Below are positions 1 through 64,000 of a stretch of DNA of 64,000 bases, one piece after another (within the stretch, counting starts at the first letter, position 1; every line of letters begins with the position of its first letter). The stretch covers positions 164 to 64,163 of the forward strand of contig JALHNS010000003.1 of NCBI GenBank assembly GCA_022843445.1, given 5' to 3'. The notes below the pieces were generated by a model. The model did not search any database. It was not told where the DNA came from and saw only the letters and a program-made list of their open reading frames with translations. The translations under genes and the position numbers were made by a program. Source of the DNA: Gemmata sp. (GTDB lineage Bacteria; Planctomycetota; Planctomycetia; Gemmatales; Gemmataceae).

Positions 1-1
1 C

Positions 2-445
2 TCACTGCCCACGCTTTTTGTCTCTGGCGCGTTTTTGCTTTCGGGCCGGCGGGCGTCCGGGGCGATCTGTCGTCTGAGGCACCCGCCGCCAGACGAACGG
101 GATGTCGTCGCCCTGGTGGTATCGCATGGTGCCGGTGATGGTGTCGTCCGCAGCGTTGTAACCCACGTCGGCGGCGGCACCACTGATCTCGTCGCCCTCA
201 TCGGTGCCGACGAATGTGAAGAAGATCGCCGCCGCGTGGGTCCACACCTCGTCCACGCGGCCGTCGATGACACCTTCCTGCGCCCCGAATTGGAACGTGG
301 CCGAGAACACCTCGAACTCGGTGTGGGTGATCATGACGTGCGGGTCCGGCGTCAGTTCGAGGTAGTCGTCCATCATCGTGGGCAGTTCGACCACGGCCCA
401 CTTGCCGGATAGGTCAAGCGGCGGGCGTGAAGGGATGCGGGGCAT
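2..445 (-). CDS. Hypothetical protein, partial (runs off window start)
   Basis: Open frame with typical codon usage, starting at 445 with an upstream GGAG-like sequence; beta-rich acidic sequence (GKWAVVE...FQFG...DEGDEISG...YHQGDD). Confidence 0.7.
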   Translation of the reverse strand: MPRIPSRPPLDLSGKWAVVELPTMMDDYLELTPDPHVMITHTEFEVFSATFQFGAQEGVIDGRVDEVWTHAAAIFFTFVGTDEGDEISGAAADVGYNAADDTITGTMRYHQGDDIPFVWRRVPQTTDRPGRPPARKQKRARDKKRGQ

Positions 446-542
446 GGCGGCTCCGTACCTGAGCGTTTGTTCGCGGCCGATTGCAACCGAAAGAGGGACA
501 ACACGACCTTCGCGGTGATGCGAAAAACCGCCCCGTCCTGAG

Positions 543-1270
543 CTACGCCGCCGCGCACTGGTTGAGCCGTTCGCGACGGGCTTCCCAGTCGGGCATCATC
601 GCGGCCAGGAGCCGGTAGAAGTCGGGGCCGTGATTGTGGTGCTTCAGGTGGCAGAGTTCGTGAACGACGACGTACTCGATGCACGGCAGCGGCGCGACGA
701 TCAACTCCGGGTTCAGCAGGATTCGGCCCTCAGCGGTGCAACTTCCCCACCTGTTCGCCATCTTGCGAAGCTCGAACTCGCCGCCATGGATGCCGTGCCG
801 CTCGGCACCGGCCGCGCATTTGGCGAAAACCTCGCCGAAGACCGCATCCGCACGCCGCCGGAACCACGCCGTCACCAGCCCCCGCACCCGCTCTTTCTTC
901 GACGCGTCCACCAACCCGACGTTGATCTGCCCCCGCGCCATCTTCACGCCGTCTTCGTCGGCCTCGTGAACGCGGAGCCGGTACTGCTTGCCGAGGTAGC
1001 GGTGGGATTCGCCGCTGACGTACCGGCGCGGCGGCAGCTTCGGCAGGTAGGTCGAAAAGAACCGCTGCTGCTGGACGATCCACGCGGCCCGCTTCTGCAC
1101 CCGCTCCTCGACGGCACCGTCCGCACTGGCCGTGGGTGCCGTCACCACCACCGACAGGTCGGGGTGAACGTCAATCGCCAGCGTCTTCCGGGCCGAGTAC
1201 CGCAATAGGTACTCGATCCGCGTCTTGCCGAACTGGACCGCCAGCGTTCGCGGGGTGCCGTTGCGCTCAC

Positions 1271-1274
<4 letters not shown>
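543..1274 (-). CDS. M48/SprT-like (YgjP/DUF45 family) zinc metallopeptidase-like protein
   Basis: HELCH zinc motif in EYVVVHELCHLKHHNHGPDFY; RWGSC motif; GTGA overlap with the hsdR stop, the usual position behind type I hsdR. Confidence 0.9.
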
Positions 1275-4489
<3,215 letters not shown>

Positions 4490-4507
4490 AGGTGGGGACT
4501 CAAGGTG

Positions 4508-5101
4508 CTAAACGTTGCCCCCCGGACGCGCCTGGTTCTGGAACTGGCTGTCGTTGCGGAACGGCGTTCCGAAAACGGCTTCCACGATCAACTGGCAGAT
4601 CGGCGTGCCGGCGTACAACGAGATGTTACACGGACCAAGATTGATCAGTTCGAGGGTAATCGTACCGGAGAACCCGGCGTGAATTGTCGGGGCGGTGAAG
4701 TGGACGAGCAACCCGCACCGCGCGTAGGAGCTTTTCCCCTCCACGCGAGCCGCGAGCGACTGCCCATCAGCGACAATGGGCAGTGTCACCTTTTCCAACG
4801 TCCGGCCGAGAACGAGTTGATTGGGACGGAGGACGAAGGGCTGCCCACCCGTCATCCGATGGGTGACGGAATTCGGGCCGAAGAGATCAGCGAATCCGCC
4901 TCCGCGCGACAAGTTGATGTCGAGGGGCAGCCCCGGCTTGAAATACGAAACCTCATCTCCCAAACGCAGATCCACGGCCGAAGTCTGGTACGGGCGCGGC
5001 TCGTTGGGCGCACCAGTCGGCTGGCGCGGCAGCGGCTCAGGCTCGATCAGGAGCCGCTTCTCGTCAATCGCCCGCTGGATTTCGACGTTGCAGAGGATCA
5101 T
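4508..5101 (-). CDS. dcd: dCTP deaminase (trimeric dUTPase fold)
   Basis: SAVDLRLG, EGKSSYARCGLLVHFTAPTIHAGFSGTITLEL, GTPICQL and FQNQ match Dcd family motifs. Confidence 0.88.
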   Translation of the reverse strand: MILCNVEIQRAIDEKRLLIEPEPLPRQPTGAPNEPRPYQTSAVDLRLGDEVSYFKPGLPLDINLSRGGGFADLFGPNSVTHRMTGGQPFVLRPNQLVLGRTLEKVTLPIVADGQSLAARVEGKSSYARCGLLVHFTAPTIHAGFSGTITLELINLGPCNISLYAGTPICQLIVEAVFGTPFRNDSQFQNQARPGGNV

Positions 5102-5379
5102 AGGGGCGAGACATCTCCCTCGTTCACGGTAACGATGTCTTGAGTCGAGGAAGGGAGGACGGCCATCAGGTGGCCGTTACGCCGGACGATCCGAACGCGG
5201 ACCCGCCCCCGGTTTCCTGGGCTGCCTTCCACATCGCTGGCCGGCACGAACACCGACTTCTGCCACGTCCCCTCTGAGGGGTAGGTCACGGCCAATTCGT
5301 CACTGAACATTCCCTTGTCGATACGGCACGTCAACCAGCGCACTTCCGCGTCTGCGGGTGGTGGGGTTACGGTCGTCAT
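5098..5379 (-). CDS. Small hypothetical protein translationally coupled to dcd
   Basis: 93 aa; AGGAG 7 nt upstream of the ATG; its stop overlaps the dcd start (ATGA). Confidence 0.8.
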   Translation of the reverse strand: MTTVTPPPADAEVRWLTCRIDKGMFSDELAVTYPSEGTWQKSVFVPASDVEGSPGNRGRVRVRIVRRNGHLMAVLPSSTQDIVTVNEGDVSPL

Positions 5380-5484
5380 GGCTGATTTCTCCTGTCCGGC
5401 GTTCGGCGCGGCCCGTACCCGAAATCGCTCGGCGGGTCAACCTGAACCTCCCTCATCGTAACCGCCACGAACGGCCCGGTCATG

Positions 5485-6670
5485 TCAGTTGCTGTCCGAT
5501 TCGACGCGGACCCGTATCCGGCCCGTGAGTAGTTGTTGCATCAGCCCCTTCTTCTGCCGGCGCAGGGCGTCGAGCTTCTTCTGGAGCAGCCCGATTTCTC
5601 GGTCCTGGGTGTTCAGAACGGCGGCAATCGCCTTCTGTTCTTCGACGGACGGTAGCTTCAGGGGCAGTTCCGCCAAGTCGCTGAAGTAGATCCGCACGCG
5701 GACGCTGCCGCCGCCGGCTTTGGTGACGAACTGGTCCCACTGGTGCGATGTGCGGTAGTGGTTGAGAAACTCCGGGTCGAGGTCGGGGCCGCACCGGAAC
5801 ACGACGTAGTCGGGGCTGACGAGAACCTCGCCGTCGCCGTCCCACATGGCGATGGAGCCGACGTTGATCCGCATCGGGTTGTACGCGAAGTCGTGCTTGG
5901 CGACGGCCTTGTAGCGGTCGATGCTCGCGCCGACGACGGACTCGTCCATCGGCACCATGCCGACGCTGTTCGTCACCGAGTAGACCGGCGGCGGGGTGGT
6001 GGTGCCGATCCGCCGGGCCGAGTTGCTGGCAACCTCACCCAGTTCGCACGCCTCCCAGTGCGTATCGCGGAACCCCGGCAGCCGCACCTTGCCCATGAGC
6101 AGTTGCTGCATCAGGGCGGCTTTCCGCTGCTGCTTGGCCGCGAGCAGTTTCTCGGTCAACTCGATGGCATGATCCCACGCCGTGAGCGTGGCTGAGATCC
6201 TCTTCTGTTCAGGAAAAGGCGGAACACGCACGGAAAGCCCGGCGAATCGGCCCGCACCCAGGTGCGCAATCGAAGTTGTGCGCGAAGCAATCGCGGCGAA
6301 CCGTCCCGTGTAGAGCAAAAACTGGAAGAGGTGTTGAGCGTAGTCAGGGAAGGTGTCGGCGTTCGGCTTGAACCGAATCAGGGTGTTCTGAAAGCAGCAG
6401 TCGGGCGGGTCACCCTTGTAGACCGCGCTCCGGCCAACCAGTTCAAGGCTCTGGCCTTCGTTCAGCAAGATGTCGCCGTTCCGAAGCCTGAACGTCTCGA
6501 ATTCAGAGTCACTGAAGTACATCTGAAGCACGTCCGACGTGTCGATGTACCCGTCGAAGACGTTCGCGACTCGAAGATACGGACGTAACTTCCCTGCGGT
6601 GAAGTGGGGTGACCGTTGACGCCCGCTCTGCACCTCGCCGATGTCGGAAATCAAGCACTGCCGCCAGCCG

Positions 6671-6681
<11 letters not shown>
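5485..6681 (-). CDS. hsdS: Type I restriction enzyme specificity subunit S
   Basis: 398 aa; two TRDs, each followed by the conserved helix (PFPEQKRISATL...KAALMQQLL; PSVEEQKAIAAVL...KKGLMQQLLTG); overlaps the hsdM stop. Confidence 0.95.
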
Positions 6682-8173
<1,492 letters not shown>

Positions 8174-8829
8174 CGCCTGACGACCTCGCGGCGGATTTCC
8201 GCAACTCGGAAGTTGTACCCGCCCCCGCCCCACCTGCAAGCTCGGTTGCCGTGGCCCGAACCGCCTCGCGCCGGCGGGCCGGACGAATCCGAGCGCACCC
8301 TGGCGTGGCCGTCGAGGGGTCCGGCGATTTTTTCGGCCGCGCGATTTTGGGAAAGCGCCAGCCTCCACTCCCTGCATGCGGCGTGTGGTTGGCACGAAAA
8401 AAGAAACACGAAGTGTGAAACCGAAGTAGTCTGGGCAGTGAAGTTATTAGGGGTTGCGCGATCCGATTTCCGAGATGTTAAGAATGTTGCGGGCGGCAAG
8501 CAAAGCGAGTAGCTCAAGTAATAGCGGAGACGCCCACCGAACTCCCAATCGGCACCGACACGACCGGATAATAACGCGGCAGCGACTTGCTTTTCTAGGC
8601 GATTGTGGATACTCGCGGCGTGAGGCGGCACGGATACACACGAACTGCCGCGTGGGGCTATTATTCCGCAAGGCAGATCGCGCCGGCTGCGGATCGGAGG
8701 ATGCAATCCAGCCGGACGCCGCGTCGTCCTACACTGCTTTCCTGCGAATCACCCCGTCCACGCAGTTTTCCTTGACAAGCCGTTCCGGTTCTGCCGATTG
8801 AGCCGTCATCTGTCTACGTGGAGTGATTC

Positions 8830-10293
8830 ATGTCGGGGTCCGCGTTGCGCCCTTCGACGTTCGTTGCTGCGGTCTGCTTGGCCGTGTGCGGGTGCGCGAC
8901 GGGCGTTGTGACGCCGGGGCCATCTTCGTGGACACCCACGCCCGGTCCTGCTGTCTCTCGCACGGAACCGCCAGGAGTTGCACGCATTCGGCCAGACGCG
9001 CCGATTCAGCGGGCCTCCTTTGAACGGCCGGCTCCCGATGTCCCGACCGGCCCGGTTGCGCCTCAGCCCATTGCACCCGTCGGTGTTGATGACTTCGTTC
9101 GGCTGGCGGTCGAGCGGAACCCACGGCTCGCGCGGGCCAATCTCGCTATCGAGGCGGCAAGGGGCCGACAACTCCAGGCTGGCCTGTACCCGAACCCCGA
9201 AGTCGCGATCAACTGGGACGAAATTGGGGACCGATCCAGCCCCGACCGCCTCGGTATCCTGACCGCCCCGAAGGTTTCGCAGACCATCGTGACGGGCCGC
9301 AAACTCACACTCGCGCAGGCGGTCGCGGCGCGGGAGGTCGATCAAGCGGCCCTCGAACTCCTCTCCGAACGGTACGCGGTCGTCGGGTCGGTTCGCACTG
9401 CGTTCTACGAGACGCTGGCCCTCCAGCAGCGGGCCGACATCCTTGCCGAGTTGGTGAAGATCGCGGATGAAGCGGTCGCCAACGGTAAGACACTGCTCGA
9501 TGCCCAGCGCATCGCCAAGCTGGACTTCATCCAACTTGAAGTGGAACGCGAGCGATTCCGCGCCGAGCTTCAATCGGTGAAACGCGAATTACCCGGTTCG
9601 TACCGGCGGCTGGCCGCTGTCGCGGGCAACCACGCAACGATCCCCGCCGCCGTGTCGGGCGCATTCGACGGTTTGCCCGACTACGACCCCGACGCGGTGC
9701 GCGAGGCCGTCCTGACCTTCCACCCGCAGGTGCGTTCGGCACGGGTCGGGGTCGAGCGGGCGCAGGCGGCGGTGAAGCGCGCCCAGGCCGATCCGATTCC
9801 CAACGTGTCCGTATACGCCGGGTACATCCGACAATTCGAGAACCGCTCTCACGACGGCGCGGTGGGGGTGTCGATGCCCGTGCCGGTCTGGAACCGCAAC
9901 CAGGGGAACATTCGCGCGGCCCAGGCCGAACTGGGCATGGCGATCCAGTCGGTCGGCCAGACCGAGAATGAACTGGCTGCTCGTGTCGCCATCGCGTACC
10001 AGACCTACGCCGCCGCCCGCGAACGGGCCGAGATGTACCGTAAGGAACTGATCCCGCGAGCCGAGGAGACGTACAAGCTCTCACTGGCCGCGTTCAAGGG
10101 CGGGCAATTTGAATACCTGCGCGTCATTGCCGCGCAGCGTGCCGTGGCCGAAGCCCGGCTTGAGTTGAACAAGTCGCTCGGTGAGGCGTGGCGTGCCGCC
10201 GCCGAACTCTCCGGCCTCTTGCTCGAAGAGTCGTGGCCGTTCCAACAACGCGGGCCGGTTATGGTGCCTCCTCCGACGCCATCGCCGAAGTAA
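8830..10293 (+). CDS. TolC/CzcC-family outer membrane efflux protein
   Basis: Lipoprotein-like signal (LAVCGC), two OEP repeats (LQAGLYPNP; ADPIPNV...VPVWNRNQGNI); first gene of the RND cluster. Confidence 0.92.
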   Translation: MSGSALRPSTFVAAVCLAVCGCATGVVTPGPSSWTPTPGPAVSRTEPPGVARIRPDAPIQRASFERPAPDVPTGPVAPQPIAPVGVDDFVRLAVERNPRLARANLAIEAARGRQLQAGLYPNPEVAINWDEIGDRSSPDRLGILTAPKVSQTIVTGRKLTLAQAVAAREVDQAALELLSERYAVVGSVRTAFYETLALQQRADILAELVKIADEAVANGKTLLDAQRIAKLDFIQLEVERERFRAELQSVKRELPGSYRRLAAVAGNHATIPAAVSGAFDGLPDYDPDAVREAVLTFHPQVRSARVGVERAQAAVKRAQADPIPNVSVYAGYIRQFENRSHDGAVGVSMPVPVWNRNQGNIRAAQAELGMAIQSVGQTENELAARVAIAYQTYAAARERAEMYRKELIPRAEETYKLSLAAFKGGQFEYLRVIAAQRAVAEARLELNKSLGEAWRAAAELSGLLLEESWPFQQRGPVMVPPPTPSPK

Positions 10294-10374
10294 TTCCGGC
10301 TGCCGAACTTGGTGGTCTGGTTGACTTTAGCCGCTTTCCGGCGAAGATGGTCGAGAGCGGGGTACTTTCGACCG

Positions 10375-10758
10375 ATGACGATCCGCCTGCTACTCCCGGT
10401 CTTTCTCGTTCTGCTCCAGTCGGGGTTGGCGGTCGCGCACGCACACAACCACGCGAACCTCGCGAGCCACACACAGACCCCACACCTCCACGTTCACGAC
10501 CTGTTCGATTTGTTCGAGTCGGATCACGACGACGAAGACGGCGACGACCACGATACCGACGCCGTGGACGTGTCGGACATGGCGCTATCGGCAGCCCCGC
10601 CGCCCGCTGTTGATGCGGTCCTTTTCGACCTCGCAACCGTGACTCTGGAGCCGGCGTTCGGCGCAATCGCCGAGCTGTCGTTCCCTGTCGGGTTGCCACC
10701 GTCTACCGCCGGGCCGCACCGCCCGCTCTACTTGATCCTCTGCACGCTCACGATTTAA
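10375..10758 (+). CDS. His/Asp-rich exported protein (CzcI-like accessory)
   Basis: Signal peptide followed by AHAHNH...HTQTPHLHVHD...DHDDEDGDDHDTD; C-terminal PP..GP motif; lies between czcC-like and czcB-like genes. Confidence 0.7.
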   Translation: MTIRLLLPVFLVLLQSGLAVAHAHNHANLASHTQTPHLHVHDLFDLFESDHDDEDGDDHDTDAVDVSDMALSAAPPPAVDAVLFDLATVTLEPAFGAIAELSFPVGLPPSTAGPHRPLYLILCTLTI

Positions 10759-10917
10759 CCCGTCTCCGGGCCGGACCCGGTGCGGGTCGCGTCGCGCGCC
10801 GACGCACGTCCGCACCACATCTTTCCGGTCCCTTCTGCCTGACCCACGTCCCTTCATGACGCCGGGTTGCAGTACCACCGCCCCGTTTGCTCGTGGCCCG
10901 CCGTGCCGAGGTGCCTC

Positions 10918-12318
10918 ATGCGCTGGCGTTCGACTCTCCGCAATCTCGCGGTACTGCTCGCCCTCGCCGGCGTCGGCTTCGGCGCGTGGACGCAGCGGCA
11001 CCGCTTCCAGAAAGCCGACGCGCCCGAACCGACCGCGAGCGGCGGCTCCGGCCCGGTGGACATCCAGAGTGTGAAGCTCAGTGATGAAGCGGTGCGCGGA
11101 CTCGATCTTCGCAGCGAGGAGGTCCGGCTCGAAGATTATCCGAAGGTCATCGAAGTGCCGGGCGTTCTCACCGATGCGCCGGGCCGCGTGCGGGCGGTGA
11201 CCGTGCCGGCGGCCGGGATCGTCGCGAAGGTCCACGTCGCCCCCGGCGAGGCCGTCCGGCCCGGCGATCCGCTGTTCACGATTCAACTCGCCAGCGAGTT
11301 CGTGCAGAACACGCAAACCGAACTCGCACGGTCGGCCAAAGACCTCGTTGCCGCCATCACGAAGCGCGATCAGACGAAGAAGCTCGTCGAGACGGGAACC
11401 AAGCCGGGGTTCGAGCTTGTCGAGGAGGAAAACCTCGTGCGGCGACTGACTTCGCAGGTTGAGGGTAACCGGCGGCAGTTGCGCCTGTTCGGGTTGTCAC
11501 CCGACCAAGTGAAGAAGGCCGAGGCCGGAGATGCGGTCACGGAGATCGTGATCGCCGTGCCGACCGCCAATCCACCGGCCGCGCCGATGCACGTCGGCGT
11601 GCGGAGCGGCCCCGTTCCCGATGAACCGATCTTGTTCGCCTTCGAGATCGAGTCGCTTGCGGTCGCCCAGGGTCAGGGCGTCACCGCCGGCCAGCACCTC
11701 GCGCGACTGGCCGACTACCGCGAACTCTTCATCGAAGGGCAGGCGTTCGAGTCCGAAGCCGGGTTGGTCGCGGATGCCACCAGCGTCGGCCGGCCCGTTG
11801 GCGTGGACTTTCTGGAGCCACCGGCGAAAGGGAAACCGGCCACCGAAACGAAGCTCGTGATTCGGTCGGTGGGCAAGACCGATCCGACCACGCGCACGTT
11901 CCCCTTCTACGCCGCGCTTGCTAACGAGGTGAAGCCCTACGAGCGCGAGGGAAAGACGTACCTCGCGTGGCGCTACCGCCCCGGTCGTCAGGTCCGGCTC
12001 CGCATCCCCACCGGCACAATCCCGAAGGTCATCGTGTTGCCGGCCGAGGCGGTCGTGCGAGAGGGGCCGGACACCTTTGTGTTTCGTCAGAATGGCGAAG
12101 TGTACGACCGCAAGCCCGTGGTCATCGTTGCCGAGGACCGGCTGAACGTGGCGATTGCCCCCGGTAACGGGATCGAGTCCGGGGTGTCGGTTCTGCGGAA
12201 CAACGCGGCGGCGGTCAACCGCGCGCTGAAGGCACTCCAAGCGCGCGGGTTCGGCGGCACCGGCGGCAAGAAGGGTCACTGGCACGCCGATGGTTCGTTC
12301 CACGAAGAGAAGGACTGA
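10918..12318 (+). CDS. RND efflux periplasmic adaptor (CzcB/CusB-like)
   Basis: N-terminal TM anchor, biotinyl-lipoyl halves (VHVAPGEAVRPGDPL; VAQGQGVTAGQHL), C-terminal LPAEAVVREG; start chosen after GAGGT. Confidence 0.9.
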   Translation: MRWRSTLRNLAVLLALAGVGFGAWTQRHRFQKADAPEPTASGGSGPVDIQSVKLSDEAVRGLDLRSEEVRLEDYPKVIEVPGVLTDAPGRVRAVTVPAAGIVAKVHVAPGEAVRPGDPLFTIQLASEFVQNTQTELARSAKDLVAAITKRDQTKKLVETGTKPGFELVEEENLVRRLTSQVEGNRRQLRLFGLSPDQVKKAEAGDAVTEIVIAVPTANPPAAPMHVGVRSGPVPDEPILFAFEIESLAVAQGQGVTAGQHLARLADYRELFIEGQAFESEAGLVADATSVGRPVGVDFLEPPAKGKPATETKLVIRSVGKTDPTTRTFPFYAALANEVKPYEREGKTYLAWRYRPGRQVRLRIPTGTIPKVIVLPAEAVVREGPDTFVFRQNGEVYDRKPVVIVAEDRLNVAIAPGNGIESGVSVLRNNAAAVNRALKALQARGFGGTGGKKGHWHADGSFHEEKD

Positions 12319-12321
12319 GCC

Positions 12322-15300
12322 ATGCTCGACGCCGTGATCCGTGCCGCGCTCCGTTACCGCGCCCTCGTGGTATTGGCCGCGCTCGCGGTCTTGCTGTACG
12401 GGACGTATCAGGCCACAACGATGCCCATCGATGTGCTGCCCGACCTCGACCGGCCGCGCGTGGTGCTGCTCGTCGAATGTCCCGGCCTCGCTCCCAACGA
12501 GGTCGAGACGCGGGTCGCCCACCCCATTGAAACCGCAATCCTCGGTGCCAACGGCGTCGAGGCGGTGCGCGGGCAGTGTACCGCCGGCCTTGCGGTCATC
12601 TACGTCGAGTTCGGCTGGCAGGTGGACGTGCGTGCCGCCCGACAGACCGTACAGGAGCGACTCGCCACGGTCGCCAATCAGATGCCGCCCGGCGTGCGCC
12701 CGGAGATGACGCCGACCAGTTCGATCATGGGACAGATCATGCACGTCGGGGTCACGTCGAAGGACGGTACGACCAAGCCGACGGAGTTGGGTACGCTCAC
12801 CCACACCGTCATCCGCCCGCGCCTGCTGAAGATCCCCGGCGTGGCCGAGGTGATCGTCCTGGGCGGGGAGAAGAAGCAGTACCAAGTTCTTCTGAACCCC
12901 GACGCACTCCGCAAGTTCGGGGTCACCGTACCGGAAGTGGAAGCGGCTCTCCGCGCGAGCAACGCCAACACGACCGGCGGCTTCGACGTGCGCGGCGACG
13001 CGGAGCGGCCGATTCGCGTGATCGCCCAACTCGGTCCCGACCCAACGAAGGTGATCGCCGACCTCAACCAAGTGGTGGTGAAGCCGCCCCCGCCGCGCCC
13101 GCCCGCTCGCGACGATGGCAAGGACGGCTCATCCGGCACCGCTGGCGTGACGGGGCGGCCGATTCTCCTACACCAAGTCGCGCGCGTCGTGGAAGGGCCG
13201 GAGTTCAAGCGCGGCGACGCAAGCGTGGACGGCGCTTCCGGTGTTGTCATCACGGTCGTGAAACAACCGCACGCCGACACCCGCGCGCTGACCGCCGAAG
13301 TCCATGCGGCACTGCGGGAACTGGAGCCGGGCTTCCCGAAGGACGTGGTGGTGAACCACGAGTTGTTTCAACTCAAGAACTTCATCGACCGGGGCGTTTA
13401 CAACGTCGGCGAGGCGCTCGTCCTCGGCGCGGTCCTCGTGCTGATCGTGCTGACGCTGTTCCTGATGAACCTGCGCACCACGTTCATCTCGCTAACGGCG
13501 ATCCCGCTCTCGCTGGCCGTCACCGTCATCGTCTTCAAGATCGTCGGCCGGATGACCGGCGTCGAACTGTCCATCAACGTGATGACGCTCGGCGGGATCG
13601 CGGTCGCGATGGGTGAACTGGTCGATGACGCGATTGTCGATGTCGAGAACATCTTCCGCCGGCTGCGCGAGAACAACCACGCGGCCGGACCCCGGCACCC
13701 GCTGCGCGTGGTCTACGAAGCCAGCCGGGAGATCCGATCCGCCATCGTCTTCGGCACCCTTGTCGTTGTGCTGGTGTTCCTGCCGCTGTTCGCACTCTCC
13801 GGCGTCGAAGGGCGGCTGTTCGCCCCGCTCGGTTTCGCGTACATCGTGTCGATCTTGGCCTCGCTTCTGGTGTCCGTGACCGTCACGCCGGTGGCGTCGT
13901 ACTACTTGCTCGCCAACTCCCACGCCGTCCACGCCGAACGTGACGGGCCGCTCCTCCGTTTGTTGAAGTTCCTCGCCGGACCGCTCATCCGGTTCAGCAT
14001 GGCGCACCCAGTTCCACTTCTGGCCCTCACTTGGGTCGTGGTGGGTGTCGCCGGCTGGCAGGTCACACGCCTGGGGGCGGACTTCTTGCCGCCGTTCGAT
14101 GAGGGGAGCGTGCAAGTGAACGTCACACTGCCGGCCGGTTCGTCGCTCGAAGCATCGAACAAGATGTGCCGCGTGGTCGATGCCCGGTTGAAGGAACTGC
14201 AAAGGACCGACAAGGAGCCGAAGAAGCCGGTGCTGCATTTCGCCCGCCGAACGGGTCGCGCCGAACGCGACGAACACGCGCAGGCGGTGACCGCGACCGA
14301 GTACCTCTTGAGCATGAACCCGGAGTCCGGGCTGACTCGCGAGGAAGCCATCAAGTTGATTCTCGCCGACCTGAAGGACGCGGCGGCGGGCGCGGACGTG
14401 GAGGCCGAGCAACCGCTCCAGCACCTCATCAGCCACATGGTGTCCGGGGTGTACGCGCAGATCGCGATCAAGATTTACGGCGACGACCTCGACGTGCTGC
14501 GCCGCGAGGCCGAGCGGGTGAAGACCGCGATCAGCGATATTCCGGGCGTCACCACGCCCGTCGTCGAAGCGCAACAGTCCACGGGCGAAGTTCACATCTG
14601 GTTGCGCCCGGCCGACCTCGCGTTCCACGGCCTCACGCGCGACGAAGTGGCGTCGGTTGTGAGGACGGCCCTCCAGGGCGAAGAGATTTCACAGGTGATC
14701 GACGGCCCGAAGCGATTCGACCTGATCGTGCGGCTCGATGACCCGTTCCGCACCGACCTGCCGAAGCTCGGCCAACTGCGCATCGAGCGGCCGGGCCAGA
14801 AGCCGGTCCTGCTCGGCGAGGTGGCAGACATCGGCGAAGGTTTGGGGCCGAACGCGGTCAACCGCGAGAACGTCCGGCGGCGGATCATCGTGCGGTGCAA
14901 CGTGCAGGACCGCGACCTGGCCTCGGCCGTCGCCGACATCCAGAAGCGCGTGGACGAGCGCGTGAAGCCCCGGCTCCCGCCGAATTACGAGATCGACTAC
15001 GGGGGCCAGTTCGAGAGCCAGCAGCGCGCCACGCGGCTGATCGTCGCTCTGGCGGGCGTGTCGGTCGTTGGCATGTTCGCGGTGCTGCTGGTGCTGTTCC
15101 CGTCGTGGCGGATCGTGCTTCAGATTCTGAACGCCCTGCCCACCGCCTTCATCGGCGGCGTGCTGGCGCTGGTGCTGACGAACCAGACGCTCACGGTCGC
15201 GAGTCTCGTGGGTTTCATCTCGCTCGGCGGGATCGCGGTGCGCAACGGCATCCTGCTCGTTTCCCACTATGCCCACCTGATGCGCGAGGAGAGCGAGAGC

Positions 15301-15612
15301 TTCACAAAAGACATGGTGCTGCGCGGCAGCCTGGAGCGGCTCTCTCCGGTGCTAATGACCGCGCTAACGGCGGGCATCGCGCTCGTGCCGCTGGTGGTTG
15401 AGGGATTGAAGCCGGGTCGCGAAATCCTCTACCCGGTGGCGACTGTGATTCTGGGTGGCCTCATCACCAGCACCTTCTGCGAGTTCTTGATCCACCCCGG
15501 CCTGTTCTGGCGGTTCAGCGGGAAAGACGCCGAACGCCTCGCCAGGACCGGGCCGGGTGACGACCCGCTTGCGGACGTTCCGCCGGCGAACACCCCTGCG
15601 GCCGGGAAGTGA
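12322..15612 (+). CDS. Heavy-metal efflux RND transporter (CzcA/CusA family)
   Basis: 1096 aa; PIDVLPDL, GELVDDAIVDVEN, FLPPFDEG, RTGRAERDEHA, RNGILLVSHY, ERLSPVLMTAL. Confidence 0.95.
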   Translation: MLDAVIRAALRYRALVVLAALAVLLYGTYQATTMPIDVLPDLDRPRVVLLVECPGLAPNEVETRVAHPIETAILGANGVEAVRGQCTAGLAVIYVEFGWQVDVRAARQTVQERLATVANQMPPGVRPEMTPTSSIMGQIMHVGVTSKDGTTKPTELGTLTHTVIRPRLLKIPGVAEVIVLGGEKKQYQVLLNPDALRKFGVTVPEVEAALRASNANTTGGFDVRGDAERPIRVIAQLGPDPTKVIADLNQVVVKPPPPRPPARDDGKDGSSGTAGVTGRPILLHQVARVVEGPEFKRGDASVDGASGVVITVVKQPHADTRALTAEVHAALRELEPGFPKDVVVNHELFQLKNFIDRGVYNVGEALVLGAVLVLIVLTLFLMNLRTTFISLTAIPLSLAVTVIVFKIVGRMTGVELSINVMTLGGIAVAMGELVDDAIVDVENIFRRLRENNHAAGPRHPLRVVYEASREIRSAIVFGTLVVVLVFLPLFALSGVEGRLFAPLGFAYIVSILASLLVSVTVTPVASYYLLANSHAVHAERDGPLLRLLKFLAGPLIRFSMAHPVPLLALTWVVVGVAGWQVTRLGADFLPPFDEGSVQVNVTLPAGSSLEASNKMCRVVDARLKELQRTDKEPKKPVLHFARRTGRAERDEHAQAVTATEYLLSMNPESGLTREEAIKLILADLKDAAAGADVEAEQPLQHLISHMVSGVYAQIAIKIYGDDLDVLRREAERVKTAISDIPGVTTPVVEAQQSTGEVHIWLRPADLAFHGLTRDEVASVVRTALQGEEISQVIDGPKRFDLIVRLDDPFRTDLPKLGQLRIERPGQKPVLLGEVADIGEGLGPNAVNRENVRRRIIVRCNVQDRDLASAVADIQKRVDERVKPRLPPNYEIDYGGQFESQQRATRLIVALAGVSVVGMFAVLLVLFPSWRIVLQILNALPTAFIGGVLALVLTNQTLTVASLVGFISLGGIAVRNGILLVSHYAHLMREESESFTKDMVLRGSLERLSPVLMTALTAGIALVPLVVEGLKPGREILYPVATVILGGLITSTFCEFLIHPGLFWRFSGKDAERLARTGPGDDPLADVPPANTPAAGK

Positions 15613-15651
15613 GGCCGCTCATGATGACTGTTCTTTCCCCGGAGGTTTCCG

Positions 15652-16131
15652 ATGAACTGGAAGACGCTGGCTACGGTCGTACTCGGCCTGGGGCTGATCT
15701 GGGCGACCGGCTGCGACAACAAGAAGGACGCCACCACTCCGAAGCCGGACCCGAAGAAGGACGAGGACCACGCGCACGGGAACGGGCCGCACGGCGGTGT
15801 GGTGTTCGACTTCGGCGGCGGCAAGTACCACGGCGAGTTCAAGCCGAGTCACCCGGACAAGAACGCGACCGTGTGGATTCTCGGCGCGGACGAGAAGACG
15901 GCCGCGCCGATCAAGGCCGAGAAGCTGAAGCTGGTGGTGTCGAACACGACCCCGAAGATCGAGATCGAACTGCTCCCGACAGACAAGGACAAGGACGGGA
16001 AGGCGTCCACCTTCACCGGCAAGGACAACGGGTTCGGCGTCGAGATGGAGTACAAGGGGACGGTCACCTTCACCATCGACGGCAAGCAGTACAGCGGCGA
16101 CTTCGAGGAGAAGCCGGAGCCGAAGAAGTGA
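15652..16131 (+). CDS. Putative metal-binding lipoprotein (HxHGxGPHGG type)
   Basis: Lipobox ATGC, then DHAHGNGPHGG and a YHGE motif; GGAGG upstream. Confidence 0.8.
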   Translation: MNWKTLATVVLGLGLIWATGCDNKKDATTPKPDPKKDEDHAHGNGPHGGVVFDFGGGKYHGEFKPSHPDKNATVWILGADEKTAAPIKAEKLKLVVSNTTPKIEIELLPTDKDKDGKASTFTGKDNGFGVEMEYKGTVTFTIDGKQYSGDFEEKPEPKK

Positions 16132-16143
16132 CGCGCACTCGCG

Positions 16144-16173
16144 ACCCGGCGGTTGCACTACCGACCGCCGGGT
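16144..16173 (+). terminator. Stem-loop after the lipoprotein gene
   Basis: Perfect 10-bp inverted repeat ACCCGGCGGT/ACCGCCGGGT; weak U tract. Confidence 0.45.
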
Positions 16174-16320
16174 GATTTCGACACTGCGGTGACTTCAACG
16201 TGCCGCGTCGCGCCGCCGTGGTGCGCGTTCACGCTCCAAGCGATTTACCCACTTGCCGGGTAGAACCACCCGGCAGTGCATCCGAAATACGGCGTTGACC
16301 GAGGAACCCCGGAAATTCCC

Positions 16321-17340
16321 ATGCACCACATTGAACCGGCACACGAAACCCAATCGCACAACTTTGATCCCGGTAACCCGCTCGGCGAGCGCGGTACACG
16401 GCGGGTCGTACTGCTCACGGCCGCAATGATGGTTGTCGAAATCGTCGCGGGATGGCTGACCAACTCGATGGCGCTCTTGGCCGATGGCTGGCACATGGGA
16501 ACACACGTCGCCGCTCTGGGCATCGCGGCGTTCGCGTACTGGTACGCCCGCAAGCACGCGAACGATCCGCGATTCGCCTTCGGAACGTGGAAGGTGGGGG
16601 TGCTGGCCGGGTACGCCAGCGCCGTTGTGCTTGGATTGGTCGCGGTTTACATGGTCTACGAGTCGGTCGCTCGCGTGCTGAATCCGGTGCCGATCCGCTA
16701 CGGCGACGCGATCTTGGTCGCGGTCGTCGGGCTGGCGGTTAACCTCCTGAGCGCGTGGCTCCTGCACGGACACGAGGGGCATCACGATCACGGACACTCG
16801 CACGGCGGCGACCACGTTCAGGGCCACGGACACGACTTAAACCTGCGGGCCGCGTACTTGCACGTCTTGGCCGATGCCCTCACCTCGGTGCTGGCAATCG
16901 TGGCGCTGCTCGGCGGCCAGTTCTTTGGATGGGACTTCCTCGATCCGGTAATGGGAATCGTCGGCGCGGTGGTCATCAGTGTTTGGGCGGTGGGCTTGGT
17001 GCGGCAGACGAGCCGAGTGCTTCTCGACCGCGAGATGGACGCGCCTGTGGTTCAGGAAATCCGCGAGGCTCTCGCGGATGGTGACGCGGTGATCACGGAC
17101 CTACACGTTTGGCGTGTGGGGCCGGGGAAGTTCGCGTGCATTGTCGGGTTGGTCGCCGCCGACCCGCTGACCCCAGAAGAGTATAAGCGGCGGCTGGCGA
17201 TCCACGAAGAGCTTGTCCACGTCACCGTCGAAGTCCACCGCTGCCACGGCGACCATCCGCATCCCTGCGGGCCGCCGGTCGGCGAAAGGATGCCCGCGCC
17301 GGGCGAGAGTGACCCCGCCGTTCCGACCACCTGCCTCTAA
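16321..17340 (+). CDS. dmeF: CDF-family Co(II)/Ni(II) efflux transporter
   Basis: SMALLADGWHMGTH, FAFGTWKV, His-rich loop GHHDHGHSHGGDH, NLRAAYLHVLADALTS, DLHVWRVGPG, HVTVEVH. Confidence 0.88.
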   Translation: MHHIEPAHETQSHNFDPGNPLGERGTRRVVLLTAAMMVVEIVAGWLTNSMALLADGWHMGTHVAALGIAAFAYWYARKHANDPRFAFGTWKVGVLAGYASAVVLGLVAVYMVYESVARVLNPVPIRYGDAILVAVVGLAVNLLSAWLLHGHEGHHDHGHSHGGDHVQGHGHDLNLRAAYLHVLADALTSVLAIVALLGGQFFGWDFLDPVMGIVGAVVISVWAVGLVRQTSRVLLDREMDAPVVQEIREALADGDAVITDLHVWRVGPGKFACIVGLVAADPLTPEEYKRRLAIHEELVHVTVEVHRCHGDHPHPCGPPVGERMPAPGESDPAVPTTCL

Positions 17341-17420
17341 CCGGAGTACGGGCGGCTCGCCGTTTGCGGACTGAACTTGAGCCTCTTCGGTTTGGCGACA
17401 ACGAGGGGTACGGGACTACT

Positions 17421-18150
17421 TCAGGATCGCCGCCACGGGACGATCATTCCAACCTGCCGCCGGTACGCCTCGTAACTGCTGCCGAAGGCGTGCTTCAGGT
17501 CGCGCTCTTCGAGGAAGATCCCGACGAAGATGTAGCCGGTCGTCATCCCGTCGAACAACAGGTGGCCCCACGTCATCGCCGGCGCGGACCAGAAGGCGAT
17601 CAGGAACCCCAACATGATCGGGTGCCGCACGATCTTGTACAGGGCCGGGGCGCGAAACGGCGGCGGGGTGTACGGCCGGCTCTTGGCGTAGAGAACCACC
17701 TGCCGCAGCCCGAACAGGTCGAAGTGGTCGATCAGGAACGTGGAGATCAGCACCAAGAACCAGCCGACACCGAACAGCACCCACGGGATGACGGCGGCGG
17801 GTTGCTCGATCTCCCACACGATCCCCGGCAGCGGACGCCACTGCCAGAACAGCAGGATCAACAACACACTCGTCGCCAAGACGTATGTGCTTCGCTCGAC
17901 GTGCGTCGGCACGAACCGGGTCCACCACCGCTTGAAGGCGGGCCGGGCCATGACGCTGTGCTGGACGGCGAACAGGCCGAGCAGCAGCACGTTCACCGCC
18001 ACGGCCTCGCCCACCGGCACCACCTCCCCGGAGTCAATGGACTTCGGGACGATGAGGTTGCCGACGAACCCGATGGCATACAAGAACGTGCCGAAGAAGA
18101 TCAAGTAACTGAACAGCCCGTAGGACAGCGATAACGCCTTCGTGGTCCGG
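17421..18150 (-). CDS. mddA: Methanethiol S-methyltransferase (MddA/ICMT-family) domain
   Basis: [61 protein letters not shown]. No in-frame ATG/GTG at the expected MddA N-terminus. Confidence 0.85.
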
Positions 18151-18941
18151 CAGGCGTGACCCTCGACCGTGCAGGCCGCGCCGTCGCCGCTGACCGCAGG
18201 TTCGCCGCCCGGTTTGCGGGCCGTGACCAACCCTCCCTGCGTGGTGGACGACGTGACGTAGCCCGTCCACCCGTGGAACGTGGCGTCGGTGAACCCGGCG
18301 CCGGTGAGCATCTGAAGGAGCGACCGCCCCTTGACCGCACCGCCGATTCAGTCGGACCACGCCCCCTTCTTCTCCACCTGCTCGTCCGTCACCGTCTCGT
18401 TCAACAGGATGTCGGCCATCTGGAGCCGGCCACCCGGACGGAGAACCCGGTAGACCTCGGCCAGCACCTTCGGCTTGTCGGTGCAGAGGTTGAACACCCC
18501 GTTCGAGATCACCACGTCCACCGTCCCGTCCCCCGCCGGCAGGCGGTCGGCCTCGCGCTGGTGGAACTCGACGTTGGGGACCGCTGCGGCCACCGCGTTG
18601 TCGGTGGCCTTCTTGACCATCTCGGCGGTCATGTCCACGCCGATCACCCGACCGGACGGCCCGACCTTGCGGGCGGCGAGGATGCTGTCCACCCCGGCCC
18701 CGCAGCCGATGTCCACCACTGTCTCGCCTGGGCGAAGGGCGTGCAGGCCGAGCGGGTTCCCCACCCCGGCGAACGACTCGGTGACGACGGTCGGCAGGGC
18801 GTCGATCTCGGCGGGGTCGTAGCCGAGTTTCTTCGCGCTGGCCGGGCCGTGCGGGTGCCGCTGTGGGGCGGTCGGGTCGGTGGCGACCTTGACGAACCGC
18901 AATCTGATCCTCTCCTTGATCTCGTTCACGTCTTCCGACAC
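17421..18941 (-). CDS. Putative selenoprotein: ArsM-like SAM methyltransferase (Sec at UGA 18350-18348) fused in frame to MddA-type membrane methyltransferase
   Basis: GTG start at 18941 after GGAGGA; [28 protein letters not shown] motifs. The frame continues W-S-D-(TGA)-I-G-G-A...TARKP and then without a stop into the MddA domain. Confidence 0.75.
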
Positions 18942-19038
18942 GGCGACTTCCTCCGACAACGACGGATCACCAGCCCGCACGATAGGTGTGCGGCTCGGAG
19001 GGCGTGAGAGGCGGTGGGTGATACCCCGAAGCGGGGCG

Positions 19039-19053
19039 ATAAGCCGGGCTTAT
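19039..19053. promoter_or_regulatory. LysR-type binding box (T-N11-A palindrome)
   Basis: ATAAG-CCGGG-CTTAT perfect 5-bp arms, ~100 nt upstream of the methyltransferase start; -10-like TATCGT on the minus strand at 18984-18979. Confidence 0.6.
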
Positions 19054-19973
19054 GGGGCCAGATCGGAGACGGGATTGGCGTCGAGGAAGTTCAGGAACAG
19101 CCGGGCCGAGAGCGGCGGCACCCGCCTGCAGTCCTGCACCACGAACATCTCGCGGTCGCAGCGGATGTCCTCGACATCGAGGGCGTGCAGGGTGCCGGAC
19201 CTGATCTCTTTCTGCACGGCGAGGACGGACAGGACGGCCACGCCGACGCCTCGGCTGACGGCCTCCTTGATGGCCTCGTTGCTGCCGAGTTCGAGGGCGA
19301 CCCGCAGTTCCCGGAGCGAGCGCCCGGCCCGGTCCAGCGCCTTCTCGAAGCAGTGCCGCAGACCGGACCCGACCTCCCTCAAGACGAGCGGGTGGGCGGC
19401 GAGTTGGTCAATCGTGGCCGTCGTGTTGCGGCTGAGGGCGTGGCCGGTCGGGGTGACCAGCACCATGCGGTCGGCGGCGAGGAACCGGAACTCCAAGTTC
19501 GGGCTGTCGGCCTTCCGCCCGACCAGCCCGACACTGACTTCGCCCCGCTCCACCTGCCCCAGAACGGCCACGCTGTCGCTCACGGCGGCACGGACCCGGA
19601 CGTGCGGGTGCTTCTGGCCGAACACCGACAACAGGGCCGGGAGCAGGTGTTCACCGGGGACCGAACTGGCCGCGATCTCCAACTCGCCGACGACCGGGTG
19701 TTCGTGGCCGGTGATCTCCTCGCGGGCCTCCCGGTGCAGGCCGAGGATCTTCTGAGCGTAGCCGTACAGCGTCCTTCCGGCCTCGGTCAAGAGAACGCGC
19801 CCGCCCCGCCGGTCGAACAGGCTCTTGTTGAGGGTCTTTTCGAGTGCCTGGATGCGCTGACTGACCGCCGCCTGCGTCAAGCCGAGTGCCTTCGCCGCCC
19901 CCGTGAAGCTGTTCAACTCGGCAGCCTTCGAGAAGGTTTCCAGATGTGGAAGTTGAACGTCTTGGGATTCCAC
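19050..19973 (-). CDS. LysR-family transcriptional regulator (CysL-like)
   Basis: HTH LETFSKAAELNSFTGAAKALGLTQAAVSQRIQALE; IAASSVPGEHLLP; LVLREVGSGLR; ELGSNEAIKEAV. Start re-called at GTG 19973. Confidence 0.92.
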   Translation of the reverse strand: MESQDVQLPHLETFSKAAELNSFTGAAKALGLTQAAVSQRIQALEKTLNKSLFDRRGGRVLLTEAGRTLYGYAQKILGLHREAREEITGHEHPVVGELEIAASSVPGEHLLPALLSVFGQKHPHVRVRAAVSDSVAVLGQVERGEVSVGLVGRKADSPNLEFRFLAADRMVLVTPTGHALSRNTTATIDQLAAHPLVLREVGSGLRHCFEKALDRAGRSLRELRVALELGSNEAIKEAVSRGVGVAVLSVLAVQKEIRSGTLHALDVEDIRCDREMFVVQDCRRVPPLSARLFLNFLDANPVSDLAP

Positions 19974-20031
19974 GACGGCACCGCGATCTACGACCACCGG
20001 CTGTTGGGCAAGGTGGTATTGTAGTCGGCGG

Positions 20032-20178
20032 GTGACGAATCCCGGCGATCTGGTCGTGGACCCGACGTGCGGCAGCGGGAGCGGGCTTGTCGCGGCCAAA
20101 CTCGCCGGGCGGCGGTGGGTCGGGATCGACTCCGACGAATCGGCCGCAGAAGTCGCCCGACTGCGTCTCCGCGAATAA
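20032..20178 (+). pseudogene. C-terminal remnant of an N4/N6 DNA methyltransferase
   Basis: Translates VTNPGDLVVDPTCGSGSGLVAAKLAGRRWVGIDSDESAAEVARLRLRE*, the SAM-binding end of a beta-class MTase. No N-terminal part is present. Confidence 0.75.
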
Positions 20179-20279
20179 CTGCTTCCGTTCATTTCCACTT
20201 CGGGCTGGCTGCCCTCGGCACGATCTGCACGAAAACTGCCGCAATTCGAGAGACAGCGTGACCTCGTGCTTGTCAGAGA

Positions 20280-20825
20280 TTGACACCGGCTCTGCACGCA
20301 CTGGAGAGCGCCGTGAACTGGGCGAACGTGTTCCTCTGCGCCTGCGGCTACGAGCGGATCGGCGATCAGGTTCGAGTGTACGTCGAACGCGCCGATCCGC
20401 AGCCGAACTTCCACCGACAGCGAGGGGAGCGTTCATCGTTGTTCCACCTCTATGCAGGGCAGGAAGCCGAAGCCATCCTCGTGTGGCTCGCCCGCAACCG
20501 AGCATGGCAGTGCCTGCGCGTCCCACCGGAGTACCGCCCGGAGTGGGGAGCGAGGGCGGTACTGCTCGCTTCCGACTGGCACAGCGGTGAGGTGTCGGGC
20601 CTGTTCCAATTCGCCGGCACCCGCGCGATCCACGACGACGCCCACCGTCACCAACTCCAACGTGAGGTGCGGCTACTGATCGCGATGGTTCTGGAAAACC
20701 CAGTACGAAGAGGCGAGTTCGAGGACTTGCAGTTTCTGGAAGACGTGATCGACTCCGCGCCGGCGGGAAACGAACTCGCCACGCCCGCCCAGGTCGTGGA
20801 CGCCTTCTTTGGAGCGGGTCGGTAA
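20280..20825 (+). CDS. Hypothetical protein
   Basis: 181-aa ORF with normal codon usage, co-oriented with the downstream ATPase. Confidence 0.65.
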   Translation: MTPALHALESAVNWANVFLCACGYERIGDQVRVYVERADPQPNFHRQRGERSSLFHLYAGQEAEAILVWLARNRAWQCLRVPPEYRPEWGARAVLLASDWHSGEVSGLFQFAGTRAIHDDAHRHQLQREVRLLIAMVLENPVRRGEFEDLQFLEDVIDSAPAGNELATPAQVVDAFFGAGR

Positions 20826-20924
20826 GTCTCGCGGACGGGCATTAAGTGTCGTGAGACTGACACGGCGGTCGCAGGTGTCAGTGCGACTTTGAATCGGGAG
20901 TGACACCAACACGAGGGCAGAAAC

Positions 20925-21857
20925 GTGAAGACGAAGAAGGCAAAACTCGACGCCGAGCCGGTGCCGCTGACGGCGTTGGAAGAGCGGCAGGCGACGCTCG
21001 CGCACATGGTGCGGATTGTCGCACGGGGCATGTCCAACGGCTTGTTCGCGGTCGGTCCCGGTGGCCTCGGCAAGAGCCGGATCATCGGTCAAACGCTGGC
21101 CGAGGAGGGCGTCAGCCCGGTCATGTTGAACAGCCACTGCACGCCTTTGGGCCTCTTCACGGCAATGTTCAATCATCGCTCGGACACGGTGCTGTGGTTG
21201 GACGACGCCGACGCGATGTACACCTCTCTCCCGGTCCTCGGCCTCCTGCGAAGTGCGTTGTGGGGGACCGCCGGCGACCGCGTCGTGACCTACACCAGCA
21301 CCTCGCTGACCGGGCTGCCGTCGAGCTTCACCTTCACGAGCCGAATCATCGCCACCGCGAACGTCGTCCCGTCGCGGAACGAGGCGTTCAAGGCCGTCCT
21401 CAGCCGGGTGGACACGTTCACGTTGAGTGCGACTAATGACGAGATCATCGAACTGCTCAAGACGCTCGCCCGCAACGGCTACGACGGGTTGTCGCCGTCC
21501 GTGTGCGACGAGGTCGTGGAGTACATCTCGCGCGTCTGCGGCGGTCGGCAACTCTCCGTCCGGGTCTACGAGTCGGCACTCCAAAAAGTTAAGTACGCTC
21601 TTCAGAGCGGCGGCACCGCCGACTGGCGCGACCTCGTTCGCACCCAACTCGAAAGTGTCGGCCGACCCGCCGACGCCGGCCTGCGACCACTCGACAGCAA
21701 GGGCCACGACCTCCGCTGCATGGTCGTCGCGGTGGAGAAGTACCCGGAGAACGTGAAACTCCAAGAAGAGGCGTGGCGGTCGGCGACTGGCAAGTCGCGT
21801 GCGACCTTCTTCCGGGCGAAACGCGAGTTCGAGAAACAAGAAAGCGGCACCAACTGA
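20925..21857 (+). CDS. AAA+-like P-loop ATPase with C-terminal HTH-like tail
   Basis: Walker A GPGGLGKS, Walker B LWLDD, sensor-like IATAN, Arg-finger-like AVLSRV, C-terminal GKSRATFFR. Confidence 0.8.
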   Translation: MKTKKAKLDAEPVPLTALEERQATLAHMVRIVARGMSNGLFAVGPGGLGKSRIIGQTLAEEGVSPVMLNSHCTPLGLFTAMFNHRSDTVLWLDDADAMYTSLPVLGLLRSALWGTAGDRVVTYTSTSLTGLPSSFTFTSRIIATANVVPSRNEAFKAVLSRVDTFTLSATNDEIIELLKTLARNGYDGLSPSVCDEVVEYISRVCGGRQLSVRVYESALQKVKYALQSGGTADWRDLVRTQLESVGRPADAGLRPLDSKGHDLRCMVVAVEKYPENVKLQEEAWRSATGKSRATFFRAKREFEKQESGTN

Positions 21858-21875
21858 CGCCAGAGGAGGATCGAC

Positions 21876-22289
21876 GTGAAGAAGAAGTACATCTACTGCG
21901 TGCGAATCGTTGGCACGCCACGGCACCGCCGGTACGTCGTGCAGCGGAGCGACGGCCTCTTTCTTGGTGCCGCGAGCCGGTGGGTGGACGAGCAGCAGTT
22001 GGCCCTCGTCTACCGCACGGTCGGCGAGGCTCAGGTGGCGTGTCAGCCGTTCATCATGCGACAGTGTCGCGGCAAACCTCGGCGACAGTTTTTCTGCACG
22101 CTGGCGGTGACCGTCGTCGGGAGCGATACCGGCACGGTCACCGCCGCAGACGTGGCCGACTACCTGCGCGACGTGCTGCACATTGGCCTCGACTACGAGA
22201 TCCCGCATGACGGGCCTCTGGCCGATCACCACGTCGAGGTGCGGGCGCTCGTCGGCGGGATGACCGAAGTTTCCGACGATGGGGTGTGA
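21876..22289 (+). CDS. Hypothetical protein
   Basis: GAGGAGG SD before the GTG; follows the ATPase by 18 nt. Confidence 0.75.
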   Translation: MKKKYIYCVRIVGTPRHRRYVVQRSDGLFLGAASRWVDEQQLALVYRTVGEAQVACQPFIMRQCRGKPRRQFFCTLAVTVVGSDTGTVTAADVADYLRDVLHIGLDYEIPHDGPLADHHVEVRALVGGMTEVSDDGV

Positions 22290-22356
22290 GCGAGCGTCGG
22301 TGTCATGCCCCGATGACAGGCGAGCGGGGCGATTTGCCGTCGCGTTGCCCGTATTG

Positions 22357-22674
22357 TCAGGTGCCACATACCGAAAGCGACCGGAGCGTTGCGAGTGCTG
22401 CCGCAGTCGGGAGGTCGTGGTAAGTCGTGCAGTGGCCCTGCGAAATCAGGCTGCGTGCCTCGCGCTTGTAGTTGTTCGGCCAGAGCCAGTAGTCGGTGAG
22501 CGTGTACTTGTTGCCGTACATTCTGTTCGCCTCACGCCACGCGACATCAATGATGCTCCGCGCCTCGCGCCTGTCTGCGTTCAGGACAACCCACTTGATG
22601 GGGACGTGGGCTTGGTCGTCGGATTCGGCCGAGAACGAAACATACACCCAGTGCGGGGGGAGGTCAGTGTTCAT
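22357..22674 (-). CDS. Hypothetical protein
   Basis: 105-aa ORF with GAGG upstream. Confidence 0.55.
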   Translation of the reverse strand: MNTDLPPHWVYVSFSAESDDQAHVPIKWVVLNADRREARSIIDVAWREANRMYGNKYTLTDYWLWPNNYKREARSLISQGHCTTYHDLPTAAALATLRSLSVCGT

Positions 22675-22809
22675 GGCGTTCCTCTAGTCAGAGGTCTACA
22701 TCGCAGCCGGAAAACTGGTCGCGGTACGGCGCTCTGAGTCAGAGCGGGCCTGCACCGCGAGAGTGCCACATTCGAGTACGCCACCGTCACGGTTGCGCTC
22801 CTTCTCCAG

Positions 22810-23310
22810 TTACGACAACGCAATAGTCGCAGGCACCTTGTGCTTGACGAAGAGGGAATACAACTGTTTGAGTTGCGCCGCCCCAACGTGATCAACTTCG
22901 CACGCGGGCTTCTGCTGCGTAAGTTCAATGGATTCGGATGCGGTTAGAGAGTCGAACAGCAGGATGTCCATAACCAGCCTGGGGTTCTCGTTCTTGAAGC
23001 CAACCGGAACCGTGTGAAGGTCGCCGCTGAGGAACCGCCAGTCGAGGTCGGGGTAGTTCATGACGCCTACTGCCATCGAGAAGAATGCGATCCAGTGACA
23101 CCGACCGTGGGGCTGATGCCACGTCAATTTCCCTGGCACAACGCGGACGCCCTCCGCTCGACCGCTGAGGTGCGGCGGGTCACCTGGGGTCCACCGTGAA
23201 TCGAGCATCTGCATCCCGAAGTCGAGCGACCACTGCACGAGGCGGTGGTCGAGTATCGGTGCGACTCGCGATTTCCACTGTCTGCGCCAGTCGAATTGGG
23301 TGATTCTCAT
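22810..23310 (-). CDS. Hypothetical protein (GRCHW motif)
   Basis: Protein-like aromatic-rich sequence starting MRITQFDW; directly downstream of the rep-like gene. Confidence 0.65.
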   Translation of the reverse strand: MRITQFDWRRQWKSRVAPILDHRLVQWSLDFGMQMLDSRWTPGDPPHLSGRAEGVRVVPGKLTWHQPHGRCHWIAFFSMAVGVMNYPDLDWRFLSGDLHTVPVGFKNENPRLVMDILLFDSLTASESIELTQQKPACEVDHVGAAQLKQLYSLFVKHKVPATIALS

Positions 23311-23465
23311 GTTGATTGCTTGCTTTCTGGGCGAGGCAGTCAAGACCGCTGCGTTCGAGTTTATCGATCACTTCAGAGATTCGGGAAACAAGAACGTGGC
23401 GTCCCCTGCGATCCCGTTCGGGTCGTATAGTTTTCGTTCGTATTGTGTGTGGAGTTAAGGGGCGA

Positions 23466-25307
23466 CTACCCGCTTTCGAGTGGTGGCGAACGTGCTAACC
23501 GCAATTCGGGTTGGTACTGCGTACTAATAGTTAAGTAGTCTGTGTGTGTTGGTAGAGTTGCTTCGCTTCCGAAATCAATCGCTACACTCGCAGGACTCCG
23601 GTACTTGTCGCCTTTGGTAAGCCAGTAATCCGATTGCCCCGGAGCATTTTTGCCGAGAGCGTAACGGATCGCCTTGTGAAGTCTCGGCGAATAGTTCGAG
23701 TCGGTGATGCGGATGATGTCGCGGTCGTGGAACACAGCACGCAAAGCCGCTATCTTTGCCTGCGTGGGTCGGGATGACGTTTTGCCCGTCTTGTGAAGCT
23801 CTTCCCAAAACTCCCAAATCGCATCGAACGGAACTGAACCATCAGCGTTCGGCTTATCGGTGAGCAGCGTCCAGTTAATGGCGAAGTAGGCGCGGCAATC
23901 CTCGCGAGTCAACCGAACGCGAACATCTACGCCACGGTGGTTCAGAGTTTCTGCCCACGCCAACGGGAACTGCCGAACGAACTTGTTCCATTTGCAAAGA
24001 TCGACGTACTTACGGCCTGGGTTTGCCAGTTTCGACGAATCCCAATGGCCGGCAACGTAAGCGCGTAGCACGAACTGGCACCTTGCGATACGGGCCGAAA
24101 GTGTCGAAACCCAATCGCCAGTGAAGAATCCGTTCGTGTGCAGAAAAGCGAGTAACTCGTCAGTTGTCGGCACCCTGCGGAGTTGCTGTGCATAAAGGCG
24201 AGCAATGTCAATCGTCGCTTGCAAACGGTCTGGGTTGTTGTTCGCAGTCGCATAATCACGGCAGCCTGTCGGCATCGTGGTCGCGGTTGTGGGAGGAGTT
24301 TGTGCAGCGGTTGTGGGGGTGACGGTAGGTGTCGTCGTGGCAATGTGGTTGGCGGTGTTGGTGGCAGCGTTTTTCACGAGTCGCGCCGCCCGTCGCGCCT
24401 CAACAACTGTCGTCTCAGCCCGTTTTAGTTCCTCGCGACGTGCAGCCCAACCCGCATCATCTCGCATCGCTTCAAGCCGCGTAACGACGTACTCAAGATC
24501 GGCAATCGAGATTACGTTACACGCCTTGAATCGCTTCAATTCGTGAAAGCTCCAATTCGTATTCCAGGGCAGTTTCGCAAGCTTACCGGAAAGTGTCGGC
24601 GTCGTAATCGTCCCCTTGACCTCAATATCGCAAAGGATGTGGTGGCGGTTGAAAAGGCGTTGCAACGCAGCTTCAAGACGTGTCGCGAGGGCGTTAAAGT
24701 CCTCGATACGGCCAGCGTGGTAAACCTTCACAAAATCGTTCTTGCCCCTCGCGGAATCGCAAGAGAAGGCCATCGGGAACGCGCGGCGAAGTAGCACAGA
24801 ACCGGCTGCGGCATCCGTTTGAAAATCGCAGTGGGCGTCCGTGTCGAGATACAGCATCCCGTAGGCCGTTTTGCCGCTGGTGTAATAGCGTCGATTGCCG
24901 CCGTTTATCGCGTCTTCGCAGTGCTTCGCGCTCAAGATGTGCTGCACGACATCGATATAGGGAATGTAGCATTTGCCGTTCTTTTTCACGACATTGGGTA
25001 TGCGCCCGGCCCGCTTTTCTGCTTTGTACTCGCGCCAGCAACGCCAATCGTCGCGGGTAATAACGTGAAACACATCGAAGGCCAACTCGCCATCAGCATC
25101 GAGGCCAACAACATCCTTCACGCCAGAATCGTAGACGTTGATGTAGGGAGCGAATGCGGCAAAGGTCGATTCCGCGAGATTGGGAATATTCGCGGGAAGG
25201 TCTTGTGGATTTGTGCCAGGGGAGACTAATATACACATGGCTTTCTTTCTGAAGACACACCTCAACTTGACGGCGGGGGTGTGTCTTCTTTTCGTATCTG
25301 GTTCCAC
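23466..25307 (-). CDS. Putative replication protein with AEP (primase-polymerase)-like N-terminal domain
   Basis: hhhDhD motif MLYLDTDAH, SARG, DIEVKG, GKLAKLP; low-complexity linker; helical and wHTH-like C-terminus; visibly lower GC. Confidence 0.6.
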   Translation of the reverse strand: MEPDTKRRHTPAVKLRCVFRKKAMCILVSPGTNPQDLPANIPNLAESTFAAFAPYINVYDSGVKDVVGLDADGELAFDVFHVITRDDWRCWREYKAEKRAGRIPNVVKKNGKCYIPYIDVVQHILSAKHCEDAINGGNRRYYTSGKTAYGMLYLDTDAHCDFQTDAAAGSVLLRRAFPMAFSCDSARGKNDFVKVYHAGRIEDFNALATRLEAALQRLFNRHHILCDIEVKGTITTPTLSGKLAKLPWNTNWSFHELKRFKACNVISIADLEYVVTRLEAMRDDAGWAARREELKRAETTVVEARRAARLVKNAATNTANHIATTTPTVTPTTAAQTPPTTATTMPTGCRDYATANNNPDRLQATIDIARLYAQQLRRVPTTDELLAFLHTNGFFTGDWVSTLSARIARCQFVLRAYVAGHWDSSKLANPGRKYVDLCKWNKFVRQFPLAWAETLNHRGVDVRVRLTREDCRAYFAINWTLLTDKPNADGSVPFDAIWEFWEELHKTGKTSSRPTQAKIAALRAVFHDRDIIRITDSNYSPRLHKAIRYALGKNAPGQSDYWLTKGDKYRSPASVAIDFGSEATLPTHTDYLTISTQYQPELRLARSPPLESG

Positions 25308-25513
25308 TCTATTGTAGTTTTGGACGCCGGCGTTCTCTTATATTTTTTAAGCAACTTTTCCCCGATACAATAAGACTGCCAAGCCGGGGCAAGCTAACCT
25401 AGAAATCCGAAAAATATTGACGCGGCAAGACAGTATCAATAGGCACGAAGTTGGCCCCTGTGTTTGGCAAATGAAGGGTGGCGTGTTCTACCCCGTTAAC
25501 AAGAGGTGACGGT

Positions 25514-25915
25514 ATGGCGAAGACCGAGAAGCCCCCGGCGGAAGACGCGACGAACTTGGAGAAAACGAAGTGGGCGGCGAAGCAACTCGGCGCGGACAAG
25601 GCGAAATTCGCCGAGATCGTGGCGTTGTTGAAGGAGGCAAAGGTGCCGCACTCGGAAGCGTCAATCAGCCAGAGCGTAGCAAAAGCCCGCGAAGAACTGG
25701 GATTCCCGCCACTGCGAGCGAAGCGGAAGACCGGGCCGCAACCGCAAGGGGACGAACCGACCGTCAGCGATTTGAAGGCCGTGCGAAAACTCGCGGAGGA
25801 ACTGAGCATGAAGCCGCACGAACTCCGCGAACTGGTGGGCAAACTCGCCGCGTTTGGTGATCTCGCGAAGCTGGCGGCATGCCTCGATGCACTTGAAGAA
25901 TTGACGAGCGATTGA
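25514..25915 (+). CDS. Small basic putative DNA-binding protein
   Basis: GAGGTG SD; Lys/Ala-rich; C-terminal TVSDLKAVRKLAEEL...LDALEEL helix; divergent from rep across an AT-rich gap. Confidence 0.7.
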   Translation: MAKTEKPPAEDATNLEKTKWAAKQLGADKAKFAEIVALLKEAKVPHSEASISQSVAKAREELGFPPLRAKRKTGPQPQGDEPTVSDLKAVRKLAEELSMKPHELRELVGKLAAFGDLAKLAACLDALEELTSD

Positions 25916-26185
25916 CGGGAGAGGCGACTACCTGCCGGGTTTGTTTTGGTCGCGGGCTGTCATTTCAGAACTCGCCCAAGTCCGTGTATCCACTCCGGGC
26001 AGCGGGTGATCCGGGGAAGCCGACCTGTCGGTAGTGTCGCGGAAAAAGCTCCGGCCAAGAACGGATGGCCTCCCACCGAGGGCGCTGTTCTTGTTTCCCA
26101 ACGTCGATGGCGTTCGTGAAATTGACCTCCGCGTCCGGCAAGTCCTGTGAAAGCGACATTCGCCCCGGCCCCGCCACCGACCCGA

Positions 26186-27598
26186 TCAGGCATCGCTTCC
26201 TTGAATCCGCACCTCTTGTGTCGTTCCACACTTCGAGCAGCGAAACGACGTGTTGATGACGCTGCCCGCCGAAGGGATGGTGGAATTCGTCTGGCCCGGT
26301 TCGACATGGCCGCAGTCGCAGCGTTTCTTGTAGCTGAAACTGCGGCCGTCCGATCCGACGATCACCGCGCCACAGATCGCGTGTGCCTCTCTTGTGCGAC
26401 TCGTTGCGATCTCCCTCGCACCACCAGTTGCGGCCGGGAGCGTTTTTGTTCCAGATGGCGAGGACGGCGACTCTGATTCCGCGAGATCCCCAGTGAGCGA
26501 CCGAGACGAACCGCTTTCACTGCACAGGATTGCGATACCGCCAACCACCAGTGCCGCCGCGACCGCGCCGGCGACCTTTGCCGCGCCAAGCGCGAACCCC
26601 CGCATCGCTTCCTCGGCCTCTTCCCGCCGCTCCCGCTCGATAGTTTGGGTGATGGTCGGGTTGCGGTAGAAGTGGCCCGACTGCCCGTCCGTCTTGACGA
26701 TCAACTCGCTGTCGCTGAGGGAAAGAATCTGGAGCTTGACGGTGGGGCCGTCTTCGGACTCGTAGAGTGCCACCGTCTCGTTGTCGAGCCAGCGGAACTT
26801 GGTGGCGAGTCCGTCTTGGCGCAACATCGCGCCGTCTTCCGTGAACATGAACCATAAGCCCGTGTCGCCGACCTGACGCCAGATGGCGTGCAACTTCTTC
26901 CGCCGGGATGATTCGCTGTCCCCGAACATGCCCTTCCACAATCCCGCGATGCCGACATCCTGCGGAGAGCTTCCATCTTTGGTGACGACCGCTTCCGAAG
27001 GATAGTCGTCATGCGAACGCGGTTCGTCAAAAGCGAATCGAACCGTGTAATGCCCCGGACTGGGGAACGTGACGCCGTACCGACGCTCTTTGGTCGGTGC
27101 CTCGTCGTGTGTCTTCCCGAACACGAAAAGCAGCTTCTTCATTCCCGCGACCGGGGTCAGCGGCACAAGTTTGATGAGGTGCCGTCCGGTGGTGACTTGC
27201 TGCGGGTACTTCAACCGAAACCCATCGGACAGCTTGATCGGGATCACGATGTGGCGGGAGTCGAAATACAACCGAGCTTCGGGATTATTCGTGCCGGACG
27301 GCACACCAGTGAACGGATCGATGATGATCTCGAAGGTGGCGTACCCTGCGGTAATCGAGGGCGCGGCGGCATCAGTCGTCGGGTTTGCTTTGGCCGGCAG
27401 AGGGGGCGGCTTGCGGGTGGCAGGGGCTTGTGGGATGAGTCCCGTTACAGTCCGGGCTTCGACCCATTCCGGCATGGACTCGTTCCACACGAGATCACCG
27501 GCAGCGACCTTCCTCTCGCCGACCAACTGTTTGAGCGCGTCCCACGACACTGGGCCGATCTGTTCGCCACCGACCGAGTAGAACCATTCGGCGTCCAC
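26186..27598 (-). CDS. GYF_2 (DUF4339) domain membrane protein with C-terminal Cys cluster
   Basis: N-terminal WFYSVGGEQIGPVS...DLVWNESMPEW; TM helix; terminal CDCGH...CSKCG. Confidence 0.8.
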   Translation of the reverse strand: MDAEWFYSVGGEQIGPVSWDALKQLVGERKVAAGDLVWNESMPEWVEARTVTGLIPQAPATRKPPPLPAKANPTTDAAAPSITAGYATFEIIIDPFTGVPSGTNNPEARLYFDSRHIVIPIKLSDGFRLKYPQQVTTGRHLIKLVPLTPVAGMKKLLFVFGKTHDEAPTKERRYGVTFPSPGHYTVRFAFDEPRSHDDYPSEAVVTKDGSSPQDVGIAGLWKGMFGDSESSRRKKLHAIWRQVGDTGLWFMFTEDGAMLRQDGLATKFRWLDNETVALYESEDGPTVKLQILSLSDSELIVKTDGQSGHFYRNPTITQTIERERREEAEEAMRGFALGAAKVAGAVAAALVVGGIAILCSESGSSRSLTGDLAESESPSSPSGTKTLPAATGGAREIATSRTREAHAICGAVIVGSDGRSFSYKKRCDCGHVEPGQTNSTIPSAGSVINTSFRCSKCGTTQEVRIQGSDA

Positions 27599-27853
27599 GA
27601 TTCACCTCGAAGGGGGGCTTGTTCGTGCTGTTCAGTGTCGCGCGGAAGTCGCAGCGGCACCCAAAGTGGTGATCGACTTCGGATTGTCTGAGATCCGCAC
27701 CTTCATCTCGTCGTCGGAGATGCCCCATCACTGAAAGCGAGAGTTCTTCGCCGACTGGGGCCATCTTTGCAGTGGTTTCCCGGCCGTGTGGCGGTTTTGC
27801 TCGCGTCGTTTATAACCGACAGACTCGGCAGCGGCCAGACCTAACGTCCCAGA

Positions 27854-28096
27854 ATGACGTTGGGTGGCGAGCTACGAGAGGCGAGGCGAACAGCCGGGCT
27901 TACGCAAGAAGAGCTTGCGGTCGCGGCGAAGGTAGATCGTGGCTACATCTCGGAACTCGAAAACGATCACCAAAGTCCGACCGTGGACATGCTCTACCGT
28001 CTCTGCGGGTCGCTCGGCGTTTTGCCCTCCGTAATCCTTGCTCGTGTCGAAGCTACGCAACGAACCAGCGAGCGGGCCGACACCAAGCCTTCCTGA
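27854..28096 (+). CDS. XRE-family HTH regulator
   Basis: LREARRTAGLTQEELAVAAKVDRGYISELENDHQSPTVDML. Confidence 0.92.
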   Translation: MTLGGELREARRTAGLTQEELAVAAKVDRGYISELENDHQSPTVDMLYRLCGSLGVLPSVILARVEATQRTSERADTKPS

Positions 28097-28360
28097 AGAC
28101 GCATGCCAACTCCCAGTCGCTGAACACAACTCAGAGTTGCCGCTTCGCGTTGCGGTGACAGCCTTGCGAACCGGCCGTGCGGCCGCATCTTCGTCCTCGC
28201 GCACTCGAAGCCGCGAGCCGTCCGCACAGACGCTGCCGCCAGTTACAAACTGGTCCGTCCGGTAGGGGCTGCTTTCGGCTTCACGGCCACGTCCGCAGTC
28301 CGACGCTCACCGAAAATCGCACGACCACCCACCCGGATGCGTGGACACGAAGCCCGCGAT

Positions 28361-30577
28361 TTACTTCTCGTTCGGGATCGTCCAGACCCGCACCTTTCCG
28401 TCGCGGCACCCCGTCACCGCGAACCCCTCGTCCGCGCTGACGGCCGCGTCGGTGACCGGCTCCGGGTGCGGGTCCGAGATGACTGTCTGGCGTTGCGTCT
28501 TCGGTTCCCAGATGCACAACTGACCCTCGGCACCGTAGCTCAGGGTCCGTTTGCCGCCGGGCAATATCACCGTCCGGCGGCTGCCGGGCTTGGCATGGCC
28601 GAGTTGGGCCAGGACATTGAAGGACATCGCCTTGTCCCCCTGGCCGAAGGCGACGATCCCGGCTTCGAGGGTGGTGACGATCAGGCCGAACTCCGAATCG
28701 GCCGTGACGTGCTGAACGCCCGGCATCATGCCGAAGTTGTTCATCTTGCCTCGCGACGAAAGCCCCAACTCGGCCTTGAATGGCATCACTTTCCACAGCG
28801 AGAGTTCGGCGCGTCGGTCGGGTCCGGTCCCGTAGCCGACGAACAGGAGTTCATCGGGCTTGAACGGCGGGTCCGGCACGAAAAACAGCGCGACGGTGGG
28901 TCGGTCGGGCTTGTCCATCGGCGTGACGGCGCGGTTCGCGACCAAATCCCACACGAGCAGCCGTTTGCCGGTTGTCCACGCGAGCCACCTCCCAGTCGGC
29001 GACACCGTCACGGACTGCACGGGGGTGCCGTCCCCGTCCCAACTTCGGATGGGGAACGGTCGCGGTTGGTCTGCGACCACGGGCGACAACGCGAGTCGGC
29101 TGGCGGTCGGTAATGTGGACCACGACGCCCAACCTGCGGCGCGTTCGGCATCCATTCTGGCCCCGACCCACCACTGTCGTAACGTCCCGTCCTCGTGGCC
29201 CGTGAACAGTGAATACCCGCCGTGGCCGAACACCTCGGCGGTCGGCGGCGAGGGCAAATCAACGACAGCGACGGCACCTGTCGGTGACCACAGCCGCAGC
29301 GTCTTCTCGTCGGTGGAGGCGATCCAACCGCCGGCCCGAACCTGCACGGTGCGGACGGCCGACGTGTGTCCTTCGAGTGTTCGGGCCGGCGGTCGGGACG
29401 GGGACTTCTCCTTGTTCGGTTCGGTGCCGGGACCGAACTTGGGTTCGATCTTGGGCGGGATGACCTCGCCATTCTTCTCTGCAACCGGCGCGTCGGGTTC
29501 AGCTTTCGCTTTCGGGTCGTTGGGGCGGCTCAAGTAGATCGCCAAGCCAACAAAACCGGAGGTCACCAGCGCGGCCGGGAGGGGCCACCACCGCGAACGT
29601 GTCGCAGCCGTCGCGGTTTCGAGCGCGTCTGCAAGATCGCCGCCGCGAGCGTATCGCTCATCGGGGTTCCGAGCCAAGCACCGGCGACAGACAGCGATGA
29701 ACGCGGCGGGGACGGCGGGTGCGGCCGGCATTGTGGCCGCAAGGATTTGTTGCCTGACCCTGACCGGGTTGTCGTCCGCAAACGGCACTCGCCCGGTGAG
29801 CATCTCGCACATGATGATGCCGAGGCTCCAGATGTCGGTGCGTCCGTCGAGGGGCTTCCCCTCCAGTTGTTCGGGCGAACTGTAGGCCAGTGTGCCGCGC
29901 TGGTCGCTGCCTTCAAGGAACTCCGCCTTCGGCCGGGCCAGCCCGAAATCGCCGACGTGCGGGGTGCCGGCGCGGTCGAGCAGTATGTTCGCCGGCTTGA
30001 GGTCGCGGTGGACGACGCCCTGGCCGTGGGCGTAGTCGATGGCGCGGGCCACCGTCGCCAGCACTTTAACGACATCGGCAGAGGGCATCGGCCCGCCCCG
30101 CAGCCGGTCGGCGAGCGTCTCGCCGTCGATCAGGTCGCTGACGAGGACGTACCCCGCGCCCTCTTTCAGCACGTCGTGGAGTGTCACGATGTTGACGTGC
30201 TTGAGGCACGCGATTTGACGGGCCTCCGTCAACACCTCGTCAATTTGACGGGCGGTCAGAGTTCGGCTCGGCCTCGGCACCTTCACGGCGACGTGACGAT
30301 GAAGCCGCAGGTCGTAGGCTCGCCACACATCGGCGTACCCACCGCTCCCGATCAGTGCCTCCAGCACATAGCGTTCGGCAAGGGTACGGGGCTGCTGCGG
30401 TGGCTTCGCCGGGCCGCTCATCCATGCGGTCTTTTCGAGCAGGCGGATGCGATCCCGCACGGTATCGAGCAGTTCGGGACATCCCCGGCACAGTTCCTCG
30501 GCAGTGATCGCGTTGCCGCGCTCACGGGCCTCTTCCCAGGTCAACAACAGGTCGGCGATCCGCTCCTCATCCGTCAT
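28361..30577 (-). CDS. Membrane Ser/Thr protein kinase with C-terminal WD40 repeats
   Basis: IGSGGYADV, VAVK, HRDLKPANIL, DFGLA, GTLAYSSPEQ; TM segment; GHTSAVRTV...LRLWS and GCRDGKVRVW repeats. Confidence 0.95.
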   Translation of the reverse strand: MTDEERIADLLLTWEEARERGNAITAEELCRGCPELLDTVRDRIRLLEKTAWMSGPAKPPQQPRTLAERYVLEALIGSGGYADVWRAYDLRLHRHVAVKVPRPSRTLTARQIDEVLTEARQIACLKHVNIVTLHDVLKEGAGYVLVSDLIDGETLADRLRGGPMPSADVVKVLATVARAIDYAHGQGVVHRDLKPANILLDRAGTPHVGDFGLARPKAEFLEGSDQRGTLAYSSPEQLEGKPLDGRTDIWSLGIIMCEMLTGRVPFADDNPVRVRQQILAATMPAAPAVPAAFIAVCRRCLARNPDERYARGGDLADALETATAATRSRWWPLPAALVTSGFVGLAIYLSRPNDPKAKAEPDAPVAEKNGEVIPPKIEPKFGPGTEPNKEKSPSRPPARTLEGHTSAVRTVQVRAGGWIASTDEKTLRLWSPTGAVAVVDLPSPPTAEVFGHGGYSLFTGHEDGTLRQWWVGARMDAERAAGWASWSTLPTASRLALSPVVADQPRPFPIRSWDGDGTPVQSVTVSPTGRWLAWTTGKRLLVWDLVANRAVTPMDKPDRPTVALFFVPDPPFKPDELLFVGYGTGPDRRAELSLWKVMPFKAELGLSSRGKMNNFGMMPGVQHVTADSEFGLIVTTLEAGIVAFGQGDKAMSFNVLAQLGHAKPGSRRTVILPGGKRTLSYGAEGQLCIWEPKTQRQTVISDPHPEPVTDAAVSADEGFAVTGCRDGKVRVWTIPNEK

Positions 30578-31214
30578 CCCGGTGTCCCTCCCGCTCGATG
30601 GCCGCGCCCAGGCGGAGCCGAGCCGACTGCCACCGCCGCTTGACCGTCCGCAGCGAGACGCACAGAACTTGAGCGGCTTCTTCTTGGGTCAACTCGCTGA
30701 CGAACAGCAGGTCCACGACGGCGCGTTCCTCGTCGGGGAGTGCTTCGATCATCTGGTGAAGGCGATCCCACCCGACCGGCATTTCGGTGTCTTCGGCGAC
30801 GGCCGGCAAGCGACTCTCGCCGTCCGTCTGGTGGTTCGCACCGACCCCGTGCGGCCCGAAATGGTGCCGGTGCAAGTCGTGCAGTTCGCGCCGAATCTGG
30901 AGGCCCGCCAACCCGAAGAACTCGCCCACCGTCGCCGGCCGGACCTGCTTTAGCGCCCGGTAAAGTCGGAGCATCGACTGCTGAAGCACGTCATCCGTTT
31001 CCACCCACCGCCGCAACGCGGGGAAGCCGCGCAGCTTCCGCCGGGCCAACACCCGCAGGCGTTCGGAGGCCCGGAGCAGAAGCTCGTTGAACACCTCCTC
31101 GTTCGTCAACGACGGCGCGTCCAACAGACGTTGCATCGCGGTTGTGGTGGAGTTCACGGGAGCAGCCGAGGGGGACGAAATCAGCCCGCCGACCGACCCG
31201 CCGGGCTGCTCCAT
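30567..31214 (-). CDS. ECF sigma-70 factor (kinase-associated planctomycete type)
   Basis: Sigma2 ETDDVLQQSMLRL...IRRELHDL; sigma4 LPDEERAVVDL...LTQEEAAQVLCVSLRTVKRRW; overlaps the kinase start by 11 nt. True start may be 31157 or 31136. Confidence 0.92.
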   Translation of the reverse strand: MEQPGGSVGGLISSPSAAPVNSTTTAMQRLLDAPSLTNEEVFNELLLRASERLRVLARRKLRGFPALRRWVETDDVLQQSMLRLYRALKQVRPATVGEFFGLAGLQIRRELHDLHRHHFGPHGVGANHQTDGESRLPAVAEDTEMPVGWDRLHQMIEALPDEERAVVDLLFVSELTQEEAAQVLCVSLRTVKRRWQSARLRLGAAIEREGHRDDG

Positions 31215-31465
31215 TGGTTTACGCTCGCGACCGCCAGAGAAAGCGAGAATTCGCGGCGAAATGGGGCCACGAAACCAGCAAAAAATCTCTGCGAAAAGCG
31301 GGCGCAGTTCGAGAGACGAGCGCGTTTCCCGCTTGATAGAGGCTTGCGGGGTTTGTCGCCGGCGCGGTCACGCTGTCAGCCAGAATCCGTCACCGGCTGT
31401 GGCCCCTTTCGCGCCGCCGTTCTCGCTTTCAGAAACAGCGAGGGCCGCACAGCGAGGGTATCAGC

Positions 31466-32167
31466 ATGCCGAGCGTCTGGTTCCTGTTGCGCGACGGCCG
31501 CAGATACGGCCCGTTCCACTTCGAGCAACTTCAGAAGATGACGACAACCGGCCAATTACTGCCGGTCGATCTGCTCGCCCAGGACGATGGTGGGCCGTGG
31601 GTGCCGGCCGCACAGGTCGGTGGGCTGTTCGCTCCCTCTCACAAGTCGGGTCAAGATTCACCCTTCGATTTCAGCGCCGGTACCGAAGGCGAAGAGGAGG
31701 AATCGCCGCCCGCGCCCACCAGTCGGGAGCCGAACTCGGCTCAGAAGAACAAGTTCGTCCCATTTGCCGCTGCCGGCGTTCTGGGCGTAGCTCTGATCGG
31801 CGCGGTGGTCTTCGTTTTGGCCCGCAACGGCACGCGGGAGACGCCCGCACAGGATACCGCGTCGAAGGGGCAGACGAGCGACGGAAAATCGAACGCACGG
31901 TCGGGAAACCGGCGACCGGGCAAGACGTACTTGGACGACGTGATCGCGGAGCGGGGACCGCCCATCGGCTCCTACGCCCGAAAGCACAACACGTCGAGTA
32001 GCGCCGATGAGTTCCTGCACGTCTGGAAGAACGGCACGACGGGTTACGACCTCGTGTTCACAGCGGTCCTGACGAAAGTCTCTGAACCGGAGTTCGTTCA
32101 GAGTATCCAGACGAATTTCGACAAGAACCGACTCGACGCGATCCTGAAGGGCTACCGCCCCAGATAG
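31466..32167 (+). CDS. GYF_2 (DUF4339) domain membrane protein
   Basis: WFLLRDGRRYGPFHFEQL...GPWVPAAQVGGLF; one TM helix. Confidence 0.8.
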   Translation: MPSVWFLLRDGRRYGPFHFEQLQKMTTTGQLLPVDLLAQDDGGPWVPAAQVGGLFAPSHKSGQDSPFDFSAGTEGEEEESPPAPTSREPNSAQKNKFVPFAAAGVLGVALIGAVVFVLARNGTRETPAQDTASKGQTSDGKSNARSGNRRPGKTYLDDVIAERGPPIGSYARKHNTSSSADEFLHVWKNGTTGYDLVFTAVLTKVSEPEFVQSIQTNFDKNRLDAILKGYRPR

Positions 32168-32247
32168 CGCTGCGAGGGTGACCGCTCCAAGTGACCCGGC
32201 TTTTTCCAACTCAGTTGATCAGGGCTTCCATTCTCACGGAGACAGCG

Positions 32248-33063
32248 ATGCGATACGCGATTCTGGCGGTGCTGGCGGTCGGTCTGACGGGCGGCGTGCT
32301 GCTCTGGTCGGGTGCCTTCGGCTCGCGCGGCGAGGTCGCGAAGAAGAAGGCGCTGGACAAGCTCGATGACGCACTCGGCAAGATGGACGTGCAGAAGGCC
32401 GAGATCGATGGCGGCATCAAGTCGGCGAAGAAGGCGGTCGGTGAACTCCGCAGGGCCAAGCATCAGGCCCAGGCCCAACTCGATCTGCTCGATGAGAAGG
32501 TGCGTCCGCACCAAGACAAGATGGCGCGGTGCGACGAGACGCTCGCCAAGCTCCGCGATCTGATCACGGCTGACGTGCCGGCCGAACTCGCGGGAAAGAC
32601 GTACTCGGTCGCCGAACTCAAAGCGATGGCAACCAAGATCCTTGAGGCCCGCAAGGAGTCGGAAGAGAAGATCAAGGGATTCGAGAATGCCCGGAGCAGC
32701 ATGAGGAACGTGGTCGCGACGATCACGAAGAGGCAGGAAGATCTCGAAGCCCGCGTAGCCAAGCTGGAAGCGGCCAAAGCGAAACTCGACGCCGAGTACG
32801 CGGCGGCGCAGGCGATGAAGAAGGCGTCGGCCGCGATGGGCGATTCGGACGCCACCCTCGGCGAGAACCTTGACGAACTGGAGAAGAAGATCGCTGTGCT
32901 GTCCGGGGATGTGAAAGCGGAACTGGCGGGCGAATCGGAGAAGTTCGCGGCCACCGGCGCGGACAAGACCACTAGCGAAGTGGATGCGTTCTTGAAGGCC
33001 GCGTCGTCGCCGGGCGATCCGGTCGGCGAGATCGACAAGATTCTCGGCCCCGCGAAGAAGTGA
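32248..33063 (+). CDS. Membrane-anchored coiled-coil protein (PspA/IM30-like)
   Basis: N-terminal hydrophobic anchor and long heptad-rich helices; GGAG upstream. Confidence 0.7.
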   Translation: MRYAILAVLAVGLTGGVLLWSGAFGSRGEVAKKKALDKLDDALGKMDVQKAEIDGGIKSAKKAVGELRRAKHQAQAQLDLLDEKVRPHQDKMARCDETLAKLRDLITADVPAELAGKTYSVAELKAMATKILEARKESEEKIKGFENARSSMRNVVATITKRQEDLEARVAKLEAAKAKLDAEYAAAQAMKKASAAMGDSDATLGENLDELEKKIAVLSGDVKAELAGESEKFAATGADKTTSEVDAFLKAASSPGDPVGEIDKILGPAKK

Positions 33064-33093
33064 GCCAGTTTCATTGTTCAACGGGAGCGCACC

Positions 33094-34074
33094 GTGACTA
33101 TCCGCAGCGCCGGCCGACGCGCCGGCTTTACTCTGTTGGAACTGATCGTCGCTGTCGCGGTCATCGCCGTGATTGCCGGACTGTGCTTCTGGCTGATCGG
33201 CTGTGTCAACAGGAACGAGCAGACGAACTCGACCGGCGAGCCGAACAGGTTGGCGTCCCGGTTGGCGGGCGAGTGGGTGGCTGTTGAAGTCAAATCGAAC
33301 GACAAGAAGGCCGTGAAGCTGCACTTCACAAGCGGCACGAACAAGCTGGTCTATTCCTACGTCGAGCGCGTGAGGCTCCCGATGCAGAGTCGAATGGACC
33401 CGCCCGTTTACACCGGCGAGGAGCGGAAGCAGTCGCGCACTTACGACATCGAGAAGCACACAGATCGGTCGATCCGTCTGAAGAAAGAGCCATTGGGTCA
33501 GGTGGAGATCGAGTTCGAGTTCGCCTCGGACGATGAGTTCGTCGCGATCTACAAGTGCGGGTGGGACACGCTCGAACCGAGGGTGCAAGGGCGCTTCCGC
33601 CGAGTCGTGCCTCGCACGCCGGCCCCCAGTCCAGACACCAGCCCGCTCGCGCAGGCAAAACAACACGTCCAGCGGATCGAACTGAAGCTCCAGAAGGTCG
33701 AGGCAGTTCAGCGAGAAGCACATCAGGAGCGAGACGCCCTGGTCGTCAAGCTCCGTGAGTTGGGCGTCGAGAGTGCGGCCGACTTGAAGAAGAACCCGCG
33801 TGCGCAACGGGCGGCGGAAAACCTCGCCAAGCTCGCCGCCGAGATCGAAGCGACGGATTCGCAACTGGCGACCATCGACACCGAGTTGCTCAAGGCGCGG
33901 TCGATTGTCCGGCGGATGGAACGCGAGCAGGCCGGCATCTCCGACGAGGAGATGAAGAAGCTCGCGGAGCAGTTGCGGGACGCCGAGGCGCGAACGGAAG
34001 CGGCTCCTCGGCCGATCACCCCGCTCGATGTCGATGCGGCCCTGAACGCGGCATTCGGAAAAAAGAAGCGGTAG
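33094..34074 (+). CDS. Prepilin-type N-terminal cleavage/methylation domain protein with coiled-coil C-terminus
   Basis: Class III signal RRAG|FTLLELIVAVAVIAVIAG. Confidence 0.8.
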   Translation: MTIRSAGRRAGFTLLELIVAVAVIAVIAGLCFWLIGCVNRNEQTNSTGEPNRLASRLAGEWVAVEVKSNDKKAVKLHFTSGTNKLVYSYVERVRLPMQSRMDPPVYTGEERKQSRTYDIEKHTDRSIRLKKEPLGQVEIEFEFASDDEFVAIYKCGWDTLEPRVQGRFRRVVPRTPAPSPDTSPLAQAKQHVQRIELKLQKVEAVQREAHQERDALVVKLRELGVESAADLKKNPRAQRAAENLAKLAAEIEATDSQLATIDTELLKARSIVRRMEREQAGISDEEMKKLAEQLRDAEARTEAAPRPITPLDVDAALNAAFGKKKR

Positions 34075-34121
34075 GTTCCAGAGACGGCGAGCTTGGCCGC
34101 GTTTATCAGAAGGAGGCAACC

Positions 34122-34697
34122 ATGACGACCAAGAAGATCCCGCGTGCCGAGTTCGACTGGGCGAAATTCGCTGGTGCCATCACCGAGTTCACGCAGTCCC
34201 TGACCCTCGGCTCGGTCGAGCCGTTCGTGATCGTGGAACACGGCAAGTTGATCCTCGATGACGAAGATCTCACGCTCGCGGACGACGAACAGATCCCGAC
34301 TGATCCCACTGAGCGTCTCGAAGCCGGGTGCCATCTCTTCGCCCCGTTCGCGGTGTTTCGCGATTTCGGCGAACTGGCCTGCGCCGATGGCGACGTGATC
34401 GAGGTTCCTGATCTGGGCGAAGCGGATTTGGAAGAAGACGAGGACGAAGACGCCCCACGGCTGACCGCGAAACAGCGAGAGTTGATCGAGGCCACGGTCT
34501 GCGACGAAAACCACTCCTACGGGTTCCAGATCACGTTGGATGGCGCGAACCTCGTCTTCCGGTCGGTGCTGGTCAACGAGTCGGACGGCGAATGCGATGT
34601 CGAGGCCGTCGAAGTTGCCGGTCTTGTGGACAAGCCGATGACGCGGTTCCTGAAGGGCTTCAGCAAGCAGAGGTCGAACAAGTCGCGGCGGGCGTGA
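34122..34697 (+). CDS. Acidic hypothetical protein
   Basis: 191 aa; AGGAGG SD. Confidence 0.75.
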   Translation: MTTKKIPRAEFDWAKFAGAITEFTQSLTLGSVEPFVIVEHGKLILDDEDLTLADDEQIPTDPTERLEAGCHLFAPFAVFRDFGELACADGDVIEVPDLGEADLEEDEDEDAPRLTAKQRELIEATVCDENHSYGFQITLDGANLVFRSVLVNESDGECDVEAVEVAGLVDKPMTRFLKGFSKQRSNKSRRA

Positions 34698-34806
34698 CGG
34701 AGCAAATCCGGCGGGATCGAAACGCTGCCAGTTTCGGCGTGTGGACACGTTGCGATCAGCGATGTCGGGGAACAATCTCGAACAAGGGCGACTTCATCAC
34801 ATCAGA

Positions 34807-34835
34807 TTTACAAACCCGCGAGATCGGTCTACTAT
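34807..34835 (+). promoter_or_regulatory. Sigma70-type promoter upstream of xis
   Basis: TTTACA-N17-TACTAT. Confidence 0.6.
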
Positions 34836-34947
34836 GATCCTTGTCTACACAATCTGATCGACTTGTCGGGATGCCGAGCCTCGCTGCTCATTTTTGCCTG
34901 GACGAGTCCCAACCACCCCCGCCAAAGCGGGGATCGGGGACTTTGCC

Positions 34948-35181
34948 ATGACAGCGAAAGATGCTTCGCGCGAGCTACAGGTATCGCTCTCGTTCGTGTA
35001 CAAGCTGATGGACCAGGGCGAGATCACCTACGAGCGGCGGGGAACGCGCAAGCTGCCGGTGGACCAATCCGTCGAGGAATACAAGCGCCGAAACCTCGTT
35101 GCGGCTTCGGCGGAACAGCACAGGCCGGTCAAAGGACCGGCCCCCCAATTCAGCCACCTCTTTACCGCACGAAAGAAGTGA
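34948..35181 (+). CDS. xis: Excisionase-like winged-HTH protein
   Basis: MTAKDASRELQVSLSFVYKLMDQGEITYERRG; converges on the integrase. Confidence 0.8.
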   Translation: MTAKDASRELQVSLSFVYKLMDQGEITYERRGTRKLPVDQSVEEYKRRNLVAASAEQHRPVKGPAPQFSHLFTARKK

Positions 35182-35183
35182 AA

Positions 35184-36284
35184 TCAAAAGACCTTGAAGC
35201 CATCTAACACATTGTGGACCGCCGCGTGTTCGTCGCACAGGTGTCCGTAATGCTGCCGAATCATCTTCAGGTCTTTGTGGCCGAGTAGCACGCGAAGATA
35301 TTCAAGTTTGTCGGGGTTCGCGACGATGAATTTTGTCGCGAAACTGTGGCGCAAACCGTACAGGTACAGCTTTTCAGGCCATTCGAGATTCTTCGTGTCC
35401 TTGAACTTGTTTTGCAATTGGTACAGATAGACGCCGAGCGATGCGGAAGTCCACGGTCGTCCGTGTGCGTTACGGAAGATCGGCCCGTTCGGGTGTTGGC
35501 CGTTCTTCTTCTCGACCAACTCGATGGCTTCTGAAACGAGCCAAATCCGTTTGACGTACTTGTTTTTGTTTAGGCGCAACTTGTAAAGGTCTTCCACATC
35601 CCACAGCTTCAAGTCTGGCCTGAAGTGTCGGGCTTCGACGCGACAAACCGTAGACGGCCTCGCGCCGGTCAGGGCGAGGACGCGGACTACGTCGGCGAAC
35701 GCGGGGTTCGCAACCCTCAGTACCTGCTCGTAGACTTTCGCATCCCACAAGACATCCCCGCCACGGGCCTCGCCTTCGGGGAGTTCAAGCATTCCCCGCA
35801 GGGGATTGCTGGCGATGAGCCGGACTTTCGGCTTCGTGGCCCAGTTCAGCACGGCGAGAATGATGCTCTTGTAATTCCGCTCGGTCCCGGCTGACGCGAT
35901 GCACGTCACCCGTTGGCCTTTGACCTTCTCCTTCAACGTCGGCTGCTTTTTGTCCTCGATCCACCGATTGACGTGACTGGCCCGGAGGTCGCGCACGCGG
36001 ACACCGAGGCCAATGGAACGGACGAACTCTTCGAGCCGGTCCTTGCACAGCCGGTAGCGGTCCTCTGCGTGGTTCTCCTTGACGTGGGCGAGCCACTGAT
36101 CCGCGACCTCCGCGAACGGGGGGTTCTTGTCCACGGACTCACCGAGGTCGGCCTTGTTCAGCAGGAAATGGAACTGCCGCTCGGCAATCGTCTTGTCGGT
36201 GCCGAGGCGGTGGAACACGCCATCGATGGTCGTGGTGTACTGCTCCAGACTCTCCGTCCAGTTCAGTTTCGGTTTGCGGGCCAT
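35184..36284 (-). CDS. int: Tyrosine recombinase/integrase
   Basis: Start re-called at MARKPKLNW (36284), 366 aa; TGARP, YGLRHSFAT, LLGH, HYGH catalytic motifs; N-terminal arm-binding-like domain. Confidence 0.95.
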   Translation of the reverse strand: MARKPKLNWTESLEQYTTTIDGVFHRLGTDKTIAERQFHFLLNKADLGESVDKNPPFAEVADQWLAHVKENHAEDRYRLCKDRLEEFVRSIGLGVRVRDLRASHVNRWIEDKKQPTLKEKVKGQRVTCIASAGTERNYKSIILAVLNWATKPKVRLIASNPLRGMLELPEGEARGGDVLWDAKVYEQVLRVANPAFADVVRVLALTGARPSTVCRVEARHFRPDLKLWDVEDLYKLRLNKNKYVKRIWLVSEAIELVEKKNGQHPNGPIFRNAHGRPWTSASLGVYLYQLQNKFKDTKNLEWPEKLYLYGLRHSFATKFIVANPDKLEYLRVLLGHKDLKMIRQHYGHLCDEHAAVHNVLDGFKVF

Positions 36285-36329
36285 GTCGAAACTCCGTTGT
36301 GGTGCCGGGTGGCGTTCTCTGGTTTCCAC

Positions 36330-36351
36330 CCGTTCTTTGTGCCGTTCTTTG
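36330..36351. repeat. Tandem 10-bp direct repeats, probable integrase arm-type sites
   Basis: CCGTTCTTTG at 36330-36339 and 36342-36351; degenerate GCGTTCTCTG at 36312-36321. Confidence 0.6.
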
Positions 36352-36441
36352 CGCCGGCACGCTTTCCTGAAAAGCACCAAAACCGCGAGTCTCTCGATTT
36401 GCGTGGGGAAATGCAGAACTTTCGCGCAAAGAATTGCACCG

Positions 36442-36492
36442 TCAGTGTATGCGGCCCATGAAGCCGATGCCGACGATGCCGATGCGGACCAT
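36442..36492 (-). pseudogene. 5' fragment of a Gfo/Idh/MocA oxidoreductase gene cut by the island (att junction)
   Basis: GGAGG SD (36502-36498), then ATG-VRIGIVGIGFMGRIH-TGA: a Rossmann GxGxxG start stopped after 16 codons. Confidence 0.8.
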
Positions 36493-36707
36493 GAGAGCCT
36501 CCGGAGAGTGTGCCCGTCGTTATCGGGGCCGCGAACCGCGATTGCAAGCGCCCTTCGCGGCGCGCGGGCGCTCGGCTTCGGTTCGTCGGCGACCTTTCGG
36601 CGCGCGACTCGACCGCGCGGGAGTGACGGCCTTTCTCGTTGCTCTCGCGACGGCACGTTCGGTAAAAGAGTAGTGTCCGCACTTCCGTTCTCATTGAGGC
36701 GCAGGCC

Positions 36708-38075
36708 ATGATCCGGCTCGACGCGAACCGCCCGGCTTCGTTCTGCGACGGCTCTACGCGCCGCGACTTCCTCCACGCCGGCGCGCTCGCGCCGCTCGGC
36801 ATCACGCTCGCCGGCGCGAACCGCGGTCGGGCCGAAGGCACACCCGACACCGACGTGAACTGCATCATGCTGTTCCTCGTCGGCGGGCCGAGTCAGCTCG
36901 ACACGTGGGACATGAAGCCCAAAGCCCCGGCCGAAGTGCGCGGGCCGTTCGCGCCCGCGAAGACCAACGTGCCCGGCATTGAGATCGCCGAGACGTTCCC
37001 CAAGATGGCGAAGCACGCCGACAAGTTTTCGCTCGTGCGCACCGTGTATCACACCGCGACCGCGGTTCACGACACCGGCCACCAGATGATGCAAACCGGC
37101 CGGCTGTTCGCCGGCGGCATCGAGTACCCGCACGTCGGCTGCGCGCTCGGCTACCTGAAGGGCGGGCGCGGCGAACTGCCCGCGCACGTTCTCGTTCCCA
37201 AGCCGATCGGACGCACCGGCGGGAACCTGCCGCACGGCCACTCCGCCGGCTACCTCGGCAAACCGCACGACCCGTTCATCTTGAACGCGGACCCGAACGC
37301 GCCCGGGTTCAAAGTGCCGGACCTGCTCCCGCCGGAATACCTCAGCGCGCTCCGCGCCGAACGTCGCCAGAAACTGCGCGACGCGGTGGACGGCGCGACC
37401 TCGGCGTTCGAGCAAAGCGGCGCGGCGAAGCAACTCGACGACAACTTCAAGCTCGCCTACAAGCTGATGTCCAGCACCAAAGCCCGCGACGCCTTCGCGC
37501 TCGAAAAGGAGAGCGACAAGACGAAGGACCGCTACGGCCGCACGCGGTTCGGCCAGTCGTGCCTGATGGCGCGCCGACTGATCGAAGCCGGGGTGCGGTT
37601 CGTGACCGTGAACATGTTCGAGACGGTGTTCGACGAGGTGACTTGGGACATTCACGGCTCGAAGCCGTTCACGGACATCGTGCAGATGTCGAAAGAGGTG
37701 GTGCCGAACTTCGACGCGGCGTACACGGCGCTGCTCGAAGACCTGCACGACCGCGGGCTGCTGAAGACGACGATGGTGGTCGCGGTCGGCGAGTTCGGGC
37801 GCACGCCGAAGGTGAACCCTGCCGGCGGGCGCGATCACCACCCCGGCGCGTGGACCGTCGTAATGGGCGGCGGCCCGCTGAAGGGCGGCACCGTTGTGGG
37901 CGAGACCGACGAACTCGGTTACGCGCCGAAGACGCGCCCCGTGACGCCCGGCGAAGTGGCCGCGACCATCTTCAAGGGCCTCGGCCTCGACCCGCACAAG
38001 GAACTGCCCGGCCCTCAGAACCGCCCGATCCCGCTCGCGGACTTCAACGTGAAGCCGATCGGCGAGCTGTTCTAA
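36708..38075 (+). CDS. DUF1501 domain protein
   Basis: Tat-like TRRDFL; LFLVGGPSQLDTWDMKP, QSCLMARRLIEAGVRFV, WDIH, GEFGRTPKVN, GRDHH. Confidence 0.93.
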   Translation: MIRLDANRPASFCDGSTRRDFLHAGALAPLGITLAGANRGRAEGTPDTDVNCIMLFLVGGPSQLDTWDMKPKAPAEVRGPFAPAKTNVPGIEIAETFPKMAKHADKFSLVRTVYHTATAVHDTGHQMMQTGRLFAGGIEYPHVGCALGYLKGGRGELPAHVLVPKPIGRTGGNLPHGHSAGYLGKPHDPFILNADPNAPGFKVPDLLPPEYLSALRAERRQKLRDAVDGATSAFEQSGAAKQLDDNFKLAYKLMSSTKARDAFALEKESDKTKDRYGRTRFGQSCLMARRLIEAGVRFVTVNMFETVFDEVTWDIHGSKPFTDIVQMSKEVVPNFDAAYTALLEDLHDRGLLKTTMVVAVGEFGRTPKVNPAGGRDHHPGAWTVVMGGGPLKGGTVVGETDELGYAPKTRPVTPGEVAATIFKGLGLDPHKELPGPQNRPIPLADFNVKPIGELF

Positions 38076-38090
38076 CCCAAACGAGGCATC

Positions 38091-40559
38091 ATGCCCCTGC
38101 GATATCTGCTTCCGGTGTGCGCCCTCGCATGGGGCACGCCTGCGATTGCCGCGGACCTGCGCGCGTACCCGGCCGAAATCACCATCAGTGGGCCGAACCG
38201 CGCGCAGCAACTCGTTGTGGTCGAAGAGGAGAACGGGCGCGCCGTGCGCAATCTCACTTCAAGCGCGAAGTTCGCTTCCAGCGCCGAAAGCGTCGCGAAG
38301 GTGGACGCGAGCGGCGCTGTTACTGGCTTGAATGATGGCGAGTCGACGATCACCGTCACCGTTGGCGCGAAGTCGGTCGCGGTGCCGGTGAAGGTGAGCG
38401 CCGGCGCTGAGTGGAGTTTTCGCAATCACGTGATTCCCACGCTCACGCGGGCCGGGTGCAACATGGGCGCGTGCCACGGCGCGCTCGCGGGTAAAGGCGG
38501 CATGAAACTCTCGCTCCGCGGCTACGACCCCGAAAGCGATTGGCACGTTCTCACGCGGCAGGCGCTCGGCCGGCGCGTGGACGGCGCGAAACCGGACGCG
38601 AGCCTGCTGCTGACAAAAGCGGTGCGCGCGATCCCGCACGGCGGCGGCGAGCGCTTCGACGACACTTCGCCGCACTACCAAGTGCTGCTCGATTGGATCA
38701 CGAAGGGCGCAAGTGGCCCGAAGGACGCGGACGCTGAACTCACGAAGATCGAAGCGTTCCCGCCGGCGATCCTCGTTGCACCCGGTGCGAAGAACACGTT
38801 TCGCGTCGTCGTGCGCGCGACTTACAGTAACGGCGCGGTCGAAGACGTGACCCGGCTCGCGCGGTTCGGCAGCACCGAAGAGAATGTGGCGCGCGTCAGC
38901 GAAGACGGCACCGTCACGCCCGCGGGCACCGGCGAGGCCGCGATCACCGTCGGGTTCGGCACGAAAGTGACGGCGCTCACCGTGACCGCGCCGTTCCCGA
39001 ACGCGGTGAACGCGGACGCGTTCGCCAAGTCGCAGCGGCACAACTTCGTCGACGAACACACGCTGAAGAAGCTCGAACTGCTGCGCCTCCCGCCTTCGGA
39101 ACAGTGCTCGGACGCGGAGTTCGTGCGGCGCGCGTACCTCGACACGTGCGGCATACTGCCGAAGCCCGACGAAGTGACGAAGTTCGTCGCGGACGTGGAC
39201 CCGAAGAAGCGCGCGAAGCTGATAGACGCGCTGCTCGAGCACCCGGCGTTCGTGGATTATTGGGCGCTGAAGTGGTCCGACCTGTTGCTCGTTTCGAGCC
39301 GCAAATTGCCGCAGCCGGCGATGTGGGCGTTCTACCGCAAGGTGCGGCAGAGCGTCGCGGACAATCAACCGTGGGACCGGTTCGCGCGCGACGTGCTCAC
39401 CGCGACCGGGAGCACGCTGACCAACGGCGGCGGCAACTTCTTCGTGATCCACAAAGACACCGCGGAGTTGGCCGAGTCCACCGCGCTGGCGTTCCTCGGC
39501 ACGTCCATTGGCTGCGCGAAGTGCCACAACCACCCGCTGGAGAAGTGGACCCAAGACCAATATTGGGCGTTCGCGAACCTGTTCGCGCGCGTCGGGCTGA
39601 AGAACGGGGACCGCGCCGGTGAGGTGTTCGTGCAAAGCAAGGCCGACGGCGACGCGCTGCACCCGCGCACCGGGAAGGCCGTGCCGCCCGCCCCGCTCGA
39701 CGGCAAGCCGCTCGCCGCCGATTCCGCCGCCGACCGGCGCGCGTACTTCGCCGATTGGCTTACCGCACCGGACAACCCGCTGTTCGCGCGCGCGGCCGTG
39801 AACCGCGTGTGGCGCGCGTACATGGGCCGCGGATTGGTCGAAGCCGAAGACGACCTGCGCGACACCAACCCCGCGAGCAACCGCGAACTGCTCGACGCCC
39901 TCGCCGACGACTTCGTGAAGCACAAGTTCGACCTGAAGCATTTGATGCGCACGATTCTGAACAGCGCCGCGTATCAGCGCTCGTCGAAGCCCGCGAAGGG
40001 CAACGAAGCCGACGACCGGTTCGGCTCGCGTTACTTGCTCCGACGCTTGCCGGGCGAAGTGATCCTCGATGCGTATTCGGACATCACCGGCGTGCCGACG
40101 CCGTTCGACAAACTGAACTCCGCGGCCGGTGATTCCACGTCGCCCACGAACAGCTTCCCGCGCGGCACGCGCGCCGTGCAGGTGCCGGATTCGCTCGTCA
40201 CGTCGCGGTTCCTCGACGCCTTCGGCCGACCGGAGCGCGTGCAGACGTGCGCGTGCGAGCGCACTGCGGACGCGAGCGTCGCGCAGGCACTGCACCTGAA
40301 CAACGGCCACACGCTGAACGACAAACTGCGAGACAAGAACTCCGTCGTGTCCAAGTGGATTGAGGAGAAGTTGACCGACGCGCAGATCGTGGACCGCGTG
40401 TTCCTTTCGGCACTGAGTCGAAAGCCGACGCCGGTCGAGGCGAAGAAGTTCCTAGACATTCTCGCCGAAGCCAACAAAGACCCGCAGGCGCGCCGCGAAG
40501 CACTCGAAGACTTCGTCTGGGCCGTGCTGACGGGCCGCGAGTTCCTGTTCAACCGCTAA
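38091..40559 (+). CDS. DUF1549/DUF1553 domain protein with Ig-like domains
   Basis: CNMGACHG, EFVRRAYLD, CAKCHNH, FARAAVNRVW, CACER, QALHLNNG. Confidence 0.93.
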   Translation: MPLRYLLPVCALAWGTPAIAADLRAYPAEITISGPNRAQQLVVVEEENGRAVRNLTSSAKFASSAESVAKVDASGAVTGLNDGESTITVTVGAKSVAVPVKVSAGAEWSFRNHVIPTLTRAGCNMGACHGALAGKGGMKLSLRGYDPESDWHVLTRQALGRRVDGAKPDASLLLTKAVRAIPHGGGERFDDTSPHYQVLLDWITKGASGPKDADAELTKIEAFPPAILVAPGAKNTFRVVVRATYSNGAVEDVTRLARFGSTEENVARVSEDGTVTPAGTGEAAITVGFGTKVTALTVTAPFPNAVNADAFAKSQRHNFVDEHTLKKLELLRLPPSEQCSDAEFVRRAYLDTCGILPKPDEVTKFVADVDPKKRAKLIDALLEHPAFVDYWALKWSDLLLVSSRKLPQPAMWAFYRKVRQSVADNQPWDRFARDVLTATGSTLTNGGGNFFVIHKDTAELAESTALAFLGTSIGCAKCHNHPLEKWTQDQYWAFANLFARVGLKNGDRAGEVFVQSKADGDALHPRTGKAVPPAPLDGKPLAADSAADRRAYFADWLTAPDNPLFARAAVNRVWRAYMGRGLVEAEDDLRDTNPASNRELLDALADDFVKHKFDLKHLMRTILNSAAYQRSSKPAKGNEADDRFGSRYLLRRLPGEVILDAYSDITGVPTPFDKLNSAAGDSTSPTNSFPRGTRAVQVPDSLVTSRFLDAFGRPERVQTCACERTADASVAQALHLNNGHTLNDKLRDKNSVVSKWIEEKLTDAQIVDRVFLSALSRKPTPVEAKKFLDILAEANKDPQARREALEDFVWAVLTGREFLFNR

Positions 40560-40571
40560 CCAGACACTGCC

Positions 40572-40823
40572 ATGAACCCGATCGACGAGCCGCCCGAAGA
40601 GGACACCGACGAGAGCGCCGAAGAGCAAGCGGCTGGGACCGCGCTGGACGCCGGCGCGGAAGTGATCGGCGCGGGAGCGGAAGTGGTCAGCGCCGGTGCG
40701 GAGGTCGTAGGCGGCGCGCTCGAAGCCGCGGGCGGGTGTCTGGAAGGGTGCGGCGGGTGCGCCGCCGCGATGCTCCTCATGCTGTTCGGCGCGGCCGGGA
40801 CCGCGCTGGCAGTCTTCCACTAA
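40572..40823 (+). CDS. Small hypothetical protein (acidic N-terminus, GAEV repeats, Cys cluster, hydrophobic tail)
   Basis: 83-aa ORF 12 nt after the DUF1553 stop, typical codon usage. Confidence 0.65.
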   Translation: MNPIDEPPEEDTDESAEEQAAGTALDAGAEVIGAGAEVVSAGAEVVGGALEAAGGCLEGCGGCAAAMLLMLFGAAGTALAVFH

Positions 40824-40974
40824 CCTCACGCGTGCGCCCGTGTTTGTTGGGCGCCTCGCTGCGGGTCGGGCCAACGGTCGCGAGGGGCGTCCGGCTCCCA
40901 CTACTTTCGGCAATCGGTTCCGCGGGGCGTCCGGTATACTGCGTCGGACAATACGCGCATATTTGGGAGAGGTG

Positions 40975-42357
40975 ATGTCGCACGTTTTCTACAGGGGCGC
41001 ACTCTTTGCCGCACTGTTCGGCCTGTCCGCGCCGGCCACCGGGCGCGGGGACGAGGCCGAGGAGCGCGCCGCGAAGTTCGTCGTCGAGGCGCTGGGCGCC
41101 GGGATCGAGCGCAAAGGCCCCAACGGCGATCAATACGTTGCCGGGTTGGGTCTTGGGAACTCGTCCAAAGTGACCGACGCGAACCTCGTCTCCTTCCTCA
41201 AGGCTTTCCCGCGGCTCGAGTGGGTGACGCTGAACAACACGAACATTACCAGCGCCGGGCTGAAATCGGTCGGCAGCTTGAAGCATCTGGCGAAGGCGGA
41301 CCTGACTTTCTCAAAAGTGACCGACGCCGGGCTGAAAGAACTGGCCGGGCTGCCCGAACTCGCCGAACTGCGTTTGGCAGGGATCAAGGTGACGGTGGAC
41401 GGATTGAAGCACGTCGCCGGGCTACCGAAGTTGTTCGAGTTGCAACTCTCAGGGGACCAACTCACCCCCGAGTCCGCGCGCGCGCTCGCGACTTCGCAGT
41501 CGCTCACCAAACTGAGCGTGATTCGCGCGCAAACTCTGAAGGGCGACGGGGTCGCGGAACTGGGTGCGGCCCCCGCGCTGCGCGAACTGGCGCTCATCAA
41601 CAACCCGATCACCGACGCCGGGCTGAAGGGGCTCGCGCGGGCGCGGGCCCTCGAGCGCCTCGCGGCCGAAGGCCCCGCGGTGACGGACGAGGGTCTGAAG
41701 GCGGTGGCCGCGATGCCCGCCCTGAAAGACCTCTCGCTCACCAGCGTGACCGGCGGGAAGGTCACCGACGAGGGGTTGAAGGCGCTCGTCGCGGCCCCGA
41801 AACTCCGGGGCATCGGCCTAAACGTTCCGGGGGCGAAAGTGACCGACGCGGGGCTCAAGGAACTCGCCAAGGTGCCCGCCCTCGAGTTCGTCGCGCTCGA
41901 CCTGAGCAAGACCAAAGTGACCGAGGCGGGACTCAAAGAGTTTGCGAGTTTGCGCCAACTCAAATCCGTCCGGTTCGTCCTGAACGGCACCGGCACCGGG
42001 GCCGGGCTGGTGAAAGAGTTCGCCGCACTCCCGCTGCTTTCGGAGGTCGAGCTGTCCGGCAGCACTGTTACCGACGAGCACTTCAAGGAATTCGCGCGGT
42101 ACCCGAAACTGCGCCGACTGGTTCTGGACGGGACCAAAGTGACCGACGCCGGGCTGCGGGACCTTGCGGCGATCAAAGGGCTGAGCGAATTGTCCCTCAA
42201 CGGAACCGTCGTGACCGACGCGGGGCTGATGGAACTCGCAAAGATACCCTCGCTTCGCAAGATCAGCGTCGCCGGGGCGCGCGTCACGCCCGGGGGCGTC
42301 GCGGCGTTCAAGAAGGTAAATCGCGCCTGCACCGTCGTTACAACCGCACCGAAGTGA
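40975..42357 (+). CDS. Exported leucine-rich repeat (RNI-like) protein
   Basis: Repeated L..L.L....VTDAGLKELA units; signal peptide; start re-called after GAGAGGTG. Confidence 0.9.
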   Translation: MSHVFYRGALFAALFGLSAPATGRGDEAEERAAKFVVEALGAGIERKGPNGDQYVAGLGLGNSSKVTDANLVSFLKAFPRLEWVTLNNTNITSAGLKSVGSLKHLAKADLTFSKVTDAGLKELAGLPELAELRLAGIKVTVDGLKHVAGLPKLFELQLSGDQLTPESARALATSQSLTKLSVIRAQTLKGDGVAELGAAPALRELALINNPITDAGLKGLARARALERLAAEGPAVTDEGLKAVAAMPALKDLSLTSVTGGKVTDEGLKALVAAPKLRGIGLNVPGAKVTDAGLKELAKVPALEFVALDLSKTKVTEAGLKEFASLRQLKSVRFVLNGTGTGAGLVKEFAALPLLSEVELSGSTVTDEHFKEFARYPKLRRLVLDGTKVTDAGLRDLAAIKGLSELSLNGTVVTDAGLMELAKIPSLRKISVAGARVTPGGVAAFKKVNRACTVVTTAPK

Positions 42358-42419
42358 GAGAGCGGTACCGATTGCCCGAACCCAGCGCCGCACTCTAGGC
42401 CCATCGGACGAAAGGCACA

Positions 42420-45400
42420 ATGACCCGCACCCTCTGCCTCGCCGTGTTGCTTCTCCCCGCAACGGCGAGCGCCGCGCCGCCCGCGACCGCGGTCGCGTAC
42501 CGGCCCGACGGCTCTGTCGTGGCGTTCGTCAGCGGGAACGCGCTGCACGCATTCGACGCGACCGGCGAGATGCGCGGCGCGGTCGCCACGCAGCGCGCGA
42601 CCGCACTCGCGTTCGCGCCGAACGGGAAGGTGCTCGCGCTCGCCACCACCGAACCCGGGCGCAGCGGGAAGTTGCACCTGCTGTACCTCCCGCACGGCAT
42701 CGAGCGCCTCGGCGATCACATCAGTCCGGCGCGCGTCGCGCACAAAGACGCCATTTACGCGGTCGCGTTCTCGCCGGACGGTCGCACGGTCGCCACCGCG
42801 GGCTACGACCGCGTCATTCACCTGTGGGACGTGCCGGACCTCGAGCGGGTACACAAAGAAACCGGCGAGGCGAAGCCGCGCCTCACGCTGAAAGACCACA
42901 GCGACGCGGTGTACGGGCTGGCGTTCCACCCCGACGGCAAGTTGCTCGCGAGCGCCGGCGCGGACCGCGCCGTGAAGGTGTGGGACGCCGCCACCGGCAA
43001 GCGCCTCTACACGCTCGGCGACGCCACCGATTGGGTGTACTGCGTCGCGTGGAGTGCCGACAAGAAGCACCTCGCCGCCGCCGGCGTGGACAAAAGCGTG
43101 CGCGTGTGGGAAGCGAACGCCGAAGGTGGCAAGCTCGTAAGCACCGCGTTCGCGCACGAGAAACCGGTGTGGCGGCTCGCGTTCGCCGACGCCGGCAAGA
43201 CGTTGTACACGGTCGGCGAAGACCGCGTCGTGAAGAAGTGGGACGCGGGCAAGCTCACCGAAACGAAGGTGTTCGCCGCGCAACCGGACGCGATTCTCGA
43301 CTTCGCAGTACGTGCCGACGGCAAGCAACTCGCACTCGCACGCTTCGACGGCGCAAACGTGCTGCTCGACCCTGCGAGTGGCAAAGCGGCGACACTCGTA
43401 CCGCGCGCGAAGGTCGATCCGAACGTGAAGCCGGCCGGTGGCGCGCAACCGAAAGCCGCGCCGCCGAAGGTGGATCGCCTGTTTCCCGCGGGCGCGACTC
43501 GCGGCGCGAGAGTGGCGCTAACGGTCTTCGGCTCGAACCTCGAAGGCGTGCGTACTGTAACTTCGAGTTCGCCGGAAGTGAGCGCGATTTTCACGAGTGC
43601 CGGGAGGAGGCCCAATGCCTTGGATCTTCGCATCGCTATCGGCGACAGCGCGCCAGTGGGTGCGGTGCAACTCACCTTTGAGTCGCCCGCCGGTAATGTA
43701 ACGGTGCCGTTCGCGGTGGATCACTTCGCGGCAGTGGCCGAAGGTGGCGCGACCGATTCGGCGCGCACCGCGACCGAAGTGAAACTGAACAGCACACTCG
43801 TCGGCGTCATCGACCGCGCCGGCGACGTCGATTACTTCCGCTTCCGCGCACCGGCCGGTGCGCAAATCGGCGCGCAAATCACCGCCGCCGAGCTCGGCTC
43901 GAAGCTCGACACGGCGCTGGTGCTCACCGACGAAGCCGGCACCGTGCTGGCCGAAGGCGGAACCGCGCTCGGCTTCACCACGCGCGCCGCGGGCGTGTAC
44001 GCGGTGGGCGTGCGCGACCGCGAGTTCCGCGGCGCGCCGGATTTCACTTACCGATTGCACGTGGGCGCGGTGCCGGTCGTGACGGGCGCGTTCCCGCTCG
44101 CGGTGGCCCGCGGGCGCGAAACGGTCGTTCACGTGTCCGGCGTGCACCTGTCGGCCAGCGGCACGCTCACCGCGAAAGTGAAGGTGCCCGCGGACGCCGT
44201 GCCCGGCTCGAAGGTAAACGTGCCGCTCCCGCTCAGCGCCGCGGGCAGCGCGCAAGTGGTCGTGTCCGAGTTCGCGGGTGTTGTGATCGACCCGACCGCG
44301 GGTGCGGACGTGCGCGCGCCCGGCGCGGCCGACGGCATCTTCACGAAGCCGAACGAGGCGCAAGTCGTGCGCTTTAGTGCGAAAAAGGGCGAGCGGCTCG
44401 TGCTGGAAGTGCTCGCGCAGCGCGCCGGTTCGCCGGTCGATCCGGTGCTGGAAATCCTCGACGCCGCGGGCAAGCCGGTGCCCCACGCGACGCTCCGCTG
44501 CACCGCGAAGACCAGCGTCACGTTCCGTGACCACGACTCGCGGCAGGGCGGCATCCGGCTCGACGCGTGGAACGAACTCGCCATCGACGATTACGTCTTC
44601 GTGGGCGGCGAGCTGATGCGGATTCTCGCGCTGCCGCGCGGCCCGGACGACGACTGCCAGTTCTACCAAGCCGGCGGGCAGCGCACCGGGTTCCTCGGCA
44701 CCACGCCGGTTCACCATTTCTTCGGCGAACCGCTGTACAAGGTGGAACTGCACCCGCCGGGCAAGACGTTCCCGCCGAACGGGATGCCGGTGTTCGCGCT
44801 GAACTACCGCAACGACGACGGCGGGCCCGGCTTCGGCAAAGACAGCTTCGTCCTTTTCGATGTTCCGGCCGACGGCGGGTATCAAGTGCGGGTGACCGAC
44901 GCGCGCGGCGCGCACGGGCCGTCTCATGCGTTCCGCGTCCTCGTGCGCGCACCGAAGCCGGACTTCGGCGTGACCGCGAGCGCGGCCGGCCCGCAGTTGC
45001 TGAAGGGCGGCTCGGTGCCGGTGAACGTCACGATTTCGCGCGCCGACGGGTTCGACGGCGAAGTGACCGTGCGGCTGAAGAACCTACCGGCGGGCCTGAG
45101 CGCGCCGGCAACATTCGTTGAAGCCGGGCACCACACCACCGCGTTCCCGCTGTTCGCGGACGCGACCGCGGCGCTCCCGGACAAGCCTAACGTGGTGCTG
45201 GTGGCAACGGCGACGATTGCCGGTAAGGAAGTGACGCGCGAGATACCACTTCCGCTCCCCGCGAAGCTCGGCGCCGGGGACATCGTCACGACGCTTCGCA
45301 CCGAAGCGCTGAGCATCAAGCCCGGTGGCGAGGCGCGGTTCGTGGTGGAGATCGCGCGACAGGGCAAGTTCGCGGGCCGCGTCCCCATCGAAGTGCGTGG

Positions 45401-45596
45401 CCTCCCGCACGGCGTTCGCGTGCTGAACGTGGGGCTGAACGGCATCCTGATTACGGAGCGCGAAACGGCGCGCGAGGTGGTGCTGTACGCCGAGCCGTGG
45501 GTGAAGCCCTTGGCGCACCCAATCATCGTGACCGCGCGCCGCGAGGGCGGCGGCGAATACGGCGCGAAGCCGCTCGCGCTGACCGTGGGGAAGTAG
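42420..45596 (+). CDS. WD40-repeat and PPC (pre-peptidase C-terminal) domain protein
   Basis: AHKDAIYAVAFSPDG...IHLWD repeats; GDVDYFRF, DGGYQVRVTDARG; signal peptide. Confidence 0.9.
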   Translation: MTRTLCLAVLLLPATASAAPPATAVAYRPDGSVVAFVSGNALHAFDATGEMRGAVATQRATALAFAPNGKVLALATTEPGRSGKLHLLYLPHGIERLGDHISPARVAHKDAIYAVAFSPDGRTVATAGYDRVIHLWDVPDLERVHKETGEAKPRLTLKDHSDAVYGLAFHPDGKLLASAGADRAVKVWDAATGKRLYTLGDATDWVYCVAWSADKKHLAAAGVDKSVRVWEANAEGGKLVSTAFAHEKPVWRLAFADAGKTLYTVGEDRVVKKWDAGKLTETKVFAAQPDAILDFAVRADGKQLALARFDGANVLLDPASGKAATLVPRAKVDPNVKPAGGAQPKAAPPKVDRLFPAGATRGARVALTVFGSNLEGVRTVTSSSPEVSAIFTSAGRRPNALDLRIAIGDSAPVGAVQLTFESPAGNVTVPFAVDHFAAVAEGGATDSARTATEVKLNSTLVGVIDRAGDVDYFRFRAPAGAQIGAQITAAELGSKLDTALVLTDEAGTVLAEGGTALGFTTRAAGVYAVGVRDREFRGAPDFTYRLHVGAVPVVTGAFPLAVARGRETVVHVSGVHLSASGTLTAKVKVPADAVPGSKVNVPLPLSAAGSAQVVVSEFAGVVIDPTAGADVRAPGAADGIFTKPNEAQVVRFSAKKGERLVLEVLAQRAGSPVDPVLEILDAAGKPVPHATLRCTAKTSVTFRDHDSRQGGIRLDAWNELAIDDYVFVGGELMRILALPRGPDDDCQFYQAGGQRTGFLGTTPVHHFFGEPLYKVELHPPGKTFPPNGMPVFALNYRNDDGGPGFGKDSFVLFDVPADGGYQVRVTDARGAHGPSHAFRVLVRAPKPDFGVTASAAGPQLLKGGSVPVNVTISRADGFDGEVTVRLKNLPAGLSAPATFVEAGHHTTAFPLFADATAALPDKPNVVLVATATIAGKEVTREIPLPLPAKLGAGDIVTTLRTEALSIKPGGEARFVVEIARQGKFAGRVPIEVRGLPHGVRVLNVGLNGILITERETAREVVLYAEPWVKPLAHPIIVTARREGGGEYGAKPLALTVGK

Positions 45597-45600
45597 ATGG

Positions 45601-45754
45601 GTAAGAATAACGAGCCGCGAACGCGAGTGAGCGGCAGTTGCGGCGGTTTGTGTATACGGGCGAGTGGCACCAGGTAAGAATAACGAGCCGCGAACGCGAG
45701 TGAGCGGCAGGCGCTTGAGAAAGCCTGCCGCTCTTTCGCGTTCGCGGCTCGTTA
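45601..45754. repeat. REP-like repeat cluster, family A
   Basis: 37-bp direct repeat at 45601-45637 and 45674-45710; inverted copy at 45725-45754 with 2 mismatches; located between convergent genes. Confidence 0.85.
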
Positions 45755-45761
45755 CTGCGCC

Positions 45762-47075
45762 TCACTTCCCGCTCACGCAATACAGGTGCGTGGTGGTGCG
45801 CAGGAAGAGCGCGCCGTCGGCCACCGCGGGCGACGCCATGAACCCCGGCGGCGACGCTTTGCTGCCGTCCGCCAAGCGGTTCTCGCTTACGACGGTCAGC
45901 TTGCGGTCGGCCTTTACGACGGTCGTTTTGCCCACCTGACCGCAGAAGTACACGTTACCGCCCGCGAGCACCGGCGAGGCGCTGAACTCGCCGTCCAACC
46001 GCTCGCTCCACTGCAACTTCCCGGTCTTCGCGTCCAAACAGCTCGCGATGCCGTTGTCGGCAACCATGAACACCAAGTCGTTGTGAACGAGCATCACGGA
46101 CCGCGTACACACGTCCTTCGCGTAGTCCCACGCGATCGCGTCCTTCGGCACCGCGCCCTTCAGCCCTTCGGGCTTCAGCGCGAGCAGCTTCTTCGTGTGA
46201 CCGCTGTTCACATACAAGAGACCGTTGGCGAACAGCGGGCGCGCCGAACCGTTCATGCCGCCGTGCGTGAGCCGCCACAGCTCCTCACCGGTCTTCGGGT
46301 CGTAGCCGATGGTGCATTCCGCCGACGGGCACACCAGCGTCGCGCGGCCGTCGAGCGTGTGAACCGCGGGCGTGGCGTACGCCTTCTTGTAGTCGCCGTT
46401 GTCGGTGGAATACTTGATCTTGCGGTCGGTCTTCCAGACCGTTTCGCCGGTCTTCTTGTTCAGCGCCGCCACGTACTGATAATCCGCGCCGTCGAAAATC
46501 AGATACAGCAGGTCGCCGTGAAGCGCGGGCGACGACCCCGCGCCGCGGAAGTGGTCGCACTTGAAGTCGAGGCGCTCCCACAGCACCTTGCCGCGTTCGC
46601 AATCGACGCAGAACGTGCCGTGGCTGCCGAAGTGCGCGTACAGCTTCCCGGCTTCGAGCACCGGTGTCGGCGAGGCGTAGCTGTTGAACGGGTGGCAGTA
46701 CGCGGGCTTTTGCTCGGCGCGCAGTTGGATGTCGTGGAGCTTCTTCCCGGTGTCGCGGTCGAAGCACACCGCGAAGAAGCGGGCCTCTTTCACCGGGTTG
46801 GCCGGCGGGCCGCCCTTCTTCGCCGGTTCCTTGTCCCCCATGATTTCGTCGCACGTCGTCACCCACACCTGCTTGCCGCTCACCACCGGCGACGACCACC
46901 CTTTGCCGTGAACTTCGGCCTTCCAGCGCAGGTTCTCCTTCTCGCTCCACACGGTGGGCACGTTCTTGGCGGTCGAAACGCCGTCGCCGGTGGGGCCGCG
47001 GAACCCGGGCCACTCGTCGGCCGCGCGTGCGAGTCCGAACGTAGCGACGAGGGCGAAGGAAACGAGTGCGCGCAT
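45762..47075 (-). CDS. PQQ-like beta-propeller (BamB-like) protein
   Basis: EWPGFRGPTGDG, WSSPVV, NSYASPTP, GAGSSP, FSASPV, FMASPAV. Confidence 0.92.
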   Translation of the reverse strand: MRALVSFALVATFGLARAADEWPGFRGPTGDGVSTAKNVPTVWSEKENLRWKAEVHGKGWSSPVVSGKQVWVTTCDEIMGDKEPAKKGGPPANPVKEARFFAVCFDRDTGKKLHDIQLRAEQKPAYCHPFNSYASPTPVLEAGKLYAHFGSHGTFCVDCERGKVLWERLDFKCDHFRGAGSSPALHGDLLYLIFDGADYQYVAALNKKTGETVWKTDRKIKYSTDNGDYKKAYATPAVHTLDGRATLVCPSAECTIGYDPKTGEELWRLTHGGMNGSARPLFANGLLYVNSGHTKKLLALKPEGLKGAVPKDAIAWDYAKDVCTRSVMLVHNDLVFMVADNGIASCLDAKTGKLQWSERLDGEFSASPVLAGGNVYFCGQVGKTTVVKADRKLTVVSENRLADGSKASPPGFMASPAVADGALFLRTTTHLYCVSGK

Positions 47076-47222
47076 CGAGAGGGTTCCGAAAGAAAGGTGG
47101 GGTTAGGCGGGTAAGTGGTGACAGACTACCGCGAAGATGTGCCGGTTACAACGGACAAGCCGTGTGCGGTGCGGTAGACTGCTCCACAATTCCCCCCTCT
47201 CTCACCTGCCGAGCGTACCCAC

Positions 47223-50054
47223 ATGTCGCTGACGCCCGAACTCGCGCGCCTGACCGACCCGAACGAACTGCCCGCGTGGCGGCGCTGGGGGCCGTACCTC
47301 TCCGACCGGCAGTGGGGCACCGTCCGCGAGGACTACTCCGACAAAGCGGACCCGTGGAACTACTTCCCGTTCTGGCACGCGCACAAGCGCGCGTACCGGT
47401 GGGGCGAAGACGGCCTCGCCGGCATCAGCGACGACAACCAGTTCCTGTGCCTCGGCCTCGCACTGTGGAACGGCCAAGACCCGATCCTGAAGGAGCGGCT
47501 GTTCGGCCTGACGAACGAACAGGGCAACCACGGCGAAGACGTGAAGGAACTGTACTACCACCTCGACGCCACGCCGACGCACAGCTACCTGAAGATGCTC
47601 TACAAGTACCCGCAGCGGCGGTACCCCTACGAGCGCCTCATGGAAGAGACGAAGCGCCGCGGGCGGCACGAACCGGAGTACGAACTGCTCGATACCGGGC
47701 TGTTCGACGACAACCGGTACTTCGACGTGTTCGTGGAGTACGCGAAGGCCGGCCCGCGCGACATTCTCATGCGCGTCACCGCCCACAACCGCGGCCCCGA
47801 AGCGGCGACGCTGCACATCCTGCCGCAACTCTGGTTCCGCAACACGTGGAGTTGGAAGCCGGACCAGCCGAAGCCCGCGATCCTGCACTCGTCGCACGGC
47901 GGGCTGAAGCTGTTCCACCCCGAGTGGGACGCCTACCGGTTCTGGGCCGGCGGCGCGACACGCGCCGGCGAGCAGTTCCACACCGGCATACCCTCGATGA
48001 CGCGGTTCGGCTACCTGTTCTGCGAGAACGAGAGCAACAACCCCGCCCTGTACGGCACTCAAGAAGAAGGGCCGTTCAAGGACGGGTTCCATGAGGCCGT
48101 GATTCGCGGGAACCGCGGCGCGATCTCCACCGAGGGCGGCACGAAGGCCGCCGCGCACTACAAGTTCTCGATCCCCGCGGGCGAAGCGGTCGTGGTGCGG
48201 TGCCGGTTGCGGCACGCCTCCGACGGCCCGGACGATCCGTTCGTGGAGTTCGAGGAAACGTTCGCCAAGCGCATCGCCGAGGCCGACGCGCTGTTCGCGG
48301 AACTCCAGAAGGACATTCCCAGCGCCGACGCGCGGATGGTGCAGCGGCAAGCCGTCGCGGGGCTGATCTGGACCAAGCAACTGTTCAACTACGACGTGTA
48401 CCGGTGGCTGAAGGGCGACGCGGCGCAGCCGCCGCCCCCGGAGCACCGCTGGTACGGCCGCAACAGCGACTGGCAGCACTTCAAAGCGAACGACGTGATC
48501 TCGATGCCGGACAAGTGGGAGTACCCGTGGTTCGCCGCGTGGGACTTGGCGTTCCACGCGGTCGCGTTCGCGCCGTTCGACCCGGAGTTCGCGAAGGACC
48601 AACTGCTGCTGCTGTGCCGCGAGTGGTACATGCACCCGAACGGGCAACTGAGCGCCTACGAGTGGAACTTCGGCGACACCAACCCGCCGGTTCACGCGTG
48701 GGCCGCGTGGCGCGTGTTCCAGATCGACCGCAAGTTCCGGCACATGCACCGCACCGGGCACGTGGCGCACGGCGAGCACTACAAGGGCGAAACCGCCGAC
48801 GCCGCCGACGCGGATTGGGGGTTCCTCGAGCGCGTGTTCCACAAGCTGATGATGAACTTCACGTGGTGGGTGAACAAGAAGGACTCGCAAGGGCGGAACG
48901 TGTTCCAAGGCGGGTTCTTGGGCTTGGACAACATCGGCGTGTTCGACCGCAGCCACCCGCTCCCGACCGGCGGCTTCATCAACCAAGCCGACGGCACCGC
49001 GTGGATGGCGATGTACTCGCTGAACCTGATGCGCATGGCGCTGGAACTGGCGACCCGCAACCGCGCCTACGAAGACATCGCGATCAAGTTCTTCGAGCAC
49101 TTCCTCAGCATCGCGAAGGCGATGACCGACATGGGCGGTAAGGGCGTGGGCCTCTGGGACGACAAGGACGGGTTCTATTACGACGAGCTCACCTTCCCGG
49201 ACGGCCGCGTGGTGCCGCTGAAGGTGCGGTCGATGGTGGGCCTGATCCCGCTGTTCGCGGTGGAGGTGCTGGAGCCGGAACTGCTCGCGCAGATGCCGGC
49301 GTTCGCGAACCGGCTGCGGTGGGTGCTGGACAACCGCGCCGACCTCGCGAACCTCGTGTCCCGCTGGTTCGAGCCGGGGCGCGGCGAGCGCCGGCTGCTC
49401 TCACTGCTGCGCGGGCACCGCATGAAGAAGCTGCTCGCGCGGCTGCTGGACGAAAACGAGTTCCTCAGCCCCCACGGGGTGCGCGGGCTGTCGCGGTACC
49501 ACAAGGACCACCCGTACCGGTTCCGCTCCGACGGCACCGAGGTGACGGTGGCCTACGTGCCCGGCGATTCCGACAGCGGCATGTTCGGGGGCAACTCGAA
49601 CTGGCGCGGCCCGGTGTGGTTCCCGGTGAACTTCCTCATCGTGGAGAGCCTGCAGAAGTTCCACCACTACTACGGCACCGACTTCAAAATCGAACTGCCG
49701 ACCGGCAGCGGGCGCGAGGGCACGGTGCTCGACGCCGCGGTCGAAATCACGCGCCGGCTCACCCGCATCTTCCTGCGCGACGCCCACGGCCGCCGCCCGT
49801 GCTTCGGGAAGTACGAGAAGATGCAGACCGACCCACACTTCCGCGACTACCTGCTGTTCCACGAGTACTTCCACGGCGACAACGGCACCGGGATCGGCGC
49901 GAACCACCAGACCGGTTGGACCGCGCTGGTGGCGAAGCTGCTGAACCCGCGGCGCGGCGAGAAGCTGTACGACGAGCCCGCGACCGCGGCCGCGCCGACC
50001 GCGGACACGCCCGGCGGCGTCTCGGTGGGCAAGTCGGCGCGCACCGGCGGCTGA
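47223..50054 (+). CDS. GH63/MGH1-like glycoside hydrolase
   Basis: WGPYLSDRQWGTVREDYS, SMPDKWEYPWFAAWDLAFH, WNFGDTNPPVHAW, NWRGPVWFP, EYFHGDNG..IGANHQTGWT. Confidence 0.92.
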   Translation: MSLTPELARLTDPNELPAWRRWGPYLSDRQWGTVREDYSDKADPWNYFPFWHAHKRAYRWGEDGLAGISDDNQFLCLGLALWNGQDPILKERLFGLTNEQGNHGEDVKELYYHLDATPTHSYLKMLYKYPQRRYPYERLMEETKRRGRHEPEYELLDTGLFDDNRYFDVFVEYAKAGPRDILMRVTAHNRGPEAATLHILPQLWFRNTWSWKPDQPKPAILHSSHGGLKLFHPEWDAYRFWAGGATRAGEQFHTGIPSMTRFGYLFCENESNNPALYGTQEEGPFKDGFHEAVIRGNRGAISTEGGTKAAAHYKFSIPAGEAVVVRCRLRHASDGPDDPFVEFEETFAKRIAEADALFAELQKDIPSADARMVQRQAVAGLIWTKQLFNYDVYRWLKGDAAQPPPPEHRWYGRNSDWQHFKANDVISMPDKWEYPWFAAWDLAFHAVAFAPFDPEFAKDQLLLLCREWYMHPNGQLSAYEWNFGDTNPPVHAWAAWRVFQIDRKFRHMHRTGHVAHGEHYKGETADAADADWGFLERVFHKLMMNFTWWVNKKDSQGRNVFQGGFLGLDNIGVFDRSHPLPTGGFINQADGTAWMAMYSLNLMRMALELATRNRAYEDIAIKFFEHFLSIAKAMTDMGGKGVGLWDDKDGFYYDELTFPDGRVVPLKVRSMVGLIPLFAVEVLEPELLAQMPAFANRLRWVLDNRADLANLVSRWFEPGRGERRLLSLLRGHRMKKLLARLLDENEFLSPHGVRGLSRYHKDHPYRFRSDGTEVTVAYVPGDSDSGMFGGNSNWRGPVWFPVNFLIVESLQKFHHYYGTDFKIELPTGSGREGTVLDAAVEITRRLTRIFLRDAHGRRPCFGKYEKMQTDPHFRDYLLFHEYFHGDNGTGIGANHQTGWTALVAKLLNPRRGEKLYDEPATAAAPTADTPGGVSVGKSARTGG

Positions 50055-50110
50055 CTGTGGAAGAGCGTTCCGCCCGACGGGGCGGGGACGTCGCTCACCC
50101 CGTCGGGCGC

Positions 50111-50196
50111 AAAGTGTGTGCGGCGGCGTTGGGCACCCCACCTCCGCACACACTTTGCGGAGGTCCGCACTCATACTTTCCGCTCCGCACACACTT
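50111..50196. repeat. Short repeat cluster (TCCGCACACACTT units)
   Basis: Exact copies at 50143-50155 and 50184-50196, degenerate copy at 50164-50179, inverted copy at 50111-50123. Confidence 0.7.
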
Positions 50197-50235
50197 AAAT
50201 CCGATTCACAAAAACACGTCGAACCGTCCGGCCGC

Positions 50236-50655
50236 TCACTCCGCGCGCGGGAGCGTCCAGCACGACTCGTGCTTCTGCATCCCGATGTGCGGGTAGTAGC
50301 CCACCGCGGCCGGGGCCGCCAGCAGCACGAGCAGCGTGCGCGGTCCGGCCGCTGCGTGCGTGCGGCGGATCAGTTCCTTCCCGATCCCGCGGCGCTGGAA
50401 CGCCGCATCGACCGCGAGGTCGGACAGGTACGTTGCGAAGTGAAAGTCGGTGAGCGCGCGCGACACGCCCACTAGCAGCCCACCGCACCGCGCCGTGACG
50501 ATCAGGCTCGCGTGCTTCAGCATCCCCGCGACGCGCGCGCTGTCGGCGACCGGGCGGCGCGCCGCAAGTGTGGAGCGCTCCAGCACGTCGATGAACTCCG
50601 CAACCGTGAGCGCCGGTTCGAGTGCGTAGGTGATTTCGTCCGTTGGTGACTTCAT
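50236..50655 (-). CDS. GNAT-family N-acetyltransferase
   Basis: [21 protein letters not shown]; [15 protein letters not shown]; start moved to MKSPTDE because the longer start lies inside a REP. Confidence 0.9.
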
Positions 50656-50659
50656 GGGA

Positions 50660-50759
50660 GTAGGCACGCTCCGCGTGCCGTTCTAAAGAGAGCGGACGGC
50701 AGAGCGCATCGTTGGTGAGCTGACTCGGCCCGAACACACGGCACGCGGAGCGTGCCTAC
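50660..50759. repeat. GTAG-type REP inverted doublet (REPIN-like), family B
   Basis: GTAGGCACGCTCCGCGTGCCGT at 50660-50681 and its exact reverse complement at 50738-50759. Confidence 0.85.
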
Positions 50760-50788
50760 TACTTTGAAGACACGCTTCGCGGGCGCGC

Positions 50789-51277
50789 TCACTTCGGGCC
50801 GGCGTACTGGTAGGCGTCGCCGAGCAGTGTCCGCGTCATGTGGATGATTTCCTGTGCGTGCCCGCGAAAGTGCGCGAGGCACCGCACCACGGCTTGAATC
50901 CCGGTCCAGTCGTTGTTGTTCACGCGCACCACGGTTGCGAGCCGCTCGTCCGTCGCGAGCGCGAGCGCGCTCTTGGCGGCGCTCACCGCGGCCGTGAGGT
51001 TCGCCAGCAGTTCGGCCTTCGGCACCGCGTCGCGCGCCGCGAACTCCTGCGGCCGGTTCCGCACGTCCGGCGCGCCGGTGAGGTTGTGCGCGATCATCTG
51101 CGTCACGTTCCCGGTGAGGTGCAGCAGCAGGTTGCCGATCGCGTTCAGCCCGTGCGGCGGCCGGTGCCACACCTGCTCTTCGGACAGCTGAGTCACGCAG
51201 TGCGCGACGCGCGACAGCGCCGCCTCCAGTTCGTCGCACACCGCGAAGTTCAGCGCCGCCCGCAGTTCGGAAGGCAT
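50789..51277 (-). CDS. DinB/DUF1572-family protein
   Basis: QVWHRP..GLNAIGNLLLHLTGN, VRNRPQEF, HFRGHAQEII. Confidence 0.85.
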   Translation of the reverse strand: MPSELRAALNFAVCDELEAALSRVAHCVTQLSEEQVWHRPPHGLNAIGNLLLHLTGNVTQMIAHNLTGAPDVRNRPQEFAARDAVPKAELLANLTAAVSAAKSALALATDERLATVVRVNNNDWTGIQAVVRCLAHFRGHAQEIIHMTRTLLGDAYQYAGPK

Positions 51278-51293
51278 TGGGGGTTCTCCTGTG

Positions 51294-51320
51294 AACGAGC
51301 CGCGAACGCGAGTGAGCGGC
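51294..51320. repeat. REP-like family A copy
   Basis: AACGAGCCGCGAACGCGAGTGAGCGGC, identical to the core of the 45.6-kb copies. Confidence 0.85.
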
Positions 51321-51321
51321 A

Positions 51322-51954
51322 CTACCGGTGCACGAACCACAGGGTCCACAGCGTGAGGCCGAACGACATCCGCAGCGCGATTTGCAGCGACACCCACCAC
51401 AGGCTCGCGTTCAGCATGCCGCGGGCGGTGTCGAGGCTCTTTTGCAGTTCCGTGTCCACGATCCGCTGCGGGTTCACGATGCCGAGCGTGAAGATGCGCA
51501 CGAGCCGCCCCTTCCCGCCGAGCCAGCCCTCCGCGTCGTCCAGTTGCTTCTCGGTCGCGTCGCGGTCGAACCGGCCGACGCGCAGAATGAAGTACAGATC
51601 GACCGCCAACATCGGGATGAGGGGCACAAGAATGATCGCGTACCACCACCACGCGTCGAGCGTGGCGAACGTGATGGTCGCCTGCGGGTAAATGACGCGC
51701 GACACCACGAGCTGCAACACCGTGAGCGCGAGCGCGAGCAGCGCCGGCCGGAAGAACGACCAGTTCAGCAGCAGGCTCTGGTGCTCCGCGAGCCGGCCCA
51801 TGAGCTTGGGCCAGCGCCCGCGAACGCCGATGAGCAGTTTGATCGCGTCGAGGTACACGTCCCACCGCCGCAACAGGCTGATGAGGAACATGACGGTGAC
51901 GTAAAAGTCGAACACGCGGATCAAGTTGATCGGCGGTCGTTCGATCGGGTCCAT
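51322..51954 (-). CDS. Hypothetical membrane protein
   Basis: 210 aa with about 4 hydrophobic segments. Confidence 0.75.
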   Translation of the reverse strand: MDPIERPPINLIRVFDFYVTVMFLISLLRRWDVYLDAIKLLIGVRGRWPKLMGRLAEHQSLLLNWSFFRPALLALALTVLQLVVSRVIYPQATITFATLDAWWWYAIILVPLIPMLAVDLYFILRVGRFDRDATEKQLDDAEGWLGGKGRLVRIFTLGIVNPQRIVDTELQKSLDTARGMLNASLWWVSLQIALRMSFGLTLWTLWFVHR

Positions 51955-51981
51955 CGGGCGCGCTCGCGGGTGCGTGTGGCG

Positions 51982-53970
51982 TCACTTCTTCTTGGGGAAC
52001 TGCCAATTCTCGTCGAACAGCCCGGCGGCGACCACTTCGTATGCCGCCGGGTCCTTCGCGGTGGGCGTCGGCTTGATGACGGCCCAATCGCCGAGCCGCG
52101 GGTAGAGGAGCGCGTTCGTGCCCTTCAGGTCCGCCTCCCCGAACGTGTGCCCGCTGTTGATGACGATGTGCCCGCGATTCTCGTTCAGCGGGTTCGGGTA
52201 AATCAGCACCGGTAGGTGCGTCTTCGCGTTGTACTCGACGCCATTCACTTCGAGCTTTTCAGCCGTCCACTTGATTGGCAACTTTGGCAGAGCTTGCGCG
52301 ATGAGTGGATTCGATTTTGGATCGCCAAACAGGACCGCATTGTAGGTCACGCCAGTGAATTTGAGCGTCTCGCGCACCGGAAGCGTACCGCGGAAGTACC
52401 GATCCCACAGTGCGGCGAAGCCCGTGAGCGCGGCGATTGCGTGCTTCGCGGTAGCCGGGTGCCACCCTTCCCCCTTCGGCCCGACGACGCGGAAACTCCA
52501 AGTGAACGCGGAATCAATTGGGCCATCAAACTTCCCGCGTTTTGCAAGGCGCGTCCGAAACGTCTCGATGGATTGAAGTGTCACATCGTGCCACTTGCCG
52601 TCTTTGCGTTCGAGCGACACGTACTGCTTGTTCTCGTGTCCGAGCGCCAACTTCTGCCCATCAATGTCGATGGTAATGTCCCCGAACCCGGCAACCTCGC
52701 ACGAAAGGAATCGCGCGTTTGTCGTCTTCACTGTGAGCGTGCGGCCTTTGCGTGTCGCGTCAACTACGGCGCGTTCGTACCACTTTTCAACTGCGTACGA
52801 CAACCAATCGTAGCGCCCCTCGGTGTACGCGACGAGCCGGATTCGCTCCGGGTCGCGGGTGCGCCCCTTGTCCGCGAACTTCTTGTACTCCTCTTCGAGC
52901 TTCGCTTGCCACTCTTTCGGTTGTGCGTGTTCGAGGCCCGGCGCGATGATGTGTTTGAAGGTGTGCGGTTCCTTGAACGATTTCAGCGCGTTCTCGATGT
53001 TGTCGGCGGCCTTCTTCTGCCCGTCTTTCTCACCGCTGTACGCGATCACTGGGACGTTGAAAGCGTTTTCGGCGTAGCCGAGTGCGTCATAGATACGCAG
53101 GCACTTCTCTTGGTGTTCCGGGAGTTCCTTCGGCAAGTTCGCAATGTAGCCGTGCGTTGTGGTGAATCCTGCACCGGGGCCGATAACGCAGAAGTCGTCG
53201 GAGTGCTTCAACCCAATGTGCCAAGCGCCCGCGCCGCCCATGCTGAACCCGCGCAACACAACGCGGTTCATGTCGATCGTCTTGTGCTGTTGTTGGAAGT
53301 CGTAGAACGCAAATAGTACATCACTTTCCCCGGCCCAGCGGTAGGCGTTGTTGCCGCGGCCGTACACTTCGAGTTGCACGTAGTCCAAATCCTTCGGTGC
53401 GGCCCCGGCGTGCGTCGCGATGAACTTGCTTTCGGTCAGCGAACCGTCGCGGCCGTGCAGCACCACGTCCAGCCGCCACTTCTTCTTCGGGTCCGCGCCG
53501 TAGTCGTGCGGGAGCAGCACCGCGTAGGGCTGAATGGAGTTGTCGATGTGTGAGCGGTACGCGCGCACCACCCACTTGCCCGGGGCGTCGCGCCACACCG
53601 GCTTGCCGCCTTCCGCTTGCTTCGCCCGCGCGAGGCCCGCGTCCACCGTACTCAGCGCCCACTTCACGCTCGCGGCGGCGAGCCACTCTTCAAAGCGAAC
53701 GATGTTCTCCGCGGCCTTCAGGTAGATTTCCACCTCGACCAGCACGTCGTCCTTCAGCTTCTTTTCCTTGAGCGCCGCGATTGCTTTGCGCAGTTCTTCC
53801 GTCTTGTCCTTGATGGTCTTCAGTTGGTCCGCGGTGGGGAGGAACGTCTTCGGATCGACCTTCTTCTTGTCGTCCTTCTTCTTGTCTTGCGCGCTCAGAG
53901 GCGCGGGTTCGGACACCGCGACGAGCGCGGCCACAGCCGCGAAGAGACAAACTGCGACGAGAGAGCGCAT
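51982..53970 (-). CDS. Exported alpha/beta-hydrolase (prolyl-oligopeptidase/esterase-like)
   Basis: Signal peptide; VVLHGR; nucleophile GFSMGG; GEKD; GLEH. Confidence 0.85.
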
Positions 53971-54092
53971 GGCAGGCTCCGGTGGGTGCGTGCGGTCACG
54001 GTACACCGGCGCGCGCGCCGAAGCAACCGCCGCCGGATACAATGTGCCGGTCGAATTCGCGCCGCACCGGCGCACTCAACAGGAGGCGTGCG

Positions 54093-54659
54093 ATGATGTC
54101 TGTCAAGGCGGTGGTGCTGGGCTTGGTGGCGGTGTGTGCGATGTCCGGCACCGCGCGGGCCGCGAACCCGGTCGTGGTGATGGAGACGAGCCACGGTACC
54201 ATCAAGATCGAACTGTTCGAGGAGAAGGCCCCGATCACGGTGAAGAACTTCCTCACCTATGTGGCCGACAAGCACTACGACGGCCTGACGTTCCACCGCG
54301 TCATCAGCGACTTCATGATTCAGGGCGGCGGCATGGAGCCGGGCGGCAAGGAGAAGAAGACCCGCGAGCCGATCAAGAACGAAGCGGCTAACGGCCTCTC
54401 GAACCAGCGCGGCACCGTCGCGATGGCCCGCACCAACGTCGCCGACAGCGCCACCTCACAGTTCTACATCAACGTGAAGGACAACACGTTCCTCGACAAG
54501 GCGAAGGCCCGCGACGGCGTGGGCTACTGCGTGTTCGGCCGCGTGATCGAGGGCATGGACGTGGTGGACAAGATTAAAGACGTGGAAACCGGCCCCGGCG
54601 ACGTGCCCACCAAGGACGTACTCATCAAGTCGATCAAGGTGGAAATGGCGAAGAAGTAA
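54093..54659 (+). CDS. Cyclophilin-type peptidyl-prolyl isomerase
   Basis: [44 protein letters not shown]; AGGAGG SD; signal peptide. Confidence 0.96.
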
Positions 54660-54662
54660 AAC

Positions 54663-54744
54663 AGTTCAAAAGGAAAAATGCAGAGGAGGAAGAGTGATCG
54701 GTTTCCACTCTGCATTTTTCCCTTTTCATTTTTCCTTTTGAACT
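54663..54744. terminator. Nested inverted repeat, probable bidirectional terminator
   Basis: Perfect 18-bp IR AGTTCAAAAGGAAAAATG (54663-54680) / 54727-54744 plus an inner IR, between convergent genes. Confidence 0.7.
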
Positions 54745-54746
54745 CC

Positions 54747-55073
54747 TCACTCGGCGGGTTCCAGTTCGGCGGTCATGCTGCCCTTGCACCGCGGGATGCG
54801 CGGGTCCGGGCCGTAGGCGTGAATCTGGTCGCGCTTCAGTTCGGCGCGCTCGAGGCTGGTAGTACAGACGATCGCGCGGCCCTTCGTGTCGACCACCTTG
54901 GCGAGTTGGTAGCCCTTCTCCACCGGGTGCCCGAACAGCGCCTTCAGCATCTCGATCACGTACTCGTAACTGTGGTCGTCGTCGTTGAGCAGCACGACGT
55001 GGTACGGCGGCTGCCGGCGCGTGCGCTGGTCGGCTTCGGTGTCGAGTTCGGGCAGCACCGCGGGTGCGGGCAT
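54747..55073 (-). CDS. clpS: ATP-dependent Clp protease adaptor ClpS
   Basis: YHVVLLNDDDHSYEYV...VDTKGRAIV. Confidence 0.93.
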   Translation of the reverse strand: MPAPAVLPELDTEADQRTRRQPPYHVVLLNDDDHSYEYVIEMLKALFGHPVEKGYQLAKVVDTKGRAIVCTTSLERAELKRDQIHAYGPDPRIPRCKGSMTAELEPAE

Positions 55074-55108
55074 GGGAGCGCTCCGGTGCGGGAACGGGGG
55101 GGCGGCGG

Positions 55109-56887
55109 TCACTTCACGGCCGGGTGCCGGCCCGTGTTCGGCCCCCCGCCCGGTTCGAGGAACGGCGCGTCGCCGGTCTCGAGTCGGCCGAACGTCACCA
55201 CCGCGATGTCGTCGTTCTGGGGGCGGCCGTTCGCGTGCGCGCGGACCGCGGCGACCAGCTTGTTGCCCATCACCTTGGGCAGGTGCGGCCCGGCCACGGC
55301 GCTATCGTCGGGCATCAGGCCGGCGTCGGTCTTCTCGTTGCCGAACATCTCGCCGGCGGGGTTCATGGCGTCGGTCACACCGTCGGTGAACACCGCGAGC
55401 GAATCGCCGGGCGCGAGTTTGATCGTTGCCATCTCGAACGGGTAGCCGGGCAGCGTGCCGATGGGCAGCCCGGTCGCGTCGAGGGAGATCGCGTCCACCA
55501 GTTCGCCGGTCGCGGCCTTGTACAGTTTGGGGCTCATGTGCCCGGCGTTCACGATGTTCACCGTGTGCGCCTTGGGGTCCAGAACCATCAGCGCGAGGGT
55601 GACGAACCGGTCGCCCAACCCGCCCTGAATCATCTGCTCGTTCAGCAGGCACGCGGCCTCCGCGAGGTCCGGCACCGTGAGCAGACAGAACCGCACTTCG
55701 GAACTGAGTTTCGCCACGAGCAGCGCCGCCGGCACGCCCTTCCCGGCCACGTCGCCGAGTACGACCGCGACGCGCCCGCCGGGCAGCGTGATGAAGTCGT
55801 AGTAGTCGCCGCCGACGGTTTGGGCCGGCGAGTAGTGGGAGTAGAACTCGTAGCCGTCCACGGCCGGCAGCGTCTGCGGCAGGAACCCGAGTTGCACCTT
55901 GCGCGCGAGTTCGATCTCTTTCGCTTCTTTTTCGCGCGTGAGGACGGTTTCGTGCAACCGCGCCTTCTCGATGGCGACGCCCGCGAGGTTCGCCACGATG
56001 GTGAGCAGGTTCAGGTCGTCGAGGACGAACTTCTTGCCGCGGTCTTGGGTGTCCAGTTGGATCGCGCCGAGCGGGTTGCCCTCGTTGCTGAGCAGCGGCA
56101 CGCACATCACCGAGCGGATCTTGAACTCGGCGATGCTGGCCGACGGGCCGATGTTCGCGTCGTTGGAGGCGTCTTCGCTCAGGTACGACTGCTTCGCGTC
56201 GAGCGCCTTCTTCACGACGGTGCGGCTGAACCGCGTGTCGTCGAGCGCGGCGCGGCGGGCCTTCATCACCTTCGGCACCGGGCGACCGGCCTCGTCGAGC
56301 ATGATGAGGAAGCACCGGTCGGCCTGTTTGAACACGCCCAGCAGCGTGTCGGCGATTTGCGCGAGGAGCGCGTCCAAGTCGAGGGTGCGCGCGAGGTTCA
56401 CGCTGATGTCCAAGAGCGCCCGCAACCGCTCCTGCGGGGCCACTTCGAGGAACTGTTGGGCGGTGCCCTTCCCCTGCGTGGCCTCGATCGTGGTCATCCC
56501 GCTCTCGTCGGACTCCTCTTCGGCGTCGCGCTGCGCGGCCCCTTTGGACATCCAGTCCGGGAGCTTGGCAGGCTTCGCCACGCGCTCGTCGTGGAACCGG
56601 AACAGGAAGTCGCAAATCTTGATGCGGTCGTCCGGGTTCAGCGGCTGGCGCACCGGGGGTGACACCTCCTTGCTGTTCACGAACGTCTTGTTTCGACTCT
56701 TCAGGTCCTCGATGTAGAACTGGTTGCCGGCGCGCACGATCTGCGCGTGCTTGCGGCTCACCGCGTGGTGCGGGATCACGATCTGGCACCCGTCCTCGCG
56801 GCCGATCACCATCAACTCGCCCTTGAGTTCGATGGCCTTGTTCGGGGTGCTCCCGTCCGGGGACTTCATCAGGATGAGCGACGGCAT
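55109..56887 (-). CDS. FHA-GAF-PP2C (SpoIIE-like) protein phosphatase
   Basis: FHA IGRED...VSRKHA...DLKSRNKT; GAF IRSVMCVPL; PP2C VGGDYYD, GDVAGKG, TDGVTD, NDDIAV. Confidence 0.95.
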   Translation of the reverse strand: MPSLILMKSPDGSTPNKAIELKGELMVIGREDGCQIVIPHHAVSRKHAQIVRAGNQFYIEDLKSRNKTFVNSKEVSPPVRQPLNPDDRIKICDFLFRFHDERVAKPAKLPDWMSKGAAQRDAEEESDESGMTTIEATQGKGTAQQFLEVAPQERLRALLDISVNLARTLDLDALLAQIADTLLGVFKQADRCFLIMLDEAGRPVPKVMKARRAALDDTRFSRTVVKKALDAKQSYLSEDASNDANIGPSASIAEFKIRSVMCVPLLSNEGNPLGAIQLDTQDRGKKFVLDDLNLLTIVANLAGVAIEKARLHETVLTREKEAKEIELARKVQLGFLPQTLPAVDGYEFYSHYSPAQTVGGDYYDFITLPGGRVAVVLGDVAGKGVPAALLVAKLSSEVRFCLLTVPDLAEAACLLNEQMIQGGLGDRFVTLALMVLDPKAHTVNIVNAGHMSPKLYKAATGELVDAISLDATGLPIGTLPGYPFEMATIKLAPGDSLAVFTDGVTDAMNPAGEMFGNEKTDAGLMPDDSAVAGPHLPKVMGNKLVAAVRAHANGRPQNDDIAVVTFGRLETGDAPFLEPGGGPNTGRHPAVK

Positions 56888-57103
56888 GGCGACGATCCGG
56901 GAGCGTGAGAAGGTGGCCGCGGCGGGCGCAACGGACCAAAACGGCCACTAAGGATGGTACCGCGACGGCGCGCGTTCCGCAAGTAACCGGCGCGAGTTTG
57001 CGCGCCGCGCGAAAGTTGCGCGAAGCGCGAGCCGTACCGTTGCCCGCCGCGCCGCACCGCGGTAACCTGCCTTCGGTCCCACTTCCCTCACGGAACTGCC
57101 GCC

Positions 57104-58384
57104 ATGAGGCAATTCGCGTTCGGCCTCCTCACCGCCGCCATGGTCGGCGGCGTGGTCGCACTCTCGCGCACCGAAACCGCCGCCGACTCCCCGGCCCTCG
57201 CCCGCACCGACATCGTGGCCGAGACCGGCGCGAAAAACCCGTGGACCTCGCTCAAGCTGAACGAGAGCGCCGACGAGTACACCTTCGCCATCGTCTCGGA
57301 CCGCACCGGCGGGCACCGCGAGAAGGTGTTCTCCCGCGCCGTGCATCAGGTCAACTCGCTGAGCCCCAAGTTCGTCCTCTCCGTCGGCGACCTCATCGAA
57401 GGGTACACCGCCAAGGACGAAGCCATCAAAGAGCAGTGGGACGAGTTCGACGGCTACGTGAAGCAGTTCAAGATGCCGTTCTTCTACGTGCCGGGCAACC
57501 ACGACCTCACCAACAAGACGATGGTGGACAAGTGGACCGAGCGGTACGGCAAGCGGTACTACTCGTTCACCTACCGCGGGAGCCTGTTCCTGTGCCTGAA
57601 CTCCGAGAACCCGCCGGACGGCATGGGCACCATCGACAAAGAGCAACAGCAGTGGGTGGCGCAAACGCTCGCCGCGCACAAGGACGCGAAATGGACCTAC
57701 GTGTTCCTGCACAAGCCGATCTGGACCGCGAAAGACCTTGAAAAGAACGGCTGGGCCGCGGTGGAGAAGGCGCTGGCGGGCCGCAAGTACAACGTGTTCG
57801 TGGGCCACGTCCACCGCTACCAAGTGTTCGAGCGCAACGGCACGCAGTACTACCAGCTCGCCACCACCGGCGGCGGCAGCCGGATGCGCGGCTACGAGTA
57901 CGGCGAGTTCGACCAAGTGATGCTCGTGAACGTGCGCGCGAACGGGCCGGAGTTCGTGAACGTGGACCTCGGCGGCGTGCTGCCGGCGAACCTGAAGTTG
58001 CCGGACAGCGACGAGAAGGGCGTGCCGGTGAAGAAGAAGGCCACGTTCCCGGTGAACGGGAAGGTGACGCTGAACGGCAAGCCCCTCGCCGGCGCGACGG
58101 TGGCGCTGCACAGCTACAACAAGACGAGCGAGAAGTACACCTCGGTGAGCGACGGCCTGAGCGACGCGAACGGCCGGTTCAACGTCACGACCTATTTCCG
58201 GTTCGACGGCGCGCCCGCGGGCGAGTACACGGTGACCGTGCGCAAGGTGAAGCGCGGCATCGCCGACGAAGAGGCCCCGGACAAGAACACCCTGCCGGAG
58301 AAGTACGCGCACCCGGACAAGTCGCCGCTGAAGGTCACGATCAAGGAAGGCACGAACGACATCGAGATCGACGTGAAGGAGTAG
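57104..58384 (+). CDS. Exported metallophosphoesterase with C-terminal carboxypeptidase-regulatory-like domain
   Basis: SDRT, GDLIEG, PGNHD, FLHKP, GHVH; C-terminal VNGKVTLNGKPLAGATV...LPEKY. Confidence 0.88.
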   Translation: MRQFAFGLLTAAMVGGVVALSRTETAADSPALARTDIVAETGAKNPWTSLKLNESADEYTFAIVSDRTGGHREKVFSRAVHQVNSLSPKFVLSVGDLIEGYTAKDEAIKEQWDEFDGYVKQFKMPFFYVPGNHDLTNKTMVDKWTERYGKRYYSFTYRGSLFLCLNSENPPDGMGTIDKEQQQWVAQTLAAHKDAKWTYVFLHKPIWTAKDLEKNGWAAVEKALAGRKYNVFVGHVHRYQVFERNGTQYYQLATTGGGSRMRGYEYGEFDQVMLVNVRANGPEFVNVDLGGVLPANLKLPDSDEKGVPVKKKATFPVNGKVTLNGKPLAGATVALHSYNKTSEKYTSVSDGLSDANGRFNVTTYFRFDGAPAGEYTVTVRKVKRGIADEEAPDKNTLPEKYAHPDKSPLKVTIKEGTNDIEIDVKE

Positions 58385-58407
58385 CCCTGTACCCCGGTAT
58401 CCGCCCG

Positions 58408-58911
58408 TTGCTGTTCATCGTACCGGGCTTCGCGGCGGTGCCGGTGGGCATCGCCGTTTGCCTTGCGTGCGGTCTGGAATCGTGGGCCGCGGCGCTTGTT
58501 GCGGGCGGCGCGGCCCTTCCCCTTCTGCTGATCGGCTTCCGGATCGCGGAGAAAGCGCCGGCCCCGCCCGACCCGCCCCCTAACGCACCCCCGCCCGAAC
58601 CGGACCCACCCCTTCGCACCGGGTTGCGCGAACTCGTGCGTGTGGCCGTGCTCGCGCTGTTCGCGGGCCTCGTCGCGTTCGCGTCCGGTGAGCACCCGTT
58701 TTGGGCGTTCTTCGCGGTCACGACGTGCGTGTGCGGGTGGGTGGTGCTGTTCGGCGGCGCGGGCCACATCGCCCCGCACTTGGTGGTGCTCTTCCTCGGC
58801 GGCGGCGACGGCCCGGACCCGACCCGAGGCACCGTGCGGTTCACGTTCGGCTTCGTGTGGGCGCTGGTCGCGGCCGCCGCAGTGTACACACTGGTTCGCG
58901 GCGCGCGGTGA
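58408..58911 (+). CDS. Hypothetical membrane protein
   Basis: Several hydrophobic segments and a Pro-rich loop; start uncertain. Confidence 0.55.
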   Translation: MLFIVPGFAAVPVGIAVCLACGLESWAAALVAGGAALPLLLIGFRIAEKAPAPPDPPPNAPPPEPDPPLRTGLRELVRVAVLALFAGLVAFASGEHPFWAFFAVTTCVCGWVVLFGGAGHIAPHLVVLFLGGGDGPDPTRGTVRFTFGFVWALVAAAAVYTLVRGAR

Positions 58912-58955
58912 CGAGGGGAAAGCCACCGACCGCGACTGAGCCCATCCCTGACTCG

Positions 58956-60161
58956 TCATCCTTTCCACACGGCCACTTGCCCGCTTCGCAGTGACCGGTT
59001 CGCCAAGTGCGCGCCGCTTGCGGCGCTCACGCCCGCTTCCACCGGGCACGACACCTTCTTCGTGCGGTCGCGCACGCACTCCACCCAGTTCAGCAGGTGC
59101 AGCAGTTCGCCGTCGGGCTTGTCGTAGAAGTCCAAACCCTTCTCGCCCGTGCCCAGAATCAGCGACTTCGGCTCCGGCTTCTTCTTCCCGCGATCCGGGA
59201 TCAGCTCGTAGCGCCCACGGTCGATGTAGAGCGTGCCCTCGGTTCCCATGAACTCGCACATCGAGCCGTTGCGGTTGTTGCTGAACGTGCCCTCGAAATA
59301 CACCTGCACGCGTTCCTTTTCGTACTTCAGCAGCGTTTGCACGGTGTCCGGCGTCTCCCACACGCCCTTCGCGCTGAAGAAGTCGCCAACGCTCGCCGCG
59401 CTCGTGGGGTGGTTCAGGTCGAGGAACCAGTGAACCACGTCGAGCCAGTGAACCATCAGGTCCGTGAAGATGCCGCCGCCGAAGTCCCAGAACCAGCGCC
59501 ACTGTCGGAACTTGTAGGCGTCGAACTCTTGGGCTTTCGCGGTGCCGAGGAAGCGCTTCCAGTCCACTTTCGCCGGGTCGAGCGCGTCCTTGAACCGCTG
59601 CGCGCGGGCCGCGTTCCGGTTCCATGTGCAGTGAACCTTGTGAACGGTCCCGATGACGCCCTCTTTGAGCAGCTTGTACGCTTCGAGGATGTGCGTCATG
59701 CTGCGCTGCTGCGTGCCCACCTGCACCACGCGTTTCGCCTTCGCTTGCGCTTCGATGATCGCTTTGCCTTCGCTCAGGTCGTGCGTCAGCGGTTTCTCGA
59801 CGTACACGTCTTTGCCCGCGGCGATGGCGTCGATGGTGAGCGGGACGTGCCAGTGGTCCGGCGACGCGATCAGCACCGCGTCCACGTCCTTGCGGGCGAA
59901 CAACTCTTCGCTTTTCTTGGTGGCGAACGCCTTCGGGTCGGCGAGTTTCTGCGCGGCTCCGAGGTTGTCGTCGTACACGTCGCACACCGCGGTGATGGTG
60001 ACGTTCGGCAAAGCCGGGAACGACTTCACGAGGTGCCGGCACCGGCCCCCGCACCCGACGAGGCCGACGCGGAGCGTGTCGTTCGCCCGAAACCCGCGCG
60101 CGGATTCGACGGCGAACGGTACAGCGGCAAGCGTGCCGAGAAAGGCGCGGCGCGAAGGCAT
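58956..60161 (-). CDS. Tat-exported Gfo/Idh/MocA oxidoreductase
   Basis: SRRAFL; GLVGCGGR; ASPDHWH; YVEKP; DLMVHWLD. Confidence 0.95.
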   Translation of the reverse strand: MPSRRAFLGTLAAVPFAVESARGFRANDTLRVGLVGCGGRCRHLVKSFPALPNVTITAVCDVYDDNLGAAQKLADPKAFATKKSEELFARKDVDAVLIASPDHWHVPLTIDAIAAGKDVYVEKPLTHDLSEGKAIIEAQAKAKRVVQVGTQQRSMTHILEAYKLLKEGVIGTVHKVHCTWNRNAARAQRFKDALDPAKVDWKRFLGTAKAQEFDAYKFRQWRWFWDFGGGIFTDLMVHWLDVVHWFLDLNHPTSAASVGDFFSAKGVWETPDTVQTLLKYEKERVQVYFEGTFSNNRNGSMCEFMGTEGTLYIDRGRYELIPDRGKKKPEPKSLILGTGEKGLDFYDKPDGELLHLLNWVECVRDRTKKVSCPVEAGVSAASGAHLANRSLRSGQVAVWKG

Positions 60162-60561
60162 GGCGGAACCCCGGAGGAGAGATGCGCCACAGCGTAACGC
60201 CGAGTGCGCGAGGAGACACGAAAAAAGTAACCCCCGCGGAAGCCGGGAACTTCCGCGGGGGCCGGATGAAGGCGACCCATCCGTCGAGCGGGGTGTGGCG
60301 CGCGCGATTGAGCGGGAGTCAGAGCGTTTCAGGCGGGCAAGTTGGAGGGAGTCTCGGTGGGACAATTAGTAGACGCGAAACGGGTGCGTTAGTTCTGAAG
60401 AAACTTGTTGTTCTCAGTATTTTCTCACAAACGACACCGGGAACAAGATCGTGAGGCGCGCCGGGTTGTGACGGTCGCGCAAAAAGTGCGGGTTCCGTAA
60501 ACTTGCCGACCCCAATTCGCCGACAGTATGACAGGGCGCGCCGCGCCGCCACGGAGGGAAA

Positions 60562-61938
60562 GTGATGCCACGGACGGCTCTCGTGCTCGTACTGGCTGCG
60601 GCGTTCGGTGGTGCGGTCCGCGCGCAGGACGGCCAACTGCCCGCGCCGGCCGGATGGCCGATCGCACCGGAACCGGCGTTCGTGCCCGCCGAGTACGCGT
60701 GGAACTTCCAACCCGTCGGCGGCTGGTTCGAAGCGCCGTCGCCGCTCGCGCGCGTGCCGCAGATCGCCCCCCCGCAAACGGGCGGCTGCGAACCGGACCC
60801 GCGCGGGTTCGCGTTCGACCCGTGCTTCCCGCACCAGCGCACCGGCCGGCCAAAGGTTCATAACGAGGCGTGGGTGCGCGGCGACTGGCTCTCGTGGTCG
60901 TTCCGCGACCTGCCGGTGCCGCCGCTGGTCGTGACCGGCGACCCGACGCGTGCGAACGCGGGCATCCCCGGTGGCGGGAACGAGCGCGCGCTCGTCGGGC
61001 CGGCGCGCGACCTCGGCCAGTTCAACGGGGCGCGGCTCGCGTTCGGCACGTGGTTCGACCCCGCGGGCGAACTCGGTGCGGAACTCACGGGGCTGGTGTT
61101 CGCGCGCAACGGTACGAGCGATTCGTTCGTCGGGTCCGCGGCGCGTCCGCTGTCGGTGCCCGTGACCGGAACGAACGGGGTGGTCGGCGTGTACGACTTC
61201 TCGTTCCCCGGCACCACGGCCGGCGCGCTGGTGCTGAACACCGCGAGCCAACTGTGGGGCGCGGAAGCGAACCTGCTGCGCCGCTGGTACGGCGACGGGT
61301 GCCTGAGTGTCGACACCATCTTCGGCTACCGGTTCGTGCAGTTGAGCGAGCGCATCGAACTGCTCGGCCGCGCGACGCCGCTCCCGGGCAACGCGACCTT
61401 CGGCGGCGCGCCGGTGCCCGCCGGCGCGAGCGTGCTCACGTTCGACTCGTTCCGCACGCGCACCGAGTTCCACGGCGCGCAGATCGGCGGGCGGATCGAG
61501 TACCGGCGCGACATGTTCACGCTCACCGCGTATGGCAAGGGCGGCGCGGGCGCGACCGTCCAGACGCTCCGCGTCGCCGGGAACACGACACTGCTCGGCG
61601 CGGACGGCTCGCGCACCGTGCTGCCCGGCGGCGTCCGCGCGCTGCCCTCGAACATGGGCCGCGAAACGAGCACCGACTTCTCACTGCTCGGCGAAACCGG
61701 TATCGAGATCGGGCTTCAAGTCACGAAGCACGCGTCGCTCCGCGTGGGCTACAACCTGCTCTATGTGACGGACGTGCTGCGCCCGGCGAGCGCCGTCAGC
61801 CCGGTGGTGTCGCTGGGCCAAGTGCCGATCGATCCGTCGTTCGGCACGGGCACCGGCCCGGCTCGCCCGGTGACGGTGTTCCGCTCGGCGGACTTCTTGG
61901 CGCACGGCCTCACGCTCGGCGCGGTATTCGACTGGTAA
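60562..61938 (+). CDS. BBP7-family outer membrane beta-barrel protein
   Basis: Signal peptide; WVRGDWLSW; GARLAFGTWFD; GYRFVQLSE; FHGAQIGGR; RVGYNLLY; terminal aromatic residue. Confidence 0.85.
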   Translation: MMPRTALVLVLAAAFGGAVRAQDGQLPAPAGWPIAPEPAFVPAEYAWNFQPVGGWFEAPSPLARVPQIAPPQTGGCEPDPRGFAFDPCFPHQRTGRPKVHNEAWVRGDWLSWSFRDLPVPPLVVTGDPTRANAGIPGGGNERALVGPARDLGQFNGARLAFGTWFDPAGELGAELTGLVFARNGTSDSFVGSAARPLSVPVTGTNGVVGVYDFSFPGTTAGALVLNTASQLWGAEANLLRRWYGDGCLSVDTIFGYRFVQLSERIELLGRATPLPGNATFGGAPVPAGASVLTFDSFRTRTEFHGAQIGGRIEYRRDMFTLTAYGKGGAGATVQTLRVAGNTTLLGADGSRTVLPGGVRALPSNMGRETSTDFSLLGETGIEIGLQVTKHASLRVGYNLLYVTDVLRPASAVSPVVSLGQVPIDPSFGTGTGPARPVTVFRSADFLAHGLTLGAVFDW

Positions 61939-62037
61939 GCCCCTTGACTAAATTGCACACAGGTATACTATTTATTCGGCAGCGCGACTGCGCGGTTGCC
62001 GAAGGGGTTTTCGTGCGCGAACGCGTCGCGGCGCGTC

Positions 62038-62064
62038 AACGAGCCGCGAGCGCGAGTGAGCGGC
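62038..62064. repeat. REP-like family A copy (1 mismatch)
   Basis: AACGAGCCGCGAGCGCGAGTGAGCGGC. Confidence 0.8.
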
Positions 62065-62249
62065 CCCTTGGAGCAGTCCGAGAACCCGACCTCACGCTCA
62101 CCGCGACGGCCCCGCGCCGAATCGCGGTAGCGGTGTTTCAATAGCCCGAACTCGGGTCCGCGCCGCGAACCGAGCATTTCGCTTGTTTTTAAAGCCCCGC
62201 GCTCCGGAGTAGAATGCCGCGGCCCGTCCCGCTTCGCCGGAGCGCCGCC

Positions 62250-63155
62250 ATGCTGAGCCGCCGCGAGTTGCTCGCCGCCCTGCCCTTCGCCTGTGCCACG
62301 TCGCGCGCGGCCGACCCGCCCGAGCCGCCCTTCGGCTTCAGCCTCTACGGAATGAAAGCCCTCGCGCTGCCGGACGCGCTCAAAGCGTGCGCCGAGATCG
62401 GCTATTCCGGGATCGAGTTCGCCCTCATGCCGGGCTACGCGGCCGAGCCGAAGGCGCTGACCGCCGACGCGCGCAAGGAGTTGCGCAAGCGGCTCGGCGG
62501 GTCCGGTCTCGCGGTGCTCGGGTTGATGGAAAACCTCTCCGAACCCGCGACCGACGCGGTTCACAAAACCAACCTCGAGCGCCTGAAGGCCGCGACCGAA
62601 CTCGCACACGCGCTCGCGCCGGGCGCGCCGCCGTGCGTCGAAAGCGTGCTCGGTGGCAAACCGGCCGAGTGGGACAACGTGAAGGAGAAACTCGCGGAGC
62701 GCCTCGGCGCGTGGGCCGAAGTGGGGCGCGCCGCGAAGGTGGTGATCGCGGTGAAGCCGCACGTTGCGAACGCGCTACACACCGTCGCCGGCGCGAAGTG
62801 GCTGTTAAAGGAAGTGAACAGCCCGTGGCTGCGGCTCGCGTTCGATTATTCGCACTTCGAACTGCGCGGGGTGAAACTCGCGGACGCGGTCAGCGAACTG
62901 ATGCCTGTGTCGGCGTTCGTCCACGTGAAGGACGCGAAGGGCACCGCCGACAAGTTCGAGTTCGTGCTGCCCGGTGCCGGAGCGACGGATTACGCGGCGT
63001 ACCGCAAACTTCTCGCGGAGGCGAAGTACGCGGGGCCGGTGGTGGTCGAAGTGAGCGGGCACGTGAGCGGCAAGCCGAACTACGACGCCGTGGCGGCGGC
63101 GAAGGCGAGCTTCGCGGCGCTCGCCCCCCAGTTCGCGCCCCGCGCGAAGCGCTAA
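62250..63155 (+). CDS. Sugar phosphate isomerase/epimerase (xylose isomerase-like TIM barrel)
   Basis: Tat-like SRREL; IGYSGIE; FDYSH; VHVKD; VVVE. Confidence 0.88.
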   Translation: MLSRRELLAALPFACATSRAADPPEPPFGFSLYGMKALALPDALKACAEIGYSGIEFALMPGYAAEPKALTADARKELRKRLGGSGLAVLGLMENLSEPATDAVHKTNLERLKAATELAHALAPGAPPCVESVLGGKPAEWDNVKEKLAERLGAWAEVGRAAKVVIAVKPHVANALHTVAGAKWLLKEVNSPWLRLAFDYSHFELRGVKLADAVSELMPVSAFVHVKDAKGTADKFEFVLPGAGATDYAAYRKLLAEAKYAGPVVVEVSGHVSGKPNYDAVAAAKASFAALAPQFAPRAKR

Positions 63156-63228
63156 CTGAATCGAGCGCGCGCCGCCCGCGCGCGGTTCCGCGCATTATGT
63201 TTGTAGCACAACCCACGGCGCACCCGCC

Positions 63229-64000
63229 ATGTCGTCGCTTCCCACACAGCCGACCGTCCCAGTACTCGGGCCGGTGTCCACGCCCGCCCCGCACGACGCC
63301 GGCGCGCCGACGCTGGTGAGCGACCGTCCGGTGGCACTCGCCGTGCTCGGCGCGCAACTGGCGCTCCCGGGCTACCGCATTCTGAGCGAGTTGGGCCGCG
63401 GCGGAATGGGCGTCGTGTACCGGGCCGTGCAACTGAACCTGAACCGGCTCGTCGCACTGAAGGTGGTTCTGGGCGGACCGCTGGCGAGCACCGAAGACAA
63501 GGCCCGGTTCCACATCGAAGCGGAAGCCGCGGCGCGCCTGCGGCACCCGAACGTGGTGCAGGTGTTCGACGTGGGCGAGTGGAACGGGTTCCAGTTCCTC
63601 GCGCTCGAACTGATCGAAGGGCCGAATTTGCGGCGCTGGCAGCGCGAGGAGCCGCTGCCCCCGCGCCGGGCCGCGGAACTGGTGGCCCAAGTGGCGCGCG
63701 CGATCCAGCACGCGCACGAGCACGGGATCGTACACCGCGACCTGAAGCCGGCGAACATCCTGCTCGCGTCGGTGCCGTCCGACGGCGCCAGCGCGCCGGA
63801 CCTCGTGCCGAAGGTGACGGACTTCGGCCTCGCCAAGCAGTTGGACGCGGGCGTCGATCTGACCGAAACCGGCGGCGCGTGCGGCACGCCGAATTACATG
63901 GCCCCGGAGCAGGTGCGCGGCGGGCCGGTCGGCCCCGCGGTCGACGTGTACGGCCTCGGCGCGCTGCTGTTCGAGCTGCTCACCGGGTGCCCGCCGTTCA
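63229..64000 (+). CDS. Ser/Thr protein kinase, partial (runs off window end)
   Basis: Read by hand (absent from the ORF track): LGRGGMGVVY, VALK, HRDLKPANIL, DFGLA, GTPNYMAPEQ. Confidence 0.95.
   Translation, partial: MSSLPTQPTVPVLGPVSTPAPHDAGAPTLVSDRPVALAVLGAQLALPGYRILSELGRGGMGVVYRAVQLNLNRLVALKVVLGGPLASTEDKARFHIEAEAAARLRHPNVVQVFDVGEWNGFQFLALELIEGPNLRRWQREEPLPPRRAAELVAQVARAIQHAHEHGIVHRDLKPANILLASVPSDGASAPDLVPKVTDFGLAKQLDAGVDLTETGGACGTPNYMAPEQVRGGPVGPAVDVYGLGALLFELLTGCPPF

Follow-up and report, generated by a model that had tools for sequence, protein, structure and literature searches.

Does the single in-frame TGA that separates two open reading frames of this Gemmata locus end a gene, break one, or encode an amino acid? 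The locus lies in a 64,000-nucleotide stretch of DNA, hereafter the window, in which a preliminary description had proposed an ArsM-like methyltransferase read through UGA and fused to the membrane methyltransferase MddA. As that description had it, the minus-strand frames 18980..18348 and 18311..17421 belong to one and the same reading frame; translation of 18941..17424 (minus strand) met the TGA at 18350-18348 as the sole internal stop, and the window copy contained no frameshift and no second internal stop. From the predicted start, GTG 18941, which was also the upper coordinate given in the earlier account, readthrough gives the expected product of 506 residues, with the TGA at residue 198. 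The paralogues have their ATG at the aligned position, and the length of database homologues up to the TGA, 196–197 aa, agrees with this start. Another in-frame GTG, located upstream at 18980, is a less likely start. Taken as a whole, the locus is best explained by SECIS-directed incorporation of selenocysteine (Sec) into a single 506-residue ArsM-like(Sec)–MddA protein that arose by a one-time fusion of a gene pair, and we put the probability of this reading at roughly 0.85; a relay between the two domains would be its conjectural part. The features of the locus are collected in Table 1.

Table 1. Predicted features of the fusion locus and its upstream neighbor, in window coordinates
Feature	Position	Strand	Basis and remarks
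ArsM-like(Sec)-MddA fusion, predicted complete CDS	17421..18941	-	506 aa + terminal TGA 17423-17421
ArsM-like class I SAM methyltransferase domain (aa 1-244)	18210..18941	-	Pfam, NCBIfam, PDB alignment
UGA very likely read as Sec, residue 198	18348..18350	-	Conserved TGA; column of Cys224 CmArsM / Cys206 human AS3MT
Putative bacterial SECIS hairpin core	18315..18332	-	7-bp stem AAGGGGC/GCUCCUU; RNAalifold consensus
Linker, 22 aa	18144..18209	-	Replaces ATGA stop/start overlap of unfused gene pairs
MddA domain (aa 267-506), membrane-bound SAM-dependent H2S/methanethiol S-methyltransferase	17424..18143	-	NCBIfam NF045656; Pfam NnrU
LysR-family regulator	19050..20000 (start approximate)	-	Pfam HTH_1 + LysR_substrate; directly upstream, same strand

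Comparison with the genomes of relatives found the TGA conserved in nine genome loci. It is present in the orthologues of genomes G001 and G018, in partial copies in G013, G023, and G036, and in three paralogous copies of the same genome. A scan with a degenerate DNA pattern spanning the TGA matched at least 120 metagenome stretches, among which at least 117 loci were true family members with the TGA, a recurrence that is far beyond chance. Positions 18348-18350 were unchanged in contigs assembled from four independent public runs, and the same TGA was found in metagenome runs of 2015, 2020, and 2024. Approximately 46 residues past the TGA are conserved as protein, and the entropies of the three codon positions downstream of it (0.55/0.35/1.39 bits) indicate that translation continues past the TGA. 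The preliminary description had placed the TGA on the As(III)-binding Cys of the arsenite methyltransferase motif W-x-x-C-[IL]-x-G-A, and the PDB alignment confirmed the placement, assigning it to Cys224 of CmArsM. Homologues carry TGA or, rarely, Cys in this column: Cys is found in the canonical ArsM from 10 relatives and in the PDB ArsM, as well as in the close homologues P0334 and P0356. We consider the TGA at 18350-18348 very likely to be a selenocysteine codon.

The genome also contains the machinery for Sec insertion. The check for selA/selB/selC/selD that had been proposed turned up selA, selB, and selD together with tRNA-Sec: SelA was found at 464.7 bits, SelB at 371.7 bits summed, and SelD at 376.8 bits, while tRNA-Sec gave two matches, on C97 and C165. 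A second candidate selenoprotein in the same genome, an AhpD-related protein with the motif CFYU, likewise has a hairpin with a GGUC loop.

The putative SECIS hairpin begins 18 nt after the U of the UGA and has the apical loop GGUC at 18325-18322. In the RNAalifold consensus, built on 99 distinct sequences, the pattern GG(A/G)GC-GGUC-GCUCC occurs in 90, and the entropy at third codon positions is 0–0.14 bits within the hairpin core versus 1.2–1.9 bits outside it. Positions 18315-18331 are identical in eight independent contigs, and the alignment comparison revealed no such hairpin in Cys-type homologues. Compensatory stem variants, GGAAC-GGUC-GUUCC and GAGGAA-GGUC-UUCCUC, are rare; due to the near invariance of the stem, true covariation rests on about 4 of the 99 distinct sequences. 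The case for the candidate hairpin is comparative, not thermodynamic: the sequence is GC-rich and its single-sequence folding energy was no better than that of shuffles (z = +0.83). An Rfam search of the region gave no SECIS family match, and two sub-threshold matches to Rfam sRNAs were taken as chance.

The SECIS element of Escherichia coli fdhF has a GGUC apical loop, of which G23 and U24 contact SelB. The Gemmata hairpin resembles it in having a GGUC tetraloop on a G+C-rich stem inside the coding sequence, with the loop about 25 nt past the U of the UGA. It differs in being without an evident bulged U and in its lower stem, which in the Gemmata-type hairpin is unconserved across the family.

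Were the TGA a real stop, the locus would encode two proteins: a methyltransferase truncated to 197 aa and, starting from the ATG of MLTGAGF, an MddA of 296 aa whose N-terminus is extended. All public gene calls do split here, giving records of 296 and 196–197 aa, and there is an in-frame ATG 12 codons past the TGA. However, these 12 codons are conserved as protein with synonymous variation, and the ATG, the only in-frame ATG/GTG/TTG between the TGA and the MddA domain, encodes the Met of LLQML. This Met belongs to the methyltransferase fold, in the conserved LL(Q/E)ML helix, and stand-alone homologues without MddA conserve it equally. As the preliminary description had noted, the MddA domain is without a start of its own at its expected N-terminus. 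The 197-aa product would also be without the active-site column and the final 46 residues of the fold, the frozen synonymous sites make a hairpin at the place expected of a SECIS, and homologues exist with Cys in place of the TGA. We find termination at the TGA very improbable.

Less probable still, to a degree that makes it barely credible, is the inactivation of an ArsM(Cys)-MddA gene by a nonsense mutation. Decay does occur in the gene family: the MddA of paralogue C139 has decayed and the orthologue of G001 has an additional in-frame TAG, which could mean that some copies are decaying or mis-assembled. Against this stand the presence of the same TGA at over 120 loci, spread over deep branches of the family tree, the coding signature persisting downstream of it, the otherwise open frame of the window copy, and the identity of the sequence across independent samples spanning nine years. 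In practice, the comparative data refute a pseudogene.

With the UGA read as Sec, the N-terminal part of the product would be a soluble domain, with the matches expected of a class I SAM methyltransferase (Pfam Methyltransf_31/25/11, Methyltransf_31 at 1.7e-31), and its PDB alignment to the ArsM structures 5EVJ, 4FS8, and 4KW7 extends through the Sec column. As had been claimed, the fold continues in frame beyond the TGA: 46 residues after the Sec complete the domain, which ends in ARKP. NCBIfam models of ArsM selenoproteins match aa 15-258 of P0001, the scores of NF041537, NF041536, and NF047649 being 261, 244, and 240 bits over model positions 6-250 only; these are far below the cut-offs of 510, 575, and 460 because the C-terminal halves differ. 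The score for PRK11873 (NF008823), 207.6 bits, is below the cut-off of 263.

The ArsM-like identity given in the preliminary description held for the superfamily fold and the Cys224 column but not for a canonical ArsM. The alignment with the CmArsM structures (PDB 4FS8, 4FSD, 4KW7) covers residues 52-221, taking in SAM motif I as well as the Cys224 column, while the other cysteines are lost: besides the predicted Sec at Cys224, the equivalent of Cys174, which like Cys224 binds As(III) in ArsM, is Gly (ISNGVFNL) and that of Cys72 is Val (FAGVGNP), there is no equivalent of Cys44 and no Cys within the first 70 residues. In ArsM, the N-terminal Cys44 and Cys72 are required for the first methylation. 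Of the three or four cysteines of ArsM, two are absent, and a short tail ending in ARKP stands in place of the C-terminal domain of CmArsM. The Sec at the Cys224 position would be the sole retained active-site chalcogen ligand, and the replacement of Cys72 and Cys174 by Val and Gly and the absence of Cys44 make arsenite no safe guess as the substrate. Five residues past the lost Cys174, a family-specific Cys is found in 78 of 82 family members. Members of the MddA-linked clade have Ala in place of the cysteine of the Cys72 region and Gly in place of Cys174; in the wider Sec family, the cysteines of FCGVGNP and NLC are frequent and could still form an As(III) site.

The C-terminal domain is that of MddA, considered the principal pathway by which H2S and methanethiol become dimethylsulfide (DMS) in soils. 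The domain matched positions 2-238 of the 238 in the MddA equivalog model NF045656 with a score of 344.2 bits (cut-off 270), the genome search giving 346.9 bits, and is 50–65% identical to the stand-alone MddA of Proteobacteria and Actinobacteria. Hydrophobic segments were found within it. The MddA of the unfused paralogues begins with MTKFLALAYG, and the fused version has no start codon there. Unlike stand-alone MddA, the Gemmata domain is fused behind a predicted selenoprotein domain and would be translated only if Sec had first been inserted. The linker is conserved in the fused orthologues, in a comparison that included the genome's own paralogues on C229 and C139.

Fused copies, which the preliminary description had suggested looking for, recur in two other Gemmata genomes (G001 and G018, the latter a near-complete assembly) and in at least seven metagenome contigs, six of them covering most or all of MddA and one, L121, partial. 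Adjacent arsM(Sec)-mddA pairs with an ATGA stop/start overlap persist as paralogues in the same genome, where, according to the genome search, every MddA copy adjoins a Sec-type ArsM-like gene. In the tree, the adjacent pairs are sister to the fused clade, and the MddA-linked clade has a support of 100/98. This topology suggests that the fusion arose once, from an adjacent and translationally coupled arsM(Sec)-mddA pair. Among evaluable Sec-type loci, 45 of 55 have no MddA nearby, indicating that the basic function of the family is independent of an adjacent MddA.

No Cys-containing full-length ArsM-MddA fusion was found among the homologues searched. Four candidates (P0048, P0049, P0053, P0086) have the reverse order, with MddA in front of a class I methyltransferase of an unrelated kind, and four others (P0123, P0126, P0185, P0230) are tandem ArsM duplications. 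Two other Planctomycetota MAGs have a single-Cys ArsM-like gene, with the Cys at the Sec column, in a cluster with MddA; the same clusters include a class V aminotransferase of the cysteine desulfurase family, DsrE, and a rhodanese fused to the methyltransferase.

The fusion may methylate S, Se, or As species in two steps. The Sec selenolate would capture a soft chalcogen or metalloid, such as sulfane sulfur, selenide or perselenide, or As(III), and the Sec domain would add the first methyl group; the methyl-chalcogenol would then go to the tethered MddA, which would methylate it again, and the output would be volatile, non-toxic DMS or dimethylselenide (DMSe). Given that MddA lies 3' of the UGA or, in the pairs, is coupled to the upstream stop, its synthesis would be tied to the selenium supply, and both in the fusion and in the coupled unfused pairs it would be made only upon successful Sec insertion. 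A more specific version of this scheme, which we consider speculative and unlikely, is selenium-gated volatilization: the selenolate of Sec198 would hold selenide or sulfane sulfur in an adduct (Se-Se or Se-S), methylate it, and pass the resulting methaneselenol or methanethiol straight on to the tethered MddA, which would convert it to DMSe or DMS, with the volatilizing enzyme made only when selenium is plentiful. If true, the locus would hold a translational selenium sensor within a detoxification enzyme, and soils and water biofilters would have a microbial source of DMSe and DMS that had gone unrecognized. The context for the proposed function includes the single-Cys clusters of the two other MAGs and the RND and CDF metal efflux genes beside the fusion gene. 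MddA alone methylates both H2S and MeSH (PMC11445057), and the need for a preceding enzyme is thus not obvious for sulfur. Mammalian TPMT and INMT (PMC10844679) similarly perform successive Se methylations with two SAM methyltransferases, a likeness that is a functional analogy only, as they are unrelated, separate proteins and neither is a selenoprotein.

The Sec fusion could also be real and its N-terminal domain an ordinary arsenite methyltransferase, in which case the link to MddA would reflect co-regulated but independent detoxification of arsenic and of sulfide or thiols, with no two-step pathway. The closest structural relatives are indeed ArsM enzymes, many homologues are named arsenite methyltransferase by JGI, the fusion gene is adjoined by a metal/metalloid efflux cluster with RND and CDF genes, and two more cysteines near the lost positions are often kept in the wider Sec family. 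Yet the Ala and Gly substitutions are found in the MddA-linked clade, PRK11873 falls short of its cut-off, and the Cys-type relatives cluster with sulfur-relay proteins rather than ars genes; the conserved in-frame fusion and the ATGA coupling of the unfused pairs favor a physical partnership. On balance, we hold independent detoxification to be rather unlikely.

Selenoproteins of the ArsM type, including those fused to other domains, form an established class. A review (PMC13188914) credits an arsenite methyltransferase selenoprotein with UxxG to Fomenko et al. (2007, Science), and the Gemmata protein shares its superfamily and Sec column, U-I-G-G being a UxxG; it differs in being without the other conserved ArsM cysteines, in scoring below the PRK11873 cut-off, and in bearing a C-terminal membrane MddA domain. 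The same review cites Haft & Tolstoy 2025 for selenoprotein fusions of ArsM/AhpD, ArsM/DUF2284, and methyltransferase/UXPK-star type (NF041537, NF041536, NF047649). Like these, its best NCBIfam matches for aa 15-258, the Gemmata protein joins a Sec-bearing ArsM-like domain to a second domain, but the partner is the polytopic membrane methyltransferase MddA instead of AhpD, DUF2284, or a UXPK tail, and there is one Sec only. In the literature searched, the scope of which left out Haft & Tolstoy 2025 (where an MddA neighbor may be mentioned), MddA was never linked to selenocysteine, selenide, or ArsM, in agreement with the earlier statement that Sec forms of ArsM were known and a fusion to MddA was not.

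The database records among the matches listed, approximately 160, are all split at the TGA, and the partnership with MddA is unannotated; public counts of mddA and "arsM" consequently mis-annotate such genes. The fusion would link the methylation cycles of selenium, sulfur, and possibly arsenic in one polypeptide of these planctomycetes, and its product would be a membrane-anchored bacterial selenoprotein, an uncommon class. It also offers a handle on the large, uncharacterized Sec-type ArsM-like family, found in at least 117 metagenome contigs from soil, peat, and water.

In a clustering of the neighbors of 120 loci, the LysR gene was the only one recurrent in the Gemmata-type group; the other neighbors were antisense shadow ORFs and mobile-element genes and were set aside. 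The LysR gene upstream of the fusion gene probably regulates it, and a LysR gene in the same orientation is found upstream in nine related loci.

The two ORFs called at this locus, 18980..18348 and 18311..17421 on the minus strand, share one frame, and reading through them meets a single internal stop, the TGA at 18350-18348, as the preliminary description had claimed. Where two paralogues in the same genome start with ATG (MIENPNEIRD and MIETPNEIRD), the fusion gene has an aligned GTG at 18941. This start leaves 196-197 residues before the TGA, a length common to nearly all database homologues, and yields a product of 506 aa in which residue 198 is the recoded one. At the expected N-terminus of the MddA domain, the fusion gene contains no ATG, GTG or TTG. 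Unfused paralogues begin MddA with MTKFLALAYG, against non-start sequence in the window, and the earlier proposal that this domain lacks its own start codon was thus confirmed.

Six independent lines of evidence agree on the TGA being a selenocysteine (Sec) codon, and we give a genuine Sec-containing fusion protein a probability of about 0.85-0.9. When 60 related genomes were searched in six frames, the same TGA appeared in two other Gemmata genomes with a fused orthologue (G001 and G018, 84% identity) and in three genomes with partial copies (G013, G023 and G036); the window's own genome carries it in additional copies as well (contigs C229/C635 and C139). The degenerate DNA pattern KG-x-WSD-TGA-[IV]-x-GA matched at least 120 metagenome stretches, and 117 of the matches listed are clear family members, with approximately 200 methyltransferase residues before the TGA and a conserved tail of 46-50 residues after it. 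Column entropies 3' of the TGA and outside the hairpin, taken over 99 distinct sequences, average 0.55 bits at the first codon position, 0.35 at the second and 1.39 at the third, a pattern that reads as the signature of purifying selection on the protein. Homologues carry TGA or Cys at this column, the alternatives that the preliminary description had proposed to look for: canonical ArsM has Cys, and the close full-length database homologues have Cys in two cases (WSDC and WSNC), Gly (GGA) in one and Trp (TGG) in one. These four full-length members of the Sec-type family, in which the Sec codon is replaced, are P0328, P0384, P0334 and P0356; those with Gly or Trp may lack activity or reflect sequencing errors.

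Misassembly does not explain the TGA: the site is covered by contigs from four independent public runs (activated carbon 2015, biofilter 2020, drinking water 2024), all of them unchanged at 18348-18350 and at 18315-18331, while eight neighboring positions in 18332-18354 vary. At 18343, the window has GGC (Gly, IGGA) and the family consensus is GCC (Ala, IAGA), which is present in contigs of all four runs and is the sole form in two.

Downstream of the TGA, RNAalifold predicted a hairpin with the stem GG(A/G)GC/GCUCC and the loop GGUC. Fourfold-degenerate third positions within it (GAG/GGG, CGG, UCG, CUC) have entropies of 0-0.14 bits vs. 1.2-1.9 bits in the flanking sequence; the exact consensus is present in 90 of the 99 sequences, and the rare variants stay paired (GGAAC-GGUC-GUUCC in two sequences, GAGGAA-GGUC-UUCCUC in one, and G-U wobbles). 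Ten Cys-type ArsM genes of relatives contain neither the hairpin nor GGUC at the corresponding place. The SECIS of Escherichia coli fdhF also has a GGUC apical loop. As the single-sequence folding energy is unexceptional in this G+C-rich gene and no Rfam family matches the hairpin, the evidence for it is comparative.

The selenium machinery, another check proposed earlier, is encoded in the genome as SelA, SelB and SelD, with two predicted tRNA-Sec. Contig C88 encodes a second candidate selenoprotein on its minus strand (TGA at reverse-strand position 1154). This secreted, AhpD/peroxidase-related protein of 424 aa contains the motif NDCFY-U-LGHS (CFYU) and matches the NCBIfam model AhpD_rel_CFYUT (AhpD-related CFYUT (seleno)protein) under its cutoff, and its gene has a GGUC-loop hairpin 29 nt past the TGA. 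At C34:22432 (+), a DUF1559-like protein (prepilin-type N-terminal) has a TGA replacing the usual Cys of ...SQC.NLKQ.GLA..., again followed by a GGUC-loop hairpin; this could be a further Sec site or a chance match.

Features of the fusion locus and its additional copies (window coordinates unless a contig is named)
Feature	Position	Strand or orientation	Remark
Predicted SECIS hairpin	18332-18315 (nt 19-36 after the U of UGA)	minus	RNAalifold
LysR regulator	directly upstream of fusion gene	same strand as fusion gene	recurs in nine related loci
OEP-HlyD-AcrB heavy-metal-type RND efflux system, small lipoprotein and CDF cation-efflux gene	8827-17340	opposite strand, convergent	downstream of fusion gene
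Type I restriction-modification HsdM methylase	6671-8443		
Additional Sec-type ArsM-like copy with separate mddA	C635 (end) and C229:1-932		ATGA overlap
Additional Sec-type ArsM-like copy with separate mddA	C139:115-1204		ATGA overlap

Other fused copies, whose existence had been raised as a question, were recovered: the in-frame ArsM(Sec)-linker-MddA arrangement is found in the window, G001, G018 and the metagenome contigs L119, L167, L176 (with an identical MddA domain), L186, L209 and L213, and a partial fused copy in L121. The orthologue of G001, a Gemmata sp. MAG (L015/L034), has an extra in-frame TAG (VT*SF) at the Glu of VTESF, which reflects an error of sequencing or assembly in this MAG or else the onset of decay. 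Separate genes encode the two halves in the C229 and C139 paralogues and also in G023 and L227; there the stop codon of ArsM overlaps the start codon of MddA (…CAATGACAAAG…, ATGA), a translational-coupling arrangement. The mddA on C229 is intact (350.9 bits) and that on C139 is decayed, with a frameshift and a truncation; C635 and C229 share approximately 150 nt (one mismatch), and the assembler probably split a single locus there. Together with the fused gene, these two mddA copies make up the complete list of MddA genes in the genome, and all three adjoin a Sec-type ArsM-like gene.

The MddA-linked sequences group in a single clade (support 100/98) in the maximum-likelihood tree built on the methyltransferase domain, with the adjacent pairs sister to the fused group and two members of the fused clade keeping linker remnants after the loss of MddA. 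The simplest history suggested by these sequences is an adjacent coupled pair, one fusion by losing stop and start, and occasional secondary loss. L171, L216 and L017 (G013), within the fused clade, keep the linker start (ARKPGCEPAATS...) and have unrelated sequence in place of MddA, a secondary loss of that half. Of the metagenome loci, 55 had enough flanking sequence for a verdict, and 45 of these lack MddA within 1.2 kb; the partnership is therefore clade specific.

ArsM is a recognized selenoprotein family with a UxxG motif, and its catalogued fusions involve AhpD, DUF2284 and a UXPK tail (PMC13188914); ArsM-type selenoproteins, some of them with a second domain attached, are a known class. 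We found no full-length database record of the present fusion. The best matches to the 520-aa read-through are ORFs of approximately 296 aa starting at MLxxAGF, those to the methyltransferase half are 196- to 197-aa ORFs ending at WSD, and an exhaustive HMMER search of 1.84 billion representatives gave none covering both halves in ArsM-then-MddA order. The MddA partner, the coupled-pair origin and a membrane-anchored selenoprotein were absent from the records and literature searched, the likeliest paper lying outside the search.

The NCBIfam MddA equivalog covers residues 280-515 of P0001, the read-through product from the upstream GTG at 18980 (267-502 in the 506-aa numbering), over the whole model at 344 bits vs. 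a cutoff of 270. For residues 15-258, the best NCBIfam matches are the "exception" models for ArsM/AhpD, ArsM/DUF2284 and methyltransferase/UXPK-star selenoprotein fusions, matched only in their N-terminal 250 positions and with scores far under the cutoffs; against PRK11873, the general ArsM model, the score is 207.6 bits, below the cutoff of 263. The closest solved structures are the ArsM enzymes 5EVJ, 4FS8 and 4KW7, and their alignment spans the recoded column and places the TGA on the Cys of "GECLGGAL", Cys224 of CmArsM, in agreement with the preliminary description. In contrast to CmArsM, the fusion protein has Val for Cys72 (FAGVGNP vs. FYGCGS) and Gly for Cys174 (ISNGVFNL vs. ISNCVCNL), and the N-terminus of its methyltransferase half contains zero cysteines. 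Because these cysteines are absent, the domain is, by sequence, ArsM-like but outside the arsenite methyltransferase signature: the resemblance to ArsM stood, while membership did not. Gly at the Cys174 column is shared by 77 of 82 family members and a Cys five residues past it (NLC) by 78 of 82; FCGVGNP is found in about half of the wider family and FAGVGNP in the MddA-linked clade.

Sequence comparison establishes the anatomy, recoding signals and gene history of the fusion; for its function, the main rival is an ordinary As(III) methyltransferase merely co-expressed with MddA. The structural resemblance fits such an enzyme, and the failed cysteine signature speaks against it. In L035 (Pirellulaceae MAG, 748-4774) and L066 (Planctomycetaceae MAG, 3210-6071), an ArsM-like gene retaining only the Cys224-column cysteine (WFRCIGGAL; Cys72 to Ala, Cys174 to Gly) shares a cluster with genes for a class V aminotransferase (cysteine desulfurase family, NifS-like), DsrE-like proteins, a DsbB-like membrane protein and MddA; the cluster also encodes a rhodanese domain, which in L066 is fused to the methyltransferase. 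This is the setting of a sulfane-sulfur or selenium relay and not of an ars operon. MddA S-methylates H2S and MeSH to DMS (PMC11445057). In a sequential pathway, the single selenolate, perhaps with the NLC cysteine, would bind a soft chalcogen or metalloid species, the ArsM-like domain would add the first methyl group, and the methyl-chalcogenol would pass to the tethered MddA for the second; we hold this two-step scheme tentatively, at somewhat less than even odds. As MddA lies 3' of the UGA or, in unfused pairs, is coupled to the upstream stop, it would be made only with working Sec-tRNA and SelB, and its synthesis would track the selenium supply. The specific model of selenium-gated Se/S volatilization is unlikely as it stands.

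The Gemmata of the window is present in drinking-water, activated-carbon and biofilter metagenomes. Other metagenome MddA fusions (P0048, P0049, P0053 and P0086; 460-480 aa) carry an unrelated class I SAM methyltransferase after MddA, and P0106 is a 384-aa MddA homologue with a DsbB Pfam match.

What the first reader, a model, noticed from the sequence alone, without database searches (positions are those of the whole stretch)
36442..36502. Island integrated inside a Gfo/Idh/MocA oxidoreductase gene rather than a tRNA
A strong SD (GGAGG) and the start of a Rossmann fold (MVRIGIVGIGFMGRIH) end abruptly in TGA ~160 nt from the integrase start. No ORF caller would report this 16-codon stub. It fixes the right att junction near 36,440-36,460 and predicts that the rest of the gene lies at the far left end of the island. 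The element may supply a replacement 5' end there, or excision may act as a switch restoring the gene.
Basis: partly seen in the sequence, partly recalled or inferred. Interest (0 to 1): 0.65.

Follow-up and report, generated by a model that had tools for sequence, protein, structure and literature searches.

The report
Island rebuilds oxidoreductase gene's start
A mobile island of at least 45 kb sits inside the first codons of a conserved sugar-type oxidoreductase gene of a Gemmata-like planctomycete and brings its own recoded copy of the gene's start, so the gene stays whole; the mechanism is known (dusA, prfC), but this target gene and its dedicated integrase family appear undescribed.

Summary
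On the minus strand there is GGAGG (36502-36498), an ATG at 36492 and 16 codons (MVRIGIVGIGFMGRIH). A TGA follows at 36444-36442, 158 nt before the integrase ATG at 36284.

The predicted rest of the gene exists, but on another contig of the same assembly (C189). There a complete 337-aa Gfo/Idh/MocA gene starts with the same 16 residues. Codons 2-10 differ at 9 bases, all synonymous. The two copies share a 14-bp identical core, ATGCGGCCCATGAA (window 36449-36462; C189 4498-4511). Five exact GCRCAAAGAAYKG arm repeats lie only on the island side of the two cores.

One relative's complete chromosome shows both junctions around a 25.6-kb island. In 29 genomes of the genus, the gene's 5' segment is duplicated only in the four that carry this integrase. 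About 19 of 22 integrase relatives across Planctomycetota have the same kind of stub upstream.

So the element supplies a replacement 5' end. An excision switch is not needed. The mechanism matches dusA islands and SXT/prfC. The target gene and integrase clade were not found in the literature searched.

The parts
36442..36492 (-). Orphaned native 5' end of the Gfo/Idh/MocA gene: 16 codons (MVRIGIVGIGFMGRIH) plus TGA, which runs into island DNA after the core.
   Evidence: sequence; the same 16 aa start the full gene on C189; pattern match at C3:36612-36655, which is window 36449-36492.
36498..36502 (-). Shine-Dalgarno sequence GGAGG of the native gene start.
36503..36580 (-). Native-type upstream region of the target gene (element GATAAC.ACG..CACAC..GGAG). 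It now sits upstream of the stub and, further on, of int.
   Evidence: it resembles the upstream regions of G002, G008, G006, G023 and G017 and the attR copies of G012 and G014. It does not resemble the island-type upstream regions.
36449..36462 (.). attR copy of the 14-bp identical core ATGCGGCCCATGAA (codons F11-M-G-R-I15 of the gene). The match extends to 36444 with one mismatch at 36448.
   Evidence: The identical block lies at C189 4498-4511.
36424..36436 (+). Arm-type repeat GCGCAAAGAATTG, inverted relative to the other two, 13 nt from the core.
36330..36354 (-). Two tandem arm-type repeats (GCGCAAAGAACGG and GCACAAAGAACGG) between the core and int.
   Evidence: all 3 exact matches in 64 kb lie in 36330-36436; two more lie at C189 4620-4644.
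35184..36284 (-). Tyrosine integrase, 366 aa, intact.
   Evidence: PF00589, 32.9 bits against a 27.1 cutoff. (phrog_1, 1.4e-34). (motifs LRHSF and GHKDLKMIRQHY).
34948..35181 (+). Small excisionase-like HTH protein (77 aa), convergent with int.
   Evidence: TIGR01764, 24 bits, below cutoff; HTH_17, 24.3 bits, below cutoff; phrog_66. Orthologous position beside int: (L031, L038). PF12728 (L073; L075; L079; G012).
1..36448 (.). Island DNA (int-proximal part). Cargo: YgjP, type I R-M with an embedded dCTP-deaminase gene, an RND plus CDF efflux set, NnrU/methyltransferase/LysR, a lower-GC block of unknown genes (23.4-27.6 kb), Ser/Thr kinase-WD40, ECF sigma, and GYF and N-methyl proteins.
   Evidence: The island runs off the contig end, because attL is on C189.
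36708..38075 (+). Host flank: DUF1501 gene, followed by a PSCyt/DUF1553 gene at 38091-40559.
   Evidence: orthologs at 79-88% identity in most of 29 genus genomes, but not next to the Gfo gene there.

Best explanation
A site-specific integrative island with a tyrosine integrase and a small excisionase-like HTH protein has recombined with the chromosome inside codons 11-15 of a single-copy, conserved Gfo/Idh/MocA oxidoreductase gene. These codons (F-M-G-R-I) encode part of the GxGxxG Rossmann fingerprint.

The element's attP carries its own upstream region, ribosome-binding site and a synonymously recoded copy of codons 1-10, placed just before the core. After integration this mimic is fused in frame to the host gene body; this junction is attL, on contig C189. 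The protein there is unchanged: 337 aa, with the first 16 residues identical to the native ones.

The native upstream region plus codons 1-16 are left behind at the other junction, attR, at window 36442-36502. There the reading frame runs into the island's arm and stops at TGA, 158 nt before int.

Shown here: both junctions, the 14-bp core, arm repeats confined to the island side of both cores, an intact gene, and the same architecture on one contiguous chromosome of a relative and in distant Planctomycetota.

Inferred, not shown: the crossover lies inside the 14-bp block; Int binds the GCRCAAAGAAYKG repeats; the island-borne upstream region contains the promoter that now drives the gene; the element can still excise.
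For: - Stub and full gene; outside a roughly 50-nt stretch the two junction sequences are unrelated. Inside it, codons 2-10 differ at 9 of 27 bases with 0 amino-acid changes. In 200,000 random substitution trials none reached this. G014 has 7 differences and 0 amino-acid changes, P = 3e-5.
- The C189 gene is full length and single copy, with orthologs in 39 of 41 relatives and a syntenic downstream neighbour.
- Arm repeats. All 3 exact window matches lie at 36330-36436, and both C189 matches at 4620-4644.
- G012 has a complete chromosome. Its attL (island-type 5' end plus full gene at 6070234) and attR (native-type upstream region, stub, arm repeats and int at 6094672-6095909) bracket 25.6 kb of different cargo. 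G014 has the same two junction types.
- Genus census. The 5' segment is duplicated in exactly the 4 of 29 genomes that hold the integrase.
- The upstream region of the window stub is native-type, and that of C189 is island-type.
- Family level. Of the 19 integrase loci fetched from outside the genus set, 16 have a Rossmann 5' stub ending just after TTYATGGG, 140-300 nt upstream of int. In three distant genomes the only GFMGMIH-coding site lies 37-63 kb downstream of int on the same strand. It is preceded by arm repeats that match that genome's own int-side arms.
- The C189 island side encodes a full-length match to phrog_14719.
Against: - The two junctions of this genome are on different contigs of a 636-contig draft. 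Both contigs end in repeated sequence. It is therefore not proven that they bound one uninterrupted element or come from one strain.
- The DUF1501 side is not syntenic with relatives. The conserved upstream neighbour of the gene sits on contig C295 instead.
- No consensus sigma-70 promoter was found in the island-supplied upstream region.
- No attB or attP contig is in the assembly, and reads could not be examined. Current excision is therefore untested.
Confidence: 0.9

Rival explanations
1. Gene switch: integration inactivates the oxidoreductase gene, and only excision restores it. This would resemble comK, sigK or spsM-type regulated prophage excision.
For: The native upstream region and first 16 codons are separated from the gene body. 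No consensus promoter was detected upstream of the C189 copy.
Against: - The C189 gene is a complete 337-aa frame aligned end to end with orthologs.
- An AAGGGGG ribosome-binding-site-like sequence lies 8 nt before its ATG.
- The island-borne codons differ only synonymously in G000 and G014.
- The island-type upstream block is conserved among islands.
Confidence: 0.03
2. The window junction is not a host-island junction. It would be an island-island (attP-like) junction of a tandem array, or part of a second element, so the stub would be an element-borne mimic rather than the native gene start.
For: Such junctions exist in relatives: in G011:C430, L031, L032 and L034, int is preceded by an island-type stub. 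The DUF1501 adjacency is not found in any relative.
Against: - The stub's first 44 nt match the island-free gene of G023 at 43 of 44 positions.
- Its upstream region carries the native-type GATAAC.ACG.CACAC element and no arm repeats.
- DUF1501 and its neighbours are core genes, with orthologs at 79-88% identity across most genomes of the genus.
Confidence: 0.05
3. The stub is a chance short ORF or a relic of a paralog duplication, unrelated to site-specific recombination.
For: Rossmann GxGxxG starts are common. Dozens of Gfo/Idh/MocA-like candidates turned up in the first-pass scan of each genome. A 22-nt match to a probable paralog on contig C155 was seen.
Against: - The stub has 16 of 16 residues identical to one specific ortholog.
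- The identity breaks off sharply at a 14-bp core next to an integrase.
- Duplication of the 5' segment co-occurs with the integrase in 4 of 4 carriers and in none of the other 25 genomes.
- The architecture repeats in distant genomes.
Confidence: 0.02

Closest known systems
dusA-specific genomic islands and prophages with DusA-associated integrases (Farrugia et al. 2015, PMC4482086)
   Same: A tyrosine integrase targets one site in the 5' end of a conserved protein-coding gene. The element replaces the gene's 5' end with its own sequence. A remnant of the original 5' end is left at the other junction. Cargo is variable (for the paper's statements).
   Different: The target gene is a Gfo/Idh/MocA oxidoreductase, not dusA. 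The hosts are Planctomycetota, not Proteobacteria. The integrase has no tblastn match in 50,697 phage records and only about 30% partial matches in plasmids. Here the replacement is amino-acid-identical (16 of 16). Sequence relatedness to DusA-associated integrases was not tested directly.
SXT/R391 integrative conjugative elements in the 5' end of prfC (Hochhut & Waldor 1999, as cited in PMC2791158)
   Same: Int-mediated attP x attB recombination in the 5' end of a conserved gene, helped by an Xis-type directionality factor. From my own knowledge, SXT also supplies a new 5' coding end and promoter for prfC.
   Different: The target is different. No conjugation genes were found in the 45 kb of island held here. 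The cargo is R-M and efflux genes, not antibiotic resistance.
Phage 21 and e14 in icd, and other elements that duplicate a gene's 3' end
   Same: The element carries a copy of the part of the gene it displaces, so the gene stays functional (own knowledge).
   Different: Those elements rebuild the 3' end and need no promoter. Here the 5' end, the ribosome-binding site and presumably the promoter are supplied by the element.
ICEclc Pcirc-type rewiring of int expression by integration state
   Same: Possible analogy only. Int lies downstream of att and is co-oriented with the stub. Its upstream context therefore switches between the host gene's native upstream region (integrated form) and the island's own mimic upstream region (excised form).
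   Different: This is pure inference here. No transcript data exist, and only the absence of a terminator-like site on that strand between stub and int was checked.

Membership tests
Tyrosine recombinase / phage integrase (PF00589) | Catalytic-domain profile match above the curated cutoff. | tested here: met
   PF00589, 32.9 bits against a 27.1 cutoff; phrog_1, E 1.4e-34.
Tyrosine recombinase / phage integrase (PF00589) | Conserved catalytic residues (Arg I, Arg II in LRH, His, and the Tyr nucleophile). | tested here: inconclusive
   LRHSF and GHKDLKMIRQHY align with box II of the structurally solved integrases 6en0 and 1aih. Arg I (GARPS) was assigned by eye only. The residue three positions before Arg II is Tyr, not His.
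Site-specific integrative island with att sites | A direct repeat (core) at both junctions, with host sequence outside and element sequence inside. | tested here: met
   14-bp identical core; native-type versus island-type flanks; both junctions lie on one chromosome in G012.
Site-specific integrative island with att sites | Arm-type repeats on both sides of attP. | tested here: met
   5 exact copies, all within about 135 nt of the cores; the arm sequence co-varies between the two ends in G445, G446 and G448. Binding itself is not testable here.
Site-specific integrative island with att sites | Detectable excision products (attB and attP). | not testable with these tools
no third copy exists in the assembly.
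dusA-associated integrase islands | Integration in the 5' end of dusA. | tested here: not met
   The target is a GFO_IDH_MocA protein (PF01408 and PF22725).
dusA-associated integrase islands | The element replaces the gene's 5' end. | tested here: met
   This feature is shared in mechanism, not in family membership.
SXT/R391 ICE | Integration in prfC and a conserved conjugative core. | tested here: not met
   The target is different. No relaxase or T4SS domains were found in the ORFs scanned. The island interior is incompletely assembled.
Temperate prophage | Phage structural and packaging genes. | tested here: not met
   none found in the held 45 kb. The only PHROG hits besides int and xis are of unknown function or are a weak cold-shock match.

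The most novel reading that the evidence does not exclude
This is one member of a Planctomycetota-wide integrase clade of at least 154 protein clusters. On this reading its attachment site is the DNA that encodes the dinucleotide-binding fingerprint (G-F-M-G) of one conserved Gfo/Idh/MocA gene, used in the way other elements use tRNA genes.

Each element carries a recoded start of the gene. Elements stack in tandem. After they decay they leave their own upstream region and 5' end permanently in place. Several island-free relatives have island-type 5' regions with degenerate arm repeats, consistent with this.

Because int is always co-oriented downstream of the stub, its transcription may be wired to the target gene's upstream region in the integrated state and to the element's own mimic upstream region in the excised state.
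Probability: 0.35. Interest if true: 0.6.

Novelty: new member of a known kind. Interest (0 to 1): 0.45.

Why it matters
- It gives Planctomycetota, a phylum with very few characterised mobile elements or genetic tools, a defined integrase/attB/attP system. The chromosomal target is short, conserved and single-copy, which makes it a candidate for site-specific integration vectors in Gemmata and relatives.
- It adds a third, independent case (after dusA and prfC) in which an element that enters the 5' end of a core gene must carry a working copy of that gene's start. Here the signature is unusually clean: only synonymous changes.
- It also flags a way in which mobile elements can permanently replace the upstream region and first codons of a core gene.
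- For annotation, it explains a 16-codon stub that gene callers skip, and it links two contigs of a draft genome.

Tried and rejected
- Second copy of the junction inside the window or to its left. There is none, and only 163 bases lie left of the window on the contig.
- tRNA target. No tRNA gene was found in the window.
- Joining C189 to C3. Both contig ends fall in repeated sequence that is 90-94% identical to other contigs (C165, C353, C23), so no join could be made.
- Synteny of the DUF1501 flank. It is absent in relatives.
- Consensus sigma-70 promoter scans of both upstream regions found nothing. This is uninformative, because the scan covers only sigma-70-type consensus promoters.
- An even sample of 400 genomes of the phylum had no integrase relative at E <= 1e-50. 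In that search only the top few candidates per genome were scored.
- Phage and plasmid collections gave no match or only distant matches.
- Literature searches for Gfo/Idh/MocA or MocA as an integration site, and for Gemmata islands, returned nothing relevant.
No reads could be laid, so attB and attP could not be sought.
- The conserved backbone beyond int and the HTH gene is minimal; cargo differs completely between G000 and G012.
- The AEP-like replication-protein idea noted by another reader for 23466-25307 found no Pfam, NCBIfam or PHROG support. I do not rely on it.

Full report
**1. The observation**

One search shows, on the minus strand, GGAGG (36502-36498), five bases, then ATG at 36492. 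The frame reads GTC CGC ATC GGC ATC GTC GGC ATC GGC TTC ATG GGC CGC ATA CAC and ends at TGA (36444-36442). This translates to MVRIGIVGIGFMGRIH*.

The integrase frame starts at ATG 36284, 158 nt further on the same strand, and ends at 35184. DUF1501 starts at 36708 on the plus strand.

ARAGORN finds no tRNA gene in the whole window.

**2. Where the rest of the gene is**

The window is C3:164-64163 of a 636-contig, 7.39-Mb draft. Nothing useful lies to its left on that contig.

A short-word BLAST of the junction against the whole assembly picked out contig C189. C189 carries, on its minus strand, a complete 337-aa Gfo/Idh/MocA gene (3528-4541). Pfam reports PF01408 and PF22725. Its first 16 residues are exactly those of the stub.

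I aligned the two junctions on the gene strand:
- They are unrelated upstream of the ATG.
- They are similar from the ATG to codon 16.
- They are unrelated again afterwards.

Within the similar stretch there is a 14-bp identical block, ATGCGGCCCATGAA on the plus strand. It lies at window 36449-36462 and at C189 4498-4511. One mismatch follows, then four more shared bases.

Upstream of the block, codons 2-10 differ at 9 of 27 bases without any amino-acid change. The window has GTC CGC ATC GGC ATC GTC GGC ATC GGC. C189 has GTA AGG ATC GGG ATT GTT GGG ATA GGG. None of 200,000 random substitution trials reached zero amino-acid changes.

**3. Which side is host and which is island**

The gene is single-copy, with orthologs in 39 of 41 relatives. 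Within the genus these are 71-85% identical. Its downstream neighbour on C189 is syntenic in relatives. C189 1-4497 is therefore host DNA.

The approximately 75 nt upstream of the window stub carry the element GATAAC.ACG..CACAC..GGAG. The same element precedes the gene in G002, G006, G008, G017 and G023, none of which carries this integrase, and at the integrase-side junctions of G012 and G014. The stub's first 44 nt match the G023 gene at 43 of 44 positions.

The upstream region on C189 is of a second type: AAACACTCAAAAACAAGGGGGAAACGCAT, preceded by GGCGCAAAGAACGGCGCAAAGAATGG. This type is shared with the gene-side junctions of G011, G014 and G012.

The repeat GCRCAAAGAAYKG has three exact matches in the 64-kb window. 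All three lie at 36330-36436, between the core and int; two are tandem and one is inverted. It has two exact matches in C189, at 4620-4644, just upstream of the replacement gene start. This is the layout expected for P and P' arm-type sites of one attP.

The first large gene on the island side of C189 (5443-8133) is a full-length match to phrog_14719.

I therefore read the window junction as attR (native 5' end, then island) and the C189 junction as attL (island, then replacement 5' end and gene body).

**4. Direct demonstration in relatives**

In G012, a one-contig chromosome, both junction types lie 25.6 kb apart:
- At 6070234 there is the island-type upstream region, ATG GTA CGG ATC GGA... 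and the full gene.
- At 6095909 there is the native-type upstream region, the stub MVCIGIVGIGFMGWIHI*, the repeat GGCACAAAGAATGGCACAAAGAAT, and an integrase 47% identical to ours with one TAG inside it.

The G012 cargo is different from ours: a transposase, a patatin-like protein, a haem peroxidase and cytochrome c. It also has an HTH_17 gene convergent with int, as in the window.

G014 shows the same two junction types on two contigs, with an 18-bp identical core.

In a census of 29 genomes of the genus, a 44-nt degenerate pattern for codons 1-15 is present once in 23 genomes and absent in two. It is present twice in exactly G000, G011, G012 and G014. These are the only four genomes with an integrase match at E <= 1e-80. 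The reversed-pattern control gave zero matches.

**5. The integrase family**

The integrase passes PF00589 (32.9 bits against a 27.1 cutoff). It has the box II motifs LRHSF and GHKDLKMIRQHY.

It has at least 154 relatives (90% identity clusters; the 120 listed are 47-89% identical). All are from metagenomes or MAGs, and the few that carry names are labelled Gemmataceae or Pirellulales. There is no tblastn match in 50,697 phage records and only about 30% partial matches in plasmids.

I fetched 19 relatives from public contigs. Sixteen have, 140-300 nt upstream of int and co-oriented with it, a Rossmann-type gene start that breaks off just after TTYATGGG. Examples are MVRIGIVGIGFMGMIA*, MIRIGIVGIGFMGMRNG..*, MVNVGIVGIGFMGINPS* and MNVGLVGIGFMGMN*. 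Tandem arm repeats lie between the stub and int.

The three exceptions are:
- L074, which has an IS21 element directly upstream.
- L035 and L039, which are near-identical copies of one sequence.

In four distant genomes the sequence coding for GFMG(M)IH occurs exactly once. In three of them it lies 37, 37 and 62.5 kb downstream of int on the same strand.

In all four it is the start of the orthologous gene. It is preceded by tandem repeats that match the arm repeats beside that genome's own int:
- GCGAAAAGAAGT in G446
- GCGAAAGAGATAGC in G445
- GCACAAAGAAT in G447 and G448

This co-variation of arms between the two ends argues strongly that the repeats are functional. It also argues that the two junctions in each genome belong to one element.

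**6. Mechanism**

Shown:
- a core shared by both junctions
- arm repeats confined to the element side
- an intact integrase with a convergent excisionase-like HTH gene at 34948-35181. The window copy scores just below the cutoffs. Genes at the same position beside int in other islands pass PF12728
- an intact target gene whose first ten codons come from the element

Inferred:
- Int bound to arm and core sites exchanges strands within TTCATGGGCCGCAT.
- The element's 110 nt between the P' arms and the ATG contain the promoter that now drives the gene. Only an AAGGGGG ribosome-binding-site-like motif is visible, and no sigma-70 consensus was found.
- Selection keeps the mimic synonymous because the Rossmann beta1-loop is essential for the enzyme.
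- The native upstream region may now read through the stub into int, because no terminator-like site lies on that strand between them.

**7. Extent and content of the island**

Since attL is on another contig, the island includes all of window 1-36448 plus C189 4512-13219. That is at least 45.3 kb, with an unassembled gap. Both contig ends fall in repeats that are 90-94% identical to other contigs.

Cargo:
- YgjP, and HsdR/S/M with an embedded dCTP-deaminase gene
- an OEP/MFP/RND efflux set and a CDF transporter
- NnrU, a methyltransferase and LysR
- a lower-GC block (0.56) of unknown genes
- a Ser/Thr kinase-WD40 protein, an ECF sigma factor, and GYF and N-methyl proteins

No conjugation or phage structural genes were seen. 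How the element moves between cells is unknown.

**8. Caveats**

The junctions of this genome are on separate contigs of a draft.

The DUF1501 flank is not syntenic. DUF1501 orthologs in relatives lie 150 kb to 1 Mb from the gene or on other contigs. The conserved upstream neighbour of the gene in native-type relatives sits at the start of contig C295, and homology ends about 220 nt before the point where the gene would start. This genome therefore has a rearrangement breakpoint just upstream of the stub's upstream region.

**9. Comparison and novelty**

[quoted passage not shown] It is also that of SXT/R391 in the 5' end of prfC (PMC2791158).

This case is not a member of either family, because the target gene differs and no conjugative core is present.

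I found no paper naming a Gfo/Idh/MocA gene as an integration site, or describing such islands in Planctomycetota.

I rate it a new member of a known kind. It is well supported and useful for planctomycete genetics, but not mechanistically surprising.

Noticed in passing
Relatives G021, G015, G009, G001, G003 and G005 (loci L056, L049, L057, L060, L043, L040): These genomes have one copy of the gene's 5' segment and no integrase match. Even so, the gene's upstream region is island-type (AAAACA.GGG.GAAA). In G021, G015 and G009 it is preceded by degenerate tandem arm repeats. They look like relics in which an element-derived upstream region and 5' end became fixed after the island was lost. G009 is an incomplete MAG, so its attR may simply be missing.
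   Followed up: partly
G011:C430 (L026/L030), L031, L032 and L034: Int is preceded by an island-type stub rather than a native one. In L032 there are also arm repeats upstream of the stub. That is, the junction is attP-like, as expected for tandem accretion of two islands at the rebuilt site.
   Followed up: partly
G000 contig C295:13-726 and window 36503-36707: The conserved upstream neighbour of the Gfo gene in native-type relatives is at the start of contig C295. Homology stops about 220 nt before the point where the gene would begin. The stub instead abuts DUF1501. A genome-specific rearrangement breakpoint therefore lies just upstream of the stub's upstream region.
   Followed up: partly
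Window 1-446 (C3:147-609); C189:12596-13219: Both contig ends that should face each other inside the island fall in repeated sequence. C3:147-609 is 94% identical to the end of C165 and 90% to C353. The end of C189 is 90.6% identical to the start of C23. G011's related island carries C3-left-end-like and C23-like DNA next to its attL.
   Followed up: partly
L001 (C189) 5443-8133 (+): An 896-aa AAA_22 ATPase with a C-terminal cold-shock domain. It matches phrog_14719 over its full length (E 7e-217), and the cold-shock domain part weakly matches the retron Se72 effector model. It may be a defence or regulatory gene of the element.
   Followed up: no
Window 36482-36494: The start of the stub (TC ATG GTC CGC AT) is a 12-of-13 copy of the core (TC ATG GGC CGC AT), 33 nt away. 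The gene encodes M-V-R-I and M-G-R-I. It is probably an accident of the coding sequence, though it could be a secondary site.
   Followed up: no
L031 (CAYUHJ010000132.1): This contig has a 75%-identical integrase, the same stub and arm repeats, and homologs of window 20904-22286. It is labelled as an uncultured Alcaligenaceae MAG, which is probably a binning error for a planctomycete contig.
   Followed up: no
L080 (G446) and L081 (G445): In these MAGs the orthologous target gene downstream of the island is cut short or frameshifted. I cannot tell from the sequence whether this is real decay or assembly indel error.
   Followed up: no
L035 and L039 (int loci without a stub): Two near-identical loci lack a recognisable stub upstream of int, although arm repeats are present. 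In G448 the full gene with matching P' arms lies 37 kb downstream. The stub seems to have been deleted or replaced.
   Followed up: partly
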